Shown here: piece after piece, positions 1-64,000 of the stretch
Layout: each line of letters starts with the position of its first letter
Numbering within the stretch: position 1 is the stretch's first letter
Assembly: GCF_002113885.1 (NCBI RefSeq)
Contig: NW_018407978.1
Coordinates: forward strand, 216,693-280,692
Direction of reading: 5' to 3'
Length of the DNA stretch: 64,000 nucleotides
From: Mizuhopecten yessoensis
Taxonomy: Eukaryota
The notes under the pieces: model-generated
Database searches by the model: none
Told to the model about the DNA's origin: nothing
The model's input: the letters and a program-made list of their open reading frames with translations, nothing else
Made by a program: the position numbers and the translations under genes

Positions 1-993
1 ACAATGCCTCTAAAGAATCCTCTAAAGAAACCAGCCGTACAGCTTCAAAATGTATACGATTGGTTTTGCACTAAATGTATGCGCCAATAAAAAGAATACA
101 CAATTTGAACGCCAGCAGAGTGAACCCAAGTGTACGTTCAGATAACATTGTCGATGGCATTGTAGCATCATAATTATGTGAGTGAATGGCATGCTAAGCA
201 TAGTTTTGGTCATTAAAAGATGCATTAATGTGAGACACAAATGTACAGAACAAAAGTGCAAATGTAAAATGAAATTATCCAATTCTCATATAAAATATAA
301 ATGTTAACGTACCCGTCATTATTAGTTTCGACTTCGTTTTATTCACATAATATATGTTGTACATAAAACAAAGGTGATTGAATATTAATGAAGGAGAGAC
401 AGAAACAAATCATTTACTTTTCTTTGTAACCAACATTAACAACTATAGCTTAGGGAAAGTCACATGAATCAGGATAATTTACGGGGGAAGTTGGAAAAAG
501 AGTTGGGGGAAATGCATTGTAAAATGTGGTACATGTACAAAATATGATATATTTAGGAATTCGTTTCATTGTGGTCAAAACTAATCCTTCTGTTGCGTCA
601 TCGTTAGTTCACTTTAAGGTTGAACGTTGATCTACAGACCATTTCAAGGTAAGTATATATATATTTTTGTGAGTAAGATTGTAGATCTAAAACATACTCT
701 ATCATAATCATGTGGAAGGTCTTTCCTACGCAGACAGGCGTTATGATAGACTGTTCACATTCCATACGTTATTACCGATCTCAGATCTTCAGAATTACGG
801 TCGCATTAAAAAATAAATAGATGCATGAAAATTGATATTTCTATAGAAAAAAGAGGTATAGAACATTAATTCATAATGCGATATTACACTAAGAAAGGTT
901 CAATAGCGCTATACCACAGAGTTTAGCTTTTTCTTGTCTCTAACATTAACTGCAATTATCGCCTGATTTTGTTCAAGTGGCTTGACTGAAATC

Positions 994-3450
994 TTAGTTC
1001 ATTCTATCCAGTTGAAGAATTCTGCGTGCTCTTAATTGATTAAAAAATGGAATTTCTCTGATATACAGGTGTTTACATTGTTCTTTTGTTACGATAAATG
1101 GTGTATTCCACTTACTTCCTTCAAATAAAATAACGGACTGACCACCGTCCAAGGAAAGTTTACAAAAGTCATCATACTTAGTTCTAGTGCTTCTGAAGTA
1201 AGCTAGTTCTTCATAGAAATCGGGTGGTTGGTGTTTTAGTTTTTCTTTAAGTTTGTCCAGGAAAAAATTGTAAAGGGCGTAATCGAGATGTGCCCATTTT
1301 CTATATAGTCCTTCTTCTTCTGAGCCGATTTCCAATCGCGGATCCTTTTTCTTTTTGGAATTTAGTTTACCGTATAAAACGTATTGCAGATCCCAGTTTA
1401 AGAGTCGTCGCATCAGCACAATGGATTCGTCGAAATATTCTGTGACAATCACCAAGTCGATCTCATTATCCAGTTTCGCTAAAAAGCGCTGAATTTTGTC
1501 ATGGTCTTTTGACCAAAACAAGTCTTGAGGAAACCCAAAATCATACGCCATTTTATTGTACGTGGAAGGAATGTTGTTTCCTCCAAACTTCATGTATTTA
1601 TCATTGTGCAACAGATATTCCTGCACGGGTTTGTCTCCTGGTATGTTTAACACAAATCGTTGACGATAATACTGCAAATTAGATTGGAACTGATGGAACG
1701 GCTCCCTCACGATTCCTATATATTTAGTATCGTTCGGTAGTATTCGACCAAATGCTTCCCTGTCAAATCTAACGTGAGAACACAATATATCATAAGGTCT
1801 GCTTGGGGGCGGTGGAAGAATACTGCCAGGCCTCACGGTATTTGCCGTGCTAATGGTGGAACCAGCTCTTGGCAAAGCAAATACGAGGTCATTTTCATAT
1901 CCATAGCGTAGGAATATATTCTGAACCGTGGTACTAGCAGCCTTATGAGCCTTTATGAATGCTATGTGATGGACCGGTTTGCCATTTGAGTCCTTGATTG
2001 GGTCGACATTCGGTTCAGGAATAGGTTGGACTTGCTCTTCCAAATCATAGAGCGTCTGTTTTGAGAGGTTGTTCTGTAGTAAGGAATGTTGTTCCGGAAT
2101 TTTGTAAACTTGTTGATATTGAAGTGGTAATGGTTCACCATAAAAATCAGAGTTTAATGTTGACACGAATTTCCGAACAGGGGTATGTATTAAAGTTACG
2201 ACAGTATCAAAGTATCTTCCGATACTGACTAAAATCATCGTCGCCAAGCAACTAAGTCCAAACATCATCCTGTAAAAACAACAAGGCACCTATACTGTTA
2301 TATTTCCAACTAGTGATTGTCTCACTTTGGAGGTCTGGTACAAATAATATGCAATACATCTAAAACACGTATAAGCTTCCATTCTACACACAATCTCTTT
2401 GCAAATGATATACTTCAAATATAGCAGCGGGAACGTTAGGTACAGGTCGGATCGTATTTTTTATTTTCAAATTTTAGATACTATTTTTTAAGTTTTAGAT
2501 ATTTAATGATAGATTATGGGCCTTTGAGGTACGGTTTCATAAGCTATAATTATCACAGTATTAACAAATGCTTTTGAACACCATACAAGCACAGTCTATT
2601 TCAAAAGAAATGAATGCTAACTGTAAACACAAGCAAAGCGACATTACAGAAGAGACAATACATCTCTACGCATATTCATAATCAACGTATGACGTAGTTA
2701 GTGCAATATTTCACCCGGACTGACCTTAAATCATGGACTCTTGGTCAACATCGCACCATGCAATATTTCACCCGGACTGAGCTTTAATCACGGACTCTTG
2801 GTCAACATCGCACCGTAGATATTAATGTTATCATATATTTACTCTGTAAAGTAACTTGTACAGACTACAGACAATGTTAATTAATGATAATCGCTACTTA
2901 CCACAAAAGTTTCTTATTTTGCATAGTTGTTTCAAACTTACACTCCAGCGAATAGTGGCAACCTTAACTCACGTGTCACGTGACGGAATCAATGTACCAC
3001 GTGTTCCAATTGATATTCTGTTACCGGTAAATTGGCTGTACGTCGAACCAGCTGTTTCTATAAACTGCATATTATAGGCGATTAATATAGATGATATATT
3101 CGACAAAGTGTATATCTAAAATAAGCCGATTACGACACTAAGAATATGATCTGCATACCAATACTAGATTCTTGATTTTTTTATTGGACAGATATTATGA
3201 AATAATGTACAAATATACGTCCCTAGATACCTGTTTGGTTTCTGAAAATGATTAATGGCGCCTTAAGTATTCTCATAAATTCAACAGTGTTCTGTATAAA
3301 AACATTTTTTGTGATATCATTATATAAAATACAACCTTTACCGGAGGGATATCATATCGACTTATGTGATAAGTAAATTTTTGAATAGGTACTTATTTAC
3401 CAGATGTTGACTCTGCTTGTGAACTTTGACCTCAAAGTAGTCCATGACAT
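994..3450 (-). CDS. Galactose-3-O-sulfotransferase family (GAL3ST/cerebroside sulfotransferase-like), type II Golgi membrane protein, ~441 aa; coding exons 3450-3401 and 2269-994
   Basis: Contains the 5'-PAPS-binding motif FIKAHKAASTTVQNIFLRYG, the 3'-PB motif GIVREPFHQFQS, and DLVIVTEYFDESIVLMRRLLNW, all typical of Gal-3-O-sulfotransferases. Exon 1 (ATG at 3450, MSWTTLRSKFTSRVNI-TG|gtaaat) joins in phase to tttttacag|G at 2269, giving W followed by the TM segment MMFGLSCLATMILVSIG. Confidence 0.9.
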
Positions 3451-4639
3451 TGAAGCATAAAGGGCGGGTGTTTTAATGTCCTTTGGCCGTTAGTTTTCGA
3501 ATTATCTCTTTATTAATAGATAAACGTATGTGTTATTGTATTAAGGTCGCAAGACCGAAACTGGAAGCATGATCCACACTCTGTTTCTCGGGCGCCAAAG
3601 GGATTGTTTAATCAGACATATCAGGGATTTGCTTAATAAAAGAAAATGCGTAATTAAAAACAAAAACTTAAAGTTTTAAGACACAAAAGATGTCTTAAAA
3701 TTTACAATTTCACCTATGGATTATTAACATGATGAGATACGACGGGTAGATCTAATAGCTCGTTTCTATATAAAATCAATGATAATCATCAATAATTTAT
3801 TTTTATTTTTAGTGAATCTGACAACAAATTATAAAAGAATGTGATGCATTAAATGCATACAGACTGCACACATTTTGTTTTATTATCTTGATTATTTATT
3901 CGAAAATGAGGTTAAAGCTTCCTAGTTGAGCAGAAAGGAGTGGGTTCAAATTATGATATTTATTTTAAGATTATTACATTTAACTGTGATAAAGATGTCA
4001 ACTAAAACTGTGGTATACACATTGTAGATAAAAAGTAGGTTTTACAACGAAAACTTGACCGCACAACAATATTCTAAAACTTTAAATGTTCAAACATTTT
4101 AGAGTTGAGTTGAGGACGTCACTTGTTACATATTGGTTTGCTGGAGAAATTTAACATTTCATAATTGATTTCAAGCGCGATAGGTAGTTCTCACCATTCA
4201 TTTTCTAATCAAATGTGATTTTGACTGAAAAAAATATTTTCTCAATTTTCATTCAGTATTACATGGTGAACAGTGTTTAAATTCATGGATAAACTATGAA
4301 ATGTCTCCAAAATCTGATGACACGCCAGGGATACCATATTTCTACATGTATACAAGAAAGAATATCGTTTTGTCCACAATGATAAACCAACACCTGCAAC
4401 CATGCTAAAGCGAGGATTATGACGTCTGAGCTCACCTAGTGTATACAGATGCGATTAACGATTCGGATTAATTTTTATATAGTTTATTCACTTACTTGAC
4501 TGTATTTATTCAGTTTTCCATTTTTGTGAATATGTTTGTGAAAAATGCATTGTCGTTAATACGCTTTTTGTCAAGGATAGCTATATAAACGGCGAATAAA
4601 TGTTATGGACGGGAGCTTCGTTTATCTCAAAAACATCTT

Positions 4640-5200
4640 GTCATCACCTTGTGTTATCACCAGTGTCCACTGTAGACTTATATATACACTATAATATCAC
4701 CTTGTGTTATTTCCAGTGACCACTGTGGACTTATATATACACTAACCATACTATCACCTTATGTTATCACCAGTGACCACTGTGGACTTATATATACACT
4801 TACCATACTATCACCTTGTGTTATCACCAGTGTCCACTGTGAACTTATATATACTCTATACTAGCACCTTGTGTTATCATCAGTGTCCACTGTGCTATCA
4901 CCTTGTGTTATCACCAGTGACCACTGTAGACTTATATATACACTATACTATCACCTTGTGTTATCACCAGTGTCCACTGTGGACTTATATATACACTATA
5001 TTATCACCTTGTGTTATCACTAGTGACCACTGTAAACTTATATATACTCTATACTATCACCTTGTGTTATCATCAGTGTCCACTGTGGACTTATATATAC
5101 ACTATATTATCACCTTGTGTTATCACTAGTGACCACTGTAAACTTATATATACACTATACTATCACCTTGTGTTATCATCAGTGTCCACTGTGCTATCAC
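4640..5200. repeat. 53-bp minisatellite, ~10 copies
   Basis: Unit TATCACCTTGTGTTATCACCAGTG(A/T)CCACTGTGGACTTATATATACACTATAC, period 53 (e.g. 4949 to 5002). Confidence 0.92.
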
Positions 5201-6191
5201 ATTGAATAGTCTCAGTAATAAAAAACAGACTACATAAGCATCCTGGTGAAATCACAACTATTCGCGCTGTACAACCTTCCTGAAGTTTTAATCAGTGTTT
5301 CATTGTATGTTTTTATAGTTTAAGCGATGACCCGTATAATAATTTACCAACAACTTCAAATTGTGCGAATGAACTTCCAAAATGCACCATATGTCTTGAT
5401 AGGCGGTTTGGAAATGAAGCTTAATGATTTAAATATGAGTATTATCTGACTCAGCGGATTATTTCAGTATCAATATTTTTGACACGTTTTCCTATATTTG
5501 AGTAAGGTTTATATGAATTTATTACAATGAATGTGTTAAGGAAAACCTATAGCGTCCGCAGCGTATCACATGTGTTACTTGGGTTAACAATAAAACAAGG
5601 ATAATATTATTTTATCCAAGTTATGTATCGATCCACTTGTTCGATTTATTATAGTAACGATTGGAAAATAGAAAAAAATCGGATTACGTGTGCTGTATGT
5701 ACTTATTATTTGAAAACTGAACATATAAATCGAAGCAAAAGATACTAGCTATCGACAGAACAACGTATTTTGATTAGCAAAATAGTGTAATAGTAAACCT
5801 CTGAATACTTTCAAACAATAACCAACGAGACGATTAAGCTTTCACCGTAGCTCCTCATTACTGCAATGCCGAACTCCGCTGAGCATCAAATTTACAATTC
5901 ACAATATTGATTCGTTATTCACACTTGCTGATTCATTGTATTAGTTGATAACCTGACCCACTTACAGATATGTAATGTGTAAACCCCACCAAATAGGGTA
6001 TCCATCAACTCGACAAAACAAAAAATACATTACATACACTCGGTGAACCCATAGGACAATCAGCCAATATTCATTATGTTGCTTATATAATATATAAAAT
6101 TTGAACACACATGAATACAATGTAGGTTATCTGCAGGGTGTGTTTATTTTCAGATCAATTAATATATGTCCTTATAGAGAAACGACATCAA

Positions 6192-9100
6192 AATAATACA
6201 CTCCTAGATAATACATTGATACATATGACAATACACTCCTAGATAATACACCGATACATATGACTATACACTCCTAAATAATACATCGATACACAATACA
6301 CTCCTAAATAATACATCGATACATATGACAATACACTCCTAGATAATGCATCGATACACAATACACTCCAAGATAATAAACCGATACACATAACAATACA
6401 CTCCTATATAATACATCGATACATATGACAATACACTCCTATATAATACATCGATACATATGACGATACACTCCTAGATAATACACCGATACATATGAAA
6501 CATATGACAATACACTCCTAGATAATACACCGATACACAACAGGCTCCTAGATAATACAACGATACATATGACAATACACTCCTATATAATACAGCGATA
6601 CATATGACAATACACTCCTAAATAATACACCGATACATATGACAATACACTCCTAAATAATACACCGATACATATGACAATACACTCCTAGATAATACAT
6701 CGATACATATGACAATACCCTCCTAGATAATACACCGATACATATGACAATACCCTCCTAGATAATACACCGATACACAACACGCTCCTAGATAATACAT
6801 CGATACATATGACAATATGACAATACACTCCTAGATAATACACCGATACACAACATGCTCCTAGATAATACAACGATACATATGACAATACACTTCCATA
6901 TGACAATACACTCCTAGATAATACACCGATACACAACAGGCTCCTAGATAATACAACGATACATATGACAATACACCCCTAGAAAATACATCGATACATA
7001 TGACAATACACACCTAGATAATACACCGATACATATAACAATACACTTCTAGATAATACACCGATACATATGACAATACTCTTCTATATAATACACCGAT
7101 ACATATGACAATACACTCCTAGATAATACATCGATACATATGACAATACCCTCCTAGATAATACCCCGATACATATGACAATACCCTCCTAGATAATACA
7201 CCGATACACAACACGCTCCTAGATAATACATCGATACATATGACAATACCCTCCTAGATAATACACCGATACATATGACAATACCCTCCTATATAATACA
7301 TCGATACATATGACAATACACTCCAAGATAACACATCGATACACAACACGCTCCTAGATAATACATCGATACATATGACAATATGACAATACACTCCTAG
7401 ATAATACACCGATGCATATAACAATACACTTCTAGATAATACACCGATACATATGACAATACACTCCTAGATAATACCCCGATACATATGACAATACCCT
7501 CCTAGATAATACCCCGATACACAACACGCTCCTAGATAATACAACGGTACATATGACAATACACTCCTAGAAAATACACCGATACATGTAACAATACACT
7601 CCAAGATAAGGCACAGATACATATGACAAACCGCTCCTGTGTTATACGCTGATGCATAAGACAATACACTTCTATATTATACATCGATACATACAATACA
7701 CTCCTAGATAATACACCGATACATATGAAACATATGACAATACACTCCTAGATAATACACCGATACACAACATGCTCCTAGATAATACAACGATACATAT
7801 GACAATACACTCCTAGAAAATACACCGATACATATAACAATACACTCCAAGATAAGGCACAGATACATATGACAAAACACTCCTGTGTTATACGCTGATG
7901 CATAAGACAATACACTTCTATATTATACATCGATACACACAATACACTCCTAGATAATACACCGATACATATGACAATACACTCCTAGTAAAAACACCGA
8001 TACATATGACAATACATTCCTAGATAATACATCGATACACAACACACTCCTAGATGATACATTGATACATATGACAATACACTCCTAAATAATACATCTA
8101 CACTCCTAAATAATACACCGATACATATGACAATACACTCCTAAATAATACACCGATACACACAATACACTACTAGATGATAAACCAATACATATGACAA
8201 TACACTCCTATATAATTTATCGACACATTATCAATACACTCCTAGATAATACACCGATACATATGAAAACACACTCCCAGATAGTACACCGATACAAACA
8301 ATACACTCCTAGATAATGCACCGATACATATGACAATACACTCCTAGATTATACACCGATACATATGACAATACACTTCTAGATAATACACCGATACACA
8401 CAATACACTCCTAGATAATACATCGATACATATGACAATACATTCCTAGATAATACATCGATACACATCACGCTCCTAGATAATACATCGATACAAAAGA
8501 CAATACACTCCTAGATAAGGCACCGATATATATGACAATACACTCCTGTGTTATACGCTGATGCATAAGACAATACACTTCTATATAATACATCGATACA
8601 CAAAATAAACTCCTAGATAATACACCGATACATATGACAATACACTCCTAGATAATACACCGATACATATGACAATACACTCCTAGATAATACACCGATA
8701 AATATGACAATTCACTTCTAGATAATACACCGATACACACAATACACTCCTAGATAATACACCGATACCTATAACAATACACTCCTAGATAAGGCACCGA
8801 TACATATGACTATACACTCATATATAATACACCGATACATATGACAATTCACTTCTAGATAATACACCGATACACACAATACACTCCTAGATAATAAACC
8901 GATACATATGACTATACACTCCTAGTTTAAAAACACAATACATATGACAATACACTCCAGGATAATACACCGATACATATGACTAAACACTCCTAAATAA
9001 TACATCGATACACAATACACTCCTAGATAATACATCTATACAAAACACGCTCCTAGATAATACAACGATACATATGACAATACACTTCTATATAATACAT

Positions 9101-12100
9101 CGATACATATGACAATACACTCCTAAATAATACATCGATACATATGACAATACACTCCTAGATAATACACCGATACATATGACAATACACTTCTATATAA
9201 TACACCGATACATATGACAATACACTCCTAGATAATACACCGATACATATGACAATACACTCCTAGATAATACATCGATACATATGACAATACACTTCTA
9301 TATAATACACCGATACATATGACAATACACTCCTAGATAATAAACCGATACATATGACAATACACTCCTAGATAATACATCGATACATGTGACAATACAC
9401 TCCTAGATAATACACCGATACACAACACGCTCCTAGATAATCCATCGATACATATGACAATACACTTCTATATAATACACTGATACACAACACGCTCCTA
9501 GATAATACATCGATACATAGGACAATACACTCCTAGATAATACACCGATACACAATACAGTCCAAGATAATACATCGATACACATAACAATACACTCCTA
9601 AATAATACATTGATACATATGACAATACACTCCTAGATAATACACCGATACACAATACACTCCAAGATAATACATCGATACACATAACAATACACTCCTA
9701 AATAATACATCGATACATATGACAATACACTCCAAGATAATACATCGATACATATGACAATACACTCTAAGATAATACATCGATACATATGACAATACAC
9801 TCCTAGATCATACATCGATACATATGACAATACACTCCTAGATCATACATCGATACATATGACAATACACTCCTAGATAATACATCGATACATATGACAA
9901 TACCCTCCTAGATAATACACCGATACACAACACGCTCCTAGATAATACTTCGATACATATGACAATACACCCCAAGATAATACATCGATACACATAACAA
10001 TACACTCCTAAATAATACATCGATACATATTACAATACACTCCAAGATAATACATCGATACACATAACAATACACTCCTAAATAATACATCGATACATAT
10101 TACAATACACTCCAAGATAATACATCGATACACAACACGCTCCTAGATAATACATCGATACATATGACAATACCCTCCAAGATAATACATCGATACACAA
10201 TACACTCCTAGATAATACACCGATACACAACAATACATATGACAATACACTCCTAGATAATACACCGATAAATATGACACTTCACTTCTAGATAATACAC
10301 CGATACACACAATACACTCCTAGATAATACACCGATACACAACAATACATATGACAATACACTCCTAGATAATACACCGATACACAACACGCTCCTAGAT
10401 AATCCATCGATACGTATGACAATACCCTCCAAGATAATACATCGATACACAATACACTCCTAGATAATACACCGATACACAACAATACATATGACAATAC
10501 ACTCCTAGATAATACACCGATAAATATGACAATACACTTCTAGATAATACACCGATACACAACACGCTCCTAGATAATACACCGATACATATGACAATAC
10601 ACTTCTATATAATACACTGATACACAACACGCTCCTAGATAATACATCGATACATATGTCAATACACTCCAAGATAATACATCGATACATATGGCAATAC
10701 ACTTCTATATAATACACCGATACATATGACAATACACCCCTAAATAATACATCGATACATATGACAATACATACACCGATACATATGACAATACACTCCT
10801 AAATAATACATCTATACATATGACAATACACTCCAAGATAATACATAGATACATATGACAATACACTCCTAGATAATACATCGATACACAATACACTCCT
10901 AGATAATACACCGATACACAACACGCTCCTATATAATACATCGATACATATGACAATACACTCCAAGATAATACATCGATACACAACACGCTCCTAGATA
11001 ATACATCGATACATAAATACACTCCTAGATAATACATCGATACATACGACAATACACTCCTAGATACTACATCGATACACAATACACTCCTAGATAATCC
11101 ACCGATACACAACACGCTCCTATATAATCCATCGATACATATGACAATACACTCCTAATTAATACACACTCCTAGATTATACACCGAATACATATGACAA
11201 TACACTCCTAGATAATCCATCGATACACAATACACTCCAAGATAATACATCGATACACAATACACTCCTAGATAATCCACCGATACATATGACAATACAC
11301 TCCTAAATAATACACCGATACATATGACAATACCCTCCTAGATAATACATCGATACATATGAAAATACACTCCTAGATAATACATCGATACAGATGACAA
11401 TACACTCCTAGATAATACATCCATACATATGACAATACACTCCTAGATAAGACACCGATACATATGACAATACACTCCTATATGATATATCGACACATTA
11501 TCGATACACTCCTAGATAATACACCGATACATATGAAAATACACTCCTAGATAATACACCGATACATATCACAATACACTCCTAGACAAGGCACCGATAC
11601 ATATGACAATACACTCCTATATGATATATCGACACATTATCGATACACTCCTAGATAATACACCGATACACAATACACTCCAAGATAATACATCGATACA
11701 CAATACACTCCTAGATAATCCACCGATACATATGACAATACACTCCTATATGATATATCGACACATTATCGATACACTCCTAGATAATACACCGATACAC
11801 AATACACTCCAAGATAATACATCGATACACAATACACTCCTAAATAATACATCGATACACAATACACTCCTAGATAATAAACCGATACACAACACGCTCC
11901 TATATAATACATCGATACATATGACAATACGCTCCTAGATAATACATCGATACATAAATACACTCCTAGATAATACATCGATACAGATGACAATACACTC
12001 CTAGATAATACATCCATACATATGACAATACACTCCTAGATAAGACACCGATACATATGACAATACACTCCTATATGATATATCGACACATTATCGATAC

Positions 12101-13278
12101 ACTCCTAGATAATACACCGATACATAGATAATACATCGATACATATGACAATACTCTCCTAGATAATACATCGATACACAATACACTCCTAGATAATCCA
12201 CCGATACATATGACAATACACTCCAAGATAATACCCCGATACACAACACGCTCCTATATAATCCATCGATACATATGACAATACACTCCTAATTAATACA
12301 CACCCGATACACAACACGCTCCTATATAATACACCGATACATATGACAATACACTTCTATATAATACCCCGATACACAACACGCTCCTATATAATACTAT
12401 GACAATACACTCCTAAATAATACATCGATACACAATACACTCCTAGATAATAAACCGATACATATGACTATACACTCCTAAATAATACATCGATACATAT
12501 GACAATACACTCCTAGATAATACACCGATACCTATAACAATACACTTCTAGATAATACACCGATACACAACACGCTCCTAGATAATACATCGATACATAT
12601 GACAATACACTTCTAGATAATACACCGATACACAATACACTCCTAGATAATACACCGATACATATAACAATACACTCCTAGATAAGGCACCGATACATAT
12701 GACAATACACTCCTGTGTTATATGCTGATACATAAGACAATACACCTCTATATTATACATCGATACACACAATACACTCCTAGATGATACACCGATACAT
12801 ATGACTATACACTCCTAAATAATACATCGATACATGTGACAATACACTCCTAGATAAGGCACCGATACATATGACAATACACTCCTATATGATATATCGA
12901 CACATTATCGATACACTCCTAGATAATACACCGATACATATGAAAACACACTCCCAGATAGTACACCGATACAAACAATACACTCCTAGATAATGCACCG
13001 ATACATATGACAATACACTCCTAATTAATACACACTCCTAGATTATACACCGATACATATGACAATACACTTCTAGATAATACACCGATACACATAATAC
13101 ACTCCTAGATAATACACCGATACATATGACAACACACTCCTAGATAATACATCGATACACATAACAATACACTCCTAGATAATACACCGATACATATGAC
13201 AATACACTCCAAGATAATACATCGATACACATAACAATACACTCCTAGATAATACATCGATACACAACACGCTCCTAG
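6192..13278. repeat. 7.1-kb satellite of interspersed 35-bp and 30-bp monomers (~200 units)
   Basis: 35-mer AATACACTCCTAGATAATACACCGATACATATGAC and 30-mer AA(T/C)AC(A/G)CTCCTAGATAATACA(C/T)CGATACAC; the plus strand is G-poor. Confidence 0.97.
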
Positions 13279-13333
13279 AAGAACCCCTGGCGTGGACAAC
13301 AGCCTGGCAACGACGTCGCATGGAAGAGATAAG
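13276..13333 (-). mobile_element. Tc1/mariner transposase C-terminal fragment
   Basis: Minus strand reads LISSMRRRCQAVVHARGSS, matching the Tc1-family C-terminal consensus L..SM.RRC.AV..A.G..T.Y. Confidence 0.65.
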
Positions 13334-14196
13334 TATGTATATGTATGTATTTACATATGTCCTTCCTATTTTCCATTAACTCTATAGAAAGTCAGCCGGT
13401 TGTTCCTGGACAATAACTGCAGTCTACATTATCTGGTCACATGACCACGGTTTCCGCGACGTCAGTGTTAGCAACCTATCCCACCGTTACAGCGACGTCA
13501 TCAATTTGTACACTAGCCGCTATCTTGTTGTTGTCGTTTGGTTCATACAAGTCGCATTTTGATGAGAATAGGAAGGTTAGCTTTTTCTTTTGTATTAGAA
13601 TGCTCTGCACATATAATTGGAGCATGTAACTGCATTTTTAACAGTTGTCGTCTGGTTACATTTTTAATGGCGACCGCTTGAAAGTTTTCAGTCCAATAAT
13701 GGCCGTCTGCGGCTGTTCCAAGAATTGGACCAGTGAGGTTTTGCGGCAGCAGGAAATATAAATTAAGCTTATCAGACTAATTAATAAAAAGACGTCATTC
13801 TATGTATCTGTAACCCAGATTGCATTCATATTCGCTGTAACTGCATTCTGACAGACGTTCAATCCTTAAATAGACCTCATTGGGATCCTCCGCCACTCTT
13901 CCTCTAAGGCCAGGGGTGATGGTAAATAGTTCTTTGTTGGCTCATTATCAAAGTTTTAAACATGCAACAGTTTATCTTTTTTAATTTCTCGGCATTTTTG
14001 TACGCACGACCAATATGAACCTTGATCTTACTGCCTTTCTTTCTACAAATGTGATAGTATCAACTAGGAAACATAGGACAAGGCAAACATGTAATAACTC
14101 ACTGTTAATGACGTCACTATGCATAATTGCAAGAACGCCACGCTGAGAACAGTATCATGACGTCATAAGCGAATAGTCCTTGGAGACTGGACTCGG

Positions 14197-17100
14197 ATGG
14201 ATATTGGATGGGTGGTACGGAAAGCTGAGCAAATTTTTAACCGCTTTTGGGGCAGAAATATGGAGAAATCAGTTTGGGAGAATCTACCGGATGTGGCTAT
14301 GATAGAAGTATTCAAACTACTGAGGGACCCGGACAAGGCCAACCTCGCACTCACATGTACAAACTGGGCACGCCTCTTTTACACGCCAAGCTTGTGGCGT
14401 AACAGACATTTCGACATGGGCGGGTACAAGTGTCACACGAATGGCGTACGCGCAAACAAGTTCGCGGATCAGTTGGGTGCGTACGTGGAATACCTGTCAA
14501 TCACATGTAGTCATCCTTCTTACCATATTACGAAAGCGTTCCAGGAAAGTATGGAAGACCTCCTTGTCAAATTCAGGGGGAGTCAACTCAAAGAATTTGA
14601 GATGGAGCGCCTTGAACTGGACCGGTTCTGGAAGCACGATTCAGCAAGAGATAAATTCATGAACAGCTTCGTTAAATTCTTCAAAACACAGAAGCGTTTG
14701 AAGGTGTTTGATATGACTGCAGCCCAATGTGTTCTTACCGGGGGATTGAAAATTATTGAAGCGGTTGGTCAAAAGTCAGGTAAAACTCTGGAAGAAATCT
14801 ACATAGAAGACTTTTTCCCTGCGCGATTTACAGTGTACAGTGTCGAAAGGTTCCAAATGGCATTGTCTTTTTTTACCAATCTCAGTTACATTGCTGTTAA
14901 TTACCACTGTATATCAGAAGAAATAATTGAAATGTTTTCAAAAACATTAGCAGGAAAATTAAAATTTTTCAATATTAAGGTGTATAGGAATAATCCTCAC
15001 CTTCACAGAATATCACCGTTTGCCTGGAAACAGTTGACGACCGTTTGTCCGAAGCTGCAGGTCATGTTCTGGTTCGATAGCGTGGCTAAATCTACAGAGA
15101 TTATCCCAATACTGGTACCAGAGATCCCCGTACAGGACGTACACATCTGGACAGGGTACGAAGACGATGTGGACTGGAACCTCAGCCACACAATAACCCA
15201 CATCGCGAACAGCTATGCCGCAACGCTAGGTAAGCTATTTATAGATACAACGCTATTTGCAGATTTACGCGACATCGCGCAAGTAACGTTTTCAAACTTC
15301 GCGGACAGCTTCTCATACGCAAGTTAGTACACGCGTCTAATTTTGTTCCGTCCCCGCAGTCAGGTAAGTATACTCCGCAACGCCAGAAAGCAACGTTCGC
15401 GTCAAAAAGTCCCCGCAGCACTAGATATAATACTCAGTAACGCGAACATAAGCGCTGAATAACCTCTTTTTCTGAGACTTGTGATTTATACAGGCCTGTT
15501 AGTCCTTTTTTTATAACTGAATACCCATTTTTTTTAAATTAATCATCCTCGATATCCAGGGGTTACGCTCTCTTTCGCTCTCTACACCCCTGGAATATGT
15601 CATAGCAAAATTGAAGGCACGAAGATAGCTGTTTGATTGGTCTCAAAATAAACCTGACCAATCGCTAGGATGCCTGTCCTTTGAAGGTTACAAAGGAGAG
15701 ACGCCCGACTTCAAAGCCTGTCAACTTTTACCGTTACGTGACCGCGAGATTCTTTTGATGTATATCAAAGGATTGAACTAGAGTCCTTGTCTCATCAACA
15801 AGGTGGCACACACCGAGCCTTCAATTTTACTATGACATATTCCAAGGGTGTAGAGAGCGAAAGAGAGCGTAACCCCTAGATATCGAGGATGATTAATGAA
15901 CCAATGTACAAATAGAGCTGTAACAAATTATCAGACCCCTGTGTTTTTTTCCATTTAAGTAGCATTGTCGTCTTCTTTCATAAATAAGGAGCCAGTATGT
16001 CACCATCGATGGTAAAAGCACTAAGTTGAGACATATTTGCAAAGAAATGTAAGTTAAGAGAAATTCTTTCCAGCACATGTAAATTTGATCACAACTAATT
16101 TAAATAAGCATATTTTATCACAAATCGTAACCGCTTATAATGGTTCTTTGCCATGACCTAACCCGAGTTTCCTCTGGCCCTACCACCAGACTTAGACATT
16201 TTGACATAAAGATGTTTCCCACACCAGACATCTACAATGTGTATGTCAAAATGTCTCAGTCTGGTGTTAGGGCCAGAGGAAACTCGGGCTATGCCTTGTC
16301 CAAGTCCAGTAAAACAGTTTTCAATTTTGTTCTGATTTTAAGCATTTATGCCTCTACAACGATGCTTACATTTCGATTACACAGTCTTTAAATTAAAAAT
16401 AAACCTACTTAATGTAGCGGACCTAGACTGGGCAAATCGCCGGCAACCATGTAGAGCGTCCGTCTAGAGTTCGGAGGGTCCCGGGTTCGAATCCTGGTCT
16501 TGCCGTGCATTCCTCTTGTTACATTTTCACAAAACATAACAAATGGAATTATTACATGTTAAAGTTTTCCGGAGTTATTCAAAAACCGATTAGGAGTAAT
16601 AGGAAGGGGAGGGGGGGCGATCATTTCGGTTTCCTGTCTGTTTTACATTTGTCGCCTAGCGAAATGGTAATTGTATAAAAAATGTCTGTTTCACCAATTG
16701 ATCAAACGGTCTAAATCACAGTGACTTGTCACATATCAATGGGCTACCGTAATGCAAACTTATATGTGACGTCTTTGTGGTTTAAACAAAAAGAACCTTC
16801 CCAGAATGATAGCAGATAGAGTTTTCTTTGTTCAAAGACTATGATAATATGAAACTAATTTGATTGCAAAAATTACCTAATTTGCATTTTAACTTTAACA
16901 GTACCTACCTAGTCCAGAGAGATTTGCGCAAGTACCAAACCGCTAGATACCAGTACAAGATTCTTTTTTATCTAACGTCATGTTTTAAACAAAGCAGATA
17001 CTATAATTAACGATATTTTAACCTATCACAAGGAACATTTTTGTTTGAACATCGCCACAAAAATTACGTAAAAAAGAAGATGTGTGTTTTCCATGAAGTC

Positions 17101-20100
17101 ATTTAATTTTCACTTCGAATGATTCTTAGGGCCCTGTGCACGTGCATCACTTTCGCTCTCTGCACCCCTGAAATATATGTCATAGCAAAATCGAACGCTC
17201 GGTGTGCCACCTTTGGATGAGACGAGAAGACCAGTTTGATCATTTAATGAACATCAAATAATAATAATACGTTTAAATTGTAACGGGGAGCGTTACATCC
17301 ACAAAATTGTGTACTAATTTTGAGCAAAACCGGACAAAGTGAAGGAATGTTGTCATCTCGTTTGCGTACACCCATAAACGTGCCAATCAAGTATAGGTCA
17401 GCAAAATTATCAAGTCCCCCACTTTGTTTGGGGGACTTAATAATAAAAAATGAAAAAGTATTAAGTTCGTTAATAACTCGCACAAAAATGCCATTTACAC
17501 ATGTCTTACTTAATTCCCGGTAATGTGTCGTTACAGGAGCAGCGTCCTTGGAGATAGATAACAACCAGGAGTTCGTGGACGAGGCGATGCTGTACCTAGT
17601 GAATAAGTGTAAGCGGCTGTTCGACCTCAGTCTCAACGCATCGGTTCTTCTGAGTACCATCGAAACTGTTCTGGAGCAAATTGACCAACGCAAATCTAGT
17701 GAGTAGTGATCAGTGGACATTGAGTATAAATTCAATCTAGAAGCTATATTTTTTTTTTGGAAGGGGAGGTAACTTTTTGAAATTATTATTCTTCTTTTGG
17801 GTACAAGGGCTCCATCAATATGCTGAAGCTTAGGCGTGAAAAAATGGGGTTATCTACAGTGATTAGATAAGATAAGTTTTTGTTTTGTGCAGGGTATAAG
17901 ATAAAAAGTAAAAGCTGGCGTATGTTCTAGTGTGTGGTGAGGGCTTCAAGGGCTGCATAGGGTACATCTTTGTATGTGTGTCTTGAAGTCCTCGAGTGTT
18001 GTGCATTTTACTGTTGCTATGGGAATGAGATTCAATAGTGATATTGTGTGTGGACAGAATGAATATTTGTATGTGTCATTTGTAGAAGATGTGTGTTTGT
18101 ACGCGTAGGGATGTGCATGTCTAGTTCGAGGGTCTACGGGTGTGAGTATAAATGTTGGGTTCATTGCTACGATTTGGTGTACAATTTTGAAGAAAAGGAT
18201 TGTAGCCGTTAGTTGTAGTTTGTGGATCATGTAAGTTACTGAGCTGGTGTTGTGATATCTGTTGTTTACGTGGCGTGCTGCTCTTCGTTGTGTTTTTTCC
18301 TATTCGTTGAATTTGGTTTGTTTTGTGTGGGTCCCAAATGGAAGAGCAGTATTCAGGTTTTGGTCTGACTAGTGCTTTGTATGCGTGTTCTTTTATATGC
18401 GGTGAGTTTATTTTAAAGTTGCGTTTGAGAATACCCAGGGACCTATTGGCATTGCCTGTAATGTTGTTTATATGTTTGTCCCATCGTAGATTATTTCGTT
18501 ATGTTAAGCCTAAGTATTTGCTGGATTCTACTTGGTGTAATGTAACTTTATCTGATTGTTTGCCCTCAAGTACTAGTAAAGGTTATTGCATGGTTTTCGA
18601 GTAACAAGGGATTTATTACACCCGAGCGAAGCGAGGGTGTAATAAGTCCCGAGCGACGAGAAATCATGCAATAACTGGCTTACTGCATGCTTCCCAACTC
18701 GAACAAAACAGAAAAGTTGAGTAAAAAATGTTCACCTGGACAATCTTTTTACCTACCCTAGCTACACTGCAGATAATCTACATGTACCTGTGTGAGTGAG
18801 TACTAATCATAACCAGGTAAGATTGTCAATAGCCCAGTCTGAGTGTATTCTTCATAATGGATACAAGTGTTTTTGGATTACTATCCAGGTCCAGTGTCAG
18901 GGAAGGTAAGGAGTGTCTGTTCAAAATACGGGAAACAATGTTGAATTTATGACTACATTTTCAGTTTAATTTTCAAGATGTGGCAAAGGTACAGGATATT
19001 GAAACCATTTTCATATATACAATGTAAGGGTTTATTAATCCCTAAGGAATTCCAGTTCTTTCAATGAATGGTATATTTGAATGTGCAATTTTGTATAAAG
19101 GAACAGCTCCTTAAGATTATAAACTTTTCCGGGAAATGCTTATCCTCTCACGTGATAAGGAAATCTTTTTGTGTTTTTCAATCATGAAATTACCATTTTT
19201 AACTTTCATTTTTCCCACCCTTATTTTAAATGTGTCAACTAAGTTGATCCTTTCCACTGTATTGACTTCATCGTTACTCACTGATTGATTATCTTCCCTT
19301 TCTTACAGCATTTGTGGCCACAGTCCACTGGGCACACCCCCTTTCATGGTCATGTAATCATGATTGGCCTTGAAAGGGGATTATGTATGCAGTGGACTGT
19401 GGTAGCAAGTGATTTATTGCCCACACTTTTCCATTGTGAGAGGTGGGAAGTATGCAGTAACAGTAGTTTGGGTGCGGAATGAGAGAAAGTCTGTAATACA
19501 TGCGTGAGTGTTCCCTGTTAATCCTGTAATATTTGAGTTTGTACTGTAGTCGTTTGTGTGGGACTTTGTCAAAAGCTTTGGCAAAGTCCATTGTTTGGTG
19601 CCAAATCGGGTAGGAATGTGGTGAGCTGTGTTTCGCAGGATCTGGAGGATCTAAAGCCGTGTTGTAGGTCATATAATACGTTGTTGTTCTTCAGATGCGT
19701 CACTGTGGCGCTTTATATGGTGTGTTCCATGAGTTAACATGTGATGCAGGTTAGTAATATCTCATTAATAGCTGTCGAAGTCTGCAAGGAGAATGTGGGG
19801 CTGGGGATGGGGTTTTCTGACACACCTTTTAAAGAGAGAGTCGGGTCAACTTCTTCCTTTCTCGGGACTATTCTCTCACACTTATTTTTTCTTCTTCGTA
19901 AGAAACGGCTAGTCAAAACCACAGGTACTAGCCTATTATAGGTGTATTGAAAGACGAGGCTAGTACCTGTGGTCAAAACAGAGGGCCGGAGCCATCCTCT
20001 CCCGTTCCCCTATATCCGCTATACAGTAATGACCACGTATAGTGGTGATCCGTGTTCTTGTGACACAGTAGGGTAAATGTTTGACTGACATGATAAACTT

Positions 20101-22027
20101 CAGAAAGTATACGCAAAACTATTTTTATTTTTATTACACCTCTACTGATTTTTGTCTATATAAAACAATACGATAAGAAATCCTACTTCCATGAAATCGC
20201 TTGAATCTCTCCATCCTAGTTGTATACCCTACACCAACATAGAACTACTCCCTGCAAGAAAGAGTACTACTCCTTTTTTATATTAATTTTGACATATAAT
20301 CGATATATATATATATGTGTGCTAATTTTTAGTAAACATTTCACTGTGTTCTAGTCAGATTAATAGGCCTGTAAATCCCAAGAATATTACAGACAAATCG
20401 AATCACGCGCGTTATGAATATTTGTCAGCTATCCTGTTCAGCGTAATACGACTATTACTCTGAACAGAATGAAGTTCAATATTTACATATATAATATTTT
20501 GATTAATATTGACAAATGATTGATATTTACATTTTCAAAAAAAGAAACAGCCGACAGCGGGTCTGTATTCATGAAACCGTTTTCAAGCTCAAACTAGGAT
20601 TCTCTGTGTTCAAGCCCAGTTTCTTGTTCTGGTGATAAATTAATCAAAGCTCATAAGTGTCAATTATTTGGGAGAATTGAAGAGATAACTTAAGCTGAAT
20701 ATTATGTTCAATGTCTAGACTTTCTGATCATGTCACATGCTTTATGCAAGTTACAAGAAAGTTGGTTTGAGCACAGTCCCATACTTGAGCATGAGCACAC
20801 TTTCATGAATTACAGGCCCCGGGGTGATCGTCTAGCCATCTCCAACGTTATGATTATGACGTCACAATTTCAATGACGTCATGATTATCACTCCAGGTTA
20901 TGGGTTTATAAATCACGAGTGACTTTGATAGGTTCATAAAGAAGCGATGCAGAGCAAAATGTAAATATTTTATTTTCAAGTACTCAAATTTCAAACAACT
21001 CATATCTCCAGCTGTAAGATGCATCGCAAGATATAAATGCTTTTGTTGAAAATGAAAAAATCTTTCATATCAATGACAAATTGATAATGGAAAATTGCAT
21101 TCTAATTTGAGGGTACTTTTCATCTTAACGACTTTCTTTGCAGTCATGAGCGCTTCATTCTCTACATTGATTGTAATACATTAATATTTTCTACAGCGGA
21201 AAAGATGCCTGGTCTAGTGGGTGATGACCTGCTTTAGTGAATGTAAAACTTGAAAAAACATTTCTTGTAATTTACAGAATATGTCGTTTTGATCCCGTTA
21301 ATGAGCATAATGACATAGATTTCTGGAAAAGTGCACAAACCAACCCAAAGTCATCGACATTTGTTTTGATAATTTTATGTTACATTTTTCCCTATTTTTG
21401 TCATTATATTGACGCAGGATCCGTTACCCCCTAGTTGGGTGTGTTGATGATATTTGTGTCACGTAGAATGGAAATCCGTATCAGGGTTACATCATTAATA
21501 TTATATATTTTTAAAAACGCCCTACTAAGCTAAGATGGTCCAGCTCTAAAGCGCTATGCTATACATATTAAGGACGCATCCGCGAATTTTGAAAAACGTA
21601 CCTTGGTGTTGGGTGGGGTAAATATAAGCTATATGTCATTCATGCAAAGGCTTCGTGTGACTGTAGGCGTTGTATTTTTATCATATTAATAGAAATGTAT
21701 CATGAAGCCGAACAAAGGTCCCTGATTTATTCCCTTTAGTTCCAACACTATTACGTGTACAAATGTATCTTAACTACCAGAAATTATATCATGCAGCCGA
21801 ACAAAGGTCCCTGATTTATTCCCAATAGTTCCTACACTATTAAATGTATCGTAATTGCCTCTATCTTTGTATCCCCAGACCTGCGCTCCCTACATATTAC
21901 GGCGTGCGGCCTGTCCGAAATGGAGTGGGCGGAACTTGGTGCCATCAAGGATAGGTTCACACACATGGCGGCTGATCGTAATATTGACCTAAACATCTCC
22001 ACAGATCTCGTACTTGACCCCTTCTGA
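14197..22027 (+). CDS. F-box protein with LRR-like/RNI-like C-terminus (FBXO39/FBXO33-like); exons 14197(or 14260)-15229, 17537-17698, 21879-22027; 426-447 aa
   Basis: F-box motif WENLPDVAMIEVFKLLRDPDKANLALTCTNWARLFYTPSLWR. Splice sites CTAG|gtaagc, ttacag|GAGC...TCTA|gtgagt and ccccag|ACCTG are all phase 1 and in frame. Exon 3 reads NLRSLHITACGL...LDPF then TGA. Confidence 0.88.
15543..15892. mobile_element. 350-bp MITE with ~80-bp TIRs, flanked by TTAA; related copies at ~17148-17245 and ~28107-28437
   Basis: TCATCCTCGATATCCAGGGGTTACGCTCTCTTTCGCTCTCTACACCC... has its reverse complement at the right end; TTAA lies on both sides. Confidence 0.85.
16159..16291. mobile_element. ~130-bp palindromic MITE; other copies at 53976-54112 and degraded at ~23615-23690
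   Basis: TIR TA(A/G)CCCGAGTTTCCTCTGGCCC...GGGCCAGAGGAAACTCGGGCTA. Confidence 0.8.
16413..16523 (+). mobile_element. Solo LTR of a tRNA-containing miniature LTR retrotransposon
   Basis: TGTAGCGG...GGGTTCGAATCCTGG (B box)...TGTTACA; same family as 31370, 33365, 51079 and 57543. Confidence 0.7.
17960..19730 (-). mobile_element. Degraded non-LTR retrotransposon (LINE) RT and 3' region, interrupted by an insertion at ~18575-19290
   Basis: Minus-strand peptides YDLQHGFR, DFAKAFDKVPHKRLQYKLKYY, AKYLGLT, NRSLGILKRNFK, AYKALVRP.EY.SSIWDPH and YKYSFCPHTI, with frameshifts and stops. Confidence 0.85.
18578..18675. mobile_element. Terminal palindrome of a non-autonomous DNA element (Crypton-like hairpin end)
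   Basis: GTTATTGCATG...TTATTACACCC-GAGCGAAGCGA-GGGTGTAATAA...CATGCAATAAC. Confidence 0.5.
19920..19971. mobile_element. 52-bp micro-MITE with 15-bp TIR and 8-bp TSD
   Basis: GTCAAAAC | CACAGGTACTAGCCT...AGGCTAGTACCTGTG | GTCAAAAC. Confidence 0.85.
20559..20819. mobile_element. MITE (PIF/Harbinger-like termini)
   Basis: GGGTCTGTATTCATGAAA...TTTCATGAATTACAGGCCC inverted termini. Confidence 0.6.
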
Positions 22028-22984
22028 TGTCATTAACCTCAGATGATCTGCATAATGGCATATGCAGCGGGATGTGACGTCATATAGGGCGGGGTGTTAC
22101 TTTATACCATCGGAAAGGTCAACAGATGGAGGAAGATGATATAGATTTAAATCACTATTTACCGGATTCTGGATCCTTTATAATTTTAACAATATCTTTA
22201 AAATATAAACGTTTTAAACAAGACCAAAGTGTTGTATGCATATACATTTTGGTTGGAATAAACATAGAAACATGCTTGGCTTTCTTTTAGATATTTTTTT
22301 TAATAATTCGGCTTCTTTCATAATTGCTTGAACATGTACTCTCTGCTTATTTATAGGTCTCGTATTTATGTAGAAGTCGCTTGAATTGTTGCACACATAT
22401 ACGATCCAGTGACCTTTCAAGTGACTCAATGTCAAAATGAAATAAATATGATAGCTCACTTCACATTAAGCTACATAGCAAATGTCGGGAAATAGTTCAA
22501 GGTAATTCATAAAAGAAATGAATGTGGACTTCTCCAGCAAGATAGACGATAACCACATTTGTAACTTAACGTTAGAAAAGTTTGCTAAGCTGTTAACCCT
22601 TAATCCAAGCGGATTTGAAAGAGTCAATTAACATCCTTCTATTTACTGTAAGCTACATACTTAATATAGTTGCCATGAATCTAAGCGTGCTAATTATACA
22701 ATAGAAGTTAACGACGCAAGCTTGATAGAAAGGTGACCGGTACTGAACCGTTGCAGATAGATATGCATTTCTCTCCTAAGGTGTGATTGACACACAATGA
22801 CGTTGGCAAACCACATCTCACATCCATAATTTGCAAAGTAGGTCAAGGTTACTATTATTTCAACAAAGTAAGAAAGCTAACGTTACAGACAATATTCTGA
22901 CTCTACCTTCGTTAGAAGACTTTAACCGATTTCATTTATATGACTTTAAAAGTTAGTCAAGAATATTTTCCTTAAACAAAGTTG

Positions 22985-23480
22985 AGGGTTTGTAAACAGT
23001 GCCAGCTAAAATCTTTCCGGATTTTTCCTGCCTCTTTGATTTGCCTTGTTTTGGCATGTTCCTTTCCAAATATTTCAGCATTGTCCCAATCGACAACATG
23101 ACTGTGGATTCATGGTCTCTTGATGACGATTATATTTCCTGGGTGGCAAATATTTTTTGCTTATTTCAGGTAAAATTGCTCATATTTTTACACCTTTTGT
23201 GTTCTTTGAAGCATATTCCAAATTTCCCGATATCTTACAATCCTTACAGGAAACTTAGGATACAAATCCTGTGTTCTTTAGAACTCCAGTGTTGTCTTTT
23301 GAGTGCACAATACCTATCGGAGTGTTGTAAATGGTCTCATGGTGGTGTTGATATGGTGTTACGTCAAATCCTGGTCATCTTGGCAAATGTATTAGAGGTT
23401 CGTTTCGCCTCGGTGATTTTTATGCAGATTAATCATTTGGGTTTACTTGTCTGCTTTCTTTTCTGTCCATGTCAATACTC
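22985..23480 (-). mobile_element. Penelope-like element GIY-YIG endonuclease remnant (degraded)
   Basis: Minus-strand fragments MRPFTTLR, VSCKDC and HVVDWDNAEIFGKEHAKTRQIKEAGKIRK resemble the PLE GIY-YIG C-terminus H.IDWDN..IL.KE...R.IKEAI.I. Confidence 0.65.
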
Positions 23481-24888
23481 TAGCTTAGCCCTACTCCAAC
23501 AATGTTAGAGGTTTTACACGGCGAAAAACTTTTGACAGGCGCCGTCGCAGTCGGCAAAATCATATCCGATTGAAAAAAGGCCGACCAGCGGCCTCTCATG
23601 TTATGGGAGTAGCTTAGCCCCAGTTTCCTACCAGACATCTATCTGTCACAATGTCCAAGTCTGATGTCAGGGGCAGAGGCCTCTAGCTACATGTATGATA
23701 CCATTGGACAAGAGGTCTTGAGACATAACATAAATACAATTCGTCATATCATCCCAAGTAGGATAAAGTACAACACAGAGACAAGAATAAAATGTTTTTG
23801 CATCATTTATTTCTTTTTCTGTCTCTTTTTACTACATACATCTTCCAGTATATGAAATTTAAGCTGAACAAAACCTCACCTCACTCAACATAACAAATGG
23901 CTTGTCTTTCTAATAACCAAATAATACCGATTTCGTTTGTTATATACAGTACTAAACCACAAACACTTAAAAATGTAATGTACAATATCAACAGTGTATT
24001 TATAAACAAAATACATAAAAAAATATATACAAAGTCAGAGTATAAGAACATTACAATGTATGTAAAATTAATAGCAATTCTATACAGATGTAACCCTTCT
24101 ATTCAGTTAACACTGGTAATTGACTCCTGTGGAAAAATCAGCAACAGTCCAATATCCATAGATTTTGAATTGACAATGTCTAATGCTGTCACTTTATTGC
24201 AAGTTGTGACAGTTTAGTGATTAATACTCGGAATTTCCGACAGATGTTTTGCTAACTGAAAATTCTGAGTTTCTTGCCAATTGAAGTCTAACAGTTAGGA
24301 TAGTTATTGCTACTAGTGTTGTAGTATTTACATTTACTCATTCACCCCTGAAGACACATTTGAACCCTTCCAATTCAAAAGTTGGAATACTTCATTATGA
24401 AATTTCAGGGGTGAATAAGTTAATAAACTGTTAAAAGTGGCACCTGGTTAGGGAAGGCCCTGTCGATCAGCATTCTATGGAAATGTCTGCATTTATGGCA
24501 CAAAACTATTCCAGTAACACTGCAAGCAGGATGCTTGTTATGGTGAATGGTCTGTTTTTCAAATATCATTACAAAATTTCCTACATTGGAAAATGTGTAA
24601 TTCCAGATAAAAAACACCTCATTGGAACCAATATGCAAACAAGGTTCCAAAGTAAAACAGTAATTAGAATGTTAGTGCTACGAAACATCTCGAACAAGAT
24701 TCTTTTCTCATTAGCAGTTCACTATGCTATTGCAGTTTTGTTGTAAAACTGTTTACGACAGACATTGCACAAATCTTTTGCAATCAGAGATGAACCTTCT
24801 AGATCAAAGAATATTGACAGAAACCTGAATTCTCACAGATTTGAGATTGCTGATATTTATTACAAGTGGCCAACATCGGTCCAACTGT

Positions 24889-27800
24889 TTACACTAGTTT
24901 GACTTCTTTGTTTGCTGATATGGTGCAGAGTTTCAATGCCCGCAGAACCTGTGGGAGATTAACGACATACATGAGTAAACTTGCAGGATAAAATCTGAAA
25001 ATATAACATCATCAGTGACTTCACAATAATTACCATACTTAGTTATTGAGGTGTTAACTGCCCATCAACACTATAAAGAGGTCTTTAGGGCCAATAACAT
25101 ACCTTACTTGAAGTTATAAGTTATTGGCCGCATTTTATTGGCAATATTGAATTATTATACAATAAATCATCATTTATTAAATGTAACCATCTTAAAGGCA
25201 GAAACTATAACATCTTGCACCTAAATGTATTTTAATATTACACAATCAACCACTATGTATGAATGATACATAATAGGTCACCATGTCTGCTCTATGATTT
25301 ATACAAACTCGTGTATAATACCTACCTTTAGTTTTGCCTCTCCTGTGTTACCAGATACCTTCAATCCCATTTTGAACATCTCTCCTGGATTAAGTGCTTT
25401 ACTACAGAATGATTTTTAGAATTTAAAAGGCATTATTTGAATGTATACAGAAAAAGGTGTACATCTCTAACAATTAAAATAAAACTGTACACAGATATAT
25501 AATGTATTTGTTAAAGATATCAAAGACATATGTTGTAAACATAGTTTTCTGTTGACAATGTAAGGGTGACCTTAATATTAGACAAGGTGATGGCATCTGC
25601 ATTTAGAGAATGTGAGGCCCTAATAAACTCTATTTTTCTATAGTAGCGGATCTTTCCAATGTTTTATTCAGAATATTTATTAACCTACACCAAAAAATGT
25701 GAAAAACTAGAACTGTAATTCGGAGGATAACTAATACCCCCACAGATGCTGGTAGTTTATACATCATTTAGTGACCTTGACGTCAACTTACTGAAATGGG
25801 AACTCGCTCAAAATAGTTTGGCTCTTTACATGTCATATAGGCGAAGTTTCATCAATATACAAACAAAATTATAATCAGCAGAGCGAGTTTTTCGGGACAA
25901 GTTATTTCGCATTAAGGACCATAACTACCTGAAATTAAAATGCTGGTGCACAACTACTTATGTAGTTATACTGATCATTCAGGTGAAGTTTCAATAAAAT
26001 CTGCCTATTAGTCAAAGTTACTGCAGACGACAGACATACAGACATCAAGCGGGGGGTTAACAAAAATTAAAATTGCAAACTTGATGCTACAATTGTTATA
26101 TACCTGTTGTTTTCTTCTTTGAAATGCCTCCAGAGTATACGATATACCTGCAAAATATAGGGCGATACAGGTCATGACATGACAATATAAATTTGGGGAT
26201 AAACGTGTTTTAAATTCTGTTTTCAATGTCTCACTAATTCAGAGTAAAAGAATGTCTATTTCATGAAAAAGAAACCATTATTGTGTAACATTGTGTGAAT
26301 GTTTAGACAGATAGAGATGTGAATACCTTGCTTGTGCCCTACATCCTATTTACAGCTATATGATCATTTAAGGAAGAGCAAGGTTTTGGTGGAAAACAGG
26401 AGTACTCCGAGAAAAACCACCAACCTGCAGACAATAAATAGCAACTGCCTCATATGCATGTAGGTCACGAACCTGTGACCCACTGGTGGTCGACTAGTGA
26501 TCGTAGACGTCAAACACCTTGACCACACTCGGCCGCCAAGTATCTGTATACTAACAGAAATGACCTCCCAATTAGGCTTATAAATACTAACAGAATTGAT
26601 TTCCTTTTCACACTTACAGTATTGATGTCCGCTAGTTTACACCTGCCTCGGATTAGTTCAGACACAGATTCAAACTCCTCCTGTGTTATATCTAAACACT
26701 CGGAGGAATCAGCACGCCGTGACGAGGGAGACAACTGTGGTTCTGGAACTTTAATAAAGACATAATTGTAGTAGTTAATATAAGTGTCTCTATACATTCT
26801 ATAGAGGTTTTCTGTATTGGTCATAAGTATAAACTAACACAGTTCATACCAGTAGATACTTTAGGTACAATAAACTTAGTTACAACAATTACCTCCAGGG
26901 TCATTGCGTTAGTACAACCTTTAATTATCTGCTTTTAAATAATTTGCTCATAATATGTTTGCATTGTGGACAAATATTTTCCTAAATTGCACAATTCTTT
27001 CATATTCATGGCATAACAATAAAATCAAAATGTGCACCCGCAATGGTTATCTTGGTGACTAAAATACAGGGCTTTCAGTTCTCTTTAGAATTTTTTACTT
27101 CACAAAATAGCTCCGACTCTCAGGTTTGGAAGGATATATGTCTATTAGACATGTGTTTTGACTCTTCAGATTTCAAGGAAAAGGAGATTTGACTTCTGAA
27201 ATTGCTAGATTGATATCAAGGGTCATTTGAAAGACCTAAATTAGAAAAGTGATATTGACAATGTTGATGGTATTGTGTAAATTTAAAAACCCATTTAACT
27301 GTTCCAGGAAAACAAGAATGGGGTATCGATATACACAACTAAAAAGAAATATCTATTTGAGGCCAGACTCATGTATTCCTTGTGGAATTCGTCTGCTGAG
27401 TAACACAGAATTTCGCTGAACTTTTTGCACGGACGTTGGATCTCCCCATCCCCGTATTTTACAACAATTTTTTTTTCCAAACTCATTCTCGGAGGTCCGG
27501 ATGGAAGCAAGTAGAGGATTTTTGAATATGGGAGAAAATAAACATGAGTGCCTGGAGAAAACCCATGTGGTTGGGCAGGTATAATTACCTTTTCTTTTCT
27601 GACCAGGGAATCAAACGTGAATATCCTAGTGAAAGGTGAGTGCGTTTTCTACCTGACCACAGTGGTATGGATAAAGTGTTACAATGCCAAATTAAAATTG
27701 GTACTCACTTGTGCAAACTGCTGGTTTTGAGAGTTCCTCAGGTACTTCGGGAGCTGTGTTGGGTATACCAGTGCTGGTTGATTCCTCTTCCGTGTTGTGG

Positions 27801-30800
27801 TCCCCATCAGCCTGGGGCTTGTCTGCACTACTTGGTAGTTTGATACCCAGAATGGCTTCCAATCTATCAAGCTCCTCTGGCCTTTCACCATCCTTAAATG
27901 ACAACCATATTCTTAATGGGGGTAAATTGTAGGTATGGTAGTTATGATTATCACAGTACAGCGATATCTTGTTATCACAGTTTGAGAATTTGGTAAGCTT
28001 AATCATTCCAAAAATGAACATGTATGGTGCCTTATAATGTGAGAAAAAACGGACGCTGAGGAAAGCTAAACATGCCAATATTCATACTGCATGACAATTG
28101 TGTTAAACATCCCCGATACTCTAGGGTTTACACTCACTTTCACTCTCTGCACCCCTGGAAGATGTCATAGAAAAGTTGAAGGCAAATGGCTATGTATTTG
28201 ATTGGTTTCAGTTAAAAACTGACCAATTGCTAGGCCTGTCCTATGAAGATTCAGATGAGCAACACCTGACTTCAAAGCAAGTCGATTTTCACCGTTACAC
28301 TAACATGGGATTTGTTTTGATGTAAATCAAAGATCAAAGGATCAAACTGGTCTCATTCACAAGTTGGCACACACTTAGCCTTCACTTTTGTCATAACATA
28401 TTCCAGGGGTGCAGAGAAAGCAAAGAGATAGAAGATGTCAATTAACTGGTTGATTTACATTGATGTTTTACCAACATCTTTACAAAGGATAGTCCAAAAG
28501 ATGAGCAAAAGAGCCAGTTTTGGTTGAAATAATGTGAATTCCATCCCAATACACATCATGATCAGACAATCATTGCTCAATACCCTGTATGTAGTTTACA
28601 TACCTGCTTTCCAGTCTGTTGTTGCAATGCTTGAAGTAATTGACATGCTGCCATCAACTGTGTTCTGAAGTACTCCACAGCCTCCTGTAAAAAACAACTC
28701 GTTGCTATAACGTTTCATTCAAAACTTAAACCTGCAGATACAGACTATACACCTGGTATTATAAATTATATTCATCATGGGTTGAGTGAAGAACAAGCTT
28801 ATTTCTCCATCAATTTCACTCCACCATTACATGTATACACTGGTCCATTGTTAAATGATGCAAATACACCATATCTTGATTTGTTGAAGACAATTTCATT
28901 GGTACAAAACACACTTCCAATCAGAAAAGAATCAAAGTCCTATATTGATCAAGGCTTAAATGTAAGATTCACCTAACTTTGAAGCGTGTCGTATTTTGAT
29001 GTAACTTTTAAATTGAACTGATGTCATGACCAAGTTAATGTGAAGTTAATAAATGTGTCTTAATTAAATATTGGTGAAGTGTTGCCTCTTGTGCAGCGCT
29101 GTATCAATAGTGATCGAAGGGAGGTAAGTCTTACAAAGTTTTTTTAACAGTTGCAGAAGAAATATATATGTCACTTCAGTTTTTCATACATGCAACAACG
29201 CTCTTAAATATCATTTTGGTCACACGGGTCGTTTGACTTGGCCAATGTATTACTGCAGCTGGCTAGGAAGTATATAGCTAGCTTATATTAGTTGGTTATA
29301 TATAATTTAGTGCCACAGTATAATGGTTGCAGGTTCAAAGTTTGAATCCAGGTCTGGCACCTTTGCATTTTCATACTCAGAAAATTGTTGTTGCTTTTTC
29401 TTTTTTTCACTTATTTTATTTTACAGTTTTCTTTTCAGAAATGATTTATCACAGAAATGATTTATCAAAACTACAGCCGTGCTGGAAAACGTTTTTATGC
29501 ATATAGTAAGTAGTTAAAGATTTTGGCAGATCTACAGGGATCCTTCATACACACATATCTTGTTAATCTCATACCATCAAATCAAAATATTATAAAACAT
29601 CCACTATCGTATACATTTATTCATGTGTAGTATACGTAGCACTAATAAGCATGACTATATAATAGGTTGTATTGTTCTTTTTTATATTCTAATTAAATTG
29701 GACAACATATATATATATAATACATTTCAATTTTGAAACACTTAAGTTTTCAATTACATTTAATTTTAGAAAATTTTATGATGACAAGTTTTAAAATAAG
29801 ACAAAGCAAACTGTGTCAATTAAAATGCAACCTATAGCAAACAAATAGCTAAGTTTAACAACAAATCACTTAATCTGTGATAATAAAATCATTTTTAAGT
29901 AAGAAGGATCATTTTCTTTTTGCTCAATTAAGTACCTATACTTAAGATGGAATCTTAAGCCTAAAGAAATGTTAATAATGATAAGTCCATGTACTGACCT
30001 TAAGCATGATAACTGAAATTAATTTTCATACCTTTTGTGCCTCCTGTATAGATGCTGCTTCCTTTACCAAATCTCCATATTCCTTTTTGATTTCTGATAT
30101 CTTTTCAATTAACTGAGCAGGGTTTGCCTAAATTAAAACAAAAATGAACTACAAGATATTTTACTATACAGCAAAACTATAACATGAAAAAGCTAGATTT
30201 TCTATGGCCGTGCCACATTCATGAAGCACAACACATGTATATGAACACAGTGTTAATTCTATTTTTATTTTTATCAAAAATCTATTTTGACAAGAAAAGT
30301 AACAAAACTCGCATAACTATCAAACTGACATCAGTTTGTTAATGTAAATATTTTATGTACACTATACACTGAGCTACCCTGCAGTTTCTAAACTACAACG
30401 TACCCGGATATGTATGTATGACTGCCACACTAGTACTAGTACATGTTGACAAAGACTACACATTTTGAATCTGTTCAATTTAAAATCATGGTTTACATTT
30501 TTCAACTAACATAAAGAGACAACAGTTCTTAAATAGATGACTGCTAACATATAATCAAGTAAATCAACTAAGAAAAGATTCAGAGCACGATAATTTTTCC
30601 CATGAGATCCAGAAGAAATTGAATAGGAAACATCATTTAAACTCACTGGCATTTCATATCATGCTTGCTATTTTGGTAATCTGTTTCAAATTCACCCTCA
30701 TTTTCCTAAACTTAATTTCCCAAAACACCCTCATAATATCCCTGTCATATAGCAATTTGCCAAAACAAAATGCATTGCTATATATATATATATTTTATAC

Positions 30801-32518
30801 GACATGTTTAAAATTTGTGATGAAAAGCATTTAATATATGTTAATTCAAATAAATACTTTACCTTGTTTTTCTGTCCGAGCTCAAAGTCTATCTTCCTTG
30901 ATAAATAAGTTAAATCTGATTCTGCTTTCTGGAACTGTGAAACATTTTAAGTTTAAACAGTACACATACATGTACGTATACATGAGCATGCAGATTCAAA
31001 GAGTGCAGCTGTACATCATTCTATATGAATACATACTGTACCATAATTAAATCAGCCATGTACTTAAAATTTTGGTTTGCCATTGTTGATTGACTCCAAT
31101 TCAATGTAATTGTAACTTGATACCTCATATTATTTTCATATGAGCCCTGAACATCGTTTTCAAAAGACGATGACGAGTCCCATATTTACTATACATGTAT
31201 GTAATATATTTTATATGATTCTGAAAATGTGGGCAAGTCCCATAGCACTGAACATAAGAAAAGTAGGATTCCAGAACTTAAATATGTGTTGTTGTTAAAT
31301 ACATATTGATGGGATACATTCAGATATTAGCCTTATCTGGCAAAATTCAGACAATCATCTCCTTATAAATGTAGTGGAACTCAGAGCATCAGTTTAAGGC
31401 TTTGAAGGGTACAGGTTTGAAGCTAAATCTGACCATGCATTTTTTATCTCTTGTTACAGTGCTGCCATGACCAACCCTCGTTTCAAGTATGTTGTATGTA
31501 CGCTTGGAAAGGGGATACCCGTACCTGGGTTGAAAACAGTATTGTCTTCGGGGGCAAGGGCTTAGGGAGTGTAGCAGCGATCAATCGTGACCAGTCAGTT
31601 TAACTGGTTTAAGCGTCTAGAGTTTGGGAGTCTTCGGTCTAAATCCCAGTCTCTATGCACCTAGTTCATTAAAAGTAGTGTTGAGAATCACTTCAATATC
31701 TCTGATCAATTTTAAATGAGTAGAAATGATGTTTGAATGCAGGTGACGGTAAAACTTTTTATTAAAACTGCTCATTAATCAGTTTTAGATTGGCTGCTGG
31801 TCTCAATAACTCTTGATAATGTTAAAAGTTTTCATGTTATATTCAAACCATGATCGATCATAGAAAATCATGATCAATTTATCATAGTAGGAGGTAAAAC
31901 GAATGATCATCGATTAATCGAAACAACACTAATTATATATAATTAACACTGAACCATCATAACACAGGCTCCAAAATTCTGACCAGTCACCTGGTCAGTT
32001 TATTTTTCATCTGTTTTATTCTTTGTCCATGGCGATGATGATTTGCGTATTTGTTTCCAATATCTAAGGAGGTTCAATCTAATTCTCTTTTGAAGGAGGA
32101 GACTCTTCACAAGATATTATAGCAATCGACAACACCTAAATTTTTAACTCTCACAATCGTTGTCGCCAGAATTTGGCAATTCATCCCCCGGTCAGAATTT
32201 AGCGATTATTAATATATATACATACATTCTCAAAGTTGTTCTAGAACTGTATTTATCATCCTTGTTACGTCTTGATTTTGGCCCGAAAAAAATATGTTTA
32301 CAAAACGTATGTGAAAATGAAAGTACAATTTGCATACACATAGATCTACATTCCACTGGTTAGTCGGTGTATTTTTTACAATCACGATGAGAGGACGTTT
32401 AAACATAGAAACTTTTTATCACAAATCACAACAGAAGGAGATAAAAATACTAAGACCCTTTAGAGGAGAGAAAGTAAACATTTACCATTGACTCCAACGA
32501 GTTCACAGTCTGCTCCAT
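24889..32518 (-). CDS. SKA2: Spindle and kinetochore-associated protein 2, 258 aa; exons 32518-32486, 30934-30863, 30127-30032, 28684-28604, 27892-27709, 26748-26618, 26147-26104, 25401-25326, 24948-24889
   Basis: [30 protein letters not shown]...NPAQLIEKISEIKKEYGDL...QEAQK closely matches human SKA2 (recalled: [22 protein letters not shown]...NPVTLLKELSVIKSRY). All 8 introns are GT-AG and phase-consistent; total 777 nt ending in TAA. Confidence 0.92.
25708..26065 (+). mobile_element. Helentron/HINE-like (pearl-type) non-autonomous element in a SKA2 intron
   Basis: Starts AAAACTAGAA and contains a TGACCTTGA core, a (GACA)n-like microsatellite and a 3' GCGGGGGG..AAA end. Confidence 0.5.
31370..31660 (+). 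mobile_element. Two-LTR miniature retrotransposon (TRIM) with tRNA-like LTRs, degraded
   Basis: LTR1 TGTAG...TGTTACA (31370-31458), PBS-like GTGCTGCCATGACC, ~110-bp internal region, purine tract AGGGAG, LTR2 starting TGTAGC at 31570. Confidence 0.65.
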
Positions 32519-32519
32519 C

Positions 32520-32700
32520 TTGGTTTTTACCTCCACTTCCGGTGTTTTTGTTACGGCTCTTTTGGTTGGTTTATCGGATTTGTTATAAATGTTTTGATTG
32601 GTCAATATCAGGCGCGAGGTTTAAAGAGGTAGATTTCCTGTATGAACTCCGGAAATGTTGAGATGTTTGAAAATCAGGATTTAAATAGGTAAACTGATCA
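32520..32700. promoter_or_regulatory. Bidirectional SKA2/PRR11 promoter with cell-cycle-type motifs
   Basis: ACTTCCGG (ETS/GABP-like, 32535), ATTGG (inverted CCAAT, 32597), GGCGCG-AGG-TTTAAA (CDE/CHR-like, 32611-32625), CCGGAA (32649) and TTTGAA (CHR, 32666), lying between two divergent genes. Confidence 0.6.
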
Positions 32701-33364
32701 TGACATATGTCTTGTTTATTCGGTCTTGAAGTACGATTTATGTAACGGGATTGTGTCACCGATGATTGCATTCAAAGAACCACCGGATCGGGAGATAAGA
32801 ACGTTAACTACAGACATAACCTGTAACTGTTTCATGTGGGATTCAAATGCAGACTGCTTCCCTAAACACGGGGCACGGTTCATTTTATCAACATACATAA
32901 TAACGTTATTATGTATGGTAAACAAGGATATAAATTGAACCATGCCCCAAGCTAGAAAGTGTTTTTTTTTCCAAAGTGAAGAAACATGTTCCCATTTTCA
33001 ATAGAAATAATCCTATGTTTTCAAGTTTCATTTAGGAACAGGCTGTTGATAAATTGAATTAGAAAAAACATTAAAGTGTGAACTCACGCCTATCAGAGAC
33101 TATACGTCTCTGCGCCTAAGACCTGACCACATGTAATATATGAGTGTATTGATAGATCTAGACGAGGTTAGTTGCTGCGCGCCATGACCTTACATACATG
33201 AACATAATTCTCGCACCTCAGATTATCCCCCGTCATACCCCATGCTAAATTTTTCTGTCTCGTCCAATCTGTCTGGAACCTTTACGTGACATTTCGCAAA
33301 GTTTTTACAATGCAATGTATTCATCCGAGCGTTAACGGCTTGAAATTGACAATATGCATTACTA

Positions 33365-33474
33365 TGTAACAGGAGAAGAGAAATGCTTGGCCAGACGGAG
33401 GTTCAAACCCAGGACCCTCCAAACTCTAGACGGATGCTCTACCAATTGAGCTATCTGGTCGCCGACGATCGACC
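33365..33474 (-). mobile_element. Solo tRNA-like LTR
   Basis: Reverse complement reads GACCAGATAGCTCAATTGGTAGAGC (A box)...GGGTTTGAACC (B box)...CCTGTTACA. Confidence 0.7.
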
Positions 33475-34506
33475 AAGTGGATAGTTCCTATAATATTTAT
33501 TAACAATTAATATGATGAATTATGTACAAATGATAATATATTTTAGACAACAAGGCTAAACCGACATACACTGTAACAACTCTGACACATGCGTCGCACA
33601 CATACACATTAACGACACATAACACTACACAGGCTAAACTAACGATAAATATATAAACCATCCCTTCCCATCATAACACGTATAATCCCTGCTTACTTCT
33701 AAAACTATGTCATAGCACTCTCCGGAAATCAATCCGTCTGACTGCCCTGATCTATAACGAAACATTGTATTTATAAACACGAGACTTAAAACGCAAGTTG
33801 TTTTTCCCGTCCAAGCACGCCCGGTAGTAGAGACAGTGTGCAGCCTACTTTCGATTTTGCTGACAAAACGCTATGGAGTGCGACATTTTCACTCACTCGA
33901 AAATGACCTTTCAGGTCACAGTGCACCGTCCTGCTAGCAGAAAACATCCCTGGTATGTTAACCCCGACTCTGCACCAGATTTAGTAGCAACCCAACCAGT
34001 TGGATTGAGACCCATCTCTATTGTATTACAAACATTCTGTTTTGTCGGTATATGTATTGTTTTGATGTAGTTAGATATCTAATGTTGTAGATCAAATATA
34101 ATCTACACTGAGAAATACCTTGTCTTTGTAAGGACCGACTACATTTTTACGTGGAAGCATTAAAATGTTATTTTAGTAGTGTAGAGGCATTTTTAATCCG
34201 AGGCCTAAGACAGGATACTTGCATGTAGTCTTTAGCAATTTTTTTTTTTTTTATTTCGATGTAAATGTACGAGAATTTTTTTATTTATCTATAACTGAGT
34301 AAGATTGGGTACAGAATCTTTGCCCTCGACTGAGATAACTCGATCTTGCTCAGTTACAGGTAATAGATTTTATTAGTCTTAGCCTCCTAATTTAAGGACA
34401 GTCAGTGCTACAGTCAGTGGCTGAAACTGAGCCCAGTAGGCACCAAATGTCTGTTGAAGGTAATCACTGAGCTTGTGTGACCTACTCATCCAAATAATTC
34501 AGTTCC

Positions 34507-34905
34507 GGGTTGTTTCGCTCGAAATACCGTTCGCCCTAGGTTGTTTCGCACTAAGACAAAAAAATAAGGGCAAAACATTGTTTGGAATTTTCTTAAATTT
34601 TAGTAGTTTTAAGTCACAAATAATAATTCTTCTTATAATTAGTTTTCCAAATCATTAAAATCAATTTTATATACAAAAAAACGGTTTGTGTTGTTTTTAA
34701 GCGAGTGTGACAAACAGTAGCTGTGAAAAGGTGACTACTCACTCACACAGTGGATATTTTTCTACATGAAGTATACCAATGTAGAAAGTAATCAATAAGT
34801 TGAGTTGATATATTTAAATATTAATTATTATATTAGCGTAAATAAAATAAAAATATTAGGGCAAAACAACCTACAGAGCGAACAGGATTTAGGGCGAAAC
34901 AACCC
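34507..34905. mobile_element. ~400-bp MITE
   Basis: TIR GGGTTGTTTCGC...GCGAAACAACCC with subterminal repeats. Confidence 0.7.
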
Positions 34906-35019
34906 TTAGTGCAAACTTAATCTTTTTTATTATGGAACTGCAGTTCAACCAACTGAACTGTTACAAATATTTTGATCTACAGCGAGTGTACATTCCTAAT
35001 TTCATGTTTTTACAGTGAT

Positions 35020-38000
35020 ATGGAGCCGTTCAGTCTGAGTCCATACAGGAACAAGGTGGACGTCTCCGGCCCTGACCCAATAGCATGGTTTAGGACTGGT
35101 CAGCTAGTGGCCGCAGCCACCGGTGTCAGTACACTGTTGACCTGGTGTAGTCGATGTCTAGGAAAGGTACATGTAGGCCAGTTGCCACAGTTTTTCTATC
35201 AATATTAGGTATATTTCAACATTTTTCTGTCTTCAATTTCAGAAAGATTTTGATAAAACTTTATACAGTATACAGTTGTTTCATGCCTTATCAGTCAACA
35301 GTTAAAACTGTTTTCCCGAGGAGTTGGGACCCACCAGATGAACTGTTTCCCGAGGCCGCAGGCCGAGGGAAACAGTTTATTTGGTGGGTCCCAACTCCGA
35401 GGGAAAATGGTTTTGATTGTTGACTGATAAGGCATGAAACAACTGTTTTGTTACTTGACCAATGAAAAACCAAAAAGTTCTATGTCGAATGTGATGTTTA
35501 GGTCTACCGACAGACGACCGTCAACAATCCAGTACCAAAAACGCTTGATCATCGGGGGGCTTGTAATTATAGGTGCGTTCGATTACCTAACATGTGACCA
35601 GTCAACAGTTGCACGTGACCAGTCAACAATTTCGCGTGACCAGTCAACAGTTTCTTGTTACCAGTCAACAGTTTTACGGTAGCACACATTAGCTATAGTT
35701 CGTTTGGTGAATTGTCTGGGAAACAGTCGAAATTGATTAATATGCGTTTATATAGCGAGTCAGGTAACAATACAATATAGCTCATGATCATGATCAGTAG
35801 TATATAATCTTACCTTTCAAGGCCCATACGTATACTGGCATAGTAAAAAAGTAAAGGTTGTTCAGTGTTTACTTTTACTGTTGGAACATTATTTGTGCTA
35901 GGAATATTTTAAAGGAAACGCAGTGAGAATGCATTCTAGTTTCACATTTTTAAGTGAAAAAAGGACTCAGAAGCAGGTATTCATTTTCTTATTCCTTCGA
36001 TAGTGACATACATTATGCAGATAGCTTAAATACATGTTTTGATATATATCTAGACATATAAAGTTTAGACCTTTAAGGAAAATTTTGGAAAGATATAGCA
36101 TACTATTCACATAAGTCCATGTATTTCAACATAACACTGGCCTATTCATATTTTTAAATTGCTACATGTATATGATCTAAATTGTGTCAATATTAATTCT
36201 TAAAAATAACCTTTCACCACACAGATTTTTGTATGATTTGGATTGTAAGTGTTTGTTATTAGAGCGTTTTTTTCATTCTTTTCAGAGAAAAAATGCTTGT
36301 AAAACTGTTAAAAAATTAGTAATTTTCATGCATTTACATTCTAAATTAAAATTTTGATAAATTTATCTTCAGACCAAAACATATAAGTATAATAATATAT
36401 ATATGTACATATATTGTGATATAAAATGGCTTTTGTCTTTTTATATATATATAAGTATATAAAGGCCATGTATACATATAGTATACTGATGTTGGGGAAT
36501 GTTTTTAATATTAATTTACCGAATTTATCCTGCAATAGCATATGCCTGTTAATAAGCCCACCCATATATATTGTAGTTCAGTAGAGCTATTTAATTGTCC
36601 TGTCATAAGCCCACACCTTTACTTTGATTCAGAGAATATGTGCTTGTTCCCTTGTCTTAATATTTCAGGTTAAATATGGTACTTGGTTTTATGTGTTTTA
36701 GAGTTTAAGTGTTGCACGGGAAAAGGTGTTTCCCCACCACTGGTACCAGCAGGAACTTCAGAAGATGTTTGAGCGACTTGACGACTTGGAACGGGAACTT
36801 CAGGAGCTGCGGGACTCTAGACCAGAACCGGTACAAAACAAATAGATCAGTGGAAATAAATATAAGCTATATTTCCTCCTTTTTTAATCTTTGAAAATTA
36901 AGAATATTTTGAAAAAGTGGAAATATTGGTAATCTCAACATTAAATTGTGATCCTTTTTCAGAATGTGAAAATATCACATTATGACTTGAAATAAAAATA
37001 TCAGATCAAAAAGCAGACATTATGTTGGTCTAACAACAATTTTAAAGTATTTCTTAATGTTTTTTGAAAGTTGATACTTATAGAAAACTTTTATCATGGT
37101 GAGAAAGATGATGGGAGTAGTATGTATACATTTCAATGGTTATTTATAATCTTTGAATAAATATTCTGTCAGTTAATTGTTTTACAAAAAATACATCCAA
37201 AACACTCCAGGCTATCTTGATATATTAGTTTGGTTGTAAGACTTTGAGATAGTTTGACCTTTCATATGATTTCAGTCTGCAGAAAAAGATGCAGTTGTCC
37301 CCCCTGGAACCTGCTCAGGATGTCGGTGTTCTCAGTGTGGGAAACCTGTCTCTGCTAATTCCATGATACCAACAGCTTCTGTACAACAAGCTACAGTACC
37401 GCCCCCTCCTCCTCCACCTCCTCCCCCTCCTCCTGTACATACCCCTACCCAAACATACATCAGGACAAGGAAACGCAGGATCAGCTCAAAGGTAAATATC
37501 ACCATGACCTCATACTAATAAGAAAGGTTTGTACTACTGAAGTTATTGTTATTACTGCCAAGCATTGGCATTAACAGGATTCAGTTTTAGCACTCCCACA
37601 CTTGCATATTGTTATTTCAAAGTCATGATGGTCTAATGTGTCAAATATCAAAACAACCTCTTCTAAAGAGCAATAATGCCAAGAGTGATGGTATTTTTAT
37701 GTAGCTTCTTGGGTAAATAGCTATCAAGTTTGCACAAATGAATAGCTCCAACCCACTTTTGAATTCACATAAGTCATGTAAAAGTTAAATATGATTTCTT
37801 GCAGTGATGATTTTTGGATTAGCTTGCTGAAGTGAAGGGTTATCAAGATTGTTTAAATGGATAATTTACCTTGACCCATTTTCAAAATCAAAGTGTCAAA
37901 TGTTGTAAAAAGCATATCTAATAAGAAATCTATTGGATTCATAATAATGACGCAGATAATGATATCGTAATGAGGATCTAAATATTTCAGATTTCGTCAA

Positions 38001-41000
38001 ATGATTGACCTTATCTAGTAACTTACTGCCGAGATCATAGGGAATGAAGACCTACCAAATGTGTCAATACTAATGATTTTCCTGTTTGTATAACACATTA
38101 ATAATATCATTTTACATGACATCAGATTTTATTGTGATGTAAAAAAAAAAAGATTTAAAATCTACCGGTAACATATTATGGAAAGCCTTTAAAAAGATGT
38201 ATGTATAGTGCTAAATTCATAATCGATCAAAGAAGTCTTTGTACGATTGCAGGAGGAGAGCAATTCTCGACCTTCAGTGACCTTGGAACAGCTACAGCAT
38301 GTGAAGTTGAGGAGAGCTGAGCCGAGACCACCACTGGTATGTGATGCTGTGTATGTAGGTAGTCACAGGCCCCAAAGATGTACTTACTTATAAAAATGCT
38401 TCATTAGGTTTGCCTATTTAAATCAGCGTAACATTTTCTTCTTATAGGGAAGCAGAAATGATTGGAAATAAATTTGTATGTTTAAGAAAATACCCTTTAT
38501 ATACTGTAGGATATATGAATATTTATCTTGGAAATCAACAATTTTTCAGGCGACAAATAGATCTAGTACTAGTTGTCGGCTAAATAAACTTAAAACCCCA
38601 CTTAATCGGTGACGCTTGAGAATGTTTTGATTATGATCCTACTTTAGATATATATATTAAACTTCTGTAATCGCTCTGCATACCTTTTGGTTTCCATACT
38701 CAAAGCGAAGCGCCCCACTGATCAACCCACAAACCTACACCTTACGATGGCTCTAGATCTATCACCTTTAACTTAACCTACACCTGACGGTGGCTCTAGT
38801 TCTATCACCTTTAACTTAACCTACACCTGACGGTGGCTCTAGATCTATCACCTTTAACATAACCTACACCTGATGGTGGCTCTAGATCTATCCCCTTTAA
38901 CATAACCTACACCTGATGGTGGCTCTAGATCTATCACCTTTAACTTAACCTACACCTGACGGTGGCTCTATCACCTTTAACTTAACCTGCACCTGACGGT
39001 GGCTCTAGCACCTTTAACTAAACCTACACCTGACGGTGGCTCTAGATCTATCACCTTTAACTTTAATCAAAATTATTCACTTGTTGTATTAACAGATTTT
39101 TAAAAATCAACCCCGCACTTAGATAGGAGTGAAAGCTGAAGACTGACTTACACTGCTGTTCGAATTATATATAGAGTTCAGACCAGTTGTACAACACATG
39201 CCTTAATTCTGTTTTAGAGAGCAGAAAACAGCACAGCTACCCCTGAAATGAACTTGAGACAACGGGTGCTGAAAACAGCAATTGGTCGGGGCAAGGAAAA
39301 TATACAAGACAGGTGAGCATGATATTTCATGTATGTTTATAATGTTGACTTGGAAGTCTATGGAAATAAAACAGGACGTGTACATTGCAAGGAGGTCTCA
39401 GCATTAATTTATGTTAATTAATTAAATAATAACAGTATTATTGTAGAAAACTTTCGTCTGCCTAGACTGCTGTTATGAAACATTTCTAATGAGAAGTGTC
39501 TGAGGAAATGCTTATCAAAACAGTGTCTAATAAAATGTGAGCTAGACAGCTATCAGCAAAACATTTTCTGATGCTAGATGTCTAAGTCAACCATCATCAC
39601 AACATTTTCTATTCAAAGATGTCTTAGGAAGCTGCCATTTGAAAGGCTGGTAATAAAAGGTGACAGTTGTAATCAGAACAGTGATTACACAGTGACTTAT
39701 AGATAGTTTTAACCACAATCGCCCCCAAACTTCATGTTGTCATATCTGGAATAACCCTTAAGGAAACAAACTGGTAAAGAATTTGTGGGGGGAAAAAACA
39801 GCAGTTAATACCAAGATTTGGAGTGAGTTATGTATTAAAATTCTAAGATTGAAATTTTGATTCTTTATAACCTGAATGGAATTTAAGCTCCCTCCTGATA
39901 GAATGTCTATTCTGACAACTTACTCTTTTGAATCAAGTTTCTACCGTCACTGCGCTAACAAAAATCAAATTCTATCTGTCGACAGACTTTCCTCTTTCTG
40001 TCTTAACCCTCCTCTGAAATTAATCCTTTAAATTGTTGAAGCTGGTCAGTATCCTGTAGAAATAAAATAAAGGTGAAATTTGATGGAGTAAGAAATCTGT
40101 TTCAGTAATTATCTACCAGTACCGAACAAATTATAGACCTTTTATAATGAATAAGACAGATTTTCAGAAGAATATAACTTGCATGGATGATAATCTTTAA
40201 CTCATTCACAGTTGAACTGTATATTAACTGTAATTTGTACTGTCACTTTGTAGGATAGCCAGTGACGTGTTATAGTCGTTACATTTGTACTGTCACTTTG
40301 TAGGATATCCAGTGACGTGCTATAGTCGTTACATTTGTATTGTCACTATGAAGGTAGCCAGTGAAGTGTTATAGTCGTTACATTTGTACCGTCACTTCGT
40401 AGGATAGCCAGTGAAGTGTTTTAGTCGTTACATTTGTATTGTCACTTTGTAGGATAGCCAGTGAAGTGTTATAGTCGTTACATTTGTCCTGTCACTTTGT
40501 AGGATAACCAGTGACGTGTTATAGTCATTACATTTGTACTGTCACTTTGTAGGATAGCCAGTGAACTGTTGTTGTTACATTTGTACTGTCACTTTGTAGG
40601 ATAGTCAGTGAAGTGTTATAGTCGTTACATTTGTACCGTCACTTCGTAGGATAGCCAGTGAAGTGTTTTAGTCGTTACATTTGTACTGTCACTTTGTAGG
40701 ATAGCCAGTGACGTGCTATAGTCGTTACATTTGTATTGTCACTATGCAGGTAGCCAGTGAAGTGTTATAGTCGTTACATTTGTACTGTCACTTTGTAGGA
40801 TAGCCAGTGAAGTGTTTTAGTCGTTACATTTGTACTATCACTTTGTAGGATAGCCAGTGAAGTGCTATAGTCGTTACATTTGCACTGTCACTTTGTAGGG
40901 TAGCCAGTGAAGTGCTATAATCGTTACATTTGTATTGTCCCTTTGTAGGATAGCCAGTGACGTGCTATAGTAGTTACATTTGTATTGTCTCTTTGTAGGA

Positions 41001-44000
41001 TAGCCAGTGATGCGTAATAGTCGTTACATTTGTACTATCACTTTGTAGGATAGCCAGTTAAGTGATATAGTCGTTACAGTTGTACTGTCACTTTGTAGGA
41101 AAGCCAGTGCCGTGTTATAGTTGTTACATTTGTATTGTCACTTTGTAGGAAAGCCAGTTAAGTGATATAGTCGTTACATTTGTACTGTCACTTTGTAGGA
41201 TAGCCAGTGAAATGTTATAGTCGGTACATTTTTACTGTCACTTTGTAGGATAGCCAGTGAAGTGTTTTAGTCATTACACTTGTACAGTCACTTTGTAGGA
41301 AAGCCAGTGACGTGTCATAGTCGTTACATTTGTACTGTCACTTTGTAGGATAACCAGTGACGTGTTATAGTCGTTACATTTGTATTGTCACTTTGTAGGA
41401 AAGCCAGTTAAGTGATATAGTCGTTACAGTTGTACTGTCACTTTGTAGGATAGCCAGTGATGTGTTATAGTCGTTACATTTGTACTGTCACTTCGTAGGA
41501 TAGCCAGTGAAATGTTATAGTCGGTACATTTTTACTGTCACTTGGTAGGATAGCCAGTGAAGTGTTTTAGTCATTACACTTGTACAGTCTCTTTGTAGGA
41601 AAGCCAGTGACGTGTCATAGTCGTTTCATTTGTACTGTCACTTTGTAGGATAGCCAGTGAAGTGTTTTAGTCATTACACTTGTACTGTCACTTTGTAGGA
41701 AAGCCAGTGACGTGTCATAGTCGTTTCATTTGTACTGTCACTTTGTAGGATAGCCAGTAAAGTGTTATAGTCGTTACATTTGTACTGTCACTTCGTAGGA
41801 TAGCCAGTGAAATGTTATAGTCGGTACATTTTTACTGTCACTTTGTAGGATAGCCAGTGACGTGTTATAGTCGTTACATTTGTATTGTCACTTTGAAGGA
41901 TAGCCAGTGACGTGCTATAGTCGTTACATTTGTATTGTCACTTTGTAGGATAACCAGTGACGTGTTATAGTCGTTACATTTGTATTGTCACTTTGTAGGT
42001 AGCCAGTGAAGTGTTATAGTCGTTACCTTTGTACTGTCACTTTGTAGGATAACCAGTGACTTGTTACAGTCGTTACATTTGTACTGACACTTTGTAGGAT
42101 AGCCAGTGAAGTGTTATAGTTGTTACATTTGTATTGTCACTTTGTAGGTAGCCAGTGAAGTGTTATAGTCGTTACATTTGTACTGTCACTTTGTAGGATA
42201 GCCAGTGACGTATTATAGTTGTTACATTTGTACTGTCACTTTGTAAGATAGCCAGTGACGTGTTATAGTTGTTACATTTGTATTGTCACTTTGTAGGTAG
42301 CCAGTGAAGTGTTATAGTCGTTACCTTTGTACTGTCACTTTGTAGGATAGCCAGTGAAGTGTTATAGTTGTAACATTTGTACTGTCACTTTGTAGGATAA
42401 CCAGTGATGTGTTATAGTCGTTACATTTGTACTGTCACTTTGCAGGATAGCCAGTGAAGTGTTATAGTTGTTACATTTGTACTGTCCCTTTGTAGGATAG
42501 CCAGTGACGTGTTATAGTTGTTACATTTGTATTGTCACTTTGTAGGTAGCCAGTGGAGTGTTATAGTCGTTACATTGGTACTGTCACTTTGTAGGATAGC
42601 CAGTGACGTGTTATAGTTGTTTCATTTGTACTGTCACTTTGTAGGATAGCCAGTGGAGTGTTATAGTTGTTACATTTGTACTGTCACTTTGCAGGATAGC
42701 CATTGATGTGTTATAGTCGTTACATTTGTACTGTCACTTTATAGGATAGCCAGTGACGTGTTATAGTTGTTACATTTGTATTGTCACTTTGTAGGTAGCC
42801 AGTGAAGTGTTATAGTCGTTACCTTTGTACTGTCACTTTGTAGGATAGCCAGTGAACTGTTATATAGTCGTTACATTTGTACTATCACTTTGTAGGATAG
42901 TCAGTGAAGTGTTATAGTTGTTACATTTGTACTGTCCCTTTGTAGGATAGCCAGTGACGTGTTATAGTTGTTTCATTTGTACTGTCACTTTGTAGGATAG
43001 CCAGTGACGTATTATAGTTGTTACATTTGTACTGTCACTTTGTAAGATAGCCAGTGACGTGTTATAGTTGTTACATTTGTATTGTCACTTTGTAGGTAGC
43101 CAGTGAAGTGTTATAGTCGTTACCTTTGTACTGTCACTTTGTAGGATAGCCAGTGACGTATTATAGTTGTTACATTTGTACTGTCACTTTGTAAGATAGC
43201 CAGTGACGTGTTATAGTTGTTACATTTGTACTGTCACTCTGTAGGATAGCCAGTGAAGTGCTAGGTTTTAACGGCAGCCTCAGTGAACTGTTATATAGTC
43301 GTTACATTTGTACTATCACTTTGTAGGATAGTCAGTGAAGTGTTATAGTTGTTACATTTGTACTGTCCCTTTGTAGGATAGCCAGTGACGTGTTATAGTT
43401 GTCACATTTGTACTGTCACTTTGTAGGATAGCCAGTGACGTGTTATAGTTGTTTCATTTGTACTGTCACTTTGTAGGATAGCCAGTGAAGTGTTATAGTC
43501 GGTCCATTTGTATTGTCACTTTGTAGGATAGCCAGTGACGTGTTATAGTTGTCACATTTGTACTGTCACTTTGTAGGATAGCCAGTGAAGTCCTAGGTTT
43601 TAACGGCAGCCTCAAGAAAACAAGTTGAAGTGTTATAGTTGTTACATTTGTATTGTCACTTTGTAGGTAGCCAGTGAAGTGTTATAGTCGTTACATTTGT
43701 ATTGTCACTTTGAAGGATAGCCAGTGACGTGCTATAGTCGTTACATTTGTATTGTCACTTTGTAGGATAGCCAGTGAAGTGCTATATTCGTTACATTTGT
43801 ACTGTCACTTTGTAGGATAGTCAGTGAAGTGTTATAGTTGTTACATTTGCACTGTCACTTTGTAGGATAGCCAGTGAAGTGTTATAGTTGTTACATTTGT
43901 ACTGTCCCTTTGTAGGATAGCCAGTGACGTGTTATAGTTGTTTCATTTGTACTGTCACTTTGTAGGATAGCCAGTGAAGTGTTATAGTCGGTCCATTTGT

Positions 44001-45946
44001 ATTGTCACTTTGTAGGATAGCCAGTGACGTGTTATAGCTGTTACATTTGTACTGTCACTTTGTAGGATAGCCAGTGAAGTGCTAGGTTTTAACGGCAGCC
44101 TCAAGAAAACAAGTGTGAAGAGGTAAGTGATTTTTATACTTTTTCACATGATTTAATTACTTTTGGGGGGAATTTATTTATCAATCAGGTCTGCAAGGTC
44201 CTTTTTTTAATGCAGTTGAGTTAAACTGTACAATCTGAGCTGTTATGAACAACTATCTGATACTACATTCCCGGAAGAAGGTGAAATTGATTGAACACAG
44301 TTGATTGGTTTTTTTTAACATTTTGGTTAAGGATCCCCGTACCACTGCCAAAAACTGTAACTAGGTGTTGGAAACTGTTTTTTGAGGCATTACTATAGCT
44401 TGGTAAATCGTTTCTGAAAAGAAAACCATACCTTACAAGACTTTAATGATTAATAATAAAGATGAAATAAACAAAACATATTCAACAGTGTTCTGAGTGG
44501 AAAACAATTCAGCAGTTCTAGACTTGGATTCTACAATGGACTTCAGATTTTTGTCTTGCCGCCACGCAGAGGAAGCCAGGTTTAGGTTTTGCTTTTCCGG
44601 CAAAGGCGGTGTCAACATTAAGTTATTGCGTTCAAGTTAGTTTCTCTGAAAGTATAAGTGCTACACCAACCAAACTTGGACCATAGATGCATCTTAGGTA
44701 GTAAATCTTAATCCTTGCATCAAATGGTGGATGTAGCTTACCTTTCATGGTCCATTGACTTTGTCAGCTTCTCCATCAACATTAAGTTATTGCGTTCAAG
44801 TTAGTTTCTCCAATATGTGCATTGATGGTCAAAGCGAGGCATAGGCAAGACATATCAATCTGAATGGCTTGTTATACCATTACTCTAACAAATGAAGCTA
44901 CCTGGTCATGAAATGGCAAAATTGCCCATGTATCAACTACACTACAGGTATACATCTATGTGCTGATATAAATGTACAAAATGTTGATCAGATCCACTAA
45001 TTAATTGGCTACTCTTTGTTAAGTATGAATTCTACAAAACTATTTACTAGCTATCTTGAAGATTTTTTTTTATAGAAAGGTCTCAAAATTTGTACATATA
45101 AGATTAAGTTTCCCTAGCGTACATGTAAGTATTGTTTTTATTATACTACATTTGATGTATATTGCCTTGTACAGAAGCCCTGGGGGCACCCCAATAGTGA
45201 AACGTAAGCGGCCAACTGGTAAAGGATTAACCCCAATGATGGCTACAGCCTTGAAGAAGAAGTTTGTTGTGAGTATATTTCAGCTTCATGTAAATATATA
45301 TAATCATTACTTGTGCAGAGACGGGGCACATACATGTGAATGTCTTTCCAGATTGGTAAACACATCCGTACGTTACACTGTATGAAATGATTTATGGTTA
45401 TCTTAATACATGTTGGAGGTGTATTTTTTTGTAACTGCCCACCACCCAAGAAAAAGTGAAAGTGTACAAACAGCACACTATAGGTCTGTTTAATAATTCT
45501 TAAATTGTTTTGAATGTACTTCACTAGATCTTTAGAAATCTTAAAACTCCGGATCAGGTTTGATACCTACAGAAATACCTGATATATATTTTTGGATTGG
45601 AAAGTCTGCTGTTTTCATACTTATGATAATGGCTGAAATTCATCAACAATTTGTTTTCTTACTTGAATAATGAACATTTTAAGTCCTATTGATACTTGAA
45701 TCTCTGAAAAAAAGGGTTGTAAATAAAATGAAGGTTCAAGAATACATATGACTGGTACATTTAACCTCCATATTTATGATTACACTTCAGTTTGCGAATG
45801 ACAGTCGTTCATCTAGTGACGATTCCTTAGAAGGATCTCCGTCACCACAGCGCCAAATATCCCCTCTGGCTCGGATTCCAGGTCACGAATCTTCAGTGTC
45901 GCCTAGTCCACGCAAGCGAACCCCACTTGCTGACAATACTAACTAG
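35020..45946 (+). CDS. PRR11: Proline-rich protein 11; exons 35016/35020-35166, 36702-36830, 37276-37491, 38253-38336, 39218-39312, 44066-44122, 45175-45268, 45791-45946 (325 aa from ATG 35020); possible upstream coding exons 32762-32917 and 33915-33952
   Basis: Contains WCSRCLGKSLSVAREKVFP.....ELQ (PRR11 N-terminal coiled coil), a Cys cluster, a P11 tract, VTLEQLQHVKLRR, a KEN box, LKKTSVKRSPGGTP...TGKGLTPMMATALKKKF (human, recalled: RSPGGTP...TGTGLTPVMTQALRRKF) and a C-terminal D-box RTPLADNTN. All introns are GT-AG and in phase. Confidence 0.92.
35272..35446. mobile_element. ~175-bp near-perfect hairpin (Crypton-like non-autonomous element end)
   Basis: ACAGTTGTTTCATGCCTTATCAGTCAACA...CCCGAGG-CCGCAGG-CCGAGGG...TGTTGACTGATAAGGCATGAAACAACTGT. 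Confidence 0.75.
38735..39063. repeat. 43-bp minisatellite, ~7 copies, in a PRR11 intron
   Basis: Unit GGTGGCTCTAGATCTATCACCTTTAACTTAACCTACACCTGAC, period 43 (38761 to 38804). Confidence 0.92.
40228..44081 (+). repeat. 50-bp tandem array (~75 copies) comprising the PRR11 3' splice site plus the first ~16 nt of the next exon
   Basis: Unit GTTACATTTGTACTGTCACTTTGTAG|GATAGCCAGTGA(A/C)GTGTTATAGTC; the last copy is the real acceptor at 44065/44066. Confidence 0.95.
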
Positions 45947-47689
45947 TCTTACATTCTTTCCTACCCTGTAATCCTGTGATATTCTTACTGCTTGTCATCC
46001 TACTGGCTGTGTCATATTTATAACATTTTGATATTCTTTGTTAATTATTTTATTACACTCTCATAACAAATCATAACGATTATTACCTTATTACATGCAG
46101 CTCTTAATTTTTATTAGAATCAAGTTATATATAAATTACTTTAATTTTGAATAATAAAAATATTGCGAGTATTAACTGTTGTCAAAATCATCCCCTTGAT
46201 GTTCACCGCCACGGATGTCGGTACTGTAAAACCTCGTTCTAATTCATTTGAGATGGATCAGGGCATTTGATTGGTCAATCAAAATAATTTGTGACAGTAA
46301 AACCAAGATATACGGTCTGCAAATTTCTCATTTGCATATGAAGCCTGAATGGCGATTGTTAATGAGGTAATTGACCCTGACTGACCCTGACACGTCATGA
46401 AATTGATAATTCATGACGTCACAACAATAGCGTGACCCTGAAAGGTCAACATATTTCAGCCTCACTTTGAATATTTCTGATGCCACCAATCAAGAGCAGA
46501 GAGACCCCAATTTGAAGAAAACCCTCAAAAGTATCTTAAAAACGTCGTTTAGAATGGCGATAACCCTACCCTATTTTGAAATATGCTACATAGTATATTG
46601 TGATTGTACTGTCGCAAATATCCGATTTACTGGTTCTGCTCCATGTCGCCAGTAAAACTCAATTTACGACAGTATAATCAATATATACCGCCTCAAATTT
46701 TAAAATACAATAAGGTTATCCCCTAATTATGCTGCTTTCCCCTTTGAAGATATGTTGTATAGTCGATTAGTCGGTATTTTCATATGCTTAAATGATTAGT
46801 AATTTGCTAAAAAAAAATCATGTTAAATCAAATGTTCATGATTAGTGATAGAAAAGATTTAACTTTATGTTACTGAGGTAAGGGACCTTACTTTGGCTTG
46901 ATATGTGTTTGTATTGAGGTTTACTGAAGTTTGTAAAGATTTTTTTCTGAAACACCTTTTTGTTTTTGGTTTGATTCTGGTACAATGAAAAGCTGCATCA
47001 AATTTAGGTATGTTTTGTGAGGTTTTTTAGAGTTCCTTTTTTTGTACTCGCCAAAAAGTGAAGCTTAGGGAAAAGATGATAGATCTGTTTTTTATGTGAT
47101 TATATCAGTTTGTATATATATGCTTTTGATATATTTTATATTGGTATGTTTGATATATATATATAAATCAATATTGTATATCTCACTTATTGTTTTTGTT
47201 GCATTGTGATCAGTATAAAACAAGAGATCCACCGTCTTGTATGTCATAAATACAGCAGATAGCTATCTTTCACATTTTTTTTTGTAACAGAACTGTATCA
47301 TTAAGTACATAATCGTGCATATGTAGTATCAGTGTGCATCATCACACTGTAGGCATGCATATTTTAGTGATAATCTTATTTAATCATGTTTGAAACATGG
47401 GGCTGAATTATGGTTGCGCAAATATATGAAGTAAAAATGACATTGACCAAGAAATCATTTACACTTTTAAAGGCAGAATGAATGGTTGAACAAGTATTGT
47501 AGTGATAAAATTATATTAATATTTCTATTGTCTATATAAAATTATGGATTGAAATTAACACAAAGTACTGTAAATGCATTTATTTTAGCACTCATAGTTA
47601 AGGGCATTATCAAAATTAATTGATAAGCACATTGATGAATTAGCACACAAGGATAGGAATATAAAGTAATATCTCTAAAAGTGCCTGCA

Positions 47690-48052
47690 TACATCCTAGA
47701 CTATTTGATCAGACATCATAGACTATTTGATCAGACATCCTAGACTATTTGATCAGACATCCTAGACAATTTGGTCAGACATCATAGACTATTTGATCGG
47801 ACATCCTAGACTATTTGATCAGACATCATAGACTAGACATCATAGAATATTTGATCAGACATCCTAGACTATTTGATCAGACATCATAGACTATTTGATC
47901 AGACATCCTAGAATATTTGATCAGACATCACAACTATTTGATCAGACATCATAGACTAGACATCATAGACTATTTGATCAGACATCATAGACTATTTGAT
48001 CAGACATCCTAGACTATTTGATCAGACATCATAGACTATTTGATCAGACATC
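47690..48052. repeat. 22-bp minisatellite, ~16 copies
   Basis: Unit GACATC(A/C)TAGACTATTTGATCA. Confidence 0.92.
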
Positions 48053-49176
48053 TGTTGACACCTTATCTCGACCATAGTTTTACTTCATCTGAAGATTTGA
48101 TTAAATTACGTAATATGTAGTAGATTTTTCTCCCACCTCTGCATATGAATGATACATGTGACCTATTTGTGGGATACGTGTTAGGTGTATCACACAATGG
48201 TGCACTCAGTTACCTGTTCTATTATGATGTCACAATCAGATGACAGTGTTTTATTATGACGTCAAATTGAAAACATGTGAAAACATTGTTTGACTGTTGC
48301 AATATTACTTTTGGCAAGTGACATGACTTTAAGAACACAAGAAACGTTGTTCAAGCTCGCCCAAAGGTATTACATTGATCATTTAAGTTGAGGTATAGCT
48401 TTAGTATACAGTAGTTCTTTTCTTCTCTTTCCAAATATGGCCATAGTTTGTGTATACGTTATCTAGAAACTTTGCTATTGTTAGTGTTGTCTTTGCTTTG
48501 TCTGTCCTGTTATACAAAAAATTCAGATGAGAGATGGGAGAAAAAAGTCATTCAACTTGTAGGTATGTGGGATACAGATATTCTACCCTCGAGTGCAAAT
48601 TTGGTGTCAGAACCTCGGCAAACTCTACACCATCGGGTTGAATACCCATATCCCACATGCCTACATATGATGAGATGCTGTTAGCATTACGACCAGATTG
48701 TGTGTCGTGTAACACTCGGGTCCGTACCCAAAAGTTCAAAGAAAACTGAGGGATCAAAGGTCAAATACTAGTAATATATATGTGTAAAATCTTTGTAAAA
48801 TCAAACAAACCTGCTTTTTACCCATCATTTGTATGAATATACAGAATTATACAGAATAGGATTATTCAAAGTTTAGCAATATATTACTCTTTTTTTAGTA
48901 GTGCAATGCACTGTTTGTGCATGTACATGTACATCAAAATAAATGTTCGCTTCTTGACTGGGAAGCAGAAAACAGCCTTACTTCATGACTGTCCATATCC
49001 TATATTTTTGCCCCAGAGTTATCTTTCCAATAGAAATAGTAGATCATTCAAGTATATGGTAGAGGGTTTATACTTATATATATATATAACCATGAATTTA
49101 TCATCTGTGACACTAATTCATTATAAGTTTGTCATTTTTTTTCCAGAATATTAAAATATAACTTGAAATAGGTTAA

Positions 49177-49411
49177 AGCTGACAGTGCAAGTTAAATATC
49201 TTTCAATTGAGATTTTAAAAAAGAAATTTTAAAAAATCTGGTTTTAAGATCTTCCCCATCTCTTCCAACTATCGTTTCTAAGGAAGTGCGGACATTTCAG
49301 TTTGTCCTTGCTTGGTAACAAGTATGGGTCTCACTGGGTATATAACAAGTGCATTACCCGTCATTATTTTTTTTATCTTAATTGATAGCTTTTTAACTTG
49401 CACTGTCAGAT
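49177..49411. mobile_element. MITE with TTAA TSD (Kolobok-like)
   Basis: TTAA|AGCTGACAGTGCAAGTTAAA...TTTAACTTGCACTGTCAGAT|TTAA. Confidence 0.7.
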
Positions 49412-51078
49412 TTAAGCACTTGATTCAATGGATACCTCATCTGAAGCAATATTTGTATTAAAATGTATGTGATGTATTTGTTATAATCTAATGGCTTTAG
49501 AAGAGCATGTGATATTGTTACTAGAATGTCTTTCATTATCAATCTGTTTATGTGAAATATTTAAATTTCACTGCATATTTGTCACCATTTTCTGTCCTAA
49601 AATTTAGAATTCACAGACCATAGACAATGGGTCTTTGGGGTTTATGTGACATAGGGTAAATGAAATAAGTGATTCCAAAAGACTTTCAGTGTTTTAATGG
49701 TGAGTGTTTATGGGCCTGTCATTAAATTCAATCGCGGAATTGAAATACTGTAGCTATTGTTCTTCTGCTAAAATCTTTGTCTAAAATACATGATTTTAAG
49801 AGAGGCAAGAGGGGTGGAACAATACCAAATTTCTTTCTGCTCTTTCCAAATATGGCTTCAGTTTCTGATTGTGATATCTAGAAAATTTGATATGTTTAGT
49901 GTTGAATTTGCATTGCCTATGTACTGTTTTATCAAAACATTGGTTAAGAGGTGGAGAGAGAAAACATTCATTCATTACGTTGGTATGTGCTGCAGAATTT
50001 GGTGTTGTAACGAATCTCGGCAAAGCTACAGTTCTGGTCCAAATTCATCTCTCACCTTGGGGGTGAGAGATTCTATTAATTCTCCCCGAAACCTTGGGAT
50101 TCTCAACCTGAGGGGGAAGAATCTTAAGTTACTAAACATGAGGCTTTGTTTAGTGTTTGGCAACTAAAGAATCTTTCCCCGAGGGTTGAGATTCCCCTAT
50201 CTCACCCTCAAGGGGGTAAATGATTCTTTTTCTCTTACCCTGTTCACTCATTATGTATCATATACATAATGTAAAGTTAACATTACTGGCTAAATTCAGG
50301 GTTGACGTGACGTTGGTGGATTGTTGATGCGACATCATTGTATTGTTGATGAGTACTACTTTGTACATAAATTGTGGTCACATTGATCTATACTATCCAC
50401 TCAACTGACATCTGCATGTTTTTCAAATATTTCCTAGTTCTAAAATGGACAAAAACGAATGCCAAAAATGTGGTACATGTATGCGGTTCAAGACTGCATG
50501 TCTTATGACATGGTACTAAGTCAGTTAATAGCCCTTTCTTGAAGAATGTGAAATTTCCTCAATTTTCATCCAATTTACCAATGTTTTACTTAGACAAAGT
50601 TGGTTTGCTACTGATTTACTTTAACAACGCAAGTATACATGTATATGTCCCCCTTAATATTACATGTGACTGCCAAATCATGTGATTGTTATTCCGATAC
50701 TTGTATCTCAGAACCGACATATATTGATGTAAAATTATCGCAAGATAGTCGGGATGCTTTAAGAATTTTATATTTACCAAAATATGTTTGTATGCTGTAT
50801 TTAAATAATGTAGACAATATATTATCAGAAACATCAGGTATAAAGAAAGTTCCTGTAGATTATCAATGTTGTCATTATGGTCTTCAGTGTATATGATCAT
50901 GTCATTCAATTAGGTTGAAATTGTATGTGTAGTTCAATTTCCCTTACCTGCGATAAATGATCCATTCCTTTGGGTTACTATATAATTATCATTGTGTTTG
51001 TGGGACTATAAAGGAATTATTGCCTGCATTATTATTGTATGGAACCTGGCTCAGGGTTGATCATGCCCACCCTCAACA

Positions 51079-51173
51079 ATGTAGCTCAACTGGTTAGAGT
51101 AAATAGTGTCAATCGTTCAGAGGTCTGGGGTTCAAATCCCAGTTTGGCCGTGCAATTTTCCTCTCCTGTTACA
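51079..51173 (+). mobile_element. Solo tRNA-like LTR (degraded)
   Basis: TAGCTCAACTGGTTAGAG...GGGGTTCAAATCCC...CTCCTGTTACA. Confidence 0.6.
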
Positions 51174-51529
51174 TTATACTCTACGTAAGTCCATAAAGAT
51201 GTAGAGGAAATGATTTTCTACATATACTTTGGACATGTCAATACATCAAAATATTGCAACCTTATTAAAATCAATCTTAATACCTATCCTCTAATTATGT
51301 GAGAGTATTGTAGAGGAAATGATTTTAATTATATTGAAAATATTGGGATAAGTTAGTTCTATTTTGCTTTTATTACCAGTATAATTATTCATTATTCATC
51401 ATGTGCCAATATCTAAATAAATCATTCCTCAGAATAGAAATTGTTCCTTGTTTTTCATCTTCCATTAATTGTTACATAGATTTAATGAACAAATTTGTAC
51501 ATGCAGCATGTACCATAGGTTAAATGAAC

Positions 51530-52855
51530 AAAGTTGACCCCTGTGACCTTGAACATAATCAAGGTCGTTCACTTGAATAAACTTGGTAGTTCTTAATCCC
51601 AGCATGCTACTGACAGATCAGATATCAACATTCTAGGCCATATGGTTATGCAGAAGAAGTTGTTTAAAGATTTTAACGTATTTGACCCCTGTGACTTTGA
51701 ATATAATTCAAGGTCATTCATTTGAACAAACTTGATAGACCTTCATCCCATCATGTTACAGGCCAAATATCATCATACTGCGACTTTTGGTTATTCAGAT
51801 GAAGTTGTTTTACGATTTTGAACATATTTGATCCTTTTGACCTTGAAAATAAATCAAGGTCATTCATTTGAACAAAATTGGTAGCGCTTCATTCTAGCAT
51901 GCTACTGGCCAATTATCATCATCCTGGGCCTTTTGGTTATTCAGAAGAAGTTGTTTAAAGGTGTGTTTTTTTTAAACAAGTGAAGGTCGTTCATTTGAAC
52001 AAACTTGGTAGCCCTTCACTCCAACAGGATACTGGTCAAATATCATCACACTGGGCATTTTGGTTATTCAGAAGAAGTTGTATAAAGCTTTAAACATATT
52101 TGACCCTTAATTGTGGCCTTGAATATAGGTAAAAAGGTTATCTCAGCATGCTACTGGCCAAATTTCATCACCATGGGCATTTGGGTTATTCAAAAGAAGT
52201 TGTTTAAAGTTTTTAACAAATTTGACCCCTGTGACCCTAAATATGAGTCAAGGTCATTCAATTGAACAAACTTGGTAGCCCTTATTCTAGCATGCTACTA
52301 CCTAAGTATCACCATCATAGGACTTTCAGTTATTGAGAAGAAGTTGTTCAAAGGTTTTAAACATATTTCACCATTGTGACCTTGAATATTTGTCAAGGTC
52401 ATTCATTTTAACAAACTTGGTAGCCCTTCATCCCAGCATGTTACATGCCAAATATCATAAACCTAGGCCTTTTGGTTATTCAGAAGAAGTTGTTTTAAGG
52501 CTTTAAACATATTTGACCCCTGTGACCTTGAATATATATAAAGGTCATTGATTTGAACAAACTTGTTAGCCCTTCATCCTAGCATGTTACTGGCCAAATA
52601 TCATTATCCTAGTTCTCTTAGTTATTCAGAAGAAGTTGTTTAAAGATTTTTCAAGACAATTGACCCCTGTGACCTTGAAATGGATGAAGGTCATTTATTT
52701 GAAAAAACTTGGTAGCCCTTCATCCTCGTTTGCTTCTGGCCAAATATCATCCTAGGCCTTTTGGTTATTGAGAAGAAGTTGTTTAAAGTAAAATATTGAC
52801 GCCGCACCATGGCATAAGCTCACTTGGCCCTTCCAGGGCCAGGTGAGCTAAAAAC
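51530..52855 (+). mobile_element. Helentron-associated (HINE-like) element with an internal ~147-bp tandem array (~9 units)
   Basis: Repeated TTTGACCCCTGTGACCTTGAA...AAGGTCATTCATTTGAACAAACTTGGTAGCCCTTCATCCCAGCATG...GAAGAAGTTGTTTAAAG, and a 3' hairpin AGCTCACTTGGCCC-TTCCA-GGGCCAGGTGAGCT followed by an A-tract. Confidence 0.8.
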
Positions 52856-54966
52856 AAAACCGTTTTGGTGTCACTGAGGGAAAAGTATTTCAAATAATGG
52901 AGCAGAAACTATCAGCCAATCAGATGTATGATTGAAGGGATCAATTTTGATTGCTTTGACCTACGATAGAATGACCCTAAATAGTTTATAATTGTAGGTG
53001 TATAGTATATATCCCTTACAAATAAATCAAACCTCTTGCAGTGGTTACAAACATGTACTGTGAAGATTTGGAGTGGAAACTGTAAGCCAACTAAGATGTG
53101 ACATTAAACACTGATGGTACGACTCCAAAAAGTACAACATGCTAGGTGTACAAATATAGATGAACCGAGTCATGGCATGGATACTAAGTAATCAGACAGG
53201 ATGATTTGACATTGAATGATCTTGACCTGAAAGATATACTGATACTTGATGGTTGGATGGACAGTACAACGTGACGGTATTGTTTGATCTATTTTAAAAT
53301 CAAATGCAGCAGTAACAGTAAAAGATTAATAACAAATCTAGATTACATCATTCAATCTTTTATTGATGGAATAATATAAACTTTTACAATGTACATTGTA
53401 TATTCCAACAGAATACAATTTACTGTAACTAAAACACATGCAAACAAGAAATAATAGGCAAAAACCATTAATCCTTGAAATAATCAATGCAATCACAAGA
53501 TGATCTTATTATAAAATTATATCCTGAATCAGCTATGTACATGTGTTTGGTAGTAAGCTGTTACAAGTGTACTCTCAAAGGTAGACATGAGTATAAATAA
53601 TAGAACATTGATTTATTTCAGGTTCATTCATTTGAACAGGTTTGCATGATCACACCTATCACTTCTGCACAATGCCTCTTAAAGGTTATTTAGAAGAAAA
53701 GTAAACACATTTGGAAGGACAACGAACACTACTCCATAACATGAACTCCTCAGGCTATTTGTGCAGGATGAGCTAAAAATAGTTAACAGCAGTTTCAAAT
53801 AGACCATTATTATAGTCATAGGTGTATACATGTACATGTATATACAGTTAATACTGCTGCTTATTGAAATTATTACAAATTGTCAAACCTGAATTAGTTT
53901 GGAAGTGTCTATCGATATCATAGAACTGAAAATTGTTACTTGTTCATGTTCTAATATAACAGACTTGTACAAAGTTAGCCCAAGTTTCCTCTGGCCCGTC
54001 ACCAGACTAAGACATCTTAACAGGTAGATGTCTGGTGTGGGCACACATAAATCTTTCTGTCAAAATGTCTAAGATTGAAGAATGGTGTCAGGGCCAGAGG
54101 AAACTCTGGCTAGAAACAAAGTTTTCTCTGTTTAATTTGAACTGGGTATGATAAAGATGTGTTGCATCAAGAAGAGTTTCAAATTGAGATAAAAATCATA
54201 TCTTGTTCATGGGTACATCTTGATCCAGATCTATGTAGTGTTACAAACCTATGCAACAAAACTGTTTTTCAGTATAATTTCTTTCCCAAAGAGATTAAAA
54301 ACAACATATAACAGTATAGAAGTTCAAACTTAATTGTTGATCATCTTACACACATGCATGCATACATTATGTACCTGAGTATATTTCACCATACCCTGAT
54401 CAGTTTATAACAATTCAAACAGCATAAAATCAATTGTGTTTAAAAGATACACAAACGAGATATCTACACAAAGAAGCATAAAATTCCTTCTTTTTATCAC
54501 AAGTTTTTAAAGTTTCATCATGATACAATTTTTTCTTGATCCCCATGTCAGAATAACAGCCACTTTTTCCTCTAGTTTGGAATTTCATCCTTACTTTAAA
54601 TTCACACATCTTATTCTTAAACATCAACTGTATATTCATTGTAGCCAAATGTGACCTTTTAATTTGTATCAAAATTGTACAACATTTTTAGCAATTTGGG
54701 ATGAGTTTTATGGACTGATTTTGATTGGTGCCCTCATATTATCAGATGTCATTTTACTATAAAGTCTATCTCATGATCACCTGTGCCTATATATACAAGG
54801 CATCACAGCTCTGAAGAATACATGTATATACTTACAAAAGTACAGATTTGTTATCATAGTCTACATGTACCTGTCAGTGTACTGGCCGCCTTTGATTCTG
54901 CTGATGGGCATCCTATATATCACAGGTACAATGTATCTATACATTGTGTATAGCAAGGCAATCCAC

Positions 54967-56607
54967 TCACGCATCACTTTCATCACTCTCATCCGTATCT
55001 CTCTCCTCTTCCTCCTCTTCGAGCTCCTCTTCCTCTGATTCACCCTCTTCACTGTCCTCCCCAAAGAAGTATGGGTAGTCATCACTGGATATATACCCGT
55101 ATACTTCTTCCTCCTCGCCAAACTCTTCTCCCAACTCCTGCCACTTCATGTCCCAGTTCCCTATAAAGTCTGGGTTTTCGATGTCCCTGTGACATACCCA
55201 GTTAACATTGAAACAGATGATACCTTCATTCTCCCAACATTCTCTCTCCGCACCTGAAAAACTGTGTAAATAACCACTAAAATTAGCAGGAGGTTCTAAC
55301 GTAACGTCTGGGGGTTCTGTACTCCCAAATGGTCCAAGTCTCCTTCCAAGATTGGTGACAAATTCTAAACAATTTATCATCATATATTGAGTCCTTAATT
55401 TAACTTGTACGATCACCTCTCCCTTTTCTAATTCTACCTCACAAACATCAGTCACTTCTGACGAGTCCTTAGGAAGGCCATGGTGATGCCAGAAGCTATC
55501 AAACACCTCCATACCCACAATCACATTTTCTTTCTGACTCTCATTAAAACGTGCTACAATGACAATCTTGGAAATCTGTGACCGTTCATTTGATGTCTCG
55601 CAGGTTCCATCATTGAAGTATCCTTTAGAAAAGTTACTGCAATCAGATTTACCACTGTATTTCTTGCTGTCAGGAATGATCTTGGTGTTATCCTGGTCTC
55701 GTCTTACCACCCAGTGAAGCGGAGGAGATCTGCAGTTTTTTATAGACATCAACAGAGCCTTATTAGTGACATCTTTATGATCCAGGAGGTATTTCCTAAC
55801 AGTATCGAGCTTCTCCTCCAAGAGAATATCTGAGTTATTCTCTAAATGTTTTTCCCAATCACAGTAATCAATGTAGATCAGTCGGGCTGCTACAACCAGA
55901 GAGTAGATTTGTTCTCCATTCAGTTTTGTCTCCTCGTTCTGCCCGGAAATGTAACAAATTGCTGCCTCAAGTATGGCCAATTCATTAAGGTCATTGGGAA
56001 GGGGGTAGCCGCCACGAAACACGATCAAATTATCTTTACTCAACAACTCAAGAACACAGTCATAGGGAATGGCCGAGAACTCCTCCATCCGGCTAGCTTC
56101 TTCCAGATGCCGACCAATCAGTTTTATACATCTGTTTTTGATCTTTTCTAAATAGAATTTGGCAGCAAATGATAGCATGGAAACACAGTTACTTCTGTCA
56201 ACACTTTTGAGTAACAATCTCTGACATGACTCCTTTACAAACTCGACCTGAAGATAGTCAGCCACAATGAACAGACTCTGTACATTGTTACCAGTGACCT
56301 CGACTGACCCTGTGTAGGCAAACTGGAGCAAAAGTTCCAGACTGGAAAAGTCTACATCATGTAGTACCACGTCAGATTTGTTCTTGGCGTCCATGTGAAG
56401 GAGGACCTTGAAGTACTCGGAGAGGGATGCTAGCACATTCTTGTGAGCTTTGACACTCTTCTCACCAACATGGAGAGTGATATCACAGAACTCCTCCTCT
56501 CGCCAAGACTTGTGTAGGGCCTTCAGCACAGCTCGGGGATACCCCGGGCTGGACACCAATTTGGAAACAGTTGAATCCAAGCCAGAATCGAATGATTTTG
56601 CTTCCAT
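54967..56607 (-). CDS. BTB-BACK protein with C-terminal jacalin-like (beta-prism) domain and acidic tail, 546 aa, single coding exon
   Basis: BTB: FCDITLHVGEKSVKAHKNVLASLSEYF...LLQFAYTG...ADYLQV. BACK: SNCVSMLSFA...EEFSAIPYDCVLELLSKDNL...AAICYI. Jacalin-like: ELEKGEVIVQV...INCLEFVTNLGRRLGPFG...YLHSFSG. E/D-rich tail. Acceptor tctttttag at 56639-56640, upstream of the ATG. Confidence 0.9.
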   Translation of the reverse strand: MEAKSFDSGLDSTVSKLVSSPGYPRAVLKALHKSWREEEFCDITLHVGEKSVKAHKNVLASLSEYFKVLLHMDAKNKSDVVLHDVDFSSLELLLQFAYTGSVEVTGNNVQSLFIVADYLQVEFVKESCQRLLLKSVDRSNCVSMLSFAAKFYLEKIKNRCIKLIGRHLEEASRMEEFSAIPYDCVLELLSKDNLIVFRGGYPLPNDLNELAILEAAICYISGQNEETKLNGEQIYSLVVAARLIYIDYCDWEKHLENNSDILLEEKLDTVRKYLLDHKDVTNKALLMSIKNCRSPPLHWVVRRDQDNTKIIPDSKKYSGKSDCSNFSKGYFNDGTCETSNERSQISKIVIVARFNESQKENVIVGMEVFDSFWHHHGLPKDSSEVTDVCEVELEKGEVIVQVKLRTQYMMINCLEFVTNLGRRLGPFGSTEPPDVTLEPPANFSGYLHSFSGAERECWENEGIICFNVNWVCHRDIENPDFIGNWDMKWQELGEEFGEEEEVYGYISSDDYPYFFGEDSEEGESEEEELEEEEEERDTDESDESDA

Positions 56608-57542
56608 TTCTGATCATTAAGACGGGTATCTTGTTCAGCTAAAAAGAAACAAAATAAGATCTGCAATAAATTAATGTCACCAATATATCGTTAGTACAAT
56701 GTTTATCATTAACCTTAACTAATTACAACATTCTTTGAATAATCCTACAAACTTACATGTCTTTAATTTATGTGTTATAAATAACAAATGGCTTCTTTTT
56801 CAAATTAAACTTGGTCCTATAATTTTGCATAGTTGTAAGGAATAAATGAAAATGATGGGCCCATTTTATGCTGCAACTGCATACTTGTAGCGGAACTGGA
56901 CTGGCATAAACTTGACAACTTTTTGAAATTTTCATGGGGGAGATTCTGCATTTTGAAAATTAAAACATAAATCAAATGTGTGTATGTACCCCCTAGAGAG
57001 GAAATAACCCTTGAAAATGACATATTTTGAGTTGTTCTTTCGAATGAAATCAGGAGATCTTAGAATACAGAAATAGTTTAGCAAATTCATTGGTTGAAAA
57101 TACTAAATTTAAGGGTCCAAAACGGGAGTATCCCTCCTAATAGGGAGAGTTGGCAAGTACAAGTACTAGTATATATATGCAATTGATATTAGTACAGTGT
57201 AATTTCTTAAATTAATTACATTCATTCAATTACTTGTACTACTGTATCTATAAGGATTAAAGGAAAGCTGAAAACCCTGATAATGGCTGATATTCAATCT
57301 TAATAAAAAAAAAATCTGTAAAATCACAGCTAGGAATCTGAAATTTTACGGGTATAGCGGTACCAGGGATGACACGTATACTTTGTAAGTTTCTGGTAAT
57401 TATAAAACAACATAAAACTTTGATCATACAAAAATCGCTGTTAATAATTGCTCCAAAGCGATCTCCCTAAAACTATGTACGTGCACCGACTTGCATTGTA
57501 TTTTTATTTACATCTAATTCCGTGCTACATGATGCATATATT

Positions 57543-59011
57543 TGTAACGGAACTGGATTGGATCAATCATTCCGATGGTCCGGGGTTCAAACCCCAGCCT
57601 GGCCGTGCATTTTCCCTCTCCTGTTACAGTGGTGCCAGCTCACTCAGGTCACAGTGACCAACTCTTGTTTCAAGCATTCTGTGTACTGTAACAAGGGGAT
57701 AACCGAACCCGGGTTGTAAATACATGAAGTTGTGTATTCTGGGGGCGAAGACCAAGAAAAAGGAGGTAGGAATGTAGCGGAACTGGACTGGCATAAACTT
57801 GCCAATTTTTTGAAATTTCCATGGGGGAGATCAAAGGTGTTTGAAATTCTGACTGTACTTGAGATACATGCATGTATATATCATATAAAAAAAACATATA
57901 CAAATAATGGTATTACTACTTTTTTTATACAATTTTTTTTAATGATATATATCTCAATTTACAGTCAGTAGAAGTCCCCGTCCATCATCTCCTACAACAG
58001 ACTAGCAGTGGGACTAGGAGTTCCCAAGCCAACAACATCAGGCAAATAAGCACCAGAGTCAACGCATATAAACATTTATTCGTCCCTGCTATAATCAAGA
58101 TGTGGAACTCAATACCATCAGATATCAGAGGACTACCAACAGTAGACAGTTTCCGGCACCACATACAGACCATTGATGTGGCCGGACTCAACTCATCCCC
58201 AGGCACTAGACAGGACTCCGGACTTGTACATTGTAAATACCAGATTTTAGATGTACATACAGACAGATGTAAATAGCAAATTGTTTAGCTGTATGGCCAA
58301 TAAGCGCCGGAGAGCCTGGAGTAGTGACACTCATCTGATGAGTCAACTCCATAACGGGAAGAAGAAGAAGAAGAGTATTTCAAACACCTTTGGCTTTGGG
58401 TAGATTCTGCATGCTCAAAATTAAAATATAAATAAAATGTGTGGGATACCCCCTAGAGACCAAATTAAACTTTAAAATGGCATATTTTGAGTTTTTCTTA
58501 GTATGCAATCAATAGATCTTAGAATATAGGAACAAGGAAGCGTATATGTTGTTTTTATCATATAAAAACCGAACCTAATGAATTCACTGGTTGAAAACAC
58601 TCAATTTAAGGGTTCAAAATCGGGAATTCGAATCTCCCTCCTAAATAGGGAGGGTTAACGTTGGCAAGTATGGACTGGGTCGATCGTCACCGACCAGGGT
58701 CGTTTTCGTTTAAACGTGTCAGACCGGTCGGACCGCTGTTGTTCGTTTATTAAATAAAGTTGGACCTAGTATTCCGATGCTGCTTTCAGGCGAGCCATGG
58801 CAAAGCATTGCAAGGCCTGCATAAACATGTGCAGGTCCGCCAGGATTTATACCCGAAATTGTTACATTTATAAACGGCCAAACCGGTTGTTCCGCAAAAA
58901 TGACCAGGCCCCTGATAGCCCAATCGAATTGGTAGAGCGTCCGTCTATAGTTGGGAGGGTCCCGGGTTCGAACCCCCGGCCCTGGCCGTGTATTTTTCCT
59001 CGCCTGTTACA
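57543..59011 (+). mobile_element. tRNA-LTR TRIM whose second LTR is interrupted by nested DNA elements and a LINE 3' end
   Basis: LTR1 57543-57628, PBS GTGGTGCC, PPT AAGAAAAAGGAGGTAGGAA. LTR2 starts at 57773 and finishes ...GGGTTCGAACCC...CCTGTTACA at 59011. Confidence 0.7.
57990..58375 (+). mobile_element. LINE 3' end fragment
   Basis: Reads RQISTRVNAYKHLFVPAIIKMWNSIP (LINE C-terminal Y..SF.P..I..WN.LP motif) and ends in a (GAA)n tail at ~58358-58373. Confidence 0.7.
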
Positions 59012-59152
59012 TATTAATTTGTGGTAAGGTGTATTGGTAGACGAGGCTAGTACCAGTGTTTTACATACAATTTTATGTAGTTACATGAATTTGAATGCAA
59101 TCTTTGCGAGAAGAAAAGAGAGATCTCAAAAATTGCAGTAGTATTTACTTAC

Positions 59153-59200
59153 TCGTCTTAGAACGGCATTCGAGTCCGACATACACGCGGGAAAATGTGG
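59153..59200 (-). other. Probable 5' UTR exon of the BTB-BACK-jacalin gene (5' boundary uncertain)
   Basis: A perfect GTAAGT donor on the minus strand at 59152-59147, in unique CpG-rich sequence, pairs with the acceptor at 56639-56640. Confidence 0.5.
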
Positions 59201-59228
59201 AACTCTTTATTGTGTAGAGGTATAATTG

Positions 59229-62200
59229 CGTTGCTACTAATTACAGCCCGATAGAGCCCGGCACAGCCCGGTAGTGATATATTGACCGCCCGGGCGTTTG
59301 TTTCCACTTACATATACCATTACAACTGTATGTTTTGCATTATTTGTAACAATATGAATGCAATGATCAAGAAGTTGTGAACAAATCATTAAATTTGATC
59401 GAATTATGGTTACTTGAAATGAGTAACATATGGCAACAACCCGCTGGAGAAGAGCCAGACCATTGTTATTTGCAATACAAACACCGCCCGGGCTTTCACG
59501 TGTGTAGTAAACTGTATTGACACAACTTATTCGTATAGCTTTAGGAACGAAAAACACAAAACTGAAGAAATATCAAAGTATATGTTCATAATTAGCCAAG
59601 TTATTGTAATTTGAAGTTAACTAACACTGCAGGGCTTGTCATTTCAATATTAGGACTGCCCGGGCGCTACCCTGTAAAGTTAAGTACTTCACTCGGGTTA
59701 ATCAATGAATGAGAAATAAAACATAAAAGACAGTGTGAAAATATCTCCATTGTAAAAAGATTTTGCTGATCTAACTTTAGATACTTCGCTACGTATACAT
59801 TACGCTGAAGCTCATATCACGCGTGTTATTTGCAGCATCGGGACCGCCCTGGCTTTCATCTTTATCGTTAGGTCAATTAATTAAAACTCTTTATTTGTTA
59901 AGATGTGTGTGTAACCACGGACTTGGATATCTAATCCACAGACTAATTCCGTGGTGTAACTAACACAGTGCTGACAAAAATGTTAGAATACATTGTATGT
60001 TAATTATTGGCGGAGTTACGGTGTTTTGAAATTATAAGTTCCTCAACCATACGTATACGCTACAAAGAGGTAATTAGATGTACTTTCTGAAAATATATGA
60101 TATATGTCTTTAAAAAAGGTTCTGCAAAAATCGTGTGTAGCAATTTTATGCAAAGTGATCCGCTACTGCCGTAACAACTGTACTTGTTATTTATAATATC
60201 GGGAGCGCCCGAGCCTTCAACTTACCATTAACTAGACTTAACAAGAAAAAATGAAATCGTTCAGTTGCCGGTGTATGTTTTGAAATTAGTTACTTCTCAT
60301 CCGTACGATTAAGCTGAAATCATGAGTATTGTTTGTAATATCGGGTTCGCCCGGGCATTCACCAGATTCATTATTTGCTCAACAAACACTCTTCTGTTGT
60401 TCATTAACTCAATTCTGAAAAATTGTGGGATATTAAAAATTGGCATAGTTATGATATTTTTAAATTAGTTACTTCTCAAACATACGCTATTATACAAAGC
60501 TGAAAGCCCATTTCAAATCCATGTAATTCAGTCAATTTTCAACATCATTTCATAGTTTCTTGAACTAAGTAATCTTTACACAGTCTTCTTCATGTTAGGC
60601 TAGGGGGACAAGGGGTACCGACCTAGGTAAAAGCCCGGGCTGTCGGGGCGACATGAACAAAGTAACGGCTACCGTGCCGGCTCCAGCCAAATAACCAATT
60701 TTAATTCTACCCATTTCAAATCGATGTGATTCAGTCAATTTTCAACATAATTTCATAATTTCTTGAACTAAGTTCTCTTTACACAGTCAAATTTCAAATG
60801 TTTTTTCTACTTCTTGTTAGGCTAGGGGGTACTGCCCCAGGTAAAAGCCCGGGACATTTGATAAATCCTAAAAAATAATATTAAAATGAGACATCTTATA
60901 TATAGTATATGAGATGCATAAAAGATATCTCATTTAATTTCTTTACACGAATAAAATAGTTTACATAATCTCATGAAAACAGTTCAAGTTGGCTTGTCAT
61001 ACCAATTACCACTTTGTAAGATGCTCCAGGGATGCCCTGGATGTTCTAATATCTTGTCATGCGGTTTATGGTGTAACACTGTGTGTGAACAAGAAGGGGG
61101 TATCTCAATATTTGTAAAGTGAATCCTTGAAATCATATGTTAGCATTTGTTCTGTGTCTCACGACACATTTGTATGCCTTAAACTTGACAAACATCTCTC
61201 TGTATGTGAGAAAGATGTCTTTATTTGCTCATTGTATATTCCGCCTGATCGAGCGGCGTATTACAGGCTTTTCAACAGAGATTTATCTTATGATCTTGAA
61301 AATGAAATAGCTGTATTCTCTCTGGAAGGCAAAGTTTTTTTTAGTTGGTGACTTTAATGGAAGATGTTCAAATTTAAAGATTTTTTGGATCAGGATGACG
61401 CGAGTAAGGATATTTTTGATAATCTATCTGATATATATATTATATATACTTACCAAACTGATGTACATTTACCCTCACGAGTGTGTCCCGATAGGGTAAT
61501 GAACTGGTCTGAAGTTGCTACACTTATGTGTATACTCCGACATACGGATCTGAAATGGTAGACATTCTGATGGCTTCGCTAACGGACGTGGTCCTACGGG
61601 TTGTAGCGTATAGTAGATTGCATATAGTAACAACGCCTGATGTTTATCAGTATGACTGCATTTGTAACTTGCGGGTTCAATACATTTTCTGACCACGCAC
61701 CTCTACATTTTGTACTCAGTTGTAAGCTAATTATTAGTATCAGTGATCAGGACTCAACAAATGTACACACGTATAGTACACATGCTATTCTTCGCTGGGA
61801 CACAGACAATGCTGAAGATAGTATTAGGGCGATTTTTGATAATATCGATTACATTAACATTCGTGTTGAAGAGAACGATTTATCGACTGATAACCGGTAT
61901 TGAGAGGTGTTTTACCTCTTTGTAAATATTGTAAAAACCCTTATGTTATCTTTTCATTCAACTACGCAATGTAATAGAGAGTTTACATCAGCCCCCCCCC
62001 CCCCCCCCCCCCCCCCCCGCCCCCTCTATAGGCAAGGGGGTCAACCTAATATATCATGTGACAAGCCTTGATTTAACCAGTGTAAAATGTTGCAAAGGCG
62101 ATATACGTGAATGCTTTGAAAATATTTAATTATTCCTCATCTCGAGAAAATCATGACATACTTATTCATGTAAGAGTTTGTATAAGTCTACTGGGCGACA

Positions 62201-63267
62201 ATAAATAAAGCGATCATATTTGAAAGCACAAGGTACTATTATGGATTTGTTGAGAGTGAGCAACCCTTCATTTTTTTCATCATTGTGTTAGTTACACACA
62301 CATCTTAACAAAAGCAGATTTTAATTGACCTAATTCACCATAAAGATGAAAGCCTGGGCGGTCCCGATGCTGTAACTTGAATAACATGCGTGATATGAGC
62401 TTCAGCGTAATGTAGCGAAGTATCTCAAGTTAGATCAGCATAAATCTTTTTACGATGAAGTTATGTTCACACTGTCTTTCATATTATATTTCTTAATCAT
62501 TTATGAACCCGAGTAAGATACTTTTAATAAATTAACTTTACAGAGTTATGCCCGAGCAGTCATAATTAATATTGTAAATAATACGTCCTGCAGTGTTCCA
62601 AATTACAATAACTTGGCCAATTATGAACATATTTTGATGTTATATTCAGTTTTGTATTTTTCGTTTCTAAACTTATAAGAATGACGTATTTTAGTCCAGC
62701 TTACCAATTACCGAACGGAAGCCCGGGCGGTGTTTGTTTAAGGATCAACTTGAATATATTTATTATGTTAAAAATATATTCAAGTTAATCCTTATAATTT
62801 AATCTACTTTACACAATTCCTTGAGAAATCAAGTTTTATTGATGGACTGTTTTCTCTTAGAAATTATTACGCCGCTGTATCAGGCAATCAAAATTTAAGC
62901 GACGTTACAAACGGCGACGTCATTTTTTTACGTTATGGGCTGATAACATATTTTTTAGGCCAATGAAAAGGTTTGTTACATGCGAGATTAAATCATATTC
63001 AAATAACAAACGTCTGGCTCTTCTCCAGCGGGTTGTTGCGACGTTACTGATTTCAAATAGTCATAACTCGCTCAAATGTTAAGAATTTTACACAACTTCT
63101 TGATCATTACATTCATATTATTACAAACAGTGCAAAATATAAAGATGTTATGGTGTATACGTGGAGACAAACGCCCGGGCGGTCAATATATCACTAGACA
63201 CTACCGGGCTGTCCCGGGTTGTAACCTGGTCGACACGGACTGTACCGGGCTGTAACTAGTAGCACCC
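59229..63267. mobile_element. 4-kb Mutator/Foldback-like element with ~740-bp diverged inverted arms and a 9-bp TSD
   Basis: 59229-~59970 is the reverse complement of ~62281-63267 (e.g. GTGATATATTGACCGCCCGGGCGTTTG; GCAACAACCCGCTGGAGAAGAGCCAGAC). Flanks GTATAATTG (59220-59228) and GTGTAATTG (63268-63276). Confidence 0.8.
61095..62270 (+). mobile_element. Degraded LINE ORF2 apurinic-endonuclease region inside the inverted-repeat element
   Basis: Frameshifted motifs GGISIFVK, VCLKLDK, FICSLYIPP, GDFNGR and FSDHAPL are typical of the APE domain. Confidence 0.75.
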
Positions 63268-63299
63268 GTGTAATTGGTCTGCAAACCAAAACAAAAAAT

Positions 63300-63593
63300 A
63301 TGGCCGCCGTGGCCTGGGTCATTCTCCAGCTGTTTCTGTTTTTCGTGAAACACAGCAAACGAAACCCTTTTTGGGCGCTCGTAAATGTGTGCATTGTGCT
63401 TCTGGCTCCAGCTCTTGCAGCGTCAGATAGTTCCGCTTCAATCGAAGTGAGCATTTACGACACACTAAGTCACCAACCTAAGCTGTCAAAATCTGACAGT
63501 TCGTCAGCTGTATCTGACGTGGTTGCGGAAAATATTCAGGGTAAATTTGCGTTTATCGGACAGAAGAAACAGGCTGATGGCAGGCTTCATATG
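63300..63593 (+). CDS. Exon 1 of a probable PA-TM-RING E3 ubiquitin ligase (RNF43/ZNRF3/RNF215-like); gene continues beyond the window
   Basis: Signal peptide (..WALVNVCIVLLAPALA-AS), then SASIEVSIY...IQGKFAFIGQKKQADGRLHM|gtgaga. This resembles the ZNRF3/RNF43 PA-domain start (recalled: AFVEVVLF...LTGRFSRAG...AEGEIVQ). The donor is phase 0. Confidence 0.6.
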
Positions 63594-64000
63594 GTGAGAC
63601 TTTAATTTCTTCAAGCTAGCTCCTTTTTTAAAAATATTATAAAAGGCTGAACAGCTGTTGAACATAGGAATTTAACGTGTATGGTCAGTTTTAGCTGACT
63701 AAAGTACAACCTGCCGATTGAGCTATATATATATATATATATAGTTATAAAGACCTTATAGCTATATTCACCTATAAAATATAAATTATCTGATTATAGC
63801 TGTATTGACCTATATTTTCTCATATTTCAATTTTCATTAGATTAAAGCTAAGTCGCATAAAACAATAAGGTTTACGGTAATGTTGACTACAAAAAGAATA
63901 TATATACAGTTAGATGTTTATTTTCATTTTTCATAAATGTAAAATATTTCCGAAATTTTTAAACAATTTTTACATATTTTCTATAAACAATAAATATATT

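Follow-up and report, generated by a model that had tools for sequence, protein, structure and literature searches.

A scallop BTB-BACK protein with a predicted beta-prism in place of Kelch repeats belongs to a conserved, undescribed family, in a sub-clade that appears to have lost the griffithsin-like sugar signature

The 64,000-nucleotide stretch of Mizuhopecten yessoensis DNA analyzed here (the window) contains an expressed gene with one coding exon at 54967..56607. Its product carries a BTB domain, a BACK domain and a C-terminal domain that, according to structural models, is a beta-prism I of the jacalin type. Judged by alignment and domain order, BTB-BACK-jacalin proteins are a conserved but undescribed family found in Cnidaria, Mollusca and a crustacean, and the scallop sub-clade to which the window protein belongs has, on the same alignments, lost the griffithsin-like sugar signature. 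The best overall explanation, which we hold to be probable, is that the gene encodes an expressed BTB-BACK-prism scaffold of a CUL3-adaptor-like family whose sugar signature disappeared in this sub-clade. The gene has the following parts.

54967..56607, minus strand: coding sequence of 546 codons plus stop, an ATG-to-stop reading frame in a single coding exon
54541..56638, minus strand: transcribed exon with the end of the 5' UTR, the whole coding sequence and the 3' UTR, defined by an RNA contig and raw reads
56639..56660, minus strand: 3' splice acceptor, a polypyrimidine tract with AG at 56640-56639, defined by the sequence and the end of the run X1 contig
54541..54966, minus strand: 3' UTR of about 426 nt, defined by the reach of the RNA contig and reads

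A 2140-nt contig of RNA run X1 aligns colinearly to 54541-56638 (two differences, no gaps); 42 extra letters of the contig past 56638 have no match there. On the minus strand the acceptor reads ...cttattttgtttctttttag/ctgaac (the slash marks the junction), and an upstream non-coding exon beyond it was not located. When raw RNA-seq reads of run X21 were mapped, depth was confined to bins 54537-56637, with both flanking bins at zero. Expression is low and patchy (a single run out of three gave clear raw-read coverage), and a discrete spliced transcript was found in the assemblies of five studies. In alignments with homologues Met1 is invariant, and the protein pairs end to end with relatives of 543-558 residues at 44-58% identity, with many conserved blocks specific to the sub-clade. 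A chance reading frame is excluded because of the length of the frame in DNA of 36-38% GC, the end-to-end alignment and the RNA coverage; a pseudogene is ruled out by conservation, model confidence and the RNA evidence. A tblastn search with four family members as queries revealed no further copy of the gene in the window. The nearest available cDNA, L001, is 50% identical to the window protein at the amino-acid level, and synonymous sites would be saturated at this distance.

The encoded protein is divided as follows.

56206..56514, minus strand: BTB/POZ domain, residues 32-134 (PF00651, 93.1 bits, cut-off 20.5)
55738..56187, minus strand: BACK domain, residues 141-290 (PF07707, 30.9 bits over residues 141-196, cut-off 20.9)
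55189..55686, minus strand: predicted jacalin-like beta-prism I domain of 12 strands, residues 308-473 (PF01419 and models)
55120..55188, minus strand: segment following the prism, residues 474-496, with a short helix and with conservation across the scallop sub-clade (alignment and models)
54970..55119, minus strand: disordered acidic tail, residues 497-546 (composition and model)

The first-pass annotation had described a KLHL-type BTB and BACK region without Kelch repeats. Both Pfam matches indeed exceed their cut-offs, and no Kelch family of Pfam is detected in the protein even at E<=10. KBTBD2 is the best PDB match for the BTB domain (E 3e-24), which is modeled with pLDDT above 90. Residues 141-289 are all-helical in the model, and the HMMER alignment with KBTBD2 extends to residue 197; the first two BACK helices (141-166) constitute the 3-box as defined previously (PMC3597819). 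The closest proteins to the BTB-BACK half are the CUL3 adaptors KBTBD2, vaccinia A55, KLHL3, and KLHL11; over residues about 20-197, PDB sequence matches to BTB-BACK-Kelch adaptors have E values between 3e-24 and 1e-14. The model also contains the N-terminal strand and helix that a BTB dimer should have. The window protein thus follows KLHL/KBTBD proteins in the order of its BTB, 3-box and helical BACK, but lacks their Kelch propeller and carries the predicted beta-prism I instead. Btbd6, whose architecture is given as BTB-BACK-PHR in one preprint (bioRxiv 10.1101/575910), likewise joins BTB-BACK to a beta-rich, non-propeller C-terminal module, although of a different fold (a PHR beta-sandwich).

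The jacalin-like character of the C terminus had been proposed from five short motifs, all of which occur in the translation. PF01419 matches residues 372-452 with 27.1 bits in the whole protein and 28.8 bits in the C-terminal piece (cut-off 22). A beta-prism I had also been predicted, and this is what the models give: in the full-length model (pLDDT 81.7) 12 strands between residues 308 and 473 make up three four-stranded Greek keys, and pLDDT within the prism domain is 80-95 in AF2 models. A family profile searched against the PDB found Parkia lectin (1.8e-11) and griffithsin (about 1e-6), and Foldseek matched the window prism with E about 1e-5. In structure comparison with VIA, the prism resembles animal and algal jacalin-related lectins with Z of 12.7-15.3 and rmsd of 2.0-2.9 Å over 108-117 residues at 18-26% identity; the highest scores were obtained with WGA16 (Z 15.3) and ZG16p (Z 14.7, 2.0 Å over 113 residues), at rmsd 2.0-2.4 Å. 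The block F-x-T-N-x-G-R-x-x-G-P-F/Y-G is common to the window prism and griffithsin. This likeness of fold to lectins establishes no ligand for the window prism.

ZG16p, ZG16b, WGA16, griffithsin, and pearl-oyster PPL3 share the beta-prism I, but are small, mostly secreted single-domain lectins, whereas the window prism would be a cytosolic C-terminal module of a 546-residue BTB protein. No signal-peptide-like N terminus was found in the window protein (maximum 12-residue Kyte-Doolittle mean 0.57). A secreted lectin is ruled out, since the N terminus has no hydrophobic stretch and the BTB domain comes first. Beyond the prism, the conserved segment has the pattern C-H-R-D...D-P...W..L in the alignment and, in the models, a helix at about residues 481-491. 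The acidic tail had been noted before with a length of about 45 residues; the tail itself stands, and its length is close, at 50 residues, of which 54% are D/E and one is basic, with pLDDT below 50. Of 32 family members, 14 end in an acidic tail.

The spread of the family was assessed by an exhaustive profile search, which gave 383 hits, of which the top 150 representatives (clusters at 50% identity) were inspected. About 38 of these 150 have an N-terminal BTB-BACK region, and the same architecture was seen in scallops, Mytilus, snails, six cnidarians, and krill. The rarity implied by the first-pass annotation is thus contradicted, the named taxa spanning three phyla. Pfam assigned BTB, BACK and Jacalin to all 14 proteins tested, the window protein included, which has the three domains in order, with a single C-terminal jacalin-like domain, and can be aligned with the family over its full length. 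The relatives include Argopecten irradians "actin-binding protein IPP-like" (P0002), Pecten maximus XP_033760208, Actinia tenebrosa XP_031567854, Stylophora pistillata XP_022801939, Hydractinia XP_057311666, Mytilus edulis CAG2195185, and Meganyctiphanes CAL4240634. A word-index search with the C-terminal region as sole query returned one relative only, and one with the 32-sequence family alignment gave no gain over the relatives already found.

In a tree obtained by a quick search, with SH-aLRT as the only support measure, the window protein falls inside the family, apart from BTB-Kelch outgroups, in a scallop sub-clade (support 99-100) within an 18-member clade (support 95). The family has three or more paralogous lineages in scallops. 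Literature searches pairing BTB with jacalin, some of them narrowed by BACK, cullin, kelch-like, mollusc or cnidaria, yielded no description of the fusion. The one paper found to contain both words (PMC8878817) was set aside, as "BTBP" there is a typographical error for beta-prism/beta-trefoil lectins.

CUL3 ligases pick their targets via a module carried on BTB-BACK; Kelch, MATH, and PHR are among those known. The mechanism favored by homology is that family members serve as substrate adaptors of CUL3-RING ligases: BTB and 3-box would bind CUL3 and dimerise, and the beta-prism would select the target. The window protein is best explained as a cytosolic, probably dimeric BTB-BACK scaffold with a beta-prism I where the Kelch propeller would otherwise stand. 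The state of its CUL3-contact motif bears directly on this mechanism.

56386..56394, minus strand: M72-D73-A74, at the phi-x-E CUL3-contact position (HMMER pairs L-S-E of KBTBD2 with M-D-A)

The hydrophobic phi (M72) is retained and the Glu of KLHL/KBTBD proteins is missing. Relative to KBTBD2 and to the cnidarian and krill members, two residues are missing from the alpha3-beta4 loop, so the local alignment is ambiguous, and an ungapped alternative places A-K-N at the phi-x-E position. In KLHL3 the motif is M83-S84-E85 in the alpha3-beta4 loop, and the E85A substitution severely disrupts Cul3 binding (PMC3616122). Because the Glu is missing, CUL3 binding by the window protein is uncertain; we regard an adaptor role as plausible, with the chances evenly balanced.

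The window protein could instead act as a BTB scaffold or regulator independent of CUL3, forming homodimers or heterodimers with canonical paralogues, binding CUL3 poorly, and sequestering ligands or, as a natural dominant-negative, damping paralogous ligases. Such a role fits the Ala that stands naturally in place of E85 and the shortened loop, as well as the coexistence of several paralogous lineages in scallops. Cul3-binding-deficient KLHL3 mutants have been proposed to form BTB heterodimers with the wild type (PMC3616122), and a Pecten maximus record (P0003) is a 339-residue isoform that stops where the prism begins, so products with BTB-BACK only may exist. However, M72 is invariant among close relatives, and the 3-box and BACK are intact and conserved. 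The short loop of M/V/H-D type is common to the entire 18-member, mollusc-rich clade and so points to an interface that varies functionally rather than one in decay. On balance we consider a CUL3-independent role rather unlikely.

The second set of motifs concerns sugar binding.

55372..55386, minus strand: Y408-M-M-I-N412, a degenerate match of the family motif G-W-M-I-D and of griffithsin G-D-Y-I-D70 (alignments)
55312..55326, minus strand: G428-S-T-E-P432, a degenerate match of the GG-x-GG loop of the family and griffithsin (alignments)

The G-x3-D loop (RTQYMMINCL) had been described as altered. Indeed, it aligns with the griffithsin sugar motif in a degenerate form: where the family-conserved copy has SG-W-M-I-D, the window protein has Q-Y-M-M-I-N, with Gly replaced by Y408 and Asp by N412. 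Its Gly-rich loop is G-P-F-G-S-T-E-P-P, compared with G-P-Y-G-G-x-G-G in the family and griffithsin. An upstream "HGG" loop, considered as a third lost element of the site, was dropped, being mostly just [HY]-G in the 32-member alignment. Most family members keep the griffithsin-like motif (SG-W-M-I-D and GP-Y-GG-x-GG), and several, krill and coral proteins among them, have a canonical M/W-x-E; the window sub-clade has none of these. A scallop paralogue of the Mizuhopecten/Pecten P0006/P0018 type, by contrast, retains SG-W-M-M-D and GG-x-GG. A motif table for the 32 members lists the sugar-motif Asp in 23 and Asn at the same position in 7, and in the third Greek key no family member examined has Asp at the G-x3-D place. 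In griffithsin, sugar is contacted by Asp30, Asp70, and Asp112 (PMC5086628).

These motif states weigh on the proposal, made in the first-pass annotation, of a glycan-directed CUL3 adaptor. On this view the jacalin domain would recognize exposed glycans of damaged organelles, cytosolic glycoproteins or microbes and pass these targets to CUL3 for ubiquitylation, which would make the protein a CRL3 analogue of SCF-FBXO2/6/27. In its favor, the fold is shared with mannose/glucose lectins, most of the family retains the griffithsin-type SG-x-x-x-D and GG-x-GG, and the recurrent Asn might still hydrogen-bond sugar; with no signal peptide, only cytosol-exposed glycans would be met. Against it, the elements shared by griffithsin and the rest of the family (Asp, Gly and the GG-x-GG loop) are all replaced in the scallop sub-clade, and the former sugar-site positions vary there (N/S/N/H), as expected for a site that is no longer constrained. 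Asp-to-Ala changes at the equivalent griffithsin sites weaken mannose binding (PMC5086628), and the loss of the CUL3-contact Glu further detracts from a ligase role. Glycan-directed targeting by the window protein is therefore no longer a favored reading: as a whole it appears unlikely, and glycan sensing by this copy is itself improbable from its motifs. Since the sub-clade has lost the signature, the prism of the window protein most likely binds a protein or another non-canonical ligand. For most family members, a sugar ligand is plausible because the Asp/Gly signature is kept; glycan sensing is still a reasonable proposal for canonical members, but not for the window copy.

That the gene is a decaying or non-functional lineage-specific duplicate, with relaxed selection over its whole length, is highly improbable: two functional signatures were lost together and expression is weak, but the 546-codon frame is intact, the alignment with relatives runs end to end with conserved blocks, the full-length model is confident, and the spliced transcript recurs across studies.

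FBXO2/6/27 are sugar-recognizing SCF receptors; their cullin is CUL1, and they carry F-box and FBA domains. Their likeness to the BTB-BACK-prism scaffold is a functional analogy only, that of a cullin-RING receptor with a carbohydrate-binding fold, and not homology; no F-box or FBA match was found in the window protein with Pfam. In a more speculative proposal, to which we give only limited credence, the whole family would be unrecognized glycan-sensing CUL3-RING receptors with a griffithsin-like mannose/glucose site, an invertebrate counterpart of SCF-FBXO2/6/27. The window sub-clade would then be a neofunctionalised offshoot in which sugar binding, perhaps along with tight binding of CUL3, gave way to a new protein ligand or to a regulatory, dominant-negative role.

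Family records are auto-named "kelch-like" or "IPP-like", and the genes are thus misnamed ("kelch-like", "actin-binding IPP-like") in public annotation. A lectin-fold module conserved among cnidarians, molluscs and krill would be a new principle of target recognition for CRL3 ligases. For canonical members, it would provide a way, open to testing, of sensing glycans in the cytosol (ERAD substrates, ruptured vesicles, intracellular microbes) in animals that depend on innate immunity. With both its sugar signature and its CUL3-contact residue changed, the window gene is less canonical and lends itself to comparisons that would separate the roles of the motifs.

The coding sequence of the BTB-BACK-jacalin protein (hereafter the window protein) is an uninterrupted ATG-to-stop open reading frame (ORF) of 546 codons, the longest in the 64-kb window. 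The first-pass annotation had placed it at 54967-56607 without a strand; the ORF is real, lies on the minus strand, and contains every motif quoted there in its translation.

Features of the window
54967..56607, minus strand: window protein coding sequence
AG at 56640-56639, minus strand: 3' splice acceptor, polypyrimidine tract then AG, adjoining the transcript contig break
994-2289, minus strand: 431-aa single-exon ORF, strong Pfam match to galactose-3-O-sulfotransferase (PF06990, E 1.6e-54)
14197-15327, plus strand: 376-aa ORF with an N-terminal F-box (PF12937/PF00646)
6195-13264: minisatellite of ~7 kb, 35-bp unit, about 200 copies, 75% matches

Between 82% and 88% of sampled words of the gene stretch were present in 14 small assemblies from five studies. 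One of them, the assembled RNA set X1, has a 2140-nt contig that runs gap-free and colinear along 54541-56638, differing at two positions, and carries 42 extra letters beyond 56638 that have no genome match there. Because this break coincides with the polypyrimidine tract and AG, the coding sequence occupies one exon, with a putative spliced non-coding exon upstream. When raw RNA-seq reads (X21, ~1/5 of the run) were analyzed, only bins 54537-56637 were covered, at a depth of 1-3, with zero in bins on either side, and two other RNA runs had almost no reads on the gene. The gene is therefore truly expressed, but weakly and depending on the sample; the RNA libraries look unstranded. An out-of-frame upstream ATG (56615-56617, minus strand) lies 10 nt 5' of the start codon, in the 5' UTR of the coding exon. 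With T at -3 it sits in a weak context, whereas A at -3 and G at +4 flank the main ATG; the upstream ATG might act as a small uORF or in leaky scanning. Short flanking stretches (54083-54112, 56910-57210, 57797-57831, and 58739-58900) showed RNA/contig depth far above that of the gene (up to thousands in X1), with numerous loose ends and with joints that switch strand or link the stretches to one another, as expected for dispersed-repeat or transposable-element fragments transcribed from many copies.

Elsewhere in the window, the minisatellite is extremely asymmetric between its strands (GC skew about -0.5, AT skew +0.28). Pfam finds no further domain in the F-box ORF, a predicted second gene of the cullin-RING substrate-receptor type within the window.

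The layout proposed in the first-pass annotation, BTB and BACK followed by a jacalin domain without Kelch repeats, was borne out by Pfam-A: all three domains scored above curated cut-offs, and no Kelch family matched the window protein even at E<=10.

Domains of the window protein (Pfam-A)
residues 32-134: BTB, 93.1 bits
residues 141-196: BACK, 30.9 bits
residues 372-452: Jacalin, 27.1 bits (cut-off 22)

When a profile of five C-terminal domains was compared with PDB sequences, it matched Parkia lectin (1.8e-11), griffithsin (~1e-6), and ZG16p (2e-3). An AlphaFold2 model of residues 312-505 had a core pLDDT of 80-91, and each of its best Foldseek matches was a beta-prism I lectin (griffithsin, ZG16, ZG16b, WGA16, and banana lectin). 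VIA-align gave Z scores of 15.3 for WGA16 and 14.7 for ZG16p (rmsd 2.0 A over 113 residues, 26% identity). A model of the whole protein that drew on 32 family members (mean pLDDT 81.7, pTM 0.77) comprises BTB (16-135), an all-helical BACK (141-289), and twelve strands within 308-473, followed by a short helix and, from 497 on, a disordered tail. The C-terminal domain is thus modeled as a beta-prism I, the prediction on which the earlier reading had been staked.

The nearest relatives of the window protein are scallop proteins, aligning end to end, which identifies a pectinid scallop as the source of the window. They include a 544-aa Argopecten irradians protein (58% identity) and two transcript-contig proteins (50% and 44%); a Mizuhopecten yessoensis paralogue is more distant (31%). 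The closest named relative (73%) is Pecten maximus P0003 ('kelch-like protein 28 isoform X2', 339 aa). This annotated isoform ends at the start of the beta-prism, and therefore BTB-BACK-only products of the gene lineage may exist.

When 1.84 billion representatives were searched exhaustively with the C-terminal-domain profile, 383 matched at E<=1e-3; among the 150 matches listed, ~38 clusters (50% identity) had a BTB-BACK profile match N-terminal to the prism. Pfam found BTB, BACK, and Jacalin in each of 13 further members (14/14 with the window protein). The architecture thus defines a family rather than a single protein, with named members in three phyla.

Family members by group
Mollusca: Pecten, Argopecten, Mizuhopecten, Mytilus edulis, Lymnaea stagnalis, Bulinus truncatus
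Cnidaria: Actinia, Actinostola, Stylophora, Xenia, Hydractinia, Sanderia
Crustacea: krill Meganyctiphanes norvegica

Public databases name them automatically, and misleadingly, as 'kelch-like protein 8/12/25/28', 'actin-binding protein IPP-like', or 'KLHL1_4_5'. In a quick tree by maximum likelihood, with two BTB-Kelch proteins as outgroup, the window protein falls in a scallop sub-clade with P0002 (an Argopecten irradians 'actin-binding protein IPP-like'), P0004, and P0005, with Argopecten P0194 as sister (support 99-100). This sub-clade is nested in an 18-member mollusc-rich clade (support 95), and a mainly cnidarian clade stands apart; scallops have at least three paralogous lineages. P0063, a coral-like protein sister to Stylophora, represents 312 near-identical ENA/Logan assembly sequences; the family is therefore abundantly sampled in environmental/holobiont data, though unannotated.

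Acidic tails, often Tyr- or Phe-rich, follow the prism in 14 of the 32 members, in both major clades, which makes them a recurrent family feature. The last 50 residues of the window protein are 54% Asp/Glu with one basic residue. Asp/Glu/Tyr-rich tails (e.g., D-D-Y-D-D-E-Y-Y runs) were seen in cnidarian, krill, and scallop members (P0037, P0063, P0080, P0183, and others). The tail could be autoinhibitory, serve as a pseudo-ligand or solubility aid, or bind basic partners. The BTB domain at the start speaks for a cytosolic or nuclear location, and no signal-peptide-like hydrophobic stretch was found at the N terminus.

In the Mizuhopecten paralogue, SG-W-M-M-D...G-P-W-G-G-P-G-G-G aligns with griffithsin ...SG-D-Y-I-D...F-E-T-N-M-G-R-R-F-G-P-Y-G-G-S-G-G-S, where the aligned Asp of the SG-D-Y-I-D block is Asp70. 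Griffithsin Asp30, Asp70, and Asp112 hydrogen-bond mannose O5 and O6, and changes to Ala weaken binding (PMC5086628). Across 32 non-redundant members this position is Asp in 23, Asn in 7, and Ser or His in 2; only the window sub-clade and one other member lack the Gly four positions earlier, and the GG-x-GG loop is retained in most. The window protein reads Y408...N412 and G-S-T-E-P, so the first-pass annotation had singled out the right loop in calling its G-x3-D altered. Within the sub-clade these positions also differ among members (N/S/N/H at the Asp), the pattern expected once a site has been released from constraint; other blocks of the sub-clade are well conserved. The canonical members, which keep the griffithsin-like motif, plausibly bind a sugar; the window protein more likely has a non-canonical ligand, in the simplest case another protein.

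The closest matches to the N-terminal half, KBTBD2 (3e-24), vaccinia A55, KLHL3, and KLHL11, have been solved with CUL3. The 3-box, i.e., the first two BACK helices (PMC3597819), is present by Pfam and in the model. The phi-x-E contact motif of the BTB alpha3-beta4 loop is not intact: HMMER set M72-D73-A74 opposite KBTBD2 L-S-E, the loop being two residues shorter than in KBTBD2; read without the gap, the position is A-K-N, and neither alignment has a Glu. Krill and several coral-type members retain the motif (M-Q-E, W-E-E, W-K-E, or W-V-E), and a short [M/V/H]-D-type loop is common to the whole mollusc-rich clade. Since so large a clade shares it and close relatives all keep the phi residue, this short loop may be a working variant of the CUL3 interface; it may equally mean weak binding. 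We regard CUL3 binding by the window protein as an even call.

The BTB-BACK scaffold with a lectin-fold module replacing Kelch is real, expressed, and conserved over three phyla, and is best assigned to the known type of BTB-BACK adaptors with exchangeable recognition modules. It is, as far as found, so far undescribed: the literature searched, of limited coverage, held no description of the fusion, which is absence of evidence only. The scaffold with its lectin-fold module is the part of the original interpretation that stands; its glycan-directed CUL3 ligase (CRL3) is unlikely for the window copy, a derived member in which the sugar signature and a residue of the CUL3 contact are both altered. 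Because of these changes, 'glycan-directed CRL3' would suit the canonical relatives better than the window gene.

What the first reader, a model, noticed from the sequence alone, without database searches (positions are those of the whole stretch)
59140..63310. A 4-kb Mutator/Foldback-like element has split an ultra-compact bidirectional promoter; its arms may now serve as outward promoters
Seen: inverted arms end at 59229 and 63267 with a 9-bp near-TSD (GTATAATTG / GTGTAATTG). The right end is only 32 bp from the PA-RING ATG (63300). The left end is ~75 bp from the putative 5' UTR donor of the BTB-jacalin gene (59152). Removing the element leaves ~100 bp between the two genes, with an ATTGG at the target site. 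Established: 9-bp TSDs and long TIRs typify MULEs, and MULE TIRs can carry promoters. Inference: the arms have diverged and accumulated insertions, so the insertion is old and tolerated. Both genes may now initiate in mirror-image TIR sequence.
Basis: partly seen in the sequence, partly recalled or inferred. Interest (0 to 1): 0.75.

Follow-up and report, generated by a model that had tools for sequence, protein, structure and literature searches.

The report
Old Mutator-type transposon splitting a scallop promoter
A decayed 4-kb Mutator-family "foldback" transposon sits between two back-to-back scallop genes at a site that is intact in two other scallop genera, but the available RNA starts just outside it, so it looks like a tolerated insertion rather than a new promoter.

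Summary
Window 59229-63267 is a non-autonomous member of a multi-copy foldback-type Mutator-like (MULE) family.

- **Structure:** the inverted arms are about 750-1000 bp long. The termini match the family consensus. The 9-bp duplication is 59220-59228 and 63268-63276, 8 of 9 bases identical.
- **Family:** two long copies encode a MULE-type DDE transposase. The window copy is a deletion derivative of them with two nested repeats.
- **Empty sites:** Argopecten irradians and Pecten maximus keep the same divergent gene pair (BTB-jacalin and PA-RING). Both have the site empty with one copy of the target.
- **Split promoter:** the element landed about 30 bp upstream of the PA-RING ATG. A roughly 23-bp block next to it is conserved in all three species. 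A conserved splice-donor-like motif faces the BTB gene. This supports the split of a compact shared promoter.
- **Arms as promoters:** this is not supported. Two independent RNA assemblies of the PA-RING transcript begin at 63292 and 63294, outside the element. Three RNA runs show no coverage over the last 200 bp of the right arm, and only a trace in the bin that holds the left arm's first 63 bp. RNA contigs cannot fix a start site, so a start in the last 25 bp or so of the arm is not excluded.
- **BTB exon 1:** its position remains unproven.

This is an ordinary kind of event, documented unusually cleanly.

The parts
59220..59228 (.). Left copy of the target-site duplication (GTATAATTG)
   Evidence: A single homologous copy is present in Pecten maximus and Argopecten irradians.
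59229..63267 (+). Whole non-autonomous foldback-type MULE copy (4039 bp). Its first and last base are both C, the family's asymmetric outermost base.
   Evidence: Terminus consensus from 30 loci and 6 paired copies. Collinear with the long copies.
59229..60064 (+). Left arm: terminal GTTGCTAC..., three 10-bp TACAGCCCGG-like units, then subrepeats carrying CGCCCGGGC motifs
60181..61087 (+). Internal family sequence (about 165-bp and 203-bp subrepeats) that is also found inside the long copies next to the transposase gene
   Evidence: matches at C5594 4560-4936 and 10144-10211 and at C76676 8132-8512.
61085..62266 (.). Nested unrelated repeat (at least 10 copies elsewhere, 78-89% identical) with short ORFs that look like LINE endonuclease by eye only, and a poly-C run at about 61990-62030
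   Evidence: Absent from the other family copies examined. No Pfam hit.
62269..63267 (-). Right arm, the inverted copy of the left arm
62738..62996 (.). Nested high-copy short repeat inside the right arm (more than 1000 first-look candidates in the genome). A related copy also lies in the Pecten locus.
   Evidence: (depth spike).
63268..63276 (.). Right copy of the target-site duplication (GTGTAATTG)
63292..63593 (+). PA-TM-RING gene exon 1 as seen in RNA contigs: ATG at 63300, splice donor after 63593
   Evidence: records 8 and 16. 81-83% identical to the Argopecten and Pecten exon 1. RING and PA exons lie downstream.
59186..59208 (.). Non-coding block conserved in three scallop genera. It is now 4 kb from the PA-RING start and stays on the BTB side.
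59147..59153 (-). Donor-like GTAAGT motif facing the BTB gene. It is conserved in position in Pecten, with a GT 4 nt further on in all three species. Its use is unproven.
   Evidence: The one RNA contig here (58919-59154) runs through it.
54967..56607 (-). BTB-BACK-jacalin gene, single coding exon. A conserved splice acceptor lies just upstream of the ATG.

Best explanation
Window 59229-63267 is an old, dead, non-autonomous copy of a foldback-type Mutator-like (MULE) DNA transposon family of this scallop genome. It is an internal-deletion derivative of 12-17 kb family members that encode a MULE DDE transposase.

It integrated with an 8-9 bp staggered cut in the lineage of this species, after that lineage separated from Pecten and Argopecten. 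The insertion point lies about 30 bp upstream of the PA-TM-RING start codon, inside the short conserved 5' region that this gene shares head-to-head with a BTB-BACK-jacalin gene.

Shown here: the element, its family, its TSD, empty orthologous sites in two genera, and continued spliced transcription of the PA-RING gene.

Inferred: the insertion fell between the two core promoters rather than into either. The PA-RING transcript still starts in native sequence within about 25 bp of the right end. The BTB non-coding exon 1, if it is where the conserved donor-like motif suggests, starts 30-75 bp left of the left end. That is why the insertion was tolerated and could decay in place.

The arms now occupy the upstream positions of both promoters. 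There is no evidence that transcription starts in them.
For: - Family and termini: at least 48 genomic matches; terminus consensus and TSDs in 6 paired copies.
- Derivation: the window copy is collinear with the long copies minus internal segments. The two long copies are 95% identical internally. There are no private TIRs around their transposase gene.
- Transposase: D1 GIDRTFN, D2 VIGSDQE, C(2)H CTRH and W..E DWKNNACE are all present. Relatives in the same genome match a 188-aa piece at E 1e-31 to 1e-35. Three of them hit Pfam MULE PF10551 at E 1e-5 to 2e-4, and PF00872 more weakly at E 6e-4 to 0.03. For the one relative tested, the ten best named Atlas look-alikes were all MULE or MULE-clan clusters, best score 0.95.
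- Empty sites: Argopecten has only 23 nt between the blocks that match 59177-59208 and 63282 onward. Pecten has 10 nt between the matches to 59189-59223 and 63282 onward, exactly as predicted after removing the element and one TSD copy.
- RNA: the PA-RING contigs begin at 63294 and 63292 and are spliced at 63593. RNA depth over 63073-63271 is zero.
- Independent DNA: a run from another individual bridges both junctions.
- Age: arms 77% identical against 86-95% in other copies; two nested repeats.
Against: - Contig ends are not transcription starts. 5' coverage falls off, so the true PA-RING TSS could lie up to a few tens of bases upstream, possibly in the last 25 bp or so of the arm.
- The raw-read run gave only one or two reads on exon 1.
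- The BTB 5' exon is not shown by any RNA here. The single low-depth contig at 58919-59154 runs through the proposed donor.
- The link between the TIR family and the transposase rests on two copies that are 95% identical, so effectively on one lineage. Both have the reading frame broken at the same places.
- The Pfam MULE hits are below the curated cut-off (22-26 bits against 27.6).
Confidence: 0.72

Rival explanations
1. One reading: the two arms act as mirror-image outward-reading promoters, as maize Mu ends do, and both flanking genes now start transcription inside TIR sequence.
For: - Maize Mu insertions often give transcripts that start within Mu and read outward (bioRxiv 10.1101/2023.06.05.543741).
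- The right end is only 25-27 bp from the first transcribed base seen, so the arm necessarily fills the -30 to -1000 positions of the PA-RING promoter.
- The conserved upstream block has been moved 4 kb away, yet the gene is still expressed and spliced.
Against: - RNA depth is zero over the terminal 200 bp of the right arm in three RNA runs. Over 59093-59291 it is zero in two of three, and the only listed contig there ends at 59154, outside the element.
- Two independent transcript assemblies end at 63292 and 63294, with no arm sequence and no upstream exon.
- The 18 nt before the ATG are identical in all three genera, as expected for a native start region.
Confidence: 0.15
2. The element is functionally inert for the BTB gene because BTB does not share this promoter. 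On this view its start site lies elsewhere in the 2.6 kb between 56607 and 59228, and the 'compact bidirectional promoter' never existed.
For: - No RNA supports an exon at 59153-59228.
- The ATG-to-ATG spacing varies widely: 1066 bp in Argopecten, about 5.4 kb in Pecten, and 2.65 kb here without the element.
- The Pecten gene model starts far away, inside the RING gene range.
Against: - A strong splice acceptor just upstream of the BTB ATG is conserved between this species and Argopecten, so an upstream non-coding exon is expected.
- The only non-coding block of the spacer found conserved lies next to the PA-RING start. A donor-like motif facing BTB follows 35-45 nt later, identical in Pecten, whatever the spacer length.
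Confidence: 0.3
3. The element belongs to another superfamily with 8-bp TSDs (hAT, P/Galileo-like foldback, Merlin), and the MULE gene in the long copies is a passenger.
For: - Most copies have 8-bp TSDs, the typical hAT and P length.
- Foldback architecture also occurs in the P superfamily, as in Galileo (PMC3688188).
- Only one lineage of long copies links the TIRs to the gene.
Against: - No other transposase-like ORF was found in the long copies.
- The MULE gene has no TIRs of its own.
- Sequences on both sides of the gene recur in the short copies in the same order and orientation.
- 8-10 bp TSDs, subterminal tandem repeats and asymmetric outer motifs are described for the MULEs Muta1 and Tm1.
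Confidence: 0.05

Closest known systems
Tm1, the Mutator/Foldback family of root-knot nematodes (PMC3169594)
   Same: - Composite TIRs of variable length built from a variable number of short tandem repeats.
- Asymmetric outermost motifs.
- 8-10 bp (mostly 9 bp) TSDs without a target consensus.
- Many MITE-like and deleted derivatives, with few transposase-bearing copies.
- Nested insertions.
   Different: - The Tm1 transposase is of the Phantom type with a FLYWCH domain. No FLYWCH domain was detected here.
- The long copies here add PHD-like and weak OTU-like N-terminal regions and a separate GDSL-esterase ORF.
- The asymmetry here is a single base, not 7 bp.
Muta1 of Aedes aegypti, a biochemically characterised animal MULE (PMC5499845)
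   Same: - 8 or 9 bp TSDs.
- A terminal motif followed by subterminal tandem repeats.
- A DDE triad with a (C/D)(2)H motif after the second D and a W before the E, all present here.
   Different: - Muta1 has 145-bp TIRs that are 97% identical. This family has arms of 0.7-1 kb with long internal subrepeats (foldback architecture).
- No activity is shown here.
Maize Mu elements with outward-reading TIR promoters (bioRxiv 10.1101/2023.06.05.543741)
   Same: Same superfamily, and an insertion at the 5' end of a gene that stays expressed.
   Different: In maize the transcripts start inside Mu. Here the RNA seen starts outside the element.
Galileo and Drosophila Foldback elements (PMC3688188, PMC3573991)
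   Same: Long, internally repetitive inverted arms.
   Different: Galileo encodes a P-superfamily transposase with a THAP domain. This family encodes a MULE-type DDE enzyme.

Membership tests
Mutator-like (MULE) superfamily | Transposase with a DDE triad of the MULE/IS256 type | tested here: met
   D1, D2 and E are found in the long copies. Three relatives in the genome hit PF10551 (E 1e-5 to 2e-4) and more weakly PF00872 (E 6e-4 to 0.03), all below the curated cut-offs. The ten best named Atlas look-alikes of one relative are all MULE or MULE-clan clusters.
Mutator-like (MULE) superfamily | (C/D)(2)H motif 15-45 residues after the second D, and a W upstream of the E (as stated in PMC5499845) | tested here: met
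   CTRH lies about 25 residues after VIGSDQE. The W lies 6 residues before the E in DWKNNACE.
Mutator-like (MULE) superfamily | 8-10 bp target-site duplication | tested here: met
   Perfect 8-bp TSDs in three complete pairs, plus a fourth perfect 8-mer (C76334) set 5 nt off the right end. One pair is 7 of 8. The window copy is 9 bp with 8 of 9 identical.
Mutator-like (MULE) superfamily | Long TIRs (over 100 bp) shared by autonomous and non-autonomous members | tested here: met
Mutator-like (MULE) superfamily | Intact, active autonomous copy | tested here: not met
   Both long copies have the transposase frame broken at the same two places. I did not repair or join the frames. This does not affect the classification.
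Phantom subclass of Mutator | N-terminal FLYWCH zinc-finger domain | tested here: not met
   No FLYWCH hit even at E up to 10 in the region upstream of the DDE domain. I therefore do not file it under Phantom.
Foldback-type architecture (structural class, not a clade) | Long arms made of internal subrepeats, variable in length between copies, with little or no unique centre in short copies | tested here: met
   (2-7 terminal 10-bp units).
Bidirectional promoter (divergent genes with starts less than 1 kb apart) | Both transcription starts mapped within 1 kb in the pre-insertion state | tested here: inconclusive
   The divergent arrangement is conserved in three genera, and the ATGs are 1066 bp apart in Argopecten. 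The PA-RING 5' end is seen at 63292. The BTB start is not mapped. The only support for it is a conserved donor-like motif and acceptor.
Mu-type outward-reading TIR promoter | Transcripts that begin inside the TIR and read into the flanking gene | tested here: not met
   There is no RNA on the right-arm end, and the only RNA near the left end lies outside the element. The contigs begin at 63292 and 63294. Resolution is limited to a few tens of bases.

The most novel reading that the evidence does not exclude
The terminal part of the right arm, and perhaps of the left, now supplies the proximal or core promoter of the flanking gene. The insertion moved the ancestral conserved upstream block 4 kb away from PA-RING, yet the gene is still transcribed from within about 25 bp of the arm. 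If so, this would be an animal MULE acting like maize Mu as a portable minimal promoter that rescued a split bidirectional promoter.
Probability: 0.15. Interest if true: 0.6.

Novelty: new member of a known kind. Interest (0 to 1): 0.35.

Why it matters
MULEs are known in all bivalves (PMC10294476), and foldback-type MULEs are described in nematodes and insects, so the element itself is ordinary.

The value of this locus is as a clean natural experiment. The exact insertion point is known, the ancestral empty site is preserved in two other genera, a conserved promoter block is now separated from one of its two genes, and that gene is still expressed. With start-site mapping it could show whether a very short native core, about 25 bp, is enough for a promoter, or whether an animal MULE end can replace upstream promoter sequence as maize Mu ends do.

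Tried and rejected
- ARAGORN found no tRNA gene in 56000-64000, although 58918-58990 looks tRNA-derived by eye.
- Strict Pfam scans of the long-copy ORFs gave no transposase family. The identity came only through longer relatives.
- The low-complexity hits of L031:3424-4443 were disregarded as repeat artefacts.
- An exact-protein look-up of the BTB product and of the Pecten isoform X2 found nothing. Isoform X1 worked.
- No second copy of either flank exists in the assembly, so there is no empty-site haplotig.
- No empty-site joint was listed in the one independent DNA run. This does not exclude polymorphism.
- I first read the conserved block as an E2F-type site (GCGGGAAA, recalled from memory) and dropped it as a firm claim, because Pecten has GTGGGAAA there.
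- The TATAA inside the left TSD copy is not conserved either.
- A shared flank next to the terminus in copies L008 and L023-L028 raised the idea that the true terminus lies further out. I rejected this for the window copy because the orthologous empty sites show host sequence right up to 59228.
- I first placed the left TSD one base to the right, then corrected it.
- The PA-RING exons were examined one by one.
- The bacterial promoter scanner was not used because it does not apply to this organism.
Full report
**1.

The repeat finder links 59232-59982 to 62269-63264 through 14 collinear inverted blocks of 22-116 nt, 77-97% complementary. A direct alignment of the left arm with the reverse complement of the right arm is continuous. 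It has one 258-nt insertion in the right arm and a few small indels.

The left-arm terminus finds at least 48 matches in this 988-Mb assembly at 77-89% identity, several of them in +/- pairs 3-17 kb apart. Aligning 30 loci gives a clear family terminus. It reads GGTNCTACTAATTACAGCCCGG, then a variable number (2-7) of 10-bp TACAGCCCGG-like units, then a conserved stretch ending in a CGCCCGGGC motif.

**2. Exact ends and target-site duplication**

Six paired copies show the same geometry: an 8-bp direct repeat, one extra base X, the GGT... terminus, the body, the ...ACC terminus, the same base X again, and the 8-bp repeat.

- X is C/C in the four copies whose internal sequence has the window copy's orientation.
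- X is G/G in the two copies that are inverted relative to it.

So X is the element's own outermost base and is not part of the inverted repeat. The element reads C-GGT...ACC-C on one strand.

The duplication is 59220-59228 (GTATAATTG) and 63268-63276 (GTGTAATTG), 8 of 9 identical. Three complete pairs have perfect 8-bp duplications and one has 7 of 8. The C76334 pair also has a perfect 8-mer, set 5 nt off its right end. The family therefore makes 8-9 bp TSDs.

**3. What family it is**

Two long copies, 12.1 kb on C5594 and 17.5 kb on C76676, are about 95% identical through their interiors. On the minus strand they carry a large gene in three ORF pieces.

- The N-terminal 722-aa piece has a PHD-like cysteine pattern and a weak OTU-protease match (E 0.005, below cut-off).
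- The downstream pieces carry GIDRTFN (first D), VIGSDQE (second D, in a shifted frame), CTRH, and DWKNNACESMNH (W and E).
- These are the DDE triad, the (C/D)(2)H motif and the conserved W that PMC5499845 lists as MULE/hAT hallmarks.
- The 188-aa C-terminal piece finds about 80 relatives in this genome.
- Three longer relatives hit Pfam MULE (PF10551, E 1e-5 to 2e-4, 22-26 bits against a cut-off of 27.6). They hit the bacterial Mutator-family transposase PF00872 more weakly, at E 6e-4 to 0.03.
- For the one relative tested, the ten best named look-alikes in the ESM Atlas all carry MULE or a family of its clan, with a best score of 0.95.
- No FLYWCH domain was detected, so I do not place it in the Phantom subclass.

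The transposase gene has no inverted repeats of its own. The segments on either side of it in the long copies (C5594 4560-4936 and 10144-10211) recur in the window copy (60507-60853 and 60853-60929) and in other short copies, in the same order and orientation. The window copy is therefore an internal-deletion derivative of such a long element.

Both long copies share the same frame breaks, so no intact autonomous copy was seen.

**4. State of the window copy**

Its arms are 77% identical to each other. The arms of five other copies are 86-95% identical.

It carries two nested insertions that are absent from the other family copies examined:

- 61085-62266 is an unrelated repeat with at least 10 copies elsewhere, short endonuclease-like ORF fragments and a poly-C run.
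- 62738-62996 is a very abundant short repeat with more than 1000 first-look candidates and depth spikes in all runs.

**5. The neighbours**

On the minus strand, 54967-56607 is a single 546-aa ORF with BTB (E 2e-26), BACK and jacalin domains.

On the plus strand the ORF from 63300 runs to a GT donor after 63593. PA-like, transmembrane and split RING exons follow within 10 kb. I looked at these exon by exon and did not build or search a joined protein.

The BTB ATG is 2.6 kb from the element, so the compact promoter depends on an upstream non-coding BTB exon.

**6. Orthologous empty sites**

*Argopecten irradians.* The BTB orthologue is 58% identical and lies head-to-head with a 378-aa RING gene. 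The two ATGs are 1066 bp apart. The block matching window 59177-59208 (84%) lies 23 nt from the block matching 63282-63608 (81%).

*Pecten maximus.* The match to 59189-59223 (89%) is followed after 10 nt by the match to 63282-63598 (83%). That is exactly the length expected once the element and one TSD copy are removed. Pecten has a single GTATGGTTG where this genome has the two TSD copies.

Both outgroups lack the element, so it inserted in the lineage of this species. The alternative is two precise excisions.

The three-way alignment shows three features:

- The 18 nt before the PA-RING ATG are identical in all three.
- A conserved block lies at 59186-59208.
- 35-45 nt further on, facing BTB, sits a donor-like motif. 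It is identical in Pecten, with a GT 4 nt further on in all three.

A strong acceptor just upstream of the BTB ATG is shared with Argopecten. BLAST found no other conserved non-coding block in the spacer, whose length is 1.07 kb in Argopecten, 2.65 kb here without the element, and about 5.4 kb in Pecten.

This pattern is what a shared, compact divergent promoter with a BTB 5'UTR intron would leave.

**7. RNA**

I laid four runs on 57700-63650.

- Two RNA contig sets contain PA-RING exon 1. One contig begins at 63294 and continues past the 63593 splice. The other is a 2312-nt contig that ends at 63292.
- Neither carries arm sequence or an upstream exon.
- Depth over 63073-63271 is zero in all three RNA runs.
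- The raw-read run contributed only one or two reads on exon 1, so no strand or start call is possible.
- On the left, 59093-59291 has zero depth in two RNA runs.
- In the third run, a single 236-nt contig of depth 3.4 covers 58919-59154. It runs through the proposed donor and stops 75 bp short of the element.
- A DNA run from a different sample bridges both junctions without mismatch (58855-59284 and 63167-63650). The insertion is therefore real and present in a second individual. No empty-site joint was listed.

Contig ends are not transcription starts. Allowing for 5' fall-off, the PA-RING start lies somewhere between about 63240 and 63292. A start deep in the arm is excluded, but one in its last 25 bp or so is not.

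**8. Reading**

The most likely picture is an ancient MULE insertion between two closely apposed core promoters. Each gene kept its own native start region, and the element then decayed in place.

The arms now fill the upstream positions. The conserved block has been moved 4 kb away from PA-RING, which is still expressed. Whether the arm end contributes promoter activity, as maize Mu ends do, is open. I give it about 15%.

**9. Comparison and novelty**

The closest described systems are:

- Tm1 of root-knot nematodes, with asymmetric outer motifs, TIRs of variable tandem-repeat number and 8-10 bp TSDs.
- Muta1 of Aedes, with 8-9 bp TSDs, subterminal repeats and the same catalytic motifs.

MULEs are reported in all bivalve genomes surveyed. 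This is a new member of a known kind, and a promoter insertion is an ordinary event. The locus is nonetheless a well-defined natural experiment on promoter architecture.

Noticed in passing
window 58695-59065: A very high-copy repeat at 58695-58893 (summed depth 15,000-38,000 in all runs) is followed by a tRNA-like head at 58918-58990, with box-A and box-B-like motifs and then a T-run. A short repeated tail extends to about 59065. It is probably a tRNA-derived SINE. ARAGORN calls no tRNA here. Similar tRNA-like peptide-frame fragments appear near 51039-51188 and 57448-57657.
   Followed up: partly
L033:2208-4376 (-) and L034:2635-3228 (+); the same in L031/L032: The long family copies carry a 722-aa ORF with a PHD-like finger and a weak OTU-protease match fused upstream of the MULE DDE region. 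They also carry a separate 197-aa GDSL/SGNH esterase ORF (Pfam E 1e-11). It is unclear whether the esterase is a captured host gene, a nested retroelement ORF1 or a family gene.
   Followed up: partly
L008, L023, L024, L025, L028 (contigs C4871 and C5557): Five copies share about 30 nt of identical sequence immediately outside the family terminus (ending ...CAGGAAGTGTATAGAGC). Either they sit inside a larger duplicated unit or they form a subfamily with an extended end.
   Followed up: no
G000:C2179:946175-946726: One relative of the transposase lies in an open frame of 1682 aa without stops. It is a candidate intact or domesticated MULE-derived gene.
   Followed up: no
window 59186-59208: This non-coding block is conserved in three scallop genera next to the PA-RING start. 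In this genome and Argopecten it contains GCGGGAAA, which resembles an E2F site (recalled from memory). Pecten has GTGGGAAA.
   Followed up: partly
L061 (Pecten maximus LR736845.1) 10001-25089: The Pecten BTB gene model (347 aa, without the jacalin part) begins 8.6 kb inside the oppositely oriented RING gene range. DNA homology to the full 546-aa ORF continues about 600 nt past the model's end. The annotation there looks doubtful.
   Followed up: no
L061:16901-17015: The short high-copy repeat nested in the window's right arm (62825-62947) has a 76% match in a Pecten maximus RING-gene intron, so that repeat family predates the split of the two genera.
   Followed up: no
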